This document shows, piece by piece, positions 1 to 64,000 of a DNA stretch of 64,000 nt. The stretch spans positions 183,582,001 to 183,646,000 of the forward strand of contig NW_027362771.1 of the NCBI RefSeq assembly GCF_046119375.1, written 5' to 3'. The notes beneath the pieces were generated by a model. That model was not told where the DNA came from. It saw nothing but the letters and a program-made list of their open reading frames with translations, and did no database searches. This DNA is from Phyllobates terribilis (Eukaryota). Numbering within the stretch: position 1 is the first letter of the stretch; every line of letters starts with the position of its first letter. The position numbers and the translations under genes were made by a program.

Positions 1-82
1 GGTGAGCCGAGTTCATTGGACATTAACTCGGCTCATCTGGATGCCCTCACAGAGAGACACTGTGGAGCGCAAGCAAGCCTGC

Positions 83-1799
83 GCTTCTCAGTGTCTGCGG
101 GATGACAGGCTGGATGGCAGCGTTCTGCTGCGGTCCAGCCTGTCATCTCGATGTAGCAGAGCTGAAGCTGTCATGGGAACCATGGAAAGGTAAGGATGAT
201 GTTGCTTTATTATTTTTCTTTTATTTCAGGAGATCGTTGGCTTCAGCTGGAATGGGCGTGATGGTAAGTATGGTTTAATTTAGAACAATAAAGAATTGTG
301 TGTTTATTTCAATTAAAGGACTTTTTTCTGGGTGCTGTGTTTTTTTTAAATACTTTACTAGAAATTCATGGTGGTCATGTCTAATATTGGCGTGACCCCA
401 TGAATTTCGGGCTTAGGGCCAGCTGATAATGCCAAGCTGGCCCTAACCCCTTTATTACCCAGTGAGCCACCGCATCAGGGCCCTGGATGAGTTGGGTACA
501 GCGCCAGAAGATGGCGCTTCTATGAACGCGCCATTTTCCGGGGTGGCTGCGGACTGCAATTTGCAGCGGGGGTGGCCCAGAAAGCTTGGGCCTCCCTGCG
601 CTGCGGATTCCAGCCCCCAGCTGCCTAGTTGTACCTGGCTGGACACAAAAACAGGGCGAAGCCCCACGTCAATTTTCTTTAAATTATTTCATGAAATAAT
701 TAAGAAAAAAAGGGCTTCCCTATATTGTTGTGTCCGGCCAGGTACAAATAGGCAGCTGGTGGATGGGGGCAGCCCGTTCCTGCCTGCTGTACCTGGCTGG
801 ACACAAATATAGTGCGAAGCCCCACGTCAATTTTTTTTAAATTATTTCATGAATTTCCTGAAATAATTTAAAAAAATTGAAGTGGGGCTTCGCACTATAT
901 TTGTGTCCAGCCAGGTACAGCAGGCAGGAACGGGCTGCCCCCATCCACCAGCTGCCTATTTGTACCTGGCCGGACACAACAATATAGGGAAGCCCTTTTT
1001 TTCTTAATTATTTCATGAATTTCATGAAATAATTAAAAAAAATTGAAGTGGGGCTTCGCACTATATTTGTGTCCAGCCAGGTACAGCAGGCAGGAACGGG
1101 CTGCCCCCAACCACCAGCTGCCTATTTGTACCTGGCCGGACACAACAATATAGGGAAGGCCTTTTTTTCTTAATTATTTCATGAATTTCATGAAATAATT
1201 AAAAAAAAAGTACGTGGGGCTTCGCCCTATTTTTGTGTCCAGCCAGGTACAACTAGGCAGCTGGGGGCTGGAATCTGCAGCGCAGGGAGGCCCAAGCTTT
1301 CTGGGCCCCCCCCCGCTACAAATTGCAGTCCGCAGCCACCCCGGAAAATGGCGCGTTCATAGAAGCGCCATCTTCTGGCGCTGTACCCAACTCATCCAGG
1401 GCCCTGGTGCGGTGGCTCACTGGGTAATAAAGGGGTTAGGGCCAGCTTGGTATTATCAGCTGGCCCCAAGCCCAAAATTCATGGGGTCACGCCAGTATTA
1501 GACATGACCGCCATGAATTTCTAGTAAAGTATTTAAAAAAAACACAACACCCAGAATAAAGTCCTTTAATTGAAATAAAGACACAATTCTTTATTGTTCT
1601 AAATTAAACCATACTTACCATCACACCCATTCCAGCTGAAGCCAACGATGTCCTGCAATAAAAGAAAAATAATAAACCAACCTCATCCTTACCTTTCCAT
1701 GGTTCCCACAACAGCTTCAGCTCTGCTACATCGAGATGACTGGCTGGACCGCAGCAGAACGCTGCCATCCAGTCTGTCATCCCGCAGACACTGAGAAGC
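83..1799. repeat. ~1.7-kb foldback (long inverted repeat), probably internal to a non-autonomous hAT-type element
   Basis: Left arm 83-849 is the reverse complement of right arm 859-1799 (e.g. gcttctcagtgtctgcgggatgac at 83 vs gtcatcccgcagacactgagaagc ending 1799). The loop is 9 nt (850-858). The right arm has one extra ~179-bp unit. Confidence 0.9.
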
Positions 1800-2345
1800 C
1801 AACACTATCACTGTACTTCATATATATGTGACTGACATGTTTCTATCTATCTAATCTATGTGTGATGCTCTATCTTTCTGTTCTAAATTGTCGGGTACCG
1901 CTGCTGAATTGCCGGCCGGCTTTTTTAAAGAGACAGTGCATGAAAACACTATTATTTTTTTAAATAAATCCTTTACACTAAATGACAAGTACAGTAAGCA
2001 ACACTATCACTGTACTTATTATATATGTGACTGACATGTTTCTATCTATCTAATCTATGTGTGAAGCTCTATTCTTTCTGTTCTAAATTGTCGGGTACAG
2101 ATGCTGAATTGCCGGCCGGCTTTTTTAAAGAGACGGTGCATGAAAACACTAATATTTTTTTTAATAAATCCTTTACACTAAATGACAAGTGCAGTAACCA
2201 ACACTGTCACTGTGCTTCTTATATGTGTGACTGACATGTTTCTATCTATCTAATCTATGTGTGATGCTCTATTCCTTCTTGTCTAAATTGTCGGGTACCG
2301 GTGTATGCCGCTGCTGAATTTGCCGGCCGGCTTTTTTAAAGAGAG
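1800..2345. repeat. ~200-bp tandem repeat, about 2.7 copies
   Basis: aacact(a/g)tcactgt...ctatctatctaatctatgtgtga...tcgggtac...gccggccggcttttttaaag recurs at about 1800, 2000 and 2200. Confidence 0.85.
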
Positions 2346-2554
2346 TGTCTTCTGAGCAGTTTGTCAGCTTTTGGACACCTTTGCAGGTGTTTTCTATGTG
2401 TTTCTATGTGTTTTTGTTTGCTTGCCATTGGTTTTAACGGTGTTCGACGGTGTTCTAAGGTGTTCGACGAACAGTTCGACGAACAGTTCCTCGAACATCC
2501 CGGTGTTCGACGAACCGAACCGAACCCGAACACTACGGGGGTGGCTCAACACTA
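2340..2554. mobile_element. Terminus of a hAT-family element whose other end is not in the window
   Basis: Ends in gctcaacacta (reverse complement of TIR TAGTGTTGAGC). 2340-2554 is the reverse complement of 3433-3640. It abuts a hAT transposase C-terminal coding fragment. Confidence 0.8.
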
Positions 2555-2649
2555 CTGACAATGCTGACAAGCTGACACTTATTAAAATGAGCAAGGGCTG
2601 GATTGAGCCAGACTTCTCATCTCCACCAAATGACAGCAGAGTAACATAA
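2555..2649 (+). pseudogene. C-terminal fragment of a hAT transposase (outer element), cut off by the insertion ending at 2554
   Basis: DNADKLTLIKMSKGWIEPDFSSP aligns with DNVDRLTFIKMNKSWIRNDFSTP at the end of the 7833-11396 transposase. Confidence 0.8.
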
Positions 2650-2938
2650 AGTCAAATCCACTGTGTTATTTCGGGAGGTGTATTCCCATGCACCGCTTCA
2701 CAACCACACATGGGTATACGCTTCCTCATTTTGGCTGTTTTTTGCTCTTCTCCTTATCCTCAGCCTCCACCACCACTATACCACCAGGGTGACCGTGGTC
2801 CGTGTTGCCATTATTGAAAGTTCCTCCATCCTTATTTTTGTCAGCTTTTGCTTGGAAGGCATAAGCAAAGACTGTGGGAGACCCACTCCCCAATAATGGG
2901 AATAATATTTTTAAGATGCTGTACTGTATGGCTCTTGT

Positions 2939-3432
2939 AAGGGGCATTTAAAGCATCTTGTTATACCACTCTGACCTCCACGTCTCTTGTAAGGGGCATT
3001 AAAACTGTCTTGTTATACCACTCTGACCTCCACGACTCTTGTAAGGGGCATTAAAAGCATCTTGTTATACCATTCTGACCTCTACGTCTTTTCTGAGGGG
3101 CATTAAAAGCATCTTGTTATACCACTCTGACCTCCACGTCTCTTGTAAGGGGCATTAAAACTGTCTTGTTATACCACTCTGACCTCCACGTCTCTTGTAA
3201 GGGGCATTAAAAGCGTCTTGTTATACCACTCTTACCTCCACGTCTCTTCTGAGGGGCATTAAAATCATCTTGTTATGCCACTCTGACCTCCACATATCTT
3301 GTAAGGGGCATTAAAAGCGTCTTGTTATACCACTCTGACCTCCACGTCTCTTTTAAGGGGCATTAAAACCGTCTTGTTATACCACTCTGACCTCCACGTC
3401 TCTTGTAAGGGGCATTAAAAGCGTCTTGTTAT
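2939..3432. repeat. 52-bp tandem array, about 9.5 units (left part)
   Basis: Unit aaggggcattaaaagcatcttgttataccactctgacctccacgtctcttgt at a 52-nt period. Confidence 0.9.
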
Positions 3433-3937
3433 TAGTGTTGAGCCACCCCCGTAGTGTTCGAGTTCGGTTCGGTTCGTCGAACACCCGTGTGTTCTCCGAA
3501 CTGTTCGTCGAACTGTCCGTCGAACACCTTCGAACACCGTTAAAACCAATGGCAGGCAAACAAAAACACATAGAAACACATAGAAAACACCTTCAAAGGT
3601 GTCCAAAAGCTGACAAACTGCTCAGAAGACATAACTAACACATGGAAAAGTGACAAGTACATATAGTCATGCGAAAATAAAAGAGGTGGAGGAGTAAAAG
3701 GAGGGGGAGACACAGATATAGGCATGTCATGCCCTTCTAAAATCCAAAAAGTGAGAAGCCGACACGGCCAGTCCGCTCCTGCCCGTGCCACCTCCGTGTC
3801 GCCGGGTTTGTGCCAGAGCCGCGGTGAACCCTGACGGCCAGCCCCCCTCTCCCAATACTGGTGCCTGTCCGCTGGTGGGTCGAGCGAGCCCCCCTGTGGT
3901 GGAGGCAGCTCTAAGCTTTTTAATTTAAATTGTCTCT

Positions 3938-4211
3938 CTAATTTGAATGAATACACTTTAAATCCATTTACAAGGATCTATTGGAGGGCAAGTCTCATGC
4001 CAGCAGCCGCGGTAATTCCAGCTCCAGTAGCGTCCACTAAAGCTGCTGCAGTTAAAAAGCTTTTATAAGGATCGAGCTCGGCTGTCCACCGCAAGGCATC
4101 CTACTGCCAGTCCCAGCCCCTATGCCTTGGGGTGCCTCCTGATGCTCTTCACTAAGTATCCCATGGTCCCGAAGCATTTCCTTTGAAAAAATTAAGTGTC
4201 TAAACTACAGG
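3938..4211 (+). pseudogene. Degenerate 18S rRNA fragment (helix 18 / 530-loop region into V4)
   Basis: Contains ttggagggcaagtc..tgccagcagccgcggtaattccagctcca.tagcgt..taaag.tgctgcagttaaaaagct and gatgctctt...cccgaagc.ttt.ctttgaaaaaatta, collinear with vertebrate 18S rRNA as recalled. Many substitutions; only about 270 nt. Confidence 0.88.
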
Positions 4212-4319
4212 TGGTGCAGCTTGCTTAACAGCCGGGATAATCCGCTGACTAGCAGACACTGCTACTAGGCACAAAGTATTTCCTGGGCTAGATGCAGTTA
4301 AAAATTTGTAATTAGATAC

Positions 4320-6065
4320 TCTCGTTGGATGCTGAGAAAGCATTCCATAGAGTCTCCTGGCACGCCATATATGATTCTCTTAAAAAGCTTGCGGTAGGGG
4401 TCTAGGGGACCCTTTTATAGCCAAAATCACGGCCCTGTATCGCAATACGTCACCTAGGCTGAAGATAAATGGAACTGTAGCACCCTGAGGGCTCGGTTGC
4501 TACAGACGTATTGCACCTCACCCAGAGGTGTGATATCTCACTCTCAGGTAAGGATGGAGTGTGGATCAGGACCCGACACCTGCATGCATTACACCACATT
4601 GCCGTGGGGCAGGGCGACCAATATGCCCCTGAGATGGGCACGACAGTCCCTGTCCCTGGCTGGAGGGGAGTATAAAAGGTGGGCACCATCTTAGTTCAGT
4701 GCAGAGAAGTCTGAGCAGAAGTGGCAGGGAGCAGGGGCTCTGCATGAGCTCTGCTCCGGAGGCGGGCCTAGTAACAGAGGCCCAGGCCTGGAAGAGGGAG
4801 AAGGAAGGAAGAGGAGCGGAGAAGGCTCCAGGAACGAGGAATGAAGGGATCCCAGGGGTGCGGACGGGCGAGTCGCCACCACACGCCCGAATCCACCTGC
4901 GTGGAGGGGTCAGGCCAAAGGGGGAGACCGATCCCCGAACTAGTGGAGGCAGGAAACGACCCTCAGCTAGAAACCGGAGGCTCTGACATTTTATGTGGCG
5001 CAGCCCCTCGCTACACCCGCTAGGAAGGCACCACATAGGGTCAGGGAAACTGGCGCCAAGTTTACCAAGAGGAGGCCCGAGGCAGCCGGACAGAAGTGTT
5101 GGTAAGAAAGGCCAGACAAAGGACACACAAAGGGGGTCCTGTGAAGTGCTCCAAAGTTATCTGGGAGTTGTCTGAGCCCCTCACCTGGTGAGCACAGTAC
5201 GACGTGGGCAGCCGTTACCTGCAGACGTGGTCTGGATAATAAGAACTGTGAGTAAAGGCCCTGAACTGCATCACTGACTCCGTGTCGTTACTGCTGCTGC
5301 CCTGCACCATCACCCCCATCCTCCGCATACACTGCCCTGAGGCTATACTCCTCCCGTGGGGAGTTATGCTACGCTCTGCTGCACCCACAACACCAGCCTC
5401 AGCGGTCTGCCCTGTAGCGGCGGTTCACTCTGACCGCAATCCACGGGTGGCGTAGTCGGACATTTAAACATCAAAACCACATAAATAGTTCCGCCACTGG
5501 TTTGACCGCCCTGAGCCACGGAACCGGGTCGCCGCACCGAAGACTACAACCACCAGCATCCACCAAAAAGGGTCCGGCTCCGGGTGTCCCAAGGCCCAGG
5601 GGGTGCGTCAGAACATTTTCATCACCTTTCACAATCACCAATGGGACAAGGCAGTGATGTCCTCTGTCCCCTCTCTTATACATCCTAGTGACGGAGCACC
5701 TGCTCTCATCAATTCGCCATAACCCCAATATTAGGTGGATTGAGGTGGGAGGCACCGAGTACAAGTGCTCTCTATTTGCTGATGATGTCCTAGTATATAT
5801 CACTCAATCACATATATCCATCCATGCTGTTATGGCTGAAATAGATCACTTTGTTACATGGTAAAATTTTAAAATCAATGCAGCGAAGTCTGAGGCCCTC
5901 GATGTCTCCCTCCCCAAATCCATATAGGATTCCATCCAGTCCAACTTTCCCTTTGCCTGGCCCTCACAGGGTATCAAATACTTAGGAATTCCTATTCATA
6001 GAGACCTCTCCCATCTATGTTATCTTAATTTTGGGCCCTTTATTGAACAACTCCATACAGACCAC
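4320..6065 (+). pseudogene. L1-type LINE reverse transcriptase fragment split by a solo LTR (4320-4475 and 5611-6065)
   Basis: SLDAEKAFHRVSW, ...KINGTFSSPFTITNGTRQ*CPLSPLLY, SLFADDVLVYI and IKYLGI motifs. The frame continues across the LTR insertion point; stops and a frameshift are present. Confidence 0.88.
4476..5610 (+). mobile_element. Solo LTR (1135 bp), same LTR lineage as 49463-54593 and 59885-60880
   Basis: TGTAGCACCC...GGGTGCGTCA ends; 4-bp TSD GAAC on both sides; TATAAAAGGTGGGCACCATCTT at 4671. Confidence 0.92.
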
Positions 6066-6132
6066 GGTTGGCAAGTTAGAACGGTAAGATTCACTACGTG
6101 AACCACTGGTGTTTTGTGGAAAAGCACATGTA

Positions 6133-7500
6133 CACTGCGTTCCAAATTATTATGCAAAAAGTGTTTAGGAGTGATAAGGGAAGAATTTGTTTGCTTGTCA
6201 GTTAAACTCATTGATGGTGATGTGTGTCAGGGCTCTTTATATCACTGTAAGCAATTGCAGACACCTGTGCTAATTAGTTTGGCAGGTGTGTCCAATGAAA
6301 GGCAAGACTACTTAAGAAGGCTCTCTCACATTATTAAGCAGCCTACATTTTCTGCCAAAATGGGAAAGAAAAAGGATGTGTCGGCTGCTGAGAAGCAACA
6401 AATTGTGGAGTGTTTAGGTCAAGGCATGACTACAATCAACATTGTGCGATGATCAGGATGAAGTGTCTTGGCAATCAAGAAGTATGTAGCTGATTCACAG
6501 TACACACGTGTGCGTGCTGATAAGGGCAAATTGAGGACTCTTTCCTACAGGCAATTACGTCAGGTTGAAAGAGCAGCGGCAAAAAAGCCTTGTCATAGCA
6601 GCAGACAAGTTTTTGAAGCTGCTTGTGCCTCCAACGTCCCCCGAACAACAAGATGCAGGGTCCTTCAGAGGTTTGCAGCTGTGCATGCGCCATCCTGTCG
6701 ACCTCCTCTATCCACTTCACACAAGCAGAAACAGCTCCAGTGGGCCAAACATTACATGAAGACTGATTTCAAAACTGTTTTGTTCACGGATGAGTGCCGT
6801 GCAGCGCTCGATGGTCCAGATGGATGGAGTGGAGGATGGCTGGTTGATGGACACCCCACGCAAACACGGCTACAGCGCCAACAAGGAGGAGGTGGAGTAA
6901 TGTTTTGGGCTGGAATCATGGGGAGAGAGATTGTCGGCCCCTTTAGGATCCCTGAAGGTGCTAAAGATGAACTCCATAATGTATGTGGATTTTCTCAAAC
7001 AGCACTTCCTGCCATGGTTCAAGAAGAAGAACCGTGTATTTCACAGCAAGATCATTTTTCTGCATGATAAGGCACCATCTCATGCTGCACATAAAACATC
7101 TGCATCTCTGGCTGATATGGGCATAAAAGGGGACAAACTTATGGTGTGACCCCCATGCTCCCCTGACCTCTACCCCATTCAGAACCTTTGGAGCATCATT
7201 AAAAGGAGTGTCTATGATGGCGGGAGGCAGTTCACATCTAAGCAACAGCTCTGGGAGGGTATTCTGTCCTCATGCAAAACAATTGAAGCAGAAACCATCC
7301 AAAACCTGACAAATTCAATGGACGAGAGAGTTCAGAAGCTCCTTTCGAACAAGGGGTCCTATGTGAAAATGTAACATCACCTAGAATAAAGTTTTGAGTT
7401 GAAAACTGTTTGATTTCAGTTTCTAACAACCTGCTAATGCTTATAATTTCAAAAATGACCATTTTTTTGGTCTTTATTAAAATGAAAAGGTTGATCGAAA
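6133..7500 (+). mobile_element. Tc1 transposon, right TIR missing; transposase pseudogene 6360-7374
   Basis: TA followed by CACTGCGTTCCAAATTATTATGCAAA. MGKKKDVSAAEKQQIVE start; VLFTDEC, FLHDKAPSH and SPDL*PIQNLW motifs; stops and a frameshift. Confidence 0.88.
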
Positions 7501-7504
7501 AGTT

Positions 7505-7630
7505 TGGGGGATCTAAGAGTGTGGCAACCCAGTAGTCATGATTACTTCGAATTCTGACAATATGAGGGTCATGCTGCAGGTAGTGCAGCAAGAAGGCACT
7601 TATGTGCCTTGCGCATCTCGGAGCCCCAAA
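7505..7630 (-). pseudogene. Diverged second copy of part of the hAT transposase (with 6066-6130)
   Basis: 7505-7630 resembles 8444-8570 (LHYLQHDPHIVRIRSNHDYWVATLLDP) and 6066-6130 resembles 8287-8350. The Tc1 lies between the two pieces. Confidence 0.75.
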
Positions 7631-7832
7631 ATTATTTTCCGGGCTAGATGCAGCTAAAAATTATTTTTAATTTTAAATCTGGTGAAGCTTTAGTATAGAT
7701 GGCCTAATAGGATCAGTGCTGCACACTGCTACAAAGCCCAAATTATTTTCCAGTCAAGATACAGATAAACATGATTAGTAATTTGAAAGCTTAAAACGGT
7801 TGGTAGGGTGATTTTAACCAATCATCAAGCTT

Positions 7833-10800
7833 TTACTCTCCCCAGGATGACACAGGGGTAGAAAAGTCGTTTCGGATCCATGATTTGTTCATCTTTATGA
7901 ACGTGAGTCTGTCTACATTATCAGTGGAGAGCCGCGTGCGCTTATCTGTCAGCACACCACCAGCAGCACTGAACACACGTTCAGACAGAACGCTGGCTGC
8001 GGGGCATGACAAGATCTCCAAGGCGTAAGTGGCTAGCTCCGGCCATTTATCCAGATTGGAAGCCCAAAAAGAGCAAGGGTCCAGTGACACAGTCGTGGCT
8101 TCAATGTTTACTTGGAGATACTCCTGTACCATCGTCTCTAGGCGTTGACTATGTGTCAGACTTCTTGTCTCCTGTGGCCTTGCAAAGGATGGGCTAAAAA
8201 AGTGGTGAAATGATTCCGCAAAATTGATGTTACCAGCAGATACTGTGGTTCTGTTACGGTTTGAGTGCTGAACACTTGACGGTCCCACGGTTGGCAAGTT
8301 GGAACTGTGAGATTCACTACGTGCACCACTGGTATTTTGTGGAAAAGCACATGCAAGATTCTGCAACAGTCTCTGCTGATACTCCTGCATGCGTGCATTC
8401 CTTTCTATGGCAGGAATAATTTCTGCAAATTTACTTTTGTACCGGGGATCTAACAGTGTGGCAACCCAGTAGTCAGGATTATTTCTAATTCTCACAATTC
8501 GAGGGTCATGTTGCAGGTAGTGCAGCAAGAAGGCACTCATGTGTGTTGCGCATCCAGGAGCACCAAGTCCCTGTTGTGTTGGTGCCGAGGTAACAATCAT
8601 GCTTCCTTCCTCTGTCCTCTCCCCCGAACCTCGCACAACAGAAATGTGATCAAGGTCTCCCTCATCTGATGAGTCTTCCATCAGTTCGTCCTCCACTTCT
8701 TCCTGGGCTCCTGCACCTTCCTCACTAGTTTGGCTGCTACCATGCGCCCTGGTAAAACCATCTCCCCCACCCTCACATGCCTGCCGCCTTGGTGCTGCCG
8801 ACCGTCTGGACCTTGCAGATGTTAGCCCTTCCGCATACAACTCCTCCTCCTCTACTTCCTCCACCTCCTCTTGTGCCACCACCTGACTCCGAATTCTGTT
8901 TAACATGTGCTCCAGCATGTAAATCACCGGAATAGTCATGCTGATAATGGCATCGTCAGCACTAAACATCTTCGTCGCCATTTCAAAACTGTGCAGAAGG
9001 GTGCATAGGTCCCTGATCTGAGACCACTCCTCCAGCGTGATTTGCCCCACCTCTGAATCTCGTTGGCCCAGGCTATACGTCAGAACGTATTGCACCAGGG
9101 CTTGTCGGTGCTGCCACAGTCGCTGCAACATGTGCAGAGTTGAATTCCACCGGGTAGGCACATCGCATTTTAGCCGGTGAAGTGGCAGGCCCAACGACTT
9201 CTGTAGAGATGTAAGTCGCTGAGCTGCGGGATGCGAACGGCGGAAGTGAGCACACAGCGACCGTGCCCTCTGCAGAAGGCCATCTAGTCTGGGATAGTGG
9301 GCTAAAAATTGCTGGACAACCAGGTTCAACACGTGAGCCATACAAGGCACGTGTGTGACATTGCCCCGGCAAAGGGCCGCACCCAGGTTTGCAGCATTGT
9401 CGCACACGGCCTTCCCTGGTTTCAGGTCCAGTGGAGACAACCATTCATGAAATTGGTTCTCCAGAGCTGACCACAACTCCTCAGCTGTGTGACTCACATT
9501 TCCCAGACATTTCAATGTAAAAACCGCCTGATGACGTTGAGCCCTACTGCCAGCATGGTAAGGAGGTGTGCAGGATCCCTTCTGCGCAGTTAGAAAGCTT
9601 GTGGCATGACCAGACAGGCTTTGGGTGCAGGTGGAAGACCGAGAGGAGGTTGAGGAGGCAGAAGCAGTGGAGGAACTTTGACATAAAGAGGATTGACGCA
9701 CAACTCGTGGGGACGGCAAGACTTGGACAGCAGCCCCTTGTCCTGCTGTCACCATAGTTACCCAGTGCCCAGTCAGCGACATGTAACGCCCCTGTCCATG
9801 CCTACTCGTCCAAGTGTCTGTGGTGAAATGCACCCTGTCACACACAGAGTTTCTCAAAGAAGCGGTGATGTTATGTGCGACATGCTGGTGGAGCGCAGGC
9901 ACACCTTTCTTTGAGAAGTAGTGCCGACTGGGCATCTGGTACTGGGGCACTGCGACGGACATAAGGTCTCGAAAATCCTCTGTGTCCACCAGGCGGAAAG
10001 GCAGCATTTCTGTAGCCAAGAGCTTGCAGATGGTGAAATTCAACCTCTTAGCTTTCTCATGGCTAGGAGGAAATGGTCTTTTACTTGTCCACATCTGAGG
10101 GACCAAGGGCTGGCTATTGTGCTTAGACGGGGTTGATAAGGGTGTCCCCGGCAAACTGCCGGTCTGTGAGGAAGATGCAGGCGGACATGTTAGGTTGCCT
10201 TGATCCAAAGGTGGTGCTATCGATGTCAGACAGCGCTCAACACCAGCTGGTGTTACCACCTCCAAAGAAAATGATGACCTGCCAATCACGCTGGCTGTTG
10301 CGGGTAAAGAGGTGGCAGGTCTGCGCCCCAAAACAGGTGTGACTACTGTCCCCCCAGTCACAGAGGATGAAGAGGCCGCGGATGCACAAGATATGGCAGA
10401 CGGTGGTTGGCCCGGCCGGCTAGGCCGCATTGTAGCACACTGAGCTTCCCACTGCAACTTATGCTTCATGTCCATGTGCCGGTTCATGCATGAAGTACTC
10501 AAACTATGTATTTTTTGGCCTCTACTTAGCTTTTGCTGACAAATGTTACAGATAACACGAGTTGGGTCATCTTTATCGATCTGAAAAAATGCCCAGGCTA
10601 TGCAAGGCTTAGCACCCATGCGACCTGAAGAGCCACCACGACTTGTGGTGAGAGGCAGAGTTGTGTTTGAGGATGCAGTTGTTGATGTGCTTCCAGTACT
10701 ACGTCTCTGTCCAGGAAGGCGCAACCTGACCTCGTCGTCACTAGCATCTTCCTCCACCTCCTCTGCTGACCTCATCTCTTGGCTGACTGTGGGTTGACAG

Positions 10801-11396
10801 TAAGTGGGATCTCCGACCTCATCATCATCACCCTGTGCGTTATCACACCCGTCGTCCTCAGAGCCAACCTGTTCCTGCCCTGACAAAAAACTAAAGTTGT
10901 CGCTCCAATCAGGTATTTGAGTCTTATCATCGTCTTCCTCATTGTCTCCACCAACAGGAGTTACAGTTTGGGAATGAGGGTCTACATTATGGTCAAAACC
11001 TTCTGCGTCTGGTCCTGGATCCGACTCATAAAGATTCTGGGCATCAGTGCAGATCATTTCCTCGTCTGGATTCACAGAAGCGCTGGAGTCGACCTCTGAT
11101 TCCCAGGCTATAGTATGAGTAAACAGCTCTGCAGACTCAACCATCTGTTCTACCTCATACTCAGACGGGCAGCTGGAGATTTGGAAGCTGTGAGGAAGCA
11201 AGTGCGATTTGGGTGACACCTTTGAGGACTGGAGTATTTGTGATGTTGAAGTTGATGTGGAGGAGAGCCCACTTAAAGGAGCACTTGATATCCGTTGAAG
11301 CACCTGCTGTTTTTGTGCCTCATCTGGAATTTGTAGCGATTGGCGTGGCCGTAAGAAAGGGATCTTATCACATTGTCCGCTAAAAGAAGTAGACAT
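7833..11396 (-). CDS. hAT transposase with BED zinc finger (ZBED-like), 1187 aa
   Basis: BED finger AWAFF...CNIC...MNRHMDMKH. Catalytic and conserved motifs HFTTDTWTS, VCDNAAN, CMAHVLNL, PTRWNST and SCPAASVLSERVFS. An in-frame upstream ATG at 11534 is blocked by a TGA at 11505-11507. Confidence 0.93.
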   Translation of the reverse strand: MSTSFSGQCDKIPFLRPRQSLQIPDEAQKQQVLQRISSAPLSGLSSTSTSTSQILQSSKVSPKSHLLPHSFQISSCPSEYEVEQMVESAELFTHTIAWESEVDSSASVNPDEEMICTDAQNLYESDPGPDAEGFDHNVDPHSQTVTPVGGDNEEDDDKTQIPDWSDNFSFLSGQEQVGSEDDGCDNAQGDDDEVGDPTYCQPTVSQEMRSAEEVEEDASDDEVRLRLPGQRRSTGSTSTTASSNTTLPLTTSRGGSSGRMGAKPCIAWAFFQIDKDDPTRVICNICQQKLSRGQKIHSLSTSCMNRHMDMKHKLQWEAQCATMRPSRPGQPPSAISCASAASSSSVTGGTVVTPVLGRRPATSLPATASVIGRSSFSLEVVTPAGVERCLTSIAPPLDQGNLTCPPASSSQTGSLPGTPLSTPSKHNSQPLVPQMWTSKRPFPPSHEKAKRLNFTICKLLATEMLPFRLVDTEDFRDLMSVAVPQYQMPSRHYFSKKGVPALHQHVAHNITASLRNSVCDRVHFTTDTWTSRHGQGRYMSLTGHWVTMVTAGQGAAVQVLPSPRVVRQSSLCQSSSTASASSTSSRSSTCTQSLSGHATSFLTAQKGSCTPPYHAGSRAQRHQAVFTLKCLGNVSHTAEELWSALENQFHEWLSPLDLKPGKAVCDNAANLGAALCRGNVTHVPCMAHVLNLVVQQFLAHYPRLDGLLQRARSLCAHFRRSHPAAQRLTSLQKSLGLPLHRLKCDVPTRWNSTLHMLQRLWQHRQALVQYVLTYSLGQRDSEVGQITLEEWSQIRDLCTLLHSFEMATKMFSADDAIISMTIPVIYMLEHMLNRIRSQVVAQEEVEEVEEEELYAEGLTSARSRRSAAPRRQACEGGGDGFTRAHGSSQTSEEGAGAQEEVEDELMEDSSDEGDLDHISVVRGSGERTEEGSMIVTSAPTQQGLGAPGCATHMSAFLLHYLQHDPRIVRIRNNPDYWVATLLDPRYKSKFAEIIPAIERNARMQEYQQRLLQNLACAFPQNTSGARSESHSSNLPTVGPSSVQHSNRNRTTVSAGNINFAESFHHFFSPSFARPQETRSLTHSQRLETMVQEYLQVNIEATTVSLDPCSFWASNLDKWPELATYALEILSCPAASVLSERVFSAAGGVLTDKRTRLSTDNVDRLTFIKMNKSWIRNDFSTPVSSWGE

Positions 11397-23948: not shown

Positions 23949-25844
23949 CTAGATGGTGGCCCGATTCTAACGCATCAGGTATTCTAGAATAGGTATGCGG
24001 CCGACCAGGCGCAATCAGCAGAGTGGTATTTAAATTTGGCGCCAAAATCGCTGATTGGTCGAGGCCGGCAACCGCGACCAATTAGCAAAGCGGTGTTAAA
24101 ATTTGGCGCCTATATCGCAGATTGGTCAGGGCCGGCGGTCACAACTAATCAGCAGAGCGGGGTTTAAATTTGGTGCCAATAATGCTGATTGGTCGCGGCC
24201 AGCGAACGCGAACAATCAGCAGAGCGGGGTTTAAATTTGGCGGCAATAATGCTGATTGGTTGCTGCCGGCGGTCGCGACCAATCAGAAGAGCGTTATTCA
24301 AATTTGGCGCTAATAATGGTGATTGGTCACGGCCGTGACTAATCAGCAGAGCGGTGTTTAAATTTGTCGCCAATAATGCTGGTTATTCGTGACCGGTAAC
24401 CGCGACCAATGAGCAGAGCGGTATTTAAATATGGCGCCAATATCGCTGATTGGTCGCGGCCGGCCACCACAACCAATCAGCGAAGCGGTGGTTAAATTTG
24501 GCGCCAATATCGCTGGTTGGTCACGGTCGGTGGTTGCAACTAATCAGCAGAGCGAGGTTTAAATTTGGCGCCAATACTGCTGATTGGTCGCGGCCGGCGA
24601 CCGCGACCAATCAGCTGAGCGGTGTTTAAATTTGGCGCCAATATTGCTGATTGGTCGCGGCCGGAAACCGCGACTAATCAGCAGAGCGGGGTTTAAATTT
24701 GGTGCCAATACTGCTTATTGGTCGCGGCCGGCGACCGCGACCAATCAGCAGAGCGGTGTTTCAAATTGGCACCAAAATCGCTGATTAGTCGCGGCCGGCC
24801 ACCGCGACCAATCAGCAGAGCGGCATTTAAATTTGCCGCCCATCTCGCAGATTGGTCGCGGTGGCCGGCTGCGACCAATCAGCAGAGCGGCGTTTAAATT
24901 TGCCGCCCATCTCGCTGATTGGTCGCGGTAGCCGGCCGCTACCAATCAGCAGAGTGGCGTTTAAATTTGCCGCCCATCTCACTGATTGGTCGCGGTAGCC
25001 AGCCACCGCAACCAATCAGCACAGCGGCGTTTACATTTGCCGCCCATCTCGCTGATTGGTCACGGCCGGCCACCGCGACCATTAAGCACAGCGGCGTTTA
25101 CATTTGCCGCCCATCTCGCTGATTGGTCGCGGTCGGCCCCGCCACCGCGACCAATCAGCAGAGCGGCATTTAAATTTTCCGCCCATCTCGCTCATTGGTC
25201 GCGGTGGCCACCGTGACCAATCAGCAGAGCAGCGTTTAAATTTGCCGCCCATCTCGCTGATTGGTCGCGGTCGGCCGGCCACCGCGACCAATCAGCAGAG
25301 CGGCGTTTAAATTTGCCGCCCATCTCGCTGATTGGTCGCGGCCGGCCACCGCGACCAATCAGCGTCGTATTAGTGTGGGCCCGGGAGCGGCGCTGCTTGT
25401 GCGGCTCCGTATTAGCGAGGACCGGGGAGCGGCGCTGCCTGTGCGGCTCCTTCTGCTGCGAGAAGCCAGGAGATGAGCGGCTGCTCGCAGCAGAAGTATC
25501 CCGACCGGCGGCACCACTCCTCGGTCGTCCGTTCACACTTGCTGTCGGGAAATCAGCGGGCCAAGCCGCTGATCTTCCGACGTTAGCCGCATGGAGGTCA
25601 GCGGCGCGGTCGGGGTAGTTGTGCTGCTAGCGCCGCTCATCTCCCCGCTGCATCGCCGCTGACCTCCGTCCGCCAAATGAGCCGCTAACGGCCGCCATCT
25701 TTTTTCAGAAATCCCGCGGCGCTGATTGGCCGCTGCCGGACCAATGAGCGACGCGGGATTTCCAGGACAGAAAGACAGACAGACAGAAAGACAGACAGAC
25801 AGATAGACAGACAGACAGATGGGATAAGACAATTATATAGTAGA
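23949..25844 (-). mobile_element. Non-autonomous Helitron
   Basis: Minus-strand 5' end TCTACTATATA at 25844; 3' hairpin c(c/t)gatgcgttagaatcggg followed by CTAG at 23949-23952; inserted between A and T with no TSD; (GACA)n near the 5' end. Confidence 0.85.
24010..25365. repeat. ~67-bp CpG-rich tandem array (about 20 units) inside the Helitron
   Basis: Unit aatcagcagagcggtgtttaaatttggcgccaatatcgctgattggtcgcggccggcgaccgcgacc. Confidence 0.9.
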
Positions 25845-28800
25845 TGACAGGGCAAAATGTTACAATTCTGACCACTGTCACTTTATGAGGTAATAACTCT
25901 GGAACGCTTCAACGGATTCCATTGATTCTTAGACTGTTTTTTTTCATGACATATTGTACTTCATAATAGTGGTAAAATTTGTTCGATACGACTTGCGTTT
26001 ATTTGTGAAAAAAATGAAAATTTGGCGAAATTTTTAAAATTTTGCAATTTTCAAACTTTGAATTCTTATGCCCTTAAATTAGAGAGATATGTCACACAAA
26101 ATATTAAAAAAATAACATTTCCCACATGTCTACTTTACATCAGCATAATTTTTGCAACAACTATTTTTGTTAGGAAGTTATAAGGGTTAAAAGTTGACCA
26201 GCAATTTCTAATTTTTCCAACAAAATTTACATAACCATTTTTTTAGGGACCACATCACATTTGAAGTGACTTTGAGAGGTCTAGATGACAGAAAATACCC
26301 CAAAATGACACCATTCTACAAATTGCACCCCTCAAACTACTCAAAACCACATTCAAGAAATTTCAATTCAGTCCCCAATTTTTTTGTTTTTGGAAGGGTA
26401 ACAAGAGAAAATGGACCACAAAATTTGTCTTGCAATTTCTCCTGAGCACGCCAATACCCCATATGTGAGGGAAAATCACTGGGCGCATGGCAGGGCTCGG
26501 AAGGTAAGGAGTACCATTTCACTTTTTGAACGCAAAACAGGCTGGAATGGATGCCATGTAGCATTTGGGGAGCCCCTGATGTCCTAAACAGTGGAAACCC
26601 CCCACAAGTGACCCCATTTTGGAAACTAGACCCCTCAAGGAACTTATCTAGATGTGTGGTGAGCACCTTGAACCCCCAGGTTTATAATGTATGGAAGGGA
26701 AGGAGCACTGTGTGACTTTTTGAGCACAAAATTGGCTGGAATTGAGAGCGGACATGTCGCTTTTGGAGAACCCCTTATGTGCCTAAACAGTGAGAAAAAA
26801 ACAATGTGACCCTATTTTGGAAACTACACCCCTCAAGGATTTTATCAAGGGGTATAATGAGCACTTTGAACCCAGAGGTACGACACAGAATTTGATAACA
26901 TTAGGTCATCATATTGAATATGTTGTCATTAGTGTAGAGCGCAAGGGCTTGTACTTGAGTTTGCATCGGGTACTCGGGTATGCACTGAGTATTGTGAGTG
27001 CTCGAGTGATGTGCTCGAGTTCCAGCCCTGCATGTTTCACGGCTGTTAGAAACACAACAAAAACATGCAGGGGTTGCCTGTGTATGGCAGGCAATCCCCA
27101 CGTGTGTTTTTTTGGCTGTATATATAAAAATCGATTGAGGAACAAACCGATCATTTAAGGGGGAAAATCACAAAAATATATCAAAGCTAAACAATGTGGT
27201 TGCATAAGTGTGAATACCATCTTATAATTGGGGATGTAGTTGTGTTCAAAATTAGCCAATCACATTTAAAGCTCATGCAGGCGACCATATAAATCGGACG
27301 ATAACACACTGATCCACGTTATTCGGGCTATTCAGATGAATGATTTTTTTCTCGGTCTGAGTGTGCATGAGTAAAAAATCACAGCATGCAGTACTTTCAT
27401 CCGAGTCTCTGATAAGACTCACTCAATCAATTCAGTGGGTGTGAGAAAAATATCAGGTACCACATGGACCATCATCAATTTTTTATGGATATATTTCTTT
27501 TATGAAACGTAGGAAACTGTATGTGATCATGTACATGTATTAATGTTGTTGTATGAAAATGGATTGCACATGAACAGCACACCGAGGTCAAAAGGATTTC
27601 ACACGGATGTAAAAAATGGACACATGGATGAGACATGGATGAAAATCTGATGAAAATTAGAAAAAATTCATCTGAGTTTTCTGGTTGAAATGCAGACAAT
27701 TTTTTATACCCTCATTTGCAGGCAAAGGCTGGTCATACCAAATATTGATTTAATTTAGATTTCTCTTTTGTTCACTCAGATTGTCTTTTGTTAATTGATA
27801 AAGATAAACTAATACTTTTATTTCTGAAAGCATTCTTACTCTTGAAACTTATCATTTTTTTCTTTTATTCTTTTTTTCCCACAGTAACTGGGTTATCTAA
27901 ATGAACCCCAGTTACAGAGGTAAACTCTCCCCACTGTGCTACACACCACTGACAGAGTTTATCTAGGTCTGTTAGTATCCATTTCCTCTGCTATGCCAGT
28001 CAGTCACATGGAAGTTATGTTATCATAAGGTCCTACAAAAGCATTAGAAATGCTGATGCTTTTGTTCACAGCATATCACCCATTAATCACTCTATAGCTG
28101 ACAAAATAAAAGACAGAAGCAGTATTAAATGGCTTCTGGCTTCATCTCATGGTTTGCAAAAGTGTCAGACACAGCCAGAGACCGGACCTGCTCCTGTTCC
28201 AGCTTTCCCCTCCTTTGTAATTTTGCAATGGATTAAGATTAAAGCCTAGGACCAAGAGAATTTATGGTGCTTTGTCAATATCGAGTTAAAAGATAATGTA
28301 GTTAGTAGAGATGAGCAGATAAATCCATGGACAATCGACTTCGACCCAAATTAACTAAATTTTGCTGGTCCCAGCGAATTTGAGCAGTTTGCAATTCGGT
28401 TAGCGAGCATCGAAAAAAAAACTAGTGCTTAGCTCCATTTGACACTCTACTAAAGACAGAAAATGGGCTAATGACGTCTGGTTTCTGGTCGCAAGTGTGG
28501 AGAGTTGTACGTGTGTGCATCTTGTATGAAGGAGGTATTTTGCACTATGCACCTGATGATTCTATGGCAGTCAGCAGGTTGTTTGAGAGAAAAATAAGCC
28601 ATAGACTAAATAGACTGGAAACTATGGCTCTGTATCAGCATATGTAGCAACATTAGCAGATCATTTGGGAAAATCAAGCTGAACGGCAATCAGAGCAAGC
28701 CACAAGTTGTAATACTATCCCATCTTGCAATGCTCATCTTTTTCTCATTGAGGTCAAACCCTCAAGTAGTACCCGATTGGTGTCCGCATCATCATTGTCA

Positions 28801-29263
28801 TCCACCACTACTGCTAGTCATACTCCTCCTTCTCCGTCGAACCAGCAAACAATCATCTTTGATTGCGTGGTTTAAAAGAGAAGCTGTTCCAGCACCTCAA
28901 CAAACCTTCAATATTCTTAATTCAAATATTGTAGATTAAAAAATGCTATACAGGTCAATATTTCTTAAGCATGTTGAGCGCAAATTGCTCTTAGTCATAG
29001 AATATCATTCAATGGCAAAGTGCCATTATTTAAAAAACAAAATTACTGGGTCCATCCCATGTCTAGATGTGTACAAGATTTGGTTTTCTCTACCTGTGAG
29101 ATCACATAGTGATTATACCTGTATTATTACCTATCTTTTTAGTATGTGCTAGGTGACAAAATGTCTCTTAAATTTTCTACTTCTTTTGGCTACACATCTT
29201 GGTATGCTATATTTTCCAAATCACATCGTGGTTGAAAACTGGCTATGGTAAATGTTACACTAT

Positions 29264-29790
29264 TGTCACGGGTGTGTCAGGGTTGAGAGACAGTCATACG
29301 GTGTCGGGCTGTACAAGGTCACTGCGTTTGGCCTTACAAACATCTCCCTGATCCTTTTATGATTCCTCTCTCTTTAGGACCAAGCGGTGATCCTCACCTT
29401 GCTTGGGGATTATAACTTTCCCTTTGGGACCCTGAGGTATCCTCACCTTTCTGCTGTTAAACAGCAATTTCTTGCTGTGTCCTTAAATACACTCAGATCC
29501 TCGGAGAGTTGCTGGTGATAGCGTGTATACCTATTCAGGCCTGGGATTCTAGTAGTCTACTAGAATTACCTTGGAGTTCCTTCATGGATTGTTGCCGTGC
29601 TTTCTCCGGCGTCATCTTAGAGCTAAGTGTATTCCCTTTTTTGTTTCCCCTGTGTGTACTTTAGCTTGTAGTGGGGCTGACTTATTTGTCACCCCTCCCG
29701 CTCCCTACCTAGGGCCTAGCCTTAGGGTCAGTTAGGGCCAGGTTTCCTGCTCGGTGATAGGTGCAGAACTTATTTAGGGTATATAGGGTA
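29264..29790 (+). mobile_element. Truncated, diverged solo LTR related to the 37972-43395 Gypsy
   Basis: Starts tgtcacgggtgtg, like the minus-strand start of the LTR at 43395. Contains cttagggtcagttagggcc, similar to cttagggtcagcttaggccc in that LTR. Confidence 0.6.
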
Positions 29791-31189
29791 TATATATATA
29801 TAAGGCTCCCTCCACTTTTCCCGTTGTTATGCACTGTGCACTGGGTTCTCCCCATACCTAGCATAGCAACTATTGGTAGTGGAATTTTTATTTTTGGAAT
29901 TTTGTTGTAATTCACTGTGGAATAATAAGAATTAATGTGTTTTATCTTTAAGGTAAGTTTCTGTTCTATGGAGCATCCACAACTTATAACTTCTCTTACG
30001 CAATTTGTTAAAACTTTTTTCACCATTGAAATTGAATTAATGGTATTTGAGGGATATTGCCTGTCTGCTCTCAGAATGGTATTTGCGGCTCAAGGTTTAT
30101 GGTAAAAAGATGTCTCTACTTATTTATGATGATCTCTGATTGTGTGTTGAGGAAACAGGTTTCCCGCCATTGGCTGGTTTTCTAACTAAACTCTCACCTG
30201 TTCAAGTTTTTGGAGATGCAGTTGTGGCTGTACCACCTTGGGGCGTTGGCTGCCTTTCAAGAAATGATGTTGAGTGCTCAGCCTCGCTGTCATAATTTTT
30301 CATAGAAAATAGTACCCACTCTCTGCTCTCATCTGCAGGAGAACATAGGCTGCTCTCTTGACTTATCTTCAAGGTTCAAAGTTCACTGCATCACTGGGTT
30401 AATGTTTTCAGTGGAAGCGAGACACCACCACAACTGTGACAGGTTGTTAAGTCTCTGCGACTGGGAGCTATGACTGTTTCCATCATCAAGCGGTGGTTAT
30501 CTATCACCTCCTATACCTTTTCCTAATCCTGCTCAACAGACATTAACCCATCTTAATCAGCCAAAGGAAACAGTGACAAAGTTGATTCCACATTCCTACC
30601 TCATTCTTCTTGCTTATGCAAGGTAAAGCGCTACCAAGCGGTTTTACAACTTGAAAGCATGGGGAAAAAAGCATTACAGTGCACAAGTTGCTGCTGTGCA
30701 TCAAGCAGCAACTCTCAAGCTGCATAGCTACCCATGAACAGCATACATTCACACATTCATGTTAAATGTCCATGTGTTACCAGAATTTTTTATTGGACGG
30801 CACATGGACTCAGAGTTTCATAGATTCATTCACACATCTGTGAAAATCTCAGATCTGAGAATGAGATCAGTGAGGCTCAGAGCATGTCCTATTCTGATCC
30901 AGTTTTGTAGATCAGAATGGGACATTTTCAATGTGTCTGTGTGCTGTTCGAGAAAAAAATTGGGCAGCACAACGACACTTTACACAGATGTTTCAGTGTA
31001 GCCTCATTATGAATAGCACCATCTCTATAATGTACTCGCTTATTATGTATAACACCGTAGTATATGGTTTACTCTCCTTTTGAATATAGCACCACCCCTT
31101 AGTATATAGTGTACTGTCTTATTATTTATAGTGCCGTCTCTTAGTATATGGGGTAATTTATTGTCACGTACATCGCCATCCCCTATTAC

Positions 31190-31690
31190 TAGAGATGAGC
31201 GAATAATTCTATTAGAATTTTGCAAAGATCTGCATTTGCCAAAATGTGTTTTTTTTTGTAATTTGCTTCTGCACAAATTCTGGCTCTGATGAGGCCTGGG
31301 AGGTTTCTTCTGTGCTCACAAAATCACTGCACGTCGTGACGTCATTTGGTCTTTTGTGCATGTGTGCAAAACCCTCCTGGACTTCATCAGAGCCGAAAGT
31401 CCGGCTCATCATGAAGGGCCCTGTGTTTTCAGCGGAAGCTGAGGGTATCAGAAGATTCGACAAGCACAGGACAGGTGATGGTGAGAAGTAGAGGGGCCAG
31501 AGATTTCAACTGCTATGTAAGTATAAGGATATTTTCTATTTTTTACATTATGCTCTGAGGTCAAGAGAGACCCCAATAGATAACAAGGGACATTAAATTG
31601 ATGGAGAACAACTTCTACGTGTAATAGAATTTCTTGTGAAAATCCAGGTGAGCAGGCGAATTTGAATTTTGCCTGATCCGCTCATCTCTA
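31190..31690. mobile_element. hAT-type MITE
   Basis: TIRs tagagatgagcg / cgctcatctcta; flanks cctattac and ctgattag match only partly, so it is old. Confidence 0.7.
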
Positions 31691-32019
31691 CTGATTAGTT
31701 ATGTATGGTGCAATCCCTTATTACATAGCGTCCTCTCTTGTTATATATATCACCCTCCCATTGTTATATGGTGTAATCTCTTGTAGAGCACTACCCATTA
31801 CATAGCATAATCTCTTGTTATTTTGTTATTCCTCCTTGGGATGCAAGTCCTGGAGCTCCACAGTTACTTGCACTCTTTCCCAACCAGTTTCCCTATTTTC
31901 ATCAGATATAGAGGTTCATCATGTGACTTTTGAGTACTTGTGACTGGGGAACAACAATATACCCAGATCCCACATGTACACGTGACCCATCAGTGTAGCC
32001 TGTACTAATCTCAATATGC

Positions 32020-32400
32020 TTCTTGACTAAGATTTATAGAAAAAAAATTGTCATGGTTTAAACTGTAGTGCAGGTTTGATGTTGTTCTGATGAAAGAGGA
32101 ACTGATAAAGGGTGTCATGTGCTTCATTCCAGAAGACATCATGTATATCTGTGTACCAGCAGATGGTATCTGGTATAGAAAGGGGGTTAGTGTATATATG
32201 GTAGTCTTCAAACTTACTCATGTAGCAATTTGCATATGAATGGGAAGTATTCAACTTCTTCATGGCGATACATGATTGGATATAATAGTTGTCACCGTAT
32301 AGTAAAAAATTCAATTCAGAATGGAATAGAATCAGAAGAGAAGAGGTTCTTATTAAAGTTTCTAGCATGGATAAGCTCTTGTTATGCTAGAAAAACTGCT
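32020..32400 (-). pseudogene. Degenerate Penelope-like element RT fragment
   Basis: NYYIQSCIAMKKLNTSHSYANCYMSKFEDYHIY...CWYTDIHDVFW...LQF resembles the PLE RT motifs YxQxxGxAMG..APSYANLFM..FE and WxRYIDDIF. Confidence 0.65.
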
Positions 32401-35400
32401 GAAATCATGGGTAGTAAGGATGCTGTTTGGTGAGAACTAGGCAAGAATATGGATGTTTTGTAGAAAGTGACCTGTGTCGAGGAGGAAGGATTTTGTCTTT
32501 TTGTCAGGATTCTGTTGTCCTTCTGCGGATTGACCACTAGTGGCTGCTATTATTGACTTTGCTAAATTGTGCTGCAATTCCACTCCTTACCACTGGATGT
32601 TGTTATTGTGTTTCTTCAATCATTTTCCAATATGGCCGATATTGAACCTGTGAAAGCCATTTTGTTTCCTGTTTGGGCCTTCTACTGTTTGGGCCTACTG
32701 ATGGACAGTCCAGAACAGACTGACCATGTTATTAAGGGTTCTGTTCAATAGGGAGTTCAAAGTGTGTTTTGAGTTTCAGGGTTCTGTAAAAACTAAAAAG
32801 CCCAGTAGAAAACACATTACATGGTGGAGTTGGACAAAAGAAGAACATATAGTTCTACATGAAGATATTGACCACTAGGTTGTGTTCCATAACCATAATT
32901 TGGTATACTGTACACTTTCTCCCATATATTGCCAATTGGACCTCCATGTGTGCTGTCTAGTAATTCACAATAACCTTATTGATTCTTGTCTTAAGGTCTT
33001 TCCAATCCCCTGTAATAAGTGATGTGGAATGTTGTAATTCAATAGAAGCTATAATGCATTGAATTTCCATAACTGATGTTTTTAGAACTCAATTTTAAGC
33101 AGAATGAAGTCAAACACATGCTTATCAAGAAACAAGGTTGGACGAAGATGGCTATGGTCTGATCCCTTTTGGGACAGGGTTCAATCTGAGGTTGCACAAT
33201 GTAGATTAAATGCCAGGCTGTTCCATGTTTTCTTTTTGCAATCTCTGGTAGAGGAATTGTGTGAAATTTTACATAAAAAGCATGGAAATAGCTGCAGCAG
33301 AGTTGTATTAGCACATTTTGCTTCACATCCGGGATTTGGTGTTTCAAACCCAATAAGCAACAAAGATTACAGAGATAATGGTTTGCACACAAGTTTAATA
33401 GTTGGACTTGCTAGATGTGAAGGCCATCCACTACTCTTAAGCATGTGACTGACATGGTTTCATGTTATAGTACTTTCATGTTATAAATAACAACTAATAC
33501 ATGATATATTTTATGGTCCCTGTATCGCGTGCAAGCAAGTTTCAAGTTTTACAATTTACATTTATACCCAACATAAAACTTTTTAAGTCATTCTGAATTA
33601 TATTAAACAACTTTAACATTTGAAATGACAATAAAAAAGAAAGAAGTTCTCTTAAAAGAGTATTTCAACCTAAATAAATCACTGGTAAAATTGTACTTTT
33701 TCAAACTATTTTCATCTCTCCTAAAATTTTACTCAAACAATTATTTTTAATATCGCTTTTATATCTCACTTTTTACAAAATCAGAAAAGGAAATGGTACC
33801 ATTACATCTCCCTTGGGGCTTGTCAACATGCTTCCCCAGACTCCTGAATGGCAAATCAGCCTCATTATGCATTTGCAAAATGTCTGCCCTATATTGCTAT
33901 ATAATTAGGCAGATTTGCCATTTAGGAGATGACAATCCTCATAGGAGCTGCAATCGTATCCATTACCAGTTGTCACTTTTATAATATAGCAAAAGGAAAA
34001 AACATATAACCAAGAAATGGCTGCACAAAATGTTGATAGATAAGGGCACCTCGAAGACTGGATGGAAATGTTCTTTAACTATTGTATTCCAATTGTACTC
34101 TGGGTTACTAAAGTCTGCTTTTTAATTTTATTGTTTTTGTTTCATTTATAGGGAGATCAAGAAGAAATATGGCACAATCAGGTAGTAAACTGTGCAAATC
34201 AACATAATAACAACAACTGCAAATAATGACAAACTGTAAAACATCTGAAAATTATATATTGGTACATAGTTAATTGTAAAATACCTGTAATACGTTCATG
34301 AGTTCCATTACATATTATCAGGTATTCTTTCAGTATTATAGCATCTCAATGAAATCAGTTTGGGAGAATCAAAACAAAAATGAGTTAAAATCACAAATTT
34401 AACAACATAAAAAAATACCATGAAAATGTTCAAAGCGCCAAATGGCTAATTACTGCCGTTTTATCCCCTGAACACATTTCTATGTTAATCAGTGAAAAGA
34501 GAACTTTTCCATTTACATGCAAATATAAACACCCATTAATCATCAAACTGTTTCGATGCAAATGACTCTGCAACACTCAAACGCATAAGAGAGAACAAAT
34601 GAAAGAGCAGTTTCATGGCACCAGATGTGGAACACTTTATTCCTTGTATTTGATCAGTCTAAATTCTGTGTAGAATACAGTTCCAGATTAAAAGTTTTGT
34701 GATCAATAATATTGTTACTTCAGTGTAACAAGGTCTGACCCATCATTGTGTTATATAACTATTATAATCCAGTATATGAACAATGTATATGAATACATTA
34801 GCCACTGCTAATGACAAAAACTTGGCACTTTTCAATTCATTTGAAAGTGGAATATTTTTTATTTGATTTTGGGATCAATCTACAAAAGACGTGACTAAAG
34901 AATATCTACAAAAGTGATCCAGAGTTTCAAAGGTGATCATACAGCTTTAATAGCTATTGCCTAAATGTCCATTCATCCAACAGCTATTCCTCTCTACATC
35001 CTCACACATGTATAAGTGCTTTCCTTCCAGATGAGTCTGGCAGAAGCCCATCTTCTCTGAGAAGTAAATGATTAGGCATTAAAATTCAATATATCCATAG
35101 CATTCCTTAACGCCAGCTTTCAGGAGAGTTGGAATGTCCCCACACATATAGATACACAAGTTAGTTAGTCAGACAGTCTAGCCAAAATCGGCAGGTTGAT
35201 TGATGGTAGCTGACTTAGCTTTAATGTGTAGAAGCACCTTTTTTAATTTTTGGAATCTATCCTCAAGGCATGAAAGAAACTTTTGAATATATAAATATAT
35301 TAAGGATGACCTAGTATATTGAGCCGGCAATATGCTCTTTATATGGATGCTATGGAGTGGGCCCCCTGCTAATGAGCTTTTTCAATAAGCGAGAGTTGGG

Positions 35401-35471
35401 AAGCCATTCTGGCAGACTCAACACAATGTTAGTTCAAAAGCACACCCATTCACTTGAATGGATACCATATA

Positions 35472-37034
35472 CAGTGGCATGTAAAAGTTTGGACACCCCT
35501 GGTCAAAATTACTGTTATTGTGAACTGTTAAACAGGGCTTAAAGTTAAAGACAACCTATTTCCTTTGTATTTTTTATTTTTTATTTTATTTTTTACATTT
35601 TAAAAATTACAAAAAGGAAAATGGGTAGATGAAAAAGTTTGGGCATCCTGCATGGTTAGTACCTAGTAGCACCACCTTTTGCAAGTATCACAACTTGTAA
35701 ACACTTTTTGCATCCAGCCAAGAATCTTTCAATTCTTGTTTGAGGGATTCTCATCCATTCTTCCTTGGAAAATTCTTCCAGTTCTGTGAGATTCCTGGGT
35801 CATCTTGCATGCATTGCTATTTTGAGATCTAGCCACAGATTTTCAATGATGTTCAGACCATGGAATGGTGAGGGCCATTGTAAAACCTTTTGAGGTCGTC
35901 TATTGTGGATTTTGAGGTGTGTTTAGGATCATTCATTATCCATTTGTAGAAGCCATCCTCTTTTCAACTTCAGCTTTTTTACAGATGATGTTTTGTTTGC
36001 ATCAAGAATTTGTTGAAATTTCATTGAATCCATTCTTCCCTCTACCTGTGAAATGTTCCTTGTGCTATTGCCTGCAACACAACCCCAAAGCATGATTGAT
36101 CCACCCCCATGCTTAATGGTTGTTCTTTTCCTGAAATTCTGTGCCCTTTTTCCTCCACACATACCTTTGATCATTGTGGTTCTGCTGTAATCTCAACGGT
36201 CCTCAGAACTTGTTTCCAAAATGCATCTGGCTTGTTTAGATGTTCTTTTGCATACTTCTGATGCTGTATTTTATGATGAGGACACAGGAGAGGTTTTCTT
36301 CTGATGACTCTTCCATGAAGGTCATATTTTTTCAGGTGTCTCTGAGCACTAGAACAATGTACCACAACTTCAGAGTCTGCTAAATCTTTATGAACATCTT
36401 TTGCAGTCATGCAGCTATTCTGATTTGCCTCTCTAGCAATCCTATGAGTGGCTCTTACTTATATCTTGCTAAGTCTTCCAGACCTTATCTTGACCTCCAC
36501 TGTTCCTGTTAACTGTCATTTCTCAATTACATTTCAAACTGAGGAAAGGGCAACTTGAAAATGATTTGCTGTCTTCTTTTAGCCTTCTCCTGCTTTGTAG
36601 GCCTCCACCATTTTCATTTTCAGAGTGCTAGGCAGCTGCTTAGAAGAACCCATGCTGTTTTTTGGCACAAGGTTAGAGGAGGCTGTTTTTTATAAAGCTG
36701 GGAAATTTGCATTGCCTGGCCTTTCCTAATGATGATAGTGGACAAGTCATAACCCTAACAGTCTAAATAAGGTCTGAAACCTTGGTCAAACCTATCTGAG
36801 CACACAAATCTCCAAGGGTGACCAAACTTTTGTATTGGCCAATTTTCCTTTTTGTAATTTTTAAAATGAAAAAAAAAAATGACAGTATATGTATATTTTT
36901 TTGCCTAAAATACAAAGGAAATGTGTCATCTTTAACTTTAGGCCTTTTTAGAGATCATTTCATCTTCAACTTGCTTAACTGTTCACAATAACAGTAATTT
37001 TGACCAGGGGTGCCCAAGCTTTTACTTGCCACTG
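35472..37034 (-). mobile_element. Full-length Tc1 transposon with pseudogenised transposase (35656-36653)
   Basis: TA flanks; long TIRs cagtggcatgtaaaagtttgg...; MGSSKQLPSTLKMKMVEAY start; KHGGGSIMLWGC motif; multiple stops. Confidence 0.88.
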
Positions 37035-37971
37035 TAATACCATTTTGAACATTCTAACCTCCCTTACTAATCCCTTAATAATACAGCCAATTTTCCCTTT
37101 TGTACTTTTATTTTTTCCTCCTTTTTTGACATTACAAACTATTTACATGGAAATGTAGCACTTTCAAAGACAAGACCAACAATACCTGTACATGGCCAAT
37201 CTGTTATTGTTACTAAGAAATCAGTATGTGAATTGATATGAAAATGGATCTAGTAGATTTGAAGCCTCTGTCACTCCAATTCTATTCCCTGCCCAGCACT
37301 GCATCCTTCTGAATGACTGACTGCTCCATTTCTTGTAGTCACACAGAATAGAGGCTGTCAGTCAAGCAGAAGGAGGCGACACTGGGCGGGGATAGAGCTG
37401 GAGTGACAAAGATCTACCATAGCCATTTGAATATTAAGTCAAACGCTGATTTCTCAGTAACAGAGGAGCAAACTGGCCATGTAAAAGTATTGCTAGACTT
37501 GTCTAGACTAGTTTGGAGTGTGAAATCTTGGTGACAGATTACCATTAAATGTGGAAAATGTTCTAGAATGATTCTTCTTGGTATGATTTTTTTTACATGA
37601 CAACAATCTGTCATTTTAACAGGGGTGTGTAGATGTTTCAAATGCACTGTATATCTATCCTAAGTGAAGAAAACTTAATTCATATTAAAAAATAAAAGGG
37701 CATTTTATATTGATGACCAGTAAGGCAGACCAGGAGTGACAGTGTTTCTAGAAGTGGGGATAAGCTGGCCATTTTTTCTCAAGCTGTAGTAATCTGTGAT
37801 TTAGTAAGATATTTAACTCATATTCTACTAATATTAAAACTATACAGAGTTTAGGAGACAGATGAAAGGTAAATTGAGTAATATTTTTAAGTTTGCTGAG
37901 GATAAAGGATTTTCCACTACTGGTGAGGTCTATGTGTTGAGGCCCTGGTGCCACCTTGACCTGTCCACTGG

Positions 37972-40900
37972 TGTCACACTGTCACAGAATACTGGAGGTA
38001 GGGGGCCTAAGCTGACCCTAAGCTGGGGCCCTGACTAATCCCTCAACCTGGAGGTACTGTTAAAGGTACAGAGGTCCAGGCCGCCAGCGTAACCCCTACC
38101 TCCTGAGGATCCCTGCACCTCAGTAATCTAGTCCTGAGAAGGACCCCGATCACAACAATTGGGAACCAGAAATAATATGCCCACACACAGTATTTAGACG
38201 AACGAGACAGTACAAGGGAAAAACCAAAACCACCTTGCATACAACTTCTACACAACTACAACAGAGGGAACACCAACGGGAAAGGAGATAAATGATAAAG
38301 CGAGGAAAGGGAAAAAACACTTCCAAATACACTTATCTCAGCAACTCCAAACACCACGATCCGCTCTGTAAGTCTGAATGAAAAGCTTTCACCGACACCT
38401 CCCAAACAGACCTGCAGGAATATGAAGGAGTCTCACTAAAGAAGCATTGATTGCAGCTGGGCGAGGCTGGACCTCAGCTAGCCCAGAGAGAGAGAGAATT
38501 AACTCCTTCACTGCCGAAAAAACACAAAGCACCAACAAGTCAGCTGCGAGAAGTCAGGCTGTGTACTCGTGACGATCTTCGTGGCAACACACCCGTGACA
38601 GTACCCCCCCTTCTACGAGGGGCCTCCGGACCCTCAGGGCCAGGTTTATTCGGGTGAGTCGTGTGGAAGGCCCGAACTAATCGGTCTGCGTTAATATCCG
38701 ACGCAGGAACCCACATCCTCTCCTCAGGACCATACCCCTTCCAATGAACCAAGTACTGAAGGGACCGGCGATTAAAGCGTGAATCAATGACCCTCGATAC
38801 CTGGAACTCCAAGTTACCATTGACAACCACAGGAGGGGGAGGTAAAGGTGACGGTACCACCGGCGCCACATACCTCTTAAGCAATGATCTGTGAAACACG
38901 TTGTGAATTTTAAACGTAGGGGGGAGGTCAAGACGGAATGCCACCGGATTAATAACAGAACTGATTCTGTACGGCCCGATGAACCTGGGACCCAGTTTCC
39001 AGGAGGGAACCTTAAGTTTAATATTCCTGGTAGACAACCATACCTGATCGTTCACACTTAGGTCCGGACCAGACACTCTCCTCCTATCAGCCATACGTTT
39101 GTATCGGTTCCCCATAGTATTCAGATTCTTCAGCACCCCTCTCCATACTGAAGCGAGAGATGAGGAAAATCGTTCCTCCTCCGGAACCCCCGAAGAGCCC
39201 CCCCTACTGAAAGTACAAAACTGGGGGTGAAAACCATATGCCCCAAAAAACGGGGACTTACCAGTGGACTCGCTCCGCCTATTATTGAGAGCAAACTCTG
39301 CCAGAGGTAGGAAAGAAGCCCAGTCCTCCTGGTTCTCTGACACAAAACACCGAAGATATGTCTCCAAGCTCTGGTTCATACGTTCCGTCTGACCATTGGT
39401 CTGAGGATGAAAAGCCGACGAGAATGACAAATGCATCCCCCGCCGTGCACAAAACGCCTTCCAGAACTTGGACACAAACTGAGACCCCCGATCAGACACC
39501 ACCTCGGAGGGTACCCCGTGAAGCCTCACAATTTCCCCAATGAACACCTGCGCAAGAGTTTTAGCATTAGGGAGAGCCATCTTGCTGAACCTGTCCACTA
39601 CAACGAGTATGACCGTTTTACCCGAAGACGGAGGGAGGTCCGTAATAAAGTCCATAGACAGATGAGTCCAAGGACGCTCCGGGATCTTCAAAGGTAAAAG
39701 GGCCCCAGACGGACGGGTATGTGAGGTCTTAGAGCGCGCACAAACCCCACAGGACGCGACAAAAGTTACCACCTCTTTATGTAAGTTAGGCCACCAAAAC
39801 CGACGCGAGAGGAGATCCACAGTTGCTTTACTCCCCGGGTGTCCTGCAAAAACTGAGTTATGGTGTGCCTCGATCACCTTTTGTCGCAACTGATCTGGAA
39901 CGAACAGTCTCCCCGGAGGTCCAACAGGGGCGTCCCCCTGAGCCTCCAATATCTCCTCCTCCAGCTCAGAGCATACTGCCGAAACCACCACCCCCTCCTG
40001 AAGGATAGGAATCGGGTCGTCCGTATTCCCGGCCCCAGGGAAACTACGAGATAAGGCATCCGCCTTTACATTTTTAGACCCAGGACGATATGTAACGACG
40101 AAATTAAACCTGGTAAAAAACAATGACCACCTAGCTTGTCTGGGATTCAGACGTTTAGCGGACTCCAGATATAGCAGGTTTTTGTGATCGGTGATGACGG
40201 TGACCGGATGAACTGCCCCCTCCAAAAAATGGCGCCACTCCTCAAAAGCTAACTTAATGGCCAAGAGTTCCCTATTGCCGACATCGTAATTCCTCTCAGC
40301 GGACGACAATTTTTTAGAGAAAAAGGCGCACGGATGCCACTTACCAGGGGACGAACCCTGTGACAATACTGCTCCCACCCCTACCTCGGAAGCGTCTACC
40401 TCTACAAAGAATGGCTGAGACGCATCAGGTTGAATGAGTATGGGTGCCGAGGCAAAACATTTTTTCAAGGAGGAGAATGCTTGACAAGCCTTGTCAGACC
40501 ACCTAGAAAAATCCGTCCCCTTTTTAGTCATGTCTGTGAGAGGCTTAACCATGGACGAGAAATTACGAATGAACTTCCGGTAATAGTTAGCAAACCCCAG
40601 GAAACGTTGTAGTGCCTTAAGATTCTCCGGCCGATCCCACTCAAGAACTGCCCGCACTTTCCCAGGGTCCATACGAAAACCGGACGCTGAAACCAGGAAG
40701 CCTAAAAACTGGAGTTCCTGTACGGCGAACACACACTTTTCCCACTTGGCATACAGTTTATTATCCCGCAAGATCTGTAACACCTGCCTAACGTGCTCCT
40801 GATGAGACACCAGATCCGGCGAGTAAATTAAGATATCATCCAGATATATGACAACAAACTGTCCCACCAGGTGGCGAAAAATATCATTAACAAAGTGTTG

Positions 40901-43395
40901 AAACACCGCCGGGGCATTAGTCAGACCGAATGGCATGACAAGGTTCTCATAATGCCCCTCCGGAGTGTTAAAAGCCGTCTTCCACTCATCCCCCTCCTTC
41001 ATCCTAATCAGATTGTACGCCCCCCTGAGATCCAACTTAGAGAACCATTTGGCGCCCACGATCTGATTAAAGAGATCGGGAATAAGTGGGAGCGGATACG
41101 GATCTCGGACCGTAATCCGATTAAGTTCACGGAAATCCAGGCAAGGGCGTAGGCCTCCATCTTTCTTCTTAACAAAGAAGAACCCCGCGGCCACCGGTGA
41201 AGATGAAGGTCTAATATGCCCCTTAGCCAGACTTTCAGAAATATAATCCTTCATGGCCTGCCTCTCAGGACCAGAAAGGTTATACAACCTAGCTTTAGGT
41301 AACTTGGCCTCAGGGAGCAGTTTTACAGAACAGTCATACTCGCGATGAGGAGGTAGTTCCTGACACCCATTCTCCGAGAATACATCCTCAAAGTCCGCCA
41401 GAAATGGAGGTAAGACCCAAGGAGTAACCGCACCGATGACCGTGTTCATGCAGTTTTTATTACAGAATTTACTCCATTGGCTTATCTCTCTGGTTTGCCA
41501 ATTAATAACCGGGTTATGCTTAGCTAACCAAGGAAGGCCCAACACTATAGGAGCGGGAAGACCCTCCAACACGTAGCAAGACAACAGTTCTTTATGTATT
41601 GCCCCCACTTGAAGTTTTACGCCATGCACAGCTTGCAAAAAACTTCCCTGACCGAGAGGCCTGGCATCGATCGAGAATATGGGGATGGGTTTAGCCAACT
41701 CACTCAATCGCATACCTTGAACCCGGGCAAACCGAGCATCAACCAGTTTAGCCCCGGCCCCACTATCCAGAAGAACAGATATCCTCTCAGTTCTCGCACC
41801 CACCACCACCTCCGCCGGTACGAGAAACTGAGACGAACCTAGGGACGAAATACCTACTCCCAGATTGCCGTCCACCACACAACCTGGGATCAACAGTTTT
41901 TTCGACGACTCTTTACTCTGCAAGGGACGGGATGGACACCCCCCAATAAAATGTCCCTTTTTCCCGCAGAGGAAACACCTTCCTGTCTTATGGCGCTCCA
42001 CCGGTCCCCTTCCCCGAAATGATGTCCCTCCTAATTGCATAGGCTCCTCCGGACTGACCAGGGGAACCACCATATGAGGGGACCTTGTAGGAGGTGGAGA
42101 CATTACAGGGGGTAGAGTTATCCCGCACCTCTCCCGAAGCCGTCTGTCAACGCGAATGGCAAGGGCCATAGCGGCTTCCAGTGACGCGGGAGAGTCATAC
42201 TGTGCCAACACATCCTGTAATTTGTCGGATAAACCATGACAAAACTGGCTCCTAAGAGCCGGGTCATTCCACTGGGTGTCCGTGGCCCACCTACGGAACT
42301 CCGAACAGAATTCCTCCGCCGGACGATCTCCCTGCTGAATCCTACGTAACTTAGACTCAGCAAGGGAGATCCGATCTGGGTCATCATATACGAGTCCCAG
42401 AGCAGCGAAAAACCTATCCACTGACTGGAGAACCGGGGAGCTTGGGGGAAGAGAGAACGCCCAAGATTGTGGGTCTCCTTGTAGGAGCGAGATGACAATT
42501 CCCACCCTTTGTTCTTCGCTGCCCGATAACCGAGGCCGCAGCCGAAAGTACAATTTGCATGCCTCCCGGAAAACAAAAAACTTGTCCCGCCCCCCAGTGA
42601 ACCTGTCAGAGAGAGCTACTTTAGGTTCTGGTCCGGCTTGCTCCAGAGGATGCAAAACCTTGGACCTAACGTCCGCCAGCCCCATGGACAAACTCTGCAA
42701 CTGCCGAGCTAGACCGGCTACTGGATCCATGGTAGCTGGAGAAAAACTAAGTTGGTCGGTGAAAATGTCACACTGTCACAGAATACTGGAGGTAGGGGGC
42801 CTAAGCTGACCCTAAGCTGGGGCCCTGACTAATCCCTCAACCTGGAGGTACTGTTAAAGGTACAGAGGTCCAGGCCGCCAGCGTAACCCCTACCTCCTGA
42901 GGATCCCTGCACCTCAGTAATCTAGTCCTGAGAAGGACCCCGATCACAACAATTGGGAACCAGAAATAATATGCCCACACACAGTATTTAGACGAACGAG
43001 ACAGTACAAGGGAAAAACCAAAACCACCTTGCATACAACTTCTACACAACTACAACAGAGGGAACACCAACGGGAAAGGAGATAAATGATAAAGCGAGGA
43101 AAGGGAAAAAACACTTCCAAATACACTTATCTCAGCAACTCCAAACACCACGATCCGCTCTGTAAGTCTGAATGAAAAGCTTTCACCGACACCTCCCAAA
43201 CAGACCTGCAGGAATATGAAGGAGTCTCACTAAAGAAGCATTGATTGCAGCTGGGCGAGGCTGGACCTCAGCTAGCCCAGAGAGAGAGAGAATTAACTCC
43301 TTCACTGCCGAAAAAAACACAAAGCACCAACAAGTCAGCTGCGAGAAGTCAGGCTGTGTACTCGTGACGATCTTCGTGGCAACACACCCGTGACA
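37972..43395 (-). mobile_element. Young full-length Ty3/Gypsy chromovirus (sushi/Tf1-like)
   Basis: LTRs 37972-38600 (629 bp) and 42766-43395 (630 bp); I saw only a 1-nt poly-A difference by eye. TG...CA ends, 5-bp TSD ACTGG, PPT AGAAGGGGGGG next to the 3' LTR. Confidence 0.95.
38540..42730 (-). CDS. Gag-Pol polyprotein (Gag, CCHC, protease, RT, RNase H, integrase, chromodomain), single frame, 1396 aa
   Basis: CFLCGKKGHFIGGC, VLLDSGA, YLDDIL, DASEVG, HNSVFAGH..C..C, DFIT / SDRG / ERMN, and FQVSRVIDSR...YLVHWKGYGPEERMW. Confidence 0.95.
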   Translation of the reverse strand: MDPVAGLARQLQSLSMGLADVRSKVLHPLEQAGPEPKVALSDRFTGGRDKFFVFREACKLYFRLRPRLSGSEEQRVGIVISLLQGDPQSWAFSLPPSSPVLQSVDRFFAALGLVYDDPDRISLAESKLRRIQQGDRPAEEFCSEFRRWATDTQWNDPALRSQFCHGLSDKLQDVLAQYDSPASLEAAMALAIRVDRRLRERCGITLPPVMSPPPTRSPHMVVPLVSPEEPMQLGGTSFRGRGPVERHKTGRCFLCGKKGHFIGGCPSRPLQSKESSKKLLIPGCVVDGNLGVGISSLGSSQFLVPAEVVVGARTERISVLLDSGAGAKLVDARFARVQGMRLSELAKPIPIFSIDARPLGQGSFLQAVHGVKLQVGAIHKELLSCYVLEGLPAPIVLGLPWLAKHNPVINWQTREISQWSKFCNKNCMNTVIGAVTPWVLPPFLADFEDVFSENGCQELPPHREYDCSVKLLPEAKLPKARLYNLSGPERQAMKDYISESLAKGHIRPSSSPVAAGFFFVKKKDGGLRPCLDFRELNRITVRDPYPLPLIPDLFNQIVGAKWFSKLDLRGAYNLIRMKEGDEWKTAFNTPEGHYENLVMPFGLTNAPAVFQHFVNDIFRHLVGQFVVIYLDDILIYSPDLVSHQEHVRQVLQILRDNKLYAKWEKCVFAVQELQFLGFLVSASGFRMDPGKVRAVLEWDRPENLKALQRFLGFANYYRKFIRNFSSMVKPLTDMTKKGTDFSRWSDKACQAFSSLKKCFASAPILIQPDASQPFFVEVDASEVGVGAVLSQGSSPGKWHPCAFFSKKLSSAERNYDVGNRELLAIKLAFEEWRHFLEGAVHPVTVITDHKNLLYLESAKRLNPRQARWSLFFTRFNFVVTYRPGSKNVKADALSRSFPGAGNTDDPIPILQEGVVVSAVCSELEEEILEAQGDAPVGPPGRLFVPDQLRQKVIEAHHNSVFAGHPGSKATVDLLSRRFWWPNLHKEVVTFVASCGVCARSKTSHTRPSGALLPLKIPERPWTHLSMDFITDLPPSSGKTVILVVVDRFSKMALPNAKTLAQVFIGEIVRLHGVPSEVVSDRGSQFVSKFWKAFCARRGMHLSFSSAFHPQTNGQTERMNQSLETYLRCFVSENQEDWASFLPLAEFALNNRRSESTGKSPFFGAYGFHPQFCTFSRGGSSGVPEEERFSSSLASVWRGVLKNLNTMGNRYKRMADRRRVSGPDLSVNDQVWLSTRNIKLKVPSWKLGPRFIGPYRISSVINPVAFRLDLPPTFKIHNVFHRSLLKRYVAPVVPSPLPPPPVVVNGNLEFQVSRVIDSRFNRRSLQYLVHWKGYGPEERMWVPASDINADRLVRAFHTTHPNKPGPEGPEAPRRRGGTVTGVLPRRSSRVHSLTSRS

Positions 43396-44212
43396 ACTGG
43401 AAAGAAAGTTTGAGAAGCCTTGGTCAGAATTCTAGGTCTGTTTAAATTGATACTATTTAACCTTTCTATAAATAAAGAGAATCAACAGTTTAGAGCTGTG
43501 TGTAAATTAGCAGCACCAGACCCCATTGTAAAAATCTGAATAACTTCATTTAGTTTAAATAAAAAACAAAAATAAAGCCAATAATCCATGCTTGACAACC
43601 CAACTGATTATAATTATATTCTACTGCAATGGATTTAGACTGGCATTCATTCTTGTTGGCAAAAGGAATGGCATATTAATTATAGAATAACGTGTATCGT
43701 TACACAATAGGAGGAACAGCCAAGCAGATTGCATTTAAATTCTTGGAACACAAGTAGTAAAATCACTTACGGGAATGTGGTTAAGCCAATATTAGGGTGA
43801 ATAAAAAACTTATCAATATAATTTGCAAATTTAGAAAAGATTGCAGACTGCTGTATACAATTTGTCCCCTGCCACGAACACTGGGAATATGTTAGACTTC
43901 CATTGCTAGTCCTCTGAATAACTTCACTGAGATGGTCATAGCTGCCTACATAAGTGCAATGCTTTGAATAAAACATTTGATCATTCAGTTTGTGAGTCAC
44001 ATGAAATTCGAGATGATCAAATTTGCCAAGAATCTTGTAAAAGAAATTTTGTAAAAGAAATGTTAAGCACAATTCCAAAATCAATGCATCTCAAATAAAA
44101 TTTGATATGCATTTATAATTATCTTGAAAAACATATTTCTTGTAAACTGATTACTGTAAAAACTATTGGTACATAAAGCTGCATACATTTTTAAAGAGGA
44201 CTACGCAGTTAA

Positions 44213-44610
44213 GGGCAATCTGTCAGCATGCTTTTCTTATGTTATCTGAGAGCAGTATGATGGATGATTCCAGCAATATGTCACTTACTGGGCTGCTTGT
44301 TGCAGTTTTATCAGCAGGAGATAATCTCTAGGGGACTAGTTGTCTAGTGCCATGTAGTCCTACTGCTGTGTGTAACCTCGCCCACACCACTGATTAGCAA
44401 GGACACAGAAAGCTGCCAATCAATGGTATGGATGGGATTATACAAATCTTAGCATTCAGAGAACTTCTAGATCTGCAGCAGAGAAGACAATGATTTTATC
44501 AAAACGACAGCAAGCAGCCCAGAAAGTGATATATCACTGGAATCAGGGTTTCTGTCTCTACATCATGCTGCTCTCAGATTCCAAAATATAAACCTGCTGA
44601 CATATTCCCT
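44213..44610. mobile_element. T2/Kolobok-type MITE
   Basis: ttaa+gggcaatctgtcagc ... gctgacatattccct+ataa. Confidence 0.65.
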
Positions 44611-45039
44611 ATAAGACAAAGTAACATGAGATGAAATTACCAGAATTGTCTCAAATATACAGTATGTCATTAGAAAATCAAATGATTTTCCTCAATATTA
44701 CAGGGAAATGGGTTTTACTTTCTTTTTACCAAAGCGAGCACAAAATCTGATGAGATTCTCCCTTTTTTATATCTTGGAGCTACCAACATTGATGGGGGGA
44801 GGCTGATTCTAAACAACATCTGAAGGCAAAGTAGAGCCTTGTTGTCATATCTGGCAGAATTTGGCCTACTTTGCCATTATGTTGACCCGATGGTTAATAT
44901 AATGTAATGTGTGAAACTAATTCACCAATGCATACCAATTGGTAGCGTATCCAGTGAAATGCAAGTGAAAGGTTACCTCATTTCCCACCAGGACGCTAAA
45001 CTATACCTCAAACTAAATTTTCTCCGCCATGTAATAAAA

Positions 45040-45636
45040 TGGGTGCACAATTATTAGAAAAGTGAGCATTTTGATGATGTAATTTTTATGCAGATTTTCC
45101 AACTCCAAGATGTATAAACTTGGTGATCAGGTGATGTGTACAGGGTAGGCCATTTATATGGATACACCAAAATTAAATGGGAATGGTTGGTGATATCAAC
45201 TTCCTGTTTGTGGCACATTAGTATATGGGAGGGGGAAAACTTTTCCAGATGGGTGGTTACCATGGCGGCCATTTTGAAGTCGGCCATTTTGGATCCAACT
45301 TTATTTTTTTCAATGGGAAAAGGGTCATGTGACACATCAAACTTATTGAGAATTTCATAAGAAAAAACAATGGTGTGCTTGGTTTTAACATAACTTTATT
45401 CTTTCATGAGTTTTTTACAAGTTTATGACCACTTATAAAATGTGTTCAAAATGCTGCCCATTGTGTTGGATTGTCAATGCAACCCTCTTCTCCCACTCTT
45501 GACACACTGATAGCAACGCCGCAGAAGAAATGCTAGCACAGGCTTCCAGTATCCGTTGTTTCAGATGCTGTAGTTGTTCAAAATTAAAATTAATCATCAA
45601 AAGTACAAACTGCCTAATTATTGTGCACACAGTGTA
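45040..45636. mobile_element. Tc1-type shell containing a truncated mariner-like fragment (~45140-45570)
   Basis: Outer ends gtgcacaattattag / ctaattattgtgcacacagtgta. Inner tacagggtaggccatttatatgg end and minus-strand C-terminus QEWEKRVALTIQHNGQHFEHIL*. Confidence 0.6.
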
Positions 45637-46014
45637 AGTTATCCCTATATATTACGCAGCCCAGATAAAGGAGGCAGATACAGCTGCTTGTAAAGGGTTA
45701 GTATTAAAGATGATGGTGGCTGCATCTACAGGATTAATTTGCCAAAAGCATTCTAGTTACTTTTAAAGTTTAATCAGCAAAACTAGGACTCAAATGCCTG
45801 TAAAATGTTCATTTGAGTCTCTCATTACAGAGAACATAGACAGACAGCCAAGGAAGGATGACAGGATTAACCTTAGATGGTGTATCCAGCCTTCTTCTCC
45901 TCTACAATAACATTCAGCATGAAACAACAGTTATACAGCAATACAACTATCCCACTTTTGATGCTGACCACTCCAAATAGTGGTATCTCCCAGTGCAGAA
46001 GCAGGAAGTCTTAA

Positions 46015-46666
46015 AGGGAATCTGTCAGGTGACTTCTTGTACTATATTAATGGTATCCTGAAATAGGGCTTGGGTAGCCCTTTCAGAATATGTAACTTTT
46101 ATTGCTGTAGCTTCTCTGTTTGTTTTTTTGCTGCGAGCACTGGAGAATTCACAGCCTCGTGCCTGCTTGTCAAGCATATGTAAATCCAAAATTAATATGC
46201 ACTGCTCCCCACGGCCATAATCCCGCTCACCACTCTGCATTGGCTTCAGTGATATTCAATTTGGATTTACTATGCACTGCTCCCCACACCCAAAAACCCG
46301 CCACCTCTCGGCACCAATGTCAGTGATAGTAAAAATCCTTCCATCCACCAGCTAATCATCCAACACAGACATGTATATAGGCCAGCTGTCTGCTACTCTC
46401 CTGTACACTAGCAGATACAGCTGCACTGACCTGGCACCTACAGAACAGCAGCGATCCCCTGCACAGTGTGTATACATTGGTACTGTCCATGTGTCTCCCC
46501 CATACACTGTGTGGTACCCGCAGCCATATAGACTAGGGCAGCTTCCAACTCTGGAACAGAACTATGGATCAGATGATCAGAGGAAGTCCCGCCCTGCCAG
46601 TGTCACAGGCTTATGCCCACATGCTGAATACATTGGGCAACTTAAAAAAAGTACTGGACAACACCT
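46015..46666. mobile_element. T2/Kolobok-type MITE, possibly composite
   Basis: TTAA flanks with AGG termini; the two TIRs match poorly. Confidence 0.5.
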
Positions 46667-46986
46667 TTAAGATAACGGAGAGACCAACTTCAGGGACCTT
46701 TTTTTAAAAAAGGCAGAACTATTATCACTAAATAAAACAGGATTTTTTTTCAGTTTCCTAATTATATGTATTTGACAATGTTTTCAGATTTTGTGTCCAT
46801 TTAACTAATTAAGTATTCCAGGGGATGACAGGTGTCTATAGCATAAACAGTATATCAGACAGAAACCCTAATTATTATTCAACCTTAAGAGCTATCTAGA
46901 AAAACAATATGAAGCCATGAACTGTGAATGCTTTCTATAAATTATATTATACTGTTTATATATGAAGATTGAAAACACTAATTTAA

Positions 46987-47900
46987 CCCCTTAACTGCCC
47001 AGCGATTATCCATTTTTTCGTTTTCTTCTCCCCTTCTTCCAAGAGCCTTATTTTTTTTATTTTTTTGTCAATATTACTATGTGAGGGCTTGTTTTTTTTG
47101 TGGGATGAGTTGTACTTTTGAATGACACCATTCATTTTACCATATGGTATACTGAAAAAGGGGAAAAAATTCCAAGGGCGTTGAAATTGCAAAAAAAAAG
47201 TGCAACTCCACAATAATTTTGGGGGCATTTTATTTTCCATATTCACTATATGGTAAAACTGACCTGGCAATATGATTCTCCAGGTCAGTAAAAGAATGTA
47301 GGTACTAAATATGTATAGTTTTTTTTTATTTAGGTGGTGAAAAAAAAATCAGAAATTTGTAAAAAAAAAAAGTAATTTTTGTTTTTTGTCGTCTATTCAG
47401 AGACCTGTCATGTTTTCATTTTTTGAGATATAGGGCTGTGTGAGGGCTTATTTTTTGGGCCCTGATCTGAAATTTTTACTTACACCATTTTGGGGTAGAT
47501 ACAATGTTTTGATCGCCTGTTATTACATTTTATTGCAATTTGATGAGGCCAAAAAAAACGTAACTCTGGCGTTTTGATTTTTTTTCTCGTTATTCCGTTT
47601 ACCGATCAGATTAATTTATTTTATATTTTGATAGATCGGACATTTCTGAACGAAGTGATACCAAAAATTTGTATTTTTTTATTAATTGTTGTATTTTCAA
47701 TGGGGCATAAGGGGGGCGATTTGAACTTGTTTGTTTTTTATTGTTTTCATATTTAAAAAAAAATTTTTTTACTTTTACTGAATTTAACAGTCCCCTTAGG
47801 AGCTGCGATTGTCCGATCGCCTGTGCTATACATACTAGTGCATCAGCACAGCTACTATATGTATAGGAGAAATCACAATCTCCTATGAACACCGACTACA
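46987..47900. mobile_element. Non-autonomous piggyBac-like fragment
   Basis: TTAA+CCCCTT start; right terminus not found. Confidence 0.55.
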
Positions 47901-48605
47901 GGCTGGCATCCACAACATTTCCCTTAGACTGGTTGTCTACTTTATGTTAACAAATGCATTGGGGACATGATTTTGCAGCACTTACGAATATATTACAGCG
48001 TCATCACCTGTTACCTTTGTGAAGCACCCCACCACCCTTGTCCCACTTGTTAGTGTAGCCTTTCCCACAGACTGCACAGGATTCCTGTTCTCAAAATAGC
48101 AATTGATGGAGGGACATGTGCCTAGTTTTGTCCATCATCTGCAAATGAAAAGCTCTGCCATAATCATGTCCTCAACACATTCGTCAAAATAAAGAGAAAG
48201 TGGAAAACTCCTTTAAGGGCCCAAATAATCCTGGAAACAACCTTAGTGTTACTGGTCTAAAAGTAAAACATAAAAATAATAATGTGTGTTATGAATAATA
48301 CTCAAACATGCCATGGCACAGTTATTAACCTTTAAGAAAACCCTTTCTATATGATTATAGTCACACTTGCATCACTATTGAAGGTCCTCAAACTACAAAT
48401 AAAGAAGATTTTCATTAATAATATATAATTTGCATCTTGTTAATAATTCCACGTTGGAATAGCAGTCATTTTTTTTATTACGTTTTTTTTTTGTTTTTCA
48501 ATTTTTACAGCGACGTTGACATTTTTTTATTAAGTTGGGGTAGTCACTTACCAAAGTAAAAGAGTTAAACGGAATGTGCAGCCATATTTGTTGTTTTCAA
48601 ATTAA

Positions 48606-48920
48606 AGGGGTTGAACAGGACTAAAAAGACTGTAGAATTTTTCAGATTGGTATTGATCCGCCACCTGGCCTTTGCATCTATCAGCTGTTATCTCCTGTGG
48701 CTAAATTCGAGCTGTAGTACCTACGAGTGGCCACTAAGCACGGTACGAAGCCATGGTGTCTCAGCTCCAAACAATTATAGTTTCCATTCAGCTGCTGCTG
48801 GAAAAGATAAAAGCTGATGAATAGGGGTGCCAAGTGTCTGTCCCCCACCGATCTGATATTAATGACCTATCCCATGGATCCATAGAGAGGTCATCAATAT
48901 GCAAACCCTGGACAATTCCT
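48606..48920. mobile_element. T2/Kolobok-type MITE
   Basis: TTAA flanks; aggggttgaacagg / cctggacaattcct termini. Confidence 0.6.
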
Positions 48921-49778
48921 TTAAGGTGTAACACACAGAGAAGATCTGAAAATGGTCACCAATTACTTCTCAGAAACTCATCTTTTATAACAGACATTGC
49001 ACTTACAAAAAGATTAAACCATTTAGATAAAGGACATTCAGGTCAAATTTAAAGGTCTTGAGGAAGATTCTAAAATAATAGGTGAAGTAATATAAAGTAG
49101 ATTATGGAGACGGGTTACTTGGGATTGGTAAGGGAGAGAAAAAAGCCTTTAGCATAATATACTTAAGAATACAAATCAAAACCACATGTGCAATGCAAAT
49201 AATATACAGCAAAAAAATAGATTTGTCCAGAATAGCAAAGCCTTTTTTTCTCTTGAGCTTTGTCTTGAAAGAACATTTGTAAAACAATTTTCTCCAATAA
49301 AAACAGGTTTGTAGATAAAGTTAATGTAAACACAACAAGGTATTGTACAGCTGAGCCCGGTATCCAGCTTATGGAAAATGAACAGCGCAGCAGGAGATAA
49401 ATGATTGGTCAAGGGCTAGAGACAAATGCACTTTATGAATCAAAAGAAAACAAAGGTACAAATGTAGCACCCCGAGGACTCGGCTGCTACAGGGGTATTG
49501 CACCTCGAACCAGAGGTGTGATATTCCACTCCCGGGTAAGGATGGAGTGTGGAACATAGCTCAGTTAGCTGCATGCACTACACTCACCCCATTTCCGGGG
49601 GACAGACCAACGGTACTCCCACCAGATAGATGTGCAGGTACGACAGCTTCTGTCCCTGGCTGGAGTGGGGAGGGGGGAGGAACATCCCAGTGGTGTAGGA
49701 GCAGACAGGGGAGGGACTCTGGGCATAGGTAGGAGCCCATTGGGTGCTAGTCACCTGGGCTCGGGTGTCAGAAGGGAG

Positions 49779-49786
49779 TATAAAAG
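49779..49786 (+). promoter_or_regulatory. Probable LTR TATA box
   Basis: TATAAAAG followed by GTGGGCACCATCTT; identical in the 3' LTR and in the solo LTR at 4671. Confidence 0.6.
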
Positions 49787-50742
49787 GTGGGCACCATCTT
49801 GGATTAGAGAGTTCAGGCAGGAGGAGAAGAGGAGAGGAGCTCAGCCAGAGAGGGCTGACAGGGAGCTGTGGCTCAGTCCGGGCCCAGCTCCAGAGCCAGG
49901 CCTGGAGAGGAGGCCCGAGGCAGAGAGAGAGAGAGAAAGAAGAAGAAGGAGGAACAGAAACACCAGGAAAGGCCCAGAGACGCAAGAAGAGAGGGAACCC
50001 TGAGATCCCACGAGTTAACGGGTGAAGGGTTGGCAGAACAGGGTACCGGATCCCAAACTGGTGGAGGCCAATTATCCTCAGCCAGGAACCGGAGGTCGTG
50101 GTCAAGCCTTGGCGCGACCCCTCACCATATCCACCAGGAAGGCATACCACGTATAGGGTCAGGGGAGCCGGGAAAGGTTTCACCACTAGAAGGCCCGAGG
50201 GAGCCGGACAAAGGTGGGTCCCTGGTGGGGACGGCCAGTAGAAAGGAAGAGAGGGGAGCCCTGGACCACGCTCCGGAATTGCCTGGGAGTTAGCCGAGTC
50301 CCTCACCTGGTGGGCGCAGCACGGCTCGGGTGGTCCTTACTGCGCACAAGTAACCTGATAAAGAACTGTGAGTAAAGCTGTGAAAACTGCAACCGCACGT
50401 CTCAGTGATTCCTTGCCACACTACCACTACCACCATCATTCTTCCCTGCCTTTCCAGCTGCCCTGAGGCTATACCCCTCCCGTTGGGGGTTATACCATCC
50501 ACGCTGCACCACCGTACCACCGGCCTCAGCGGTCTGCCGTGCAGCGGCGGCTTCATAGCCGCAATCAACGGGTGGCGTAGTCGAACAAAATAACATCTTA
50601 TGCCAAGCATCGCCACTTAGTTTGACACCCTGGGCACGGACCGGGTCACCGCCACGAGGACTACTACCCCTATCGGATCCGGCTCCGGGTATTCCCCGCA
50701 TGCGCAACGCTGCACAACATGGCCCAGGGGGTGAGTCAACTT

Positions 50743-50761
50743 TGGCGTAGTCGGCAGGATT
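50743..50761 (+). promoter_or_regulatory. Primer-binding site complementary to the tRNA-Ser 3' end
   Basis: TGGCGTAGTCGGCAGGATT lies 4 nt after the 5' LTR. It is the reverse complement of ...AATCCTGCCGACTACG-CCA, the recalled vertebrate tRNA-Ser end. Confidence 0.85.
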
Positions 50762-50962
50762 ACGTGCCCGCAACCACCGGGTACTGCGTGCCTGAAGGAA
50801 AGTTAACATGTACCTGAAAAAGAAGTCTCCCGCCAATTCCGGAGGATTCCCGCCATCGGACGCCGTCCGGAGTCGTTTCCCGCCGTTTGCCCCGCCATTT
50901 GCAGCCTTTACCCGCCATCCGCGGAGTTTCCCGCCATCAGGAGACGATTCCCGCCATCTGAG

Positions 50963-52696
50963 ATGGTTTCCCGCCCTGGCAGAGCGGACGCCATTATGGG
51001 CGTGCCAGAGGGTGGCAAGAGACCACCTCCCATCGTGGGCATGGCCCCAGAGTGGCGCCAAAGGAAGAGACCGCCCCCACCAGCCGAGACTACAATAATG
51101 GAGATGTCCATCAGAGTGGGGGGTCTGCCCCTGAAACTGACTGTCACTAAGATGCCCCGGGACCACTCCCAATGGGGGCGGATAGGGAATAAAGCTGAGA
51201 AGATGGGTGCGGCCTGGAGGAGTCTGGACAGATCGCACCCGGGGATGGAGGAAGAGTCGAGCAGCACCGACCCCGTGGTTCGGAGCCTGTTGCAGGCCGC
51301 CACCCCAGAAGGCCTGGTGGATATCCTGGCACAACTCCCCAGAGATCGGGAGCGTGCACAGACCGCGCTGGAGGCCTTGGCCCGGAAGATGGCCCAAGTA
51401 CAGCAGGAAGCACTGGCCGAATGGAGAAGGGAGATGGCCCAGCAGGCTGGAACCCGCCAGCAGAGGACGCCACCCGCAACGTGGGGCATGTCTGCCCCTG
51501 AGGATGGTGCAGGAGGGACGAAGGCCGGAGACGACGCCGCGGAGGGAGCTGCAAGGATGGAAGCAGGTAATGGGGACGTCACTACCCCGAGCCCAGTAGC
51601 CGCAAGCCTGCCCCAGCTCCCCGTCGCAGAGCCCGAAGTCCTACTCACCACGCCCGTTGCCGCACCGCCACTACTCCCAACTAGGCCTCAAGCGGCAGGA
51701 GCCGCGGTCACGGCCTCTTCCGCGCCACGCCCCTTGACCCTGAGCGCGGCAAAACAGGAAGTGCCACCGGCCTGGTCGCAGGGCCTGGTGAACCCAGGCG
51801 CTGATGCCCCTCCAGCGCCCTCTTCCTCAACGGTGCCGTCCTTTGACCCAAATAGGATTCCCCCGGCCTGGTCGCAGGGCCGAGTACCCCCGGGCGCCGC
51901 GGTCTGCACAGCGCCCTCTACCTCCACTGTTCCGCCGGCCTGGTCGCAAGGCCGGGTACCTCCGGGCACCGCTGCCCCCACAGCGCCCTCGACCTCCACA
52001 GTGCTGCCCCTGGGCGAAGATCTCTTCGCGCAGCATACTAGCCCGGACGGGCTGCCCTTCGTGTGGCCACCGGAGTACATCAACCCCCGACTCCGGAGGG
52101 AACGGCCCCTGTGTGAGCCTCTGATCCCGGCACCGGCGCCTGCCAAAATTGTCCCGCTCCCATTGGAAGACGCCCAATTCGCATGGGATCCGACCGGTGA
52201 GGACCTCATGGGGTTCACCAAGGAGACCCGGGCGGCCGCAGCCCGGCGTGAGGAGTGCTGCCGTCAACAGCTGGAGGTCTTTGGGAGAGAACGGCGAGAG
52301 AGGCGAATCCGCGAGGAACAGCTGCAGGCCCAAAGCGCGGAGCAGAAACGCCGGGCCCGACGAAACCCCCGTACGGCCCACGGCCCCCGCACCACCGGGA
52401 CCGTAATAAAGTTTCAACTGGAGAACGGCTGGGGCTTTATCCGGGATCACCGAACCCCCGGCGACGTCTTTGTCACCCGCAGGGATGTCAAGAGCCACCT
52501 GCCGGAGGGACACCGCGGACGTGACCTCTACCCGGGTGATGTGGTCGCCTTCACCTGGCATCAGTGTGCCAAAGGACCGTACGCCCTTCACGTACACCGG
52601 CTAACAGAGGAGGAGTTGCAGTATGAGGAAGACCAAGAGGACCCGGACGGGTCTGAAGACTACCCTCAGGAAGGAGCAGGAGGACATTGTTACTAA
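50963..52696 (+). CDS. 577-aa protein: N-terminal helical/coiled-coil region, Pro/Ala-rich repeats, R/E-rich helix, C-terminal cold-shock domain (~52391-52603), acidic tail
   Basis: Uninterrupted ORF filling most of the internal region. GTVIKFQLENGWGFI...DVFVT...GDVVAF...KGPYALHV fits the CSD/OB-fold pattern (RNP1-like GWGFI, RNP2-like DVFV). Confidence 0.85.
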   Translation: MVSRPGRADAIMGVPEGGKRPPPIVGMAPEWRQRKRPPPPAETTIMEMSIRVGGLPLKLTVTKMPRDHSQWGRIGNKAEKMGAAWRSLDRSHPGMEEESSSTDPVVRSLLQAATPEGLVDILAQLPRDRERAQTALEALARKMAQVQQEALAEWRREMAQQAGTRQQRTPPATWGMSAPEDGAGGTKAGDDAAEGAARMEAGNGDVTTPSPVAASLPQLPVAEPEVLLTTPVAAPPLLPTRPQAAGAAVTASSAPRPLTLSAAKQEVPPAWSQGLVNPGADAPPAPSSSTVPSFDPNRIPPAWSQGRVPPGAAVCTAPSTSTVPPAWSQGRVPPGTAAPTAPSTSTVLPLGEDLFAQHTSPDGLPFVWPPEYINPRLRRERPLCEPLIPAPAPAKIVPLPLEDAQFAWDPTGEDLMGFTKETRAAAARREECCRQQLEVFGRERRERRIREEQLQAQSAEQKRRARRNPRTAHGPRTTGTVIKFQLENGWGFIRDHRTPGDVFVTRRDVKSHLPEGHRGRDLYPGDVVAFTWHQCAKGPYALHVHRLTEEELQYEEDQEDPDGSEDYPQEGAGGHCY

Positions 52697-54944
52697 TGAA
52701 CGGTAACTGAAACTGTATATAGTTACCCGTAGGGGTACCTGTCATGCTGCTAATTGGAGTGTGGTCCCCGTTGGGACTAGAGTGGAACTGTTAAAAAACT
52801 GTTTCCTGTGTGCCCCTATCCCTAACCAGGCTGAGGACTGTGAGCAGCCACTCCCTTATCCCCACTGGCCGAGGACTGAGAGCGGTCAACACCCTGTAAA
52901 TAGTTGCGCTTCTTAAAGCGCCCCCTATTGTTTTTATAAGGAACTGTTTTTCTACCTCGGAATTAGTGACTGTTGCACTTTACCTGGTCACAAGTTGCGC
53001 CGTGGCCAGAGATCAAGAATGTGTTTGTGAAGAACGTTTTATATGAGAATGTTTTACTTGAAAAAGTTTTATATTGAAAGTTTAAATGCTGCTAGTATAA
53101 TAATGTAAAAGTTACCTGTGATGTTCTATAATGTGTCATATGCTAAAAGAGTTCCGGTAGTTTTGACCAGTAACGTTAAAGAGAAGAGTACCTCCCATAA
53201 AGGGATGAGTTGAAAGTTGATATATCTTATATGCAAGTGTACACTTTAAAATTTTTTGTATGTCTAATTGTTTTGCTCTATTCCAGCCCGAGGACGTGCT
53301 GTGATTTACCAGGGGGGAATGTAGCACCCCGAGGACTCGGCTGCTACAGGGGTATTGCACCTCGAACCAGAGGTGTGATATTCCACTCCCGGGTAAGGAT
53401 GGAGTGTGGAACATAGCTCAGTTAGCTGCATGCACTACACTCACCCCATTTCCGGGGGACAGACCAACGGTACTCCCACCAGATAGATGTGCAGGTACGA
53501 CAGCTTCTGTCCCTGGCTGGAGTGGGGAGGGGGGAGGAACATCCCAGTGGTGTAGGAGCAGACAGGGGAGGGACTCTGGGCATAGGTAGGAGCCCATTGG
53601 GTGCTAGTCACCTGGGCTCGGGTGTCAGAAGGGAGTATAAAAGGTGGGCACCATCTTGGATTAGAGAGTTCAGGCAGGAGGAGAAGAGGAGAGGAGCTCA
53701 GCCAGAGAGGGCTGACAGGGAGCTGTGGCTCAGTCCGGGCCCAGCTCCAGAGCCAGGCCTGGAGAGGAGGCCCGAGGCAGAGAGAGAGAGAAAGAAGAAG
53801 AAGGAGGAACAGAAACACCAGGAAAGGCCCAGAGACGCAAGAAGAGAGGGAACCCTGAGATCCCACGAGTTAACGGGTGAAGGGTTGGCAGAACAGGGTA
53901 CCGGATCCCAAACTGGTGGAGGCCAATTATCCTCAGCCAGGAACCGGAGGTCGTGGTCAAGCCTTGGCGCGACCCCTCACCATATCCACCAGGAAGGCAT
54001 ACCACGTATAGCGTCAGGGGAGCCGGGAAAGGTTTCACCACTAGAAGGCCCGAGGGAGCCGGACAAAGGTGGGTCCCTGGTGGGGACGGCCAGTAGAAAG
54101 GAAGAGAGGGGAGCCCTGGACCACGCTCCGGAATTGCCTGGGAGTTAGCCGAGTCCCTCACCTGGTGGGCGCAGCACGGCTCGGGTGGTCCTTACTGCGC
54201 ACAAGTGACCTGATAAAGAACTGTGAGTAAAGCTGTGAAAACTGCAACCGCACGTCTCAGTGATTCCTTGCCACACTACCACTACCACCATCATTCTTCC
54301 CTGCCTTTCCAGCTGCCCTGAGGCTATACCCCTCCCGTTGGGGGTTATACCATCCACGCTGCACCACCGTACCACCGGCCTCAGCGGTCTGCCCTGCAGC
54401 GGCGGCTTCATAGCCGCAATCAACGGGTGGCGTAGTCGAACAAAACAACATCTTATGCCAAGCATCGCCACTTAGTTTGACATCCTGGGCACGGACCGGG
54501 TCACCGCCACGAGGACTACTACCCCTATCGGATCCGGCTCCGGGTATTCCCCGCATGCGCAACGCTGCACAACATGGCCCAGGGGGTGAGTCACAAAGAA
54601 TGTACAAGTGCAAGAATTACATTCAAAAGTAAATGTTTGCAACCGTTATAACACAAGTGTACTACTGGTAGTTGCAATAAAACAATTGTTCTGCTCCACC
54701 AGATGCATAACTAACAAGCTTTTTTCATTAAAATCGGTGGTAGTATAATGATTTTATAACATTATATACTTTTTCCTACCTGCTCATATTCAGTCATAGG
54801 GGTGTGATTCTCTCATTCAGTCAGGGGTGGGCGCAGCATTCAGTCACTGCTGGCGCCACCCATGTATTTTACTATTGCTCCCGGCAATATACACTGGGGG
54901 CAGTGTAGATAGTAGTTAGGATATGACAGGTTCCCTTTTTAAGA

Positions 54945-55830
54945 TTCTGGCATGATATTTCAATTGGTTTGGTCTTGGACTATATTTCAACACCTTGATT
55001 CTTTTATTTTTCAGCCATTCTGATATAGACTTGTTAGTGTACTTAGGATCATTGTGTCCTGTTGTTTGACCCTGTTTTGGATAAGTTTTAGCCTTTGGTT
55101 AGATGGCCTGACTGTTGACTCGAGAATACTTTGGTATCAAATTGATTCAATTACTTCAAAGTGCTCAGGTTTTAAGACTGCAAAACAAACCCAAATCATC
55201 ACCTCCTGGAGATCCGTGATTAAAAGGTGGTATGAGCAGTTTCTGCTGATATGCGGTGTATATGTAATGTGGCCCAACATCTACACTTTGGTCTCATCCA
55301 CCCAAAGGTCATTGTTCCAATAGTCTTGTGGTATGTTCAGGTGAAACTTTGCAATCTTTAGCAATGAAGCCATTTTTTTTCTAAACAAAGAGGCTCTCAC
55401 CTTGCAACCCTTCAAAATAAAATCTCCTTGGTTTGTCTTTTTCTAATTGTACTGTCATGAACTTGAACATTTGACATACTAAGGCCTTCAGAGACTGAGC
55501 TGTAGCTTTTGTATTATGTGCAATTTTCCTGAGCATTGGAAGAAATTTGCTGGAATGTCCACTCCGGGGAAGATTGTTAACTTTCTTGAATGTTTTAAGA
55601 ATATTTTTTGTCATTGTAGAATGATGGACTCCAAATTGTTTGGAAAAAGCCTTATAGCTTCCCAGATTGATGAGCAGCAACAACTGCTTCCCTAAGATCA
55701 TTGCTTTCCTCATTGGCATTGTGTTAATACAGCCAAATGCCAAAACTTCTGCTTTGGCAGCTTCTTACCTTTTTAATTCCTAAGGAACTAATAAGGTTGT
55801 ACGTAATTTTTCACACACCACTTCTACATT
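54945..55830 (-). mobile_element. Degenerate Tc1 fragment
   Basis: GSYKAFSKQFGVHHST...NLPRSGHSSKF...KATAQSL is a Tc1 N-terminal HTH region. Confidence 0.7.
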
Positions 55831-56046
55831 TTTACCTAGATTTTTAGTTGTTTTTTTTAAAGAAACATTTTTTTTTTAAAGAAACACTATTGGACTAACT
55901 TGTTTTCACTAAGAGTGTGAGCAAGAGAGACACAATGTTAAAAACACACAGGCACACAGCTCCCATGTATACGGTATCAGTCCCCATGTACCGTAAGAGC
56001 CCCCACATTGCCCCCTTTATACAGTATGATCCCCACATAGACCCTA

Positions 56047-56903
56047 CAGTGACATGTAAAAGTTTGGGCATCCCTGGTCAAAATTACTGTTATTGTGAAC
56101 AGTTAAGCAAGTTGAATATGAAATGATCTCTAAAGGGCCTAAAGTTAAAGGTGACACATTAGGTGACACATTTAAAAACAATATTGTCATTTTTTACATT
56201 TAAAAATTACAAAAGTAATGCAAACGTTTGGGCACCCTGTATGGTTAGTACCTAGTAGCACCACCTTTTGCAAGTATCACAGCTTGTATACACTTTTTGT
56301 AGCCAGCCAAGAGTCTTTCAATTCTTGTTTGAGGGATTTTCATCTATTCTTCCTTGGAAAATTCTTCCAGTTCTGTGAGATTCCTGGGTCATCTTGCATG
56401 CAGAGCTATTTTGAGGTTTAGCCATAGATTTTCAATGATGTTCAGATCAGGGGACTGTGAGGGCCATTGTAAAACTTTCAGCTTGGGCCTTTTGAGGTAG
56501 TCTGTTGTGGATTTTGACGTGTGTTTAGGATCATTATCCATTTGTAGAAATTTTTGCCACAAGGTTAGAGGAGGCTGGGTTTTTATAAAGCTGGGATATT
56601 TGCATCACCTGGCTTTCCCTAACGATGATAGTGAACAAGCCATAACCGTAACAGGCTAATTAAGGTCTGAAACCTTGGTCAAAATTATCTGAGCACACAA
56701 ATCTCCAAAGGTGCCCAAAATTTTGTATCTAACCATTTTCCTTTTTGTAATTTTTAAATTGAAAAAAATTACAATATTTTATTTTTGCCTAAAATACAAA
56801 GGAAATGTGTCATCTTTAACTTTAGCCCTTATATAGATCATTTCACCTTCAACTTGTTTAACTGAGTAATAGTAATTTTGCCCAAAACTTTTACATGCCA
56901 CTG
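56047..56903. mobile_element. Internally deleted Tc1, same family as 35472-37034, inserted into a minisatellite
   Basis: TA flanks; TIRs cagtg(a/g)catgtaaaagtttggg shared with 35472. Confidence 0.85.
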
Positions 56904-56909
56904 TATATA

Positions 56910-57788
56910 CAATATGCACCCTCACATTGCTTCTTATACACTGCGTGAGCCCAACATAGCCTCCCTATATACAGCGTGAGCCCCCCCACATAGCCACCCA
57001 TATACAGCGTAAGCCCCAAAATGGCCTCCCATATATAGCATAAGCCCCACATAGCCTCCCATATACAGCTTGTTCCCCACATAATCTCCAATATACTGCA
57101 TGAGCCCCACATAGCCTCACTATATATAGCATGACTCCCCCATGCCTCCTATATACAGTGTGAACCCCACATAGCCTCCCAGATACAGTGTGAGCATCAC
57201 ATAGCATGAGCCCCACATACCCTCCCATATACAGCATGAGCCCACATAACCTCAAATATACAGAATGAGCCCCACATACCCTCCCATATACAGCATGAGC
57301 CCCACCTAGCCTCCCATTTACTGTATGAGCTGTACATAGCCTCCCATACACAGCATGAGCCCCACATAGCCTCCCATGTACATAAAAACATCCCATACAC
57401 ATGAAAAAAACCACAATATACTCACCGTGCTCTCCCCGCTTCCCCTGCTCCTGTCTCCGGTGCACTGACTCTCGACAGTTCACAGCTGATGTGATGAAAT
57501 GACGTCAACACGTCTGCTGTCTCACACTCTGATTGGTGAAATAAGGTGCCGGTGGCCCCTCCTCTACCAATGTATTCACTGCTGTCTGCATCCTGAGGAT
57601 GTGAACAGCGGTGACAGAAAACGGCCTCTGCGGGGGATGTGCAGTGAGGGAGGGCATGGTGTGGCACGTGGGCCACTGTTTCAGCCCTTCGACTGTCTCG
57701 GTCCACATCATGTTTGCCTGTCTGGTGGGACCCAGACATTTTTTTTGTCTACCTGATAAGGTCCCAGGAGAAAAGGTTTGAGAATCCC
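56910..57788. mobile_element. ~30-bp minisatellite (56910-57400) and right end of a hAT/Charlie-like non-autonomous element
   Basis: ccccacatagcctcccatatacagcatgag units; terminus ...aggtttgagaatccctg (reverse complement CAGGGATTCTCAAACCT). Confidence 0.65.
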
Positions 57789-57799
57789 TGAGATAAAAG

Positions 57800-58150
57800 A
57801 CTTGGTCTAAGTATCTCCCAATTGGTAGCTCTTGCGGAGTGTTTTAGGTATACAATGGTCAGTGCCTACCAAAATTGTTCCAAGGAAAGACAAATGGTAA
57901 AACAGTAACAGGATCATAGATACATTTATGTGTGTCGGTGCAGAAGCCAGACTACCTCACCTGGTCCGTTCCCACAGAAGACTGAATGTAGCACAGTTTA
58001 ATGAAAGAAATAATGCTGACTATAATACAGCTTGTTAGCCACAGACTGGTCAGAGTGACCAAGCTGACCATTATCCACTGCCCAAAACACCTACAATAGC
58101 CATGTGAGCATCAGATCTGGACTATGAAACAATAGAAGGGGGCTGATATT
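57800..58150 (+). pseudogene. Very degenerate Tc1 transposase N-terminal fragment
   Basis: ISQLVALAECFRYTMVSAYQNCSKE...; downstream residues resemble HQIWTMKQ, typical of anuran Tc1s. Confidence 0.5.
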
Positions 58151-58738
58151 TTATTTTTTCTTGATACCAGCATGCACTTTGAGAAGGTACAAAGAACACC
58201 TGTAACCTCCCCTGAAATATCTGTTTAAATACACAGTTGTATTACCCATGAAATAACAATTTTGTGTGTGTCATCTATTCTCGTAAATGTCATTTGTTAT
58301 TCTTTCTGAATATTTATGAATAATTTCACAATAGGGTGTAACCATTCTATTGCTGAAAAAGTGTTTGGCAGTGTCAAAGTACACTAACAACTGGTAACAC
58401 AACTTGTAACGCTCAATTGTCAATGAATTAAAAAATTCTTATAAAAATCCAACTGTACAATCTTGAATTAAAATAAAATAATTGATTAAAATAAACAGGT
58501 CAGGAAAGCTGACAAGATTTTTGTAACAATAAGTGCTACCGTGATGCATGTATCCTGAAGACTTGTTATGCATTTTGCTACAAAAATGCTTTACAACTAG
58601 AAATAATTTAACTTACCGATACTAAATCAACATTGTTATGAAGAAAAAGAAGCAGCTGATAATATGATTTTGTGTAATTCCTGTCTGCTTAGTGGTGTGA
58701 TTACTGACATCAAGATTCTACCTTCACATTAATTGCAG

Positions 58739-58873
58739 CTGCTCTGATGTTGTAATCTTGAAGGGTTTATACCAAGCGTGGAAGTTATACCAGCAGTGCC
58801 ATCGGGTCACAATTCGCAGCAACCAGTGGGACCAGCTACTGTTCAGAGAAGCCTGGCCAGATGTGATTTTCAT
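58739..58873 (+). CDS. Candidate host-gene internal exon (135 nt, phase 2-2), unidentified
   Basis: Flanked by ...ttcacattaattgcAG and GTaaga. Open in one frame: CSDVVILKGLYQAWKLYQQCHRVTIRSNQWDQLLFREAWPDVIF. No homology recognised. Confidence 0.35.
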
Positions 58874-59884
58874 GTAAGAATTGTGGCTAAAAAAGCATAC
58901 CTTTGACATGGAATCAAGGCTAAATGACTTAATTATGAATAAATACATAGGAACTGAGGGGGGGGGGTGAAAAATGTCAGCAGGTGATTGGGACTGATGA
59001 CTAAAGATTAGTGGATCATTTGAAATTTGAATCCGCCAGCTTTGCCGAATTTTCCCCAAAAATTCCATCTGCTGCAAATACAGTTTGACAACATGCACGC
59101 TTTGTGAGATAGATAGTTGTGTTTAAATTTTGGGATTATGAAGAATTTTATTTTGTCTTTAAAAAATTATGACTTGCCTATCCCACAAGTCAAGAAGCAC
59201 ACTTTCTGTGACACACAAGCCTTGGCTTCAGAAATTTGGTTTATCAGCAAAATTAGGACAGAAAGGAATTAAACTGCCTGGTTTGTTTCCGGTGTATCAA
59301 GAATAAAAAAAATACCGTTATTAAGATGCTGTTACTGCAATATATCACAGATCAATCAATTCACAGTCGCACTGAGTAACTATATAGATTCAGCACCTCC
59401 CTATATCACTTGAATCTTTGGATTATTATTCACAAACTAAGACTACCACTCCCATTTTCAATGTGCTTCAGCTCTGCAGTAGTACACCACAATAAGAACT
59501 GTGCGCTCTGATCTCCTATCTTTTTGCTGTAAAATCCTAAAATGGAACTCCTTGACTGTGCCTCAACTTTTATAGTCCCTGTGATAGTCTCCCCTGATTG
59601 TCTGCACTAGACTATGTGATCTGATAACTACGAAGCATTATGGAGAAGCCTGTATGACATGCGTGATGTCATTAGGGCTTTTTTTTGCGATCCTCTCAAA
59701 TTGAACTGCAAACTGTTCAAATTTGTGGGGACCTGCAAATTTGGGGAAATTAGACTCTAAGTTGATCCTCTGTGGATCAATACACTCATCTCTACTCATG
59801 AGTCAAAATTTGAAATATTTGGCTATAACAGAAAGCAGGTTCCTTGAAGAGCTGCAGAGCAGAACAATAATGAGTGTCTGTGGG

Positions 59885-62800
59885 TGACGCGCCCCTGAGC
59901 CTACTTGGTGTAGCGTTGCGCACGCGGGAACTACCCGGAGCCGGGCCTGTTGGGGGTAGTAGTCTCATGGCGGTGACCCGGTCCGTGCCCAGGGAGTCAA
60001 ACTGTGTGGCTGAGTATTAGCAGTAGATGTTGGACGACTACGCCACCCGTTGAATGCAGCTATGGAGCTGCCGCTGCAGGGCAGACCGCTGAGGCCGGTA
60101 GTACGATTGTGCAGCGTAGATGGTATAACCCCCAACGGGAGGGGTATGGCCTCAGGGCAGCCGACGTGGATGATGGGGGTAGCAGGAACCACTCAGAGAC
60201 GATGCGGTGTAGTTCAGGGTCTTTACTGGTGATAAAGATAGACCCTCCCGGAGTACTGGCTAGCGATCGGGGCCTGGTCAGTCTTTGAGCAGATGGGATT
60301 TCCCCTGGCCAGGCGGAGTTGTAGGCCTCCCCAACTAATTGTACTCTTCTGGCTACCTTGCTAGAGGCGGGTAAAAGTAGCCCACGTCCCTGAGTGTACC
60401 GTGTGGTGCTCACCCGTATGGCCGGTGACTCGGGGCCTTCTAGTGGCTTCCGCTCCACGACGGCGGTGCTGGTCCCACGCGTGTGACCGTGCCTTCGGGT
60501 TTCTTGGCCAGAGGACCTGAAATCCCCTGCCGGTCGGTTTCTGCTGCTGGGTAAGGATTAGTCCCCACAGCCTCGGACTCCGGGTCCGGTGGTAACTCTT
60601 CAATCAGGGCGAGCTCTACAGCTGCCAGCCCCTGATTCCTTTTAGCACGACTTCCCCAGAGCTCCTGATCTCTCTTTCCTATAGCTGCTTCTCCTCTTCT
60701 CTCTCTACTCTTTTTCCTCTAACCCTGCCTCAGCCCCAGCTTTATATAGGGGAAGTTCTTCCCCTCCCAGGACTGGGCAGGAGGTGTGGCATGCATAGGA
60801 TGTCTGACCAGGAAACCTCCCACCTGCTCTCAGACATAATATTGCTATTACTGTGGAAACCAGACCCCTGGGGTGCCACATTCCCCCCTAGTGAATTTTA
60901 GTACTCCGGGACTAAACATATTTTTGTAACATAACAAATTACAAACAGAAACAACGCAATAAAGAAAAACATTAGGATGGTCACGGCGTGTCCGCAACCG
61001 GGTGCAGTCTTTGAAGAAAACTAAGGTGTCCATTTCACCAAAAACAGGGAGACGTAACCAGGTAGGGGTCTGTCCTGCCCCGAGTCCTTAACAGTCTTTA
61101 GTCCGTCCTGGGTTACGCTCCAACTATATGCACAAAGGATTCCCGGTAAATCCACCAAAGACTCCTACAAATAACTAGAAACACATAATTATACACAAGC
61201 AACAATAAACAGGTAAACATTAATAAAATAGCTTGAACATTTAGATCCTCCACCGTATGGGCAACTGGCCTCTAGTAACCCTAGTGGACCTACGGAGCTG
61301 GCTGACTGGTCCTGAGCTACAGGGTATAGGAGCTGTCAATGGTAAACTGGGCAGCCGTCTACGGACTCTTTGGCTCACTAGAGGTATGGCAGGCTCACTA
61401 TAAGCAGAGGGTTGATTCTCCTGGTCTGCTTGTGTGGGGTCTTCTGCCTCCTGGACCGGCTGTTCTTCCAGCTCTACCTGTGTCTCCGTAGGCACTTGGG
61501 ATGCTGGTTGGAGGAACGTGAGGACGGGTACCACAACAGCACCATTGACTTGAGTCCAAGACCGAGGGAAGTCTCCGAGCACAGTACTAACCATATCTTC
61601 CCTTTCCTCTACGGGTCGAGGGTCTTCTTGTTCCTCTTCAGGGTTCCGTAGCTGTTCGGGACACTTCTTCAGGTGATCCCGGGATACAATGGCTGTGGTT
61701 TCCCCTCCGTCTTTACTGATTGTACAGATCTTTGGGTTGTCGTGGCTTGAGGGCAGTACGGTGTACGGGTCCTTCTCCCACTGGTCGTCCAACTTGTGGA
61801 GCCGTCTTTTCCTCTTCAAGACCTGCTCTCAGGGCACCAGGGGAACAGCGGGAGCATACTGGTTGTAAGTTTTCTCTTGTCTTTCCCTAGCTTGACAGAG
61901 ACTTCGCTCCACGCTCTCCTGTACTTTCCGGTACTGCTGCTGCCTCTCTGTGTCCCAGTCTGCTTCTGGTGAAGTGTCCTCGGGTGTCAGGACTCCCATC
62001 TCCAGATCAACAGGAAGCTTACCAGGTCTCGCCCTCATTAGGTAAGCCGGGGTGCAGTTGGTGGAACCCACAGGGATGTGGTTGTATAGGTCCACCAGGT
62101 CGGGCAGCTTTTCAGGCCACAGACTACGTTCTTCCAGGGGCAATGTTTTCAGAAGATCTATCACCACCTGGTTCATTTTCTCACAAAGTCCATTAGTTTG
62201 CGGGTGATAGGGTGTTGTTCTTATCTTCCGGCAGCCATACAGGGTGCAGAACTCCTGGAAGACTTCCGCTTCAAAGGCAGGCCCCTGGTCCGTCAGCACC
62301 TGCTCCGGGTATCCGTGCGGACGGCAGAAGTGCTGCTGGAAGGCTCTAGCTGCTGTTTGAGCCGTTAAGTCCTTGACGGGGACGACTACCAAGAACCGGG
62401 AGTAGTGATCCACGATGGTTAACGCGTACACGTAGCCACTTCTGCTTTTGGCCAGTTTTACATGATCCAAGGCTACCAGTTCCAACGGCTGTCTGGTGAT
62501 GATGGACTGCAGGGGAGTCTTCTGGCTGGCACGGTCCCTCCTTCTTAGGTTGCATGGGCCACAGTCTCTGCACCACCTCTCGATGGTTCCTCTCATGCCT
62601 ACCCAATGGAACTGCCCACGCAGCAGGAACTCCAGCTTCTTCCATCCGAAGTGCCCAGCTCCGTCGTGGTATGCCTCCATCACCATAGCTGCGTCTCTTC
62701 TTGGCACCACTACTTGCCAGATTAGTTCATGCGTCCGGGAGTTAACCATTCTGCGGCACAACTTCCCCTTGTAAAGGAACAGTCGACTCTTCTCAGCCCA

Positions 62801-64000
62801 CAGTTGCTTGGCTTCCTCCGGAGCGTCTGGGTCAAGGCGTGCATCTGGCTGAGTCAGCATCTCCTTTACCAGTCGGACAGCAGGGTCACTGTCTTGCGTC
62901 TCCGCCCAGTTGTAATGAGGTAATGGGTTGAACGTAGAGGATTGCTTACTCCTTACACGGTGGGAATACTGGATAGTCTCATGACGGTGGAACGCGGGGA
63001 GTTCAACTTCTTCCAGTTCCTCTGAATCTTCCCCTACGTCCGGTAGGTTCGGCATCCTGGACAGGGCGTCCGCGTTGGTATTGGAGCGTCCTGCCCGGTA
63101 TTTGATTGTAAACTCATAGTTGGACAAGCGGGCCATCCATCTCTGCTCTAGGGCACCGAGTCTTGCAGTGTCCAGGTGTGTCAACGGGTTGTTATCCGTG
63201 TACACGGTGAACCGGGAAGCAGCGAGGTAGTGCTTAAAATGTTTGGTGACTGCCCACACCACTGCCAGGAACTCTAGCTTAAATGAGCTGTAATTCTCAG
63301 GGTTTCTTTCGGTGGGTCGCAGTTTTCGGCTGGCGTAAGCAATTACCCGTTCCTTCCCCTGCTGGATCTGGGACAGTACGGCTCCTAGCCCGATGTTACT
63401 GGCGTCGGTGTAGAGGATAAAGGGCTGGCTATAATCAGGGTACGCCAGGATTTCATCCCCTGTGAGGGCCATCTTCAGCTGGCGGAAGGACTCTTCTTCC
63501 AGCTTCTCCCATCTGAAGGGTGGCTTCTGGTTCTTGGCCTTCCTGGACTGGCCTATCAGGAGGTCCTGCATAGGAGCTGCCTTTTTGGTGAAACCGGGAA
63601 TGAACCTTCGGTAGTAGCCTACCAACCCGAGGAACTGCCTCACTTCCTTTACGCTGGAGGGGCTTGGCCATTCCTTAATTGCGGTGATCTTATCAGGGTC
63701 GGGAGCCACTCCGTCAGCACTCACCACGTGTCCCAGGTACTGCACCTTTGGCTTCAGGAGGTGACACTTGGAGGGTTTCACCTTTAGGCCGTAACTTGCC
63801 AGAGCTTCGAACACTTCCGCCAGGTGTTTCAGGTGGTCCTCGTAGGTCTTGGAATAGACGATGACATCGTCCAGGTATAACAGGACCGTCTCAAAGTTTC
63901 GGTGTCCCAGACAGCATTCCATCAATCGCTGGAAGGTTCCTGGTGCGTTGCAGAGTCCGAACGGCATGCAGGTAAACTCGCTAAGTCCCATCGGGGTGGT
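59885..64000 (-). mobile_element. 3' part of a non-chromovirus Ty3/Gypsy element; the 5' part is outside the window
   Basis: 3' LTR 59885-60880 (TGTGGCACCCC...GCGTCA on minus), PPT AGGGGGGAA at 60881-60889, and pol upstream. Confidence 0.92.
61241..64000 (-). pseudogene. Gypsy pol (RT, RNase H, integrase) with one in-frame stop at 61829-61831
   Basis: MPFGLCNAPGTFQR, YLDDV, YTDASNIG, HDGAGH..C..C, ALDHV, TDQG and EKMN motifs. The sequence reads ...VPLVP*EQVLKRKRR, so ORFs 61829-63991 and 61241-61819 are one frame. Confidence 0.92.

Follow-up and report, generated by a model that had tools for sequence, protein, structure and literature searches.

A pol-less LTR retroelement encoding a cold-shock-domain protein in the poison frog Phyllobates terribilis and its candidate Ty3/Gypsy helper

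Non-autonomous LTR elements of the LARD, TRIM and VL30 types keep the LTRs, the primer-binding site (PBS), the polypurine tract (PPT) and a structured RNA signal; they are non-coding and borrow the proteins of a helper. In zebrafish BHIKHARI (Bik-1 and Bik-2) and chicken ENS-1/ERNI, described as retroviral, the open reading frame (ORF) encodes Gag, including a predicted capsid domain (PMC12067270). These resemble the element reported here in being young LTR families of vertebrates, each with a single long ORF and an N-terminal coiled coil, and Bik-2 is described in the same account without pol and without env (PMC12067270). The Xenopus elements 1A11, xretpos and lambda-olt 2-1 are likewise frog LTR elements with an ORF and without pol homology. 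Compared by description alone, they differ in having tens to hundreds of copies and in that a cold-shock domain (CSD) goes unmentioned in the relevant passages of the source, where 1A11 is described as Gag-like (PMC4585706). The plant parallel consulted, wheat RLG_Quinta/RLG_Cereba, pairs a long-lived, protein-coding non-autonomous LTR family with an autonomous one that has an identical PBS, and recombination there has been attributed to template switching (PMC11302176). The coding non-autonomous LTR elements in the literature consulted for comparison keep Gag.

Here we describe an LTR element at 49463-54593 of a 64,000-nucleotide stretch of the P. terribilis genome (the window). Unlike BHIKHARI and ENS-1, it has no detected capsid, its conserved core is a CSD and its partner belongs to Ty3/Gypsy. 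Whereas RLG_Quinta has a clear Gag, derived from Cereba (PMC11302176), the frog ORF is unlike the helper Gag, and in contrast to LARD, TRIM and VL30-type elements the frog element keeps a protein of ~500-600 aa under purifying selection. Our search, confined to journal articles, returned no prior description of a CSD-bearing LTR family, which supplementary repeat libraries, Dfam or Repbase could nevertheless contain, and the word 'cold' is absent in PMC6278860 and PMC12822217. The features are as follows.

49459..49462, no strand: left target-site duplication (TSD) CAAA
49463..50738, + strand: 5' LTR, 1276 nt, TG...CA ends
50457..50937, + strand: U5, PBS and leader block, common to the element and the autonomous Ty3/Gypsy family
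50743..50761, + strand: PBS TGGCGTAGTCGGCAGGATT, 4 nt downstream of the 5' LTR
50963..52696, + strand: single ORF, 577 codons
51347..51451, + strand: aa 129-163, predicted long helix preceded by two short ones; generic coiled-coil matches only
51473..52177, + strand: Pro/Ala-rich linker, aa 171-405, predicted disordered, with PPAWSQG repeats
52220..52363, + strand: predicted long helix, aa 420-467, Arg/Glu-rich
52394..52597, + strand: CSD, aa 478-545, shared-variant dN/dS 0.13-0.15
52607..52693, + strand: acidic tail of 29 aa, 12 D/E and no K/R
53311..53319, + strand: purine run (PPT) AGGGGGGAA, its GGGGGGAA end identical in the autonomous neighbour
53320..54593, + strand: 3' LTR, 1274 nt
54594..54597, no strand: right TSD CAAA
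59885..64000, - strand: candidate helper copy, Ty3/Gypsy, 7.9 kb, extending 3.8 kb beyond the window end

The structure is that of an LTR retrotransposon: two LTRs with TG...CA ends, a PBS, a PPT and a TSD. The two LTRs are 99.6% identical, five substitutions and one 2-nt indel apart, in good agreement with an earlier sequence-only reading of the window (~1275 bp, ~99.5%), and the CAAA duplication, the 19-nt PBS and the PPT claimed there were all located at the positions listed. From TATAAA (49779-49784) and AGTAAA (50371-50376), U3, R and U5 can be tentatively delimited. The PBS presumably matches tRNA-Ser; a pattern search for a matching tRNA gene gave 36 places, and the single place inspected was an inverted PBS. 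Assembled contigs from four runs of unrecorded kind span the element, mostly without its flanks, and are not counted as expression evidence.

The element is one of ~24,000 copies of a pol-less LTR element. An exact CSD motif has 24,071 matches in the 10.6-Gb genome, against three for the reversed control. All 40 motif matches examined in order of position were homologous and of the same family; the PBS was present in 37, the median repeat identity was 99.5%, and a frame of at least 450 codons was found in 33, the sample being biased to copies with an intact motif. Among interiors selected by UTR, 27 of 39 carry a CSD ORF of at least 470 aa. Exact 4-bp TSDs flank 12 of 14 copies and mark them as new insertions. 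Automatic TSD calls in the 40-match sample, made with crude end-finding, were exact in 14 of 28, and of the 37 flanking repeats in this sample, 4 were tandem repeats of greater length and not LTR pairs. Single-copy status, which the earlier reading had named as an argument against itself, is contradicted by the motif matches. At ~5 kb each, the copies would amount to some 120 Mb (about 1% of the assembly), an estimate that excludes solo LTRs and may be inflated by duplicated contigs. At that size the CSD element is a real contributor to poison-frog genome gigantism, and it would escape surveys based on pol.

The interior was searched for the genes of an autonomous element. The only Pfam domain found is the CSD (aa 478-545, E 4.2e-7, 30.2 bits with a cut-off of 27), which bears out the earlier claim of an interior without RT, RNase H, integrase or protease; a CCHC motif was sought in the protein and is absent, as had been claimed for the zinc knuckle. 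With the window's two Ty3/Gypsy types as probes, gag/pol was found inside 0 of 97 PBS-bearing CSD places (115 CSD places examined) and 0 of the 40 position-ordered matches, and helper-type pol in none of 30 loci picked by U3, mostly repeats of two insertions. An autonomous element bearing the CSD ORF was rejected, as none occurs in the 115 places or the 40 matches. Comparison of the ORF protein with the Gag and Pol of the neighbouring Ty3/Gypsy gave no match (best E 1.3). A Gag origin of the N-terminus, also named earlier as an argument against the reading, was examined in several ways. Neither the protein nor any of 31 N-terminal regions matched a Gag family in Pfam, the best PDB sequence hit of the N-terminus (E 0.04) was an unrelated protein, and an hhalign profile comparison with the helper Gag gave a probability of 0.2-0.3%. 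The structure models (mean pLDDT 46) show only long single helices outside the CSD. Fold searches with these low-confidence models return CSDs and generic helices, with no capsid fold in the region of aa 129-163 and the two short helices. A Gag origin is unsupported by all four comparisons, and this result is an absence of support only, because the fold models are of low confidence.

The uninterrupted 577-codon ORF claimed earlier is present in this copy, and its length is particular to a few copies, because most close copies begin at the second ATG, 50996 (566 codons). The Pro/Ala-rich linker also differs in length between copies. Foldseek on the CSD model returned CspA (E 2.7e-6) and the YB-1 CSD (E 7.3e-6), an OB-fold match, and the closest solved sequences in a PDB sequence search are the Y-box protein CSDs of YBX1/YBX2. 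The domain resembles these in its fold, in its RNP1 (GWGF) and RNP2 (VFV) motifs and in the long loop after RNP2; from the retained RNP motifs, it is a putative single-stranded nucleic-acid binder. Identity to YBX1/YBX2 is about one third; the CSD of the element sits close to the C-terminus of its protein, surface residues are altered, and both introns and a Y-box tail are missing. The alignment shows two such surface residues, with K in place of W in the first CSD strand and T or N in place of H after RNP2. We take these to be RNA-contacting sites in Y-box proteins, so the RNA binding of the element CSD may differ. The CSD may have been captured from a Y-box gene, a descent for which the evidence consists of best-hit order and loop length. 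A CSD tree of 30 rows, without an intact YBX sequence, has one starred branch of 27; a host YBX search using a decayed YBX-like copy as query recovered only that copy, and the best ESM Atlas score of 0.85 is a lead only.

Selection on the ORF was measured in 31 independent insertions picked by their non-coding 3' UTR, with shared variants defined as those in at least four copies. Judging from these variants, the ORF is under purifying selection that is strongest in the CSD, where 21 synonymous and 8 non-synonymous variants were counted (dN/dS 0.13-0.15, p 1e-6). The shared-variant ratio is 0.34-0.40 for the whole ORF and 1.0-1.4 in the two shifted frames; it is 0.35-0.43 for aa 96-170 and 0.20-0.25 for aa 396-470. 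Private variants lie closer to neutrality (0.64-0.75). In aa 12-95 no significant selection was found within subfamily A (0.67-0.78, p 0.27), and this region is still recognisable between subfamilies. Comparison of the subfamilies gives a dN of ~0.3 and a dS from 1.7 to saturated. The frame-specific constraint on the ORF runs counter to its neutral decay, another argument that the sequence-only reading had raised against itself, and sets the interior apart from the non-coding interiors of LARD and TRIM elements.

The earlier proposal of a pol-less satellite with a Gypsy helper gains a named candidate family. Its copy at 59885-64000 codes for a PNMA-like CCHC Gag and a PR-RT-RH-IN Pol, with a stop after the integrase core, and is bounded by LTRs of 993/996 nt, 8 substitutions apart, and a 4-bp TSD. 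The family is young, with all 40 scored gag matches at 99% or more. As for an autonomous partner, the PBS, PPT, termini and RNA signal are in common with the element. The first 19 nt of the PBS are identical in the autonomous neighbour, and the U5-leader block is 79% identical over 508 columns (85.5% in the U5 part). The stems of this block are conserved with compensatory changes (97.5% of cells are paired, and in 9 of 35 pairs both partners have changed), and within the block the start of the PBS is repeated over 11 nt at 50573-50583. Furthermore, chimeras were found in which a helper leader (94-97% identical) is fused to the CSD ORF, with the junctions lying in either of two microhomologies, and these junctions point to co-packaging. 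The chimeras, found at 7 places among the loci examined, are without the N-terminal half of the ORF and retain the CSD half in open frame, so the full protein is not strictly required in cis. In the U5 tree the helper falls within subfamily A, and the ORF grouping A+C was rejected with a modest p-AU of 0.029, for a group named only after viewing the tree. The helper relation appears well supported by these comparisons, and the element is very probably a helper-dependent satellite.

A second pol-less LTR family, family D, has only the CSD and the PBS in common with the first. Its N-terminus is unrelated, its CSD dN/dS is 0.16, and no helper for it was found among the loci examined. Five further frog species also encode related proteins, and XP_077147014.1, XP_075187427.1, XP_075194515.1, XP_040278526.1 and KAG8544493.1 are candidate relatives that may belong to elements of this class or be host genes.

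The helper likely packages, reverse-transcribes and integrates the element RNA, which may be recognised through the common structured U5-leader block and primed at the common PBS. The protein would most likely bind its own encoding RNA, stabilising it and delivering it to helper particles. We infer a mainly cis-acting protein: in so large a family, a product open to all copies should not remain constrained on multiplying lineages. Such an RNA-protecting or RNA-delivering role of the CSD protein is the reading that we cautiously favour. The helices may serve in oligomerisation, or in contacts with the helper Gag or with mRNP factors of the host. For HIV, MLV and MMTV, the host protein YB-1 reportedly aids particle production via RNA (PMC6040738). 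Selection on shared variants is also expected if few source copies supply a trans-acting product.

The protein could instead be a trans-acting counter-silencing factor or decoy that derepresses both element and helper by binding components of the small-RNA pathway or the partners of host Y-box proteins, which we consider unlikely. The altered RNA-binding face of the CSD would suit it, as would the long disordered linker with repeated PPAWSQG motifs able to dock partners, the continued spread of N-terminally shortened chimeras, and the high Gypsy expression that a related poison frog is reported to show in its ova (PMC6278860). However, a shared benefit should favour ORF-less free-riders, yet the long ORF is kept in 33/40 (intact-motif-biased) and 27/39 copies. 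A further reading, which we judge improbable, is that the protein replaces Gag, the helices polymerising its own RNP particle like LINE-1 ORF1p; the CSD would then act as nucleocapsid, and Pol alone would be borrowed. Coiled-coil-like predicted helices and one RNA-binding domain do stand at the place of gag, and the helical part is under selection, but family D has no such N-terminus in common, chimeras lacking the N-terminal helix spread, and template switching with helper RNA is consistent with a shared particle. Moreover, Ty3/Gypsy Pol normally enters particles as a Gag fusion. It is quite improbable that the protein, without any packaging role, masks element RNA until the helper is active, in the manner of FRGY2, the oocyte Y-box protein of stored maternal mRNPs. 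Masking would also be a cis role compatible with the selection pattern, and it agrees with the closeness to YBX1/YBX2 and with a Bufo bufo homologue annotated as Y-box-binding protein 2-A-like; however, the C-terminal tail of alternating basic and acidic stretches typical of Y-box proteins is missing, only the 29-aa acidic tail following the CSD. The ORF might also be a host fragment transduced as a neutral passenger, or else a domesticated host gene, but this is most improbable. LTR elements are known to capture host genes (PMC3726574), and on C4 a few divergent CSD copies that lack LTRs form a small cluster. For the multi-copy families, however, this reading is largely refuted: in two families the shared branches show purifying selection specific to the coding frame, dS between subfamilies is saturated, and dispersed copies number in the tens of thousands.

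With a host-type RNA-binding domain as its sole selected gene, such a family would illustrate how a parasitic retroelement could gain an edge over its helper via a borrowed host protein, and cis preference and packaging competition in LTR elements become testable. We tentatively propose, as a possibility somewhat short of even, that hyloid frogs may harbour an old undescribed satellite class. It would comprise several otherwise unrelated pol- and gag-less LTR families in which a captured Y-box CSD has taken the place of all retroelement genes and serves as a cis adaptor into Ty3/Gypsy particles. By swapping U5-leader signals these families would keep up with the helper, and in the giant genomes of poison frogs their copies would number in the tens of thousands. 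The element described here probably also explains the odd frog gene models named 'CSD domain-containing' and 'Y-box-like'.

The pol-less LTR element of the window encodes one cold-shock-domain (CSD) protein and is laid out as follows.

49463-54593: LTR element carrying the CSD
50963-52696: its single long ORF

Five substitutions and one 2-nt indel separate the two LTRs, which are 1276 and 1274 nt long, and a CAAA target-site duplication (TSD) stands at both ends of the element. A 19-nt primer binding site (PBS), which we take to be of the tRNA-Ser type, begins 4 nt past the 5' LTR, and the polypurine tract (PPT), AGGGGGGAA, lies directly before the 3' LTR. The CSD (aa 478-545) is the sole Pfam match of the protein. 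Its nearest solved sequences are the CSDs of YBX1/YBX2 (E 1.3e-4), with CspA at E 0.02, and the AlphaFold model matched CSD folds in a structure search. The sequence-only reading had described LTRs about 99.5% identical, the CAAA TSD, a 19-nt PBS, a PPT and one uninterrupted ORF with the CSD as its only recognisable domain, and all of these are borne out.

The element is present in many copies. A degenerate 21-nt motif for the CSD RNP1 gives 24,071 matches in the 10.6-Gb genome, compared with 3 for the reversed control. In 40 stretches, drawn from the first 41 listed matches by position and biased to copies with an intact motif, homology to the window element is found throughout; 37 carry an upstream PBS, 37 have flanking direct repeats (four being longer tandem repeats; median repeat identity 99.5%), and 33 hold a stop-free frame of at least 450 codons. 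No gag or pol was found inside the element in these 40 stretches, nor between PBS and CSD at the 97 of 115 earlier CSD places with a Ser-type PBS within 3.2 kb of the CSD, in keeping with the pol-less interior first described. Both LTRs could be delimited in 14 close copies, three of which represent one insertion; 12 of the 14 show exact 4-bp TSDs and two a TSD with one mismatch. Subfamilies at 51-61% and 74-77% identity (C-terminal part) have the same layout, some of their LTR pairs being 99.7-100% identical and others 88-97%. Identical-flank insertions and solo LTRs recur on many unplaced small contigs (e.g. loci L145-L172); counts on these contigs are therefore inflated, either by a larger repeated unit or by duplication in the assembly.

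Copies for the dN/dS comparison were picked by the non-coding 3' UTR so as not to select on the ORF; 27 of 39 interiors picked this way keep a CSD ORF of at least 470 aa. Across 31 insertions, after removal of 9 repeats of the same insertion, the ORF is under purifying selection. For shared variants (present in at least 4 copies) the CSD has the lowest dN/dS, 0.13-0.15, from 21 synonymous and 8 non-synonymous changes (p 1e-6). The segment directly before the CSD gives 0.20-0.25, the N-terminal helices 0.35-0.43 and the linker 0.41-0.46; the value for aa 12-95, 0.67-0.78, is not significant. Shifted frames give 1.0-1.4 across the ORF. Private variants give 0.64-0.75. Between subfamilies A and B, dN is about 0.3 and dS runs from 1.9 to saturated. 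Together with the selection on shared variants, this means that the protein has long mattered to the lineages that multiplied.

A candidate autonomous helper lies 5.3 kb downstream of the element.

59885-64000, minus strand, running past the window end: copy of a 7.9-kb Ty3/Gypsy element with a PNMA-like CCHC Gag and a PR-RT-RH-IN Pol

By its sequence the helper family is young, because all 40 scored gag matches are at least 99% identical; in one of two more copies the pol frame is uninterrupted. Common to helper and window element are the PBS, the end of the PPT and a U5-PBS-leader block of 508 columns (79% identity); they share neither U3 nor coding region. Five stems in this block, chosen partly by eye and partly by RNAalifold, have 97.5% of cells paired over 25 rows; 9 of 35 pairs are altered on both sides, and none of 500 shuffles scored as high, a control inflated by related rows. 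The three helper rows fall among subfamily A in the U5 tree, whereas the ORF tree joins A and a further subfamily, C, at full support. A U5 tree constrained to keep A+C is rejected at p-AU 0.029, by a test that was picked once the tree had been seen. U5 also holds the start of the PBS a second time, over 11 nt (50573-50583); this repeat hardly varies among 25 element and helper rows and could be an additional tRNA contact.

In chimeric copies the helper leader, mostly extended by the first dozen helper gag codons out of frame, is fused to the CSD ORF, of which only the 3' half is present; junctions in 4 loci lie at two different microhomologies. Among the loci examined, 7 distinct CSD places carry the helper leader (94-97% identical); none of the 40 position-ordered stretches does. 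Template switching requires both RNAs within one particle, so the chimeras are the strongest sign that element and helper RNA may be co-packaged. Together with the shared PBS, PPT and U5-leader block, they support the earlier proposal of a pol-less satellite borrowing from a Gypsy helper.

On the reading we favour, the satellite would take particle, RT and integrase from the helper via the shared cis block (U5-PBS-leader), and the CSD protein would bind its own RNA, stabilising it and delivering it for packaging. Two arguments point to cis action: in so large a family, a product available to all copies would be expected to lose its constraint, and ORF-less copies are rare. Evidence against it is the spread of chimeras that lack the N-terminal half of the ORF. 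According to PMC6040738, host YB-1 aids retroviral RNA stability and particle production, which makes capture of such a protein plausible. The spread of those chimeras speaks for weighing a trans counter-silencing factor, against which both arguments for cis action stand. The protein could also substitute for Gag. Its N-terminal part shows no resemblance to Gag by sequence, as first noted: neither Pfam, run on the N-terminal regions of 31 copies, nor a profile search of the PDB, nor an hhalign comparison with the helper Gag gave anything meaningful. Structure models, one of the full-length protein and one of aa 12-175 (mean pLDDT 46), predict what may be a beta-hairpin, then short helices and a long one (129-163); a disordered linker of Pro and Ala leads to a second long helix (420-467), which is followed by the CSD and the acidic tail. 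Fold searches of these low-confidence models returned only CSDs and generic helices. Lastly, the protein could mask the element's RNA as a maternal mRNP.

A Pfam-model scan and follow-up search uncovered other CSD elements. Family D, a second pol-less LTR family (390 motif matches, control 0), has 1.03-kb LTRs with CTTACA at the end, a PBS identical to that of the window element and interiors of 2.2-2.8 kb without pol. Of 16 D-type stretches, 14 have LTR pairs at 97-99.7% identity, and the CSD of family D has a shared-variant dN/dS of 0.16 (14 interiors). No DNA similarity to the window element was found beyond the PBS, and the proteins align over 69 CSD columns only, so the CSD is the one module common to these families. 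No helper for family D was found.

The coding non-autonomous LTR families BHIKHARI and ENS-1 (PMC12067270), Xenopus 1A11 (PMC4585706) and wheat Quinta (PMC11302176) differ in encoding Gag or Gag-like proteins, and plant LTR elements with captured genes are already known (PMC3726574). Literature listings, which lie outside Dfam, Repbase, subscription papers and supplements, yielded no CSD-bearing LTR family, and the word 'cold' is absent from two frog repeat papers (PMC6278860 and PMC12822217). There is a fair chance that the CSD elements are a distinct class of LTR element.

Among 150 representatives listed, 7 of 10 single-domain CSD matches examined belong to five non-Phyllobates frogs (Ranitomeya variabilis, R. 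imitator, Anomaloglossus baeobatrachus, Bufo bufo and Engystomops pustulosus) and one to Phyllobates. Engystomops has four near-identical paralogues, a pattern as for a repeat, and these frog proteins may be elements too. Four public gene models (P0003, P0158, P0157, P0109) join pieces of the CSD ORF to other genes (Harbinger-type nuclease, KRAB zinc-finger, MADF, astacin); these are probably annotation artefacts, though exonisation may occur.

In 32 of 34 copies (window 50743-50996, L265-L304) the leader, measured from the PBS up to the first conserved motif of the protein, shares the frame of the CSD ORF even though its length ranges over 132-279 nt, and about half of the copies examined have an ATG inside the LTR, 24 nt before the PBS. 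This leader frame has a dN/dS of 0.76 and no shared stop; it is interrupted by stops in several B-type copies and is off by one base in the window copy. Family D keeps this frame at the PBS too, and its LTR is open for about 200 codons. The CSD protein may possibly have an N-terminal extension read through the PBS.

Two CSD elements, L234 and L237, have a different PBS, TGGCGTCACGAACAGGAT, and an interior of 1.4 kb or rearranged; L234 has 1.2-kb LTRs at 92% around its 1.4-kb interior. Three divergent CSD copies lie in 40 kb (L183, L224, L225; G000:C4 near 791.5 Mb); neither an LTR nor a PBS was seen around L183, and the cluster may have been domesticated or have decayed. More divergent types, one near R. 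imitator P0109, occur at L227/L247, L248 and L255, where no LTR pair was detected. An intron-less, partly duplicated multi-CSD sequence at L173-L178 (G000:C1 near 734.44 Mb), presumably CSDE1-like, is probably a processed copy. The window also holds three other features.

7833-11504, minus strand: hAT transposase with a BED finger and a dimerisation domain, in an uninterrupted frame of 1223 codons
23945-25363: 67-nt unit repeated in tandem, with many CCAAT-like motifs
37972-43065, minus strand: chromodomain Ty3/Gypsy, gag and pol in one frame of 1411 codons; no difference between its LTRs in the 300 nt compared

Follow-up and report, generated by a model that had tools for sequence, protein, structure and literature searches.

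A cold-shock domain encoded within a young, pol-less LTR retrotransposon of the poison frog Phyllobates terribilis

LTR retrotransposons that carry a single open reading frame (ORF) and no pol gene are already known from frogs and fish. The Xenopus elements 1A11, xretpos and lambda-olt 2-1 possess an ORF but no homology to pol (PMC4585706), and the zebrafish BHIKHARI elements Bik-1 and Bik-2 are recently active, pol-less elements whose single ORF encodes a coiled coil at the N-terminus and, at the C-terminus, a part proposed to bind nucleic acid (PMC12067270). The capture of host mRNA between LTRs has likewise been described in animals, with pieces of host message being caught by template switching (PMC5131818). 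Cold-shock domains (CSDs) need no ATP to melt and anneal nucleic acids, and the Y-box proteins that contain them pack mRNA in oocytes; vertebrate Y-box CSDs are more than 90% identical to one another, and a longer loop between strands 3 and 4 sets YB-1 apart from bacterial Csp (PMC7226217). Here we describe a locus at which a CSD is encoded within a mobile element.

The window analysed, a 64,000-nucleotide stretch of P. terribilis DNA, contains an element that spans 49463-54593 (5.1 kb, with an interior of 2.58 kb) and has the following outline:

49459..49462: left target-site duplication, CAAA (the same four bases follow the 3' LTR)
49463..50738, forward strand: 5' LTR of 1276 bp, TG...CA, with a TATA box at 49779 and a putative poly(A) signal, AGTAAA, at 50371 (identified from the LTR pair)
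50743..50761, forward strand: primer-binding site (PBS), four bases after the LTR (complement of a tRNA 3' end)
50807..52696, forward strand: sole long sense ORF of the element, 629 codons from stop to stop (first in-frame ATG at 50963)
53311..53319, forward strand: polypurine tract (PPT), AGGGGGGAA (the same nine bases precede the 3' LTR of a neighbouring Gypsy element)
53320..54593, forward strand: 3' LTR of 1274 bp (identified from the LTR pair)
54594..54597: right target-site duplication, CAAA (matches the left copy)

The two LTRs are 99.5% identical, differing by five substitutions and one 2-bp indel, and the insertion is recent. A Pfam scan of ten frames included six long frames of the element, taken from both strands; these six returned the CSD alone, with no gag, reverse transcriptase (RT), RNase H or integrase. 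The TG...CA LTR pair, the CAAA duplication, the PBS and PPT, and a Pfam content limited to the CSD therefore identify a young, non-autonomous LTR retrotransposon that lacks pol. Copies within the 64-kb window comprise this full one and one related solo LTR. We take the PBS to be the complement of the 3' end of tRNA-Ser; no tRNA genes occur in the window. Folding of the U5/PBS RNA gave a z of -1.19, with 10 of 100 shuffles as stable and a covariation term, drawn from three sequences only, that was unfavourable, and an Rfam search across the element returned a single chance match (E 3.1). An 11-base copy of the PBS start also lies within the 3' part of four related LTRs (at 50573, 54428 and 5448 on the forward strand and 60045 on the reverse), about 165 bases before the LTR end and in a 16-base block identical across three LTR types; folding of the region around this LTR-internal copy was not significant. 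The 800 bases downstream of the LTR TATA box (49800-50599) contain no ATG, and only four upstream ATGs, out of frame or short, precede the first in-frame ATG of the ORF.

Related LTRs are found elsewhere in the window:

4476..5610, forward strand: solo LTR from a related subfamily, flanked by a 4-bp duplication of its own, GAAC (LTR comparison)
59885..64000, reverse strand: another element, of Gypsy type, encoding RT, RNase H and integrase and truncated by the end of the window (Pfam, LTR comparison)
59885..60880, reverse strand: 3' LTR of this Gypsy element, related to the LTRs of the CSD element (84% identity over 276 nt of the 3' part of the LTR)

The neighbouring Gypsy and the CSD element have an identical 9-base PPT and similar LTR ends. 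As judged from these likenesses, the Gypsy family is quite likely to be the helper of the CSD element, a role that we infer because the PBS and gag of the Gypsy copy fall beyond the window. The pol of this copy (61241-64000, reverse strand) encodes RT, RNase H and an integrase core, and an in-frame stop at 61829-61831 parts the core from 195 further open codons. The window also holds a 1411-codon open gag-pol with a chromodomain (38540-42775, reverse strand), which is of the chromovirus type and unrelated to the CSD element; an open frame of 1223 codons that encodes BED zinc finger and hAT dimerisation domains (7833-11504, reverse strand); and long tandem arrays at 11651-13371, 24012-25363 and 56946-57382 with periods of 108, 67 and 30 bases. 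Judged by eye, the solo LTR seemingly interrupts a LINE-like remnant (4300-7400) and is followed by a Tc1-like transposase remnant (approximately 6370-7370).

The protein predicted from the ORF can be divided into the following segments, all on the forward strand:

51245..51451: N-terminal helical, heptad-like segment, aa 147-215 (30 of 69 residues identical in the relative P0153)
51452..52006: linker rich in Pro, Ala, Ser, Thr and Gly (64%), aa 216-400 (composition)
51761..52009: three copies of an 81-nt repeat, in the linker (repeat scan)
52007..52381: aromatic motif (F-x-W ... D-L-x-G-F), then an R/E-rich helix into the CSD, aa 401-525 (alignment with relatives)
52391..52603: CSD, aa 529-599 (Pfam, profile and PDB searches, AlphaFold model, fold comparison)
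52604..52696: acidic tail and stop (conserved in the closest relative only)

The 629-codon frame is longer than expected by chance, since, when the bases of the ORF were shuffled 500 times, the longest frame without a stop averaged 196 codons and at most reached 451. Homology to P0153 begins at the ATG at 51245, which would give a product of 483 aa. The heptad stretch of the N-terminal segment aligns in five relatives, weakly so beyond P0153, P0002 and P0154, and a homodimer prediction for the N-terminal helix gave no answer either way, at a score of 0.02 against a mark of 0.32. As the original prediction had described, an R/E-rich segment (aa 471-525, net charge +8) precedes the CSD and an acidic tail (aa 600-629, net charge -12) follows it; the CSD and preceding helix together are basic. 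No CCHC zinc knuckle pattern occurs in the ORF.

Identification of the CSD itself, also made in the original prediction, is borne out by profile and structural comparisons alike. The peptide quoted there is the exact forward-strand translation of 52391-52603, corresponding to residues 529-599 of the 50807-52696 frame, and it matches the Pfam CSD model PF00313 over profile positions 2-64 of 66 with 30 bits (cut-off 27; E 4.7e-7). In relatives, the same model scores 36.9, 33.7 and 32.1 bits, above the cut-off, and 24.1 and 23.7 bits, below it. Folding of the single sequence gave a weak model (pLDDT 63.6) whose structure searches put CspA and UNR first; this was superseded by an AlphaFold model built from an alignment of six family members only, without Y-box or Csp rows, which shows a five-stranded beta-barrel (pLDDT 87.8, pTM 0.77). 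Foldseek searches with the latter model return CSDs as top matches (best E 8.5e-7), and VIA-align comparisons give Z 12.7 for CspA (rmsd 1.7 over 69 residues), 12.6 for YBX1 (rmsd 2.1 over 75 residues), 10.7 for both LIN28B and CARHSP1, and 10.1 for UNR. For this predicted model the fold comparison is thus a tie, YBX1 and CspA being indistinguishable as nearest fold. The ESM Atlas yielded only generic clusters for the CSD region, all under 0.9. Among NCBIfam models, bacterial CSD families weakly match all six family members (CspE, 30 bits against a cut-off of 120). For the window copy (52343-52618), the model ranked first is that of the retron Se72 effector, another CSD linked to a retroelement, which also matches all six members; as an assignment it was rejected, scoring 31 bits against a cut-off of 82.

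Inspection of the nucleic-acid binding face, with residues counted by YBX1 numbering in up to 11 sequences per position, reveals a surface that has been partly retained and partly replaced. F74 is kept in all ten sequences and F85 in 10 of 11, whereas W65 (0/10), K64 (0/10) and H87 (0/11) are kept in none, in agreement with the earlier observation of altered residues where W and H are normally conserved. An Arg occupies position 89 in 10 of 11 sequences, and Trp stands in place of Tyr72 in nine of ten. Strand 5 is intact in seven sequences, all of which carry K or R at position 118 and Y or F at position 121; the latter position presumably lies on the binding face, as in Csp structures. In YB-1, W65, F74, F85, H87, K64 and K118 are each needed for binding CAUC-type RNA oligonucleotides (PMC7226217). 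Because W65, H87 and K64 are all lost, the specificity of Y-box binding is probably gone from the family. Binding of nucleic acid by the domain is in itself probable.

To place the domain among its relatives, we searched 1.84 billion representative sequences and obtained 263 matches at E up to 0.001. Among the 150 matches listed, six have a single matched stretch, namely five close relatives (47-77% identical) and one 77-aa Csp-like protein, and 144 have several stretches, those inspected being multi-CSD proteins. A profile search of 8000 scored candidates gave 11 matches, of which ten are frog proteins and one is a distant match from a protist collection; when the C-terminal 178 aa were used as query, none of 220 candidates of similar length proved to be a homologue. 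The ten frog proteins come from Ranitomeya variabilis, R. imitator, P. terribilis and Anomaloglossus baeobatrachus, spanning Dendrobatidae and Aromobatidae, with two to four proteins per species in three species; this taxonomic range may mirror which genomes were poorly repeat-masked. These relatives are known as protein sequences, the LTR setting being seen for the window copy only. A common layout runs through the family: heptad helix, Pro-rich linker, aromatic motif, charged helix and CSD.

Conservation within this layout is centred on the CSD. Six aligned CSDs are 46-78% identical with no indels, and in the closest relative the CSD matches at 56 of 71 residues, compared with 89 of 185 for the linker. 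In P0004, P0005, P0022 and P0152, the CSD scores far above all 200 shuffles, the N-terminal helix and tail do not outscore shuffled sequences, and the linker does so only marginally, in two of the four. This conservation of an indel-free CSD between diverging flanks points to selection on the domain. Half of the ten relatives are gene models that join the CSD to unrelated genes, as expected of a dispersed repeat. In these public poison-frog models (P0152-P0156), CSD pieces are fused to R3H, astacin/CUB (UVS.2-like), MADF, MIF4G and transposase-like genes; such fusions are probably annotation artefacts, although exonisation may lie behind them. A viral carrier of the CSD may also exist.

The original prediction proposed, beyond the presence of a CSD, that the domain looks Y-box-like and may have been captured from a ybx-like mRNA. 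Several comparisons favour a Y-box source. The family profile scores YBX1 highest (42.5 bits), followed by CspA (37.3), LIN28 (26.1), CARHSP1 (22.0) and CSDE1 (20.4); the 5-bit lead over CspA may stem largely from the loop gap, and one of 146 non-family proteins compared, a 77-aa Csp-like sequence, equals YBX1 with 43.5 bits. In PDB searches with single members, a Y-box protein is the top CSD for four of five: P0022 (33.0 bits versus 19.3 for the next family), the window copy (27.2 versus 26.4 for a Csp), P0005, weakly (15.3 versus 14.2), and P0004, at a score of 12.3 that is not significant. The fifth, P0002, matches a bacterial Csp best (24.5 versus 21.6 bits). The strand 3-4 segment comprises 20 residues in all eight members measured, 19 in YBX1, 15-16 in Csp-like proteins, and 12 in 41 of 68 non-family segments. 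This loop length is the only Y-box-like part of the motif set put forward in the original prediction; GTV, GFI, DVFV, V-x-F and KG are mostly general CSD features.

Other observations are those expected if the domain derives from something other than a vertebrate Y-box gene, be it an older part of a retrotransposon lineage, LIN28, CARHSP1, CSDE1 or a microbe, with the long loop having arisen independently. The window CSD shares 24 of 68 aligned residues with YBX1, or 31-35% across comparisons, an identity no higher than the 34-37% shared with CspA or an actinobacterial Csp. The Y-box extension after strand 5 is absent, in that matches to a 93-residue zebrafish construct end at residues 76-77 where a Y-box-type control reaches 91, and missing W and H residues are also seen in many multi-CSD proteins. 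The surroundings of the domain differ as well: an Ala/Pro-rich stretch ends some 125 residues upstream, and only the 30-residue acidic tail follows, with no alternating-charge domain. In free trees (38 and 22 domains; 67 and 73 columns; P0021 and P0153-P0156 left out as incomplete), the family is strongly supported as a clade (100/99), has a long stem (1.0-1.8 changes per site) and does not join the Y-box-type rows (excluding branch 96/82), those rows being four domains of one divergent Y-box-type protein in a set without vertebrate YBX, LIN28, CARHSP1 or CSDE1. An AU test does not reject the Y-box grouping, with p of 0.061, or 0.18 without the 16 'other' rows, which are biased towards resemblance because they were chosen as the best profile scorers among the hits retained; the clade itself found no supported place among the other CSDs. 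Set against a non-Y-box donor are the deficits of LIN28, CARHSP1 and CSDE1 (16-22 bits below YBX1), the 14-bit preference of P0022 for Y-box, the frog origin of all ten close relatives, and a GTDB scan for the loop motif in which none of 163 pattern matches was confirmed as a relative. On balance we consider such a donor doubtful, and derivation of the CSD from a host Y-box gene moderately probable. The Y-box likeness proposed at the outset is therefore favoured but unproven, given the top profile match and long loop on one side and the approximately 35% identity, fold tie, missing extension and separate place in the tree on the other. The capture is not recent, nor is it peculiar to the window copy, since the W and H losses are common to all relatives; the family is a CSD family of its own rather than a member of the Y-box protein family.

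What might such a protein do? Under the reading that we prefer, a young non-autonomous LTR element would be copied by the enzymes of the related Gypsy family, having long ago picked up the CSD of a host Y-box mRNA through template switching during reverse transcription. The captured CSD would then have been cut down to its barrel and kept by selection in a poison-frog element family, its binding face being rebuilt by retention of F74, F85 and a basic residue 118, loss of W65, H87 and K64, and fixation of a new aromatic on strand 5. The resulting protein would bind and protect the RNA of its own element as an ATP-free chaperone or adaptor and, in the manner of a nucleocapsid domain, would ease the entry of that RNA into particles of the helper or assist at priming. 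Expression of Gypsy elements is high in the ova of poison frogs (PMC6278860) and YB-1 supports HIV RNA metabolism (PMC6040738), which makes the capture of a CSD plausible. What counts against this reading is that every member has lost W65, H87 and K64, residues whose replacement in YB-1 abolishes normal binding of RNA oligonucleotides (PMC7226217). The chance that the CSD acts on the element's own RNA is nearly even, and a chaperone or adaptor role, suggested by the ability of CSDs to melt and anneal nucleic acids, is slightly short of that. The fullest version, in which poison-frog LTR parasites captured the CSD of the chief mRNA-masking protein of the oocyte, remodelled its binding face and use it as their sole folded domain, either as a nucleocapsid-like chaperone hijacking Gypsy particles or as an anti-masking counter-defence, is speculative and on the whole unlikely.

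Several other roles deserve consideration. The ORF directly follows the PBS, and its N-terminal heptads and C-terminal nucleic-acid module echo the Gag of zebrafish Bik-1 (PMC12067270), as would be anticipated for a decayed gag that has retained its N-terminal coiled coil, shed the capsid domain and exchanged a zinc-knuckle nucleocapsid for the CSD. Yet no Pfam gag model matches the ORF at E up to 1, the ORF has no similarity to the chromovirus gag-pol of the window (best E 0.45), the N-terminal segment has no usable match in the ESM Atlas, and the low-complexity linker in the middle seems to leave no room for a capsid domain, so that we regard this origin as somewhat improbable. Counter-defence in trans is a further scenario, in which the protein, as a mimic or decoy of Y-box, would compete with the host's own Y-box proteins or sequester small RNAs; element RNA would in that case be generally unmasked or stabilised in oocytes and early embryos, and the element's own genome would not be chaperoned. 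In oocytes, mRNA is both repressed and stabilised by Y-box proteins (PMC7226217), which are also the best host match; the rebuilt face suggests a new specificity, and fast flanks around a fixed core fit host conflict. The family, however, lacks the C-terminal domain through which Y-box proteins oligomerise (PMC7226217), and the YB-1 loop dimer residues Y99 and D105 are not kept. Both the decoy activity and its general effect on element RNA seem to us improbable.

A barrel that no longer binds nucleic acid, and instead docks helper Gag or a host factor, for example, has a precedent in Unr/CSDE1, which carries non-canonical CSDs serving protein binding. Loss of W65, H87 and K64 in every member would fit such a module, and a surface for protein contacts could be built from the conserved loop motif together with the new aromatics of strand 5, but retention of F74, F85 and basic 118, the prevalence of Trp for Tyr72 (9/10) and Arg 89 (10/11), and the basic character of the CSD and its preceding helix make this quite improbable. 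The low identity to any host CSD and the five relatives of ten that are pieces of chimeric gene models might even suggest a neutral passenger, a captured retrocopy fragment that is merely decaying; an open frame in so young a copy, a CSD core free of indels in both frog families and the concentration of conserved residues in that domain make this most improbable.

The fullest version outlined above, if true, would mean that a transposon has domesticated a host RNA-binding domain, possibly feeding the Gypsy expansion of the giant poison-frog genomes. The literature searched (listings, with subscription journals, Repbase and supplements outside its scope) contains no CSD-bearing LTR element, and the term 'cold shock' is absent from the main text of the Bik paper (PMC12067270), of the XtERV-S paper and of two poison-frog genome papers, whose supplements could list the family; the element is real and apparently undescribed. 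A small, foldable CSD provides a test case for a freeloading element that competes for helper machinery or evades germline RNA control, and a natural variant without W65 and H87 should be useful for defining the rules of CSD binding. The same domain contaminates poison-frog gene annotations.

Comparison with the systems introduced above sets the locus apart from each. Y-box proteins (YBX1/2/3; FRGY1/2) share with it the CSD fold, the long strand 3-4 loop and equivalents of F74, F85 and K118, and are its best host match in PDB searches, but here identity is only about 35%, W65, H87 and K64 are lost, there is neither a C-terminal extension nor an alternating basic/acidic C-terminal domain, and the CSD lies at the C-terminal end of a protein encoded inside an LTR element. 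Bacterial Csp proteins (CspA, CspE) and the retron Se72 effector have the same fold (CspA, Z 12.7) and weak NCBIfam matches, but scores are far below cut-offs, the Csp loop is shorter and GTDB holds no family relative. As for the pol-less elements, the protein of Xenopus 1A11, compared by description only, is called Gag-like in an account that mentions no CSD (PMC4585706), and Bik, whose product is a true Gag with a genuine capsid domain, is lokiretrovirus-related (PMC12067270), whereas the present element has no detectable capsid and its LTR relative is of Gypsy type. LTR-mediated retrocopies, finally, are young and close to their parent gene (PMC5131818), whereas the CSD described here is of old origin, has diverged strongly and is conserved in a family that has spread. 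What appears unusual is thus that a captured host RNA-binding domain would be kept by selection as the main product of an element.
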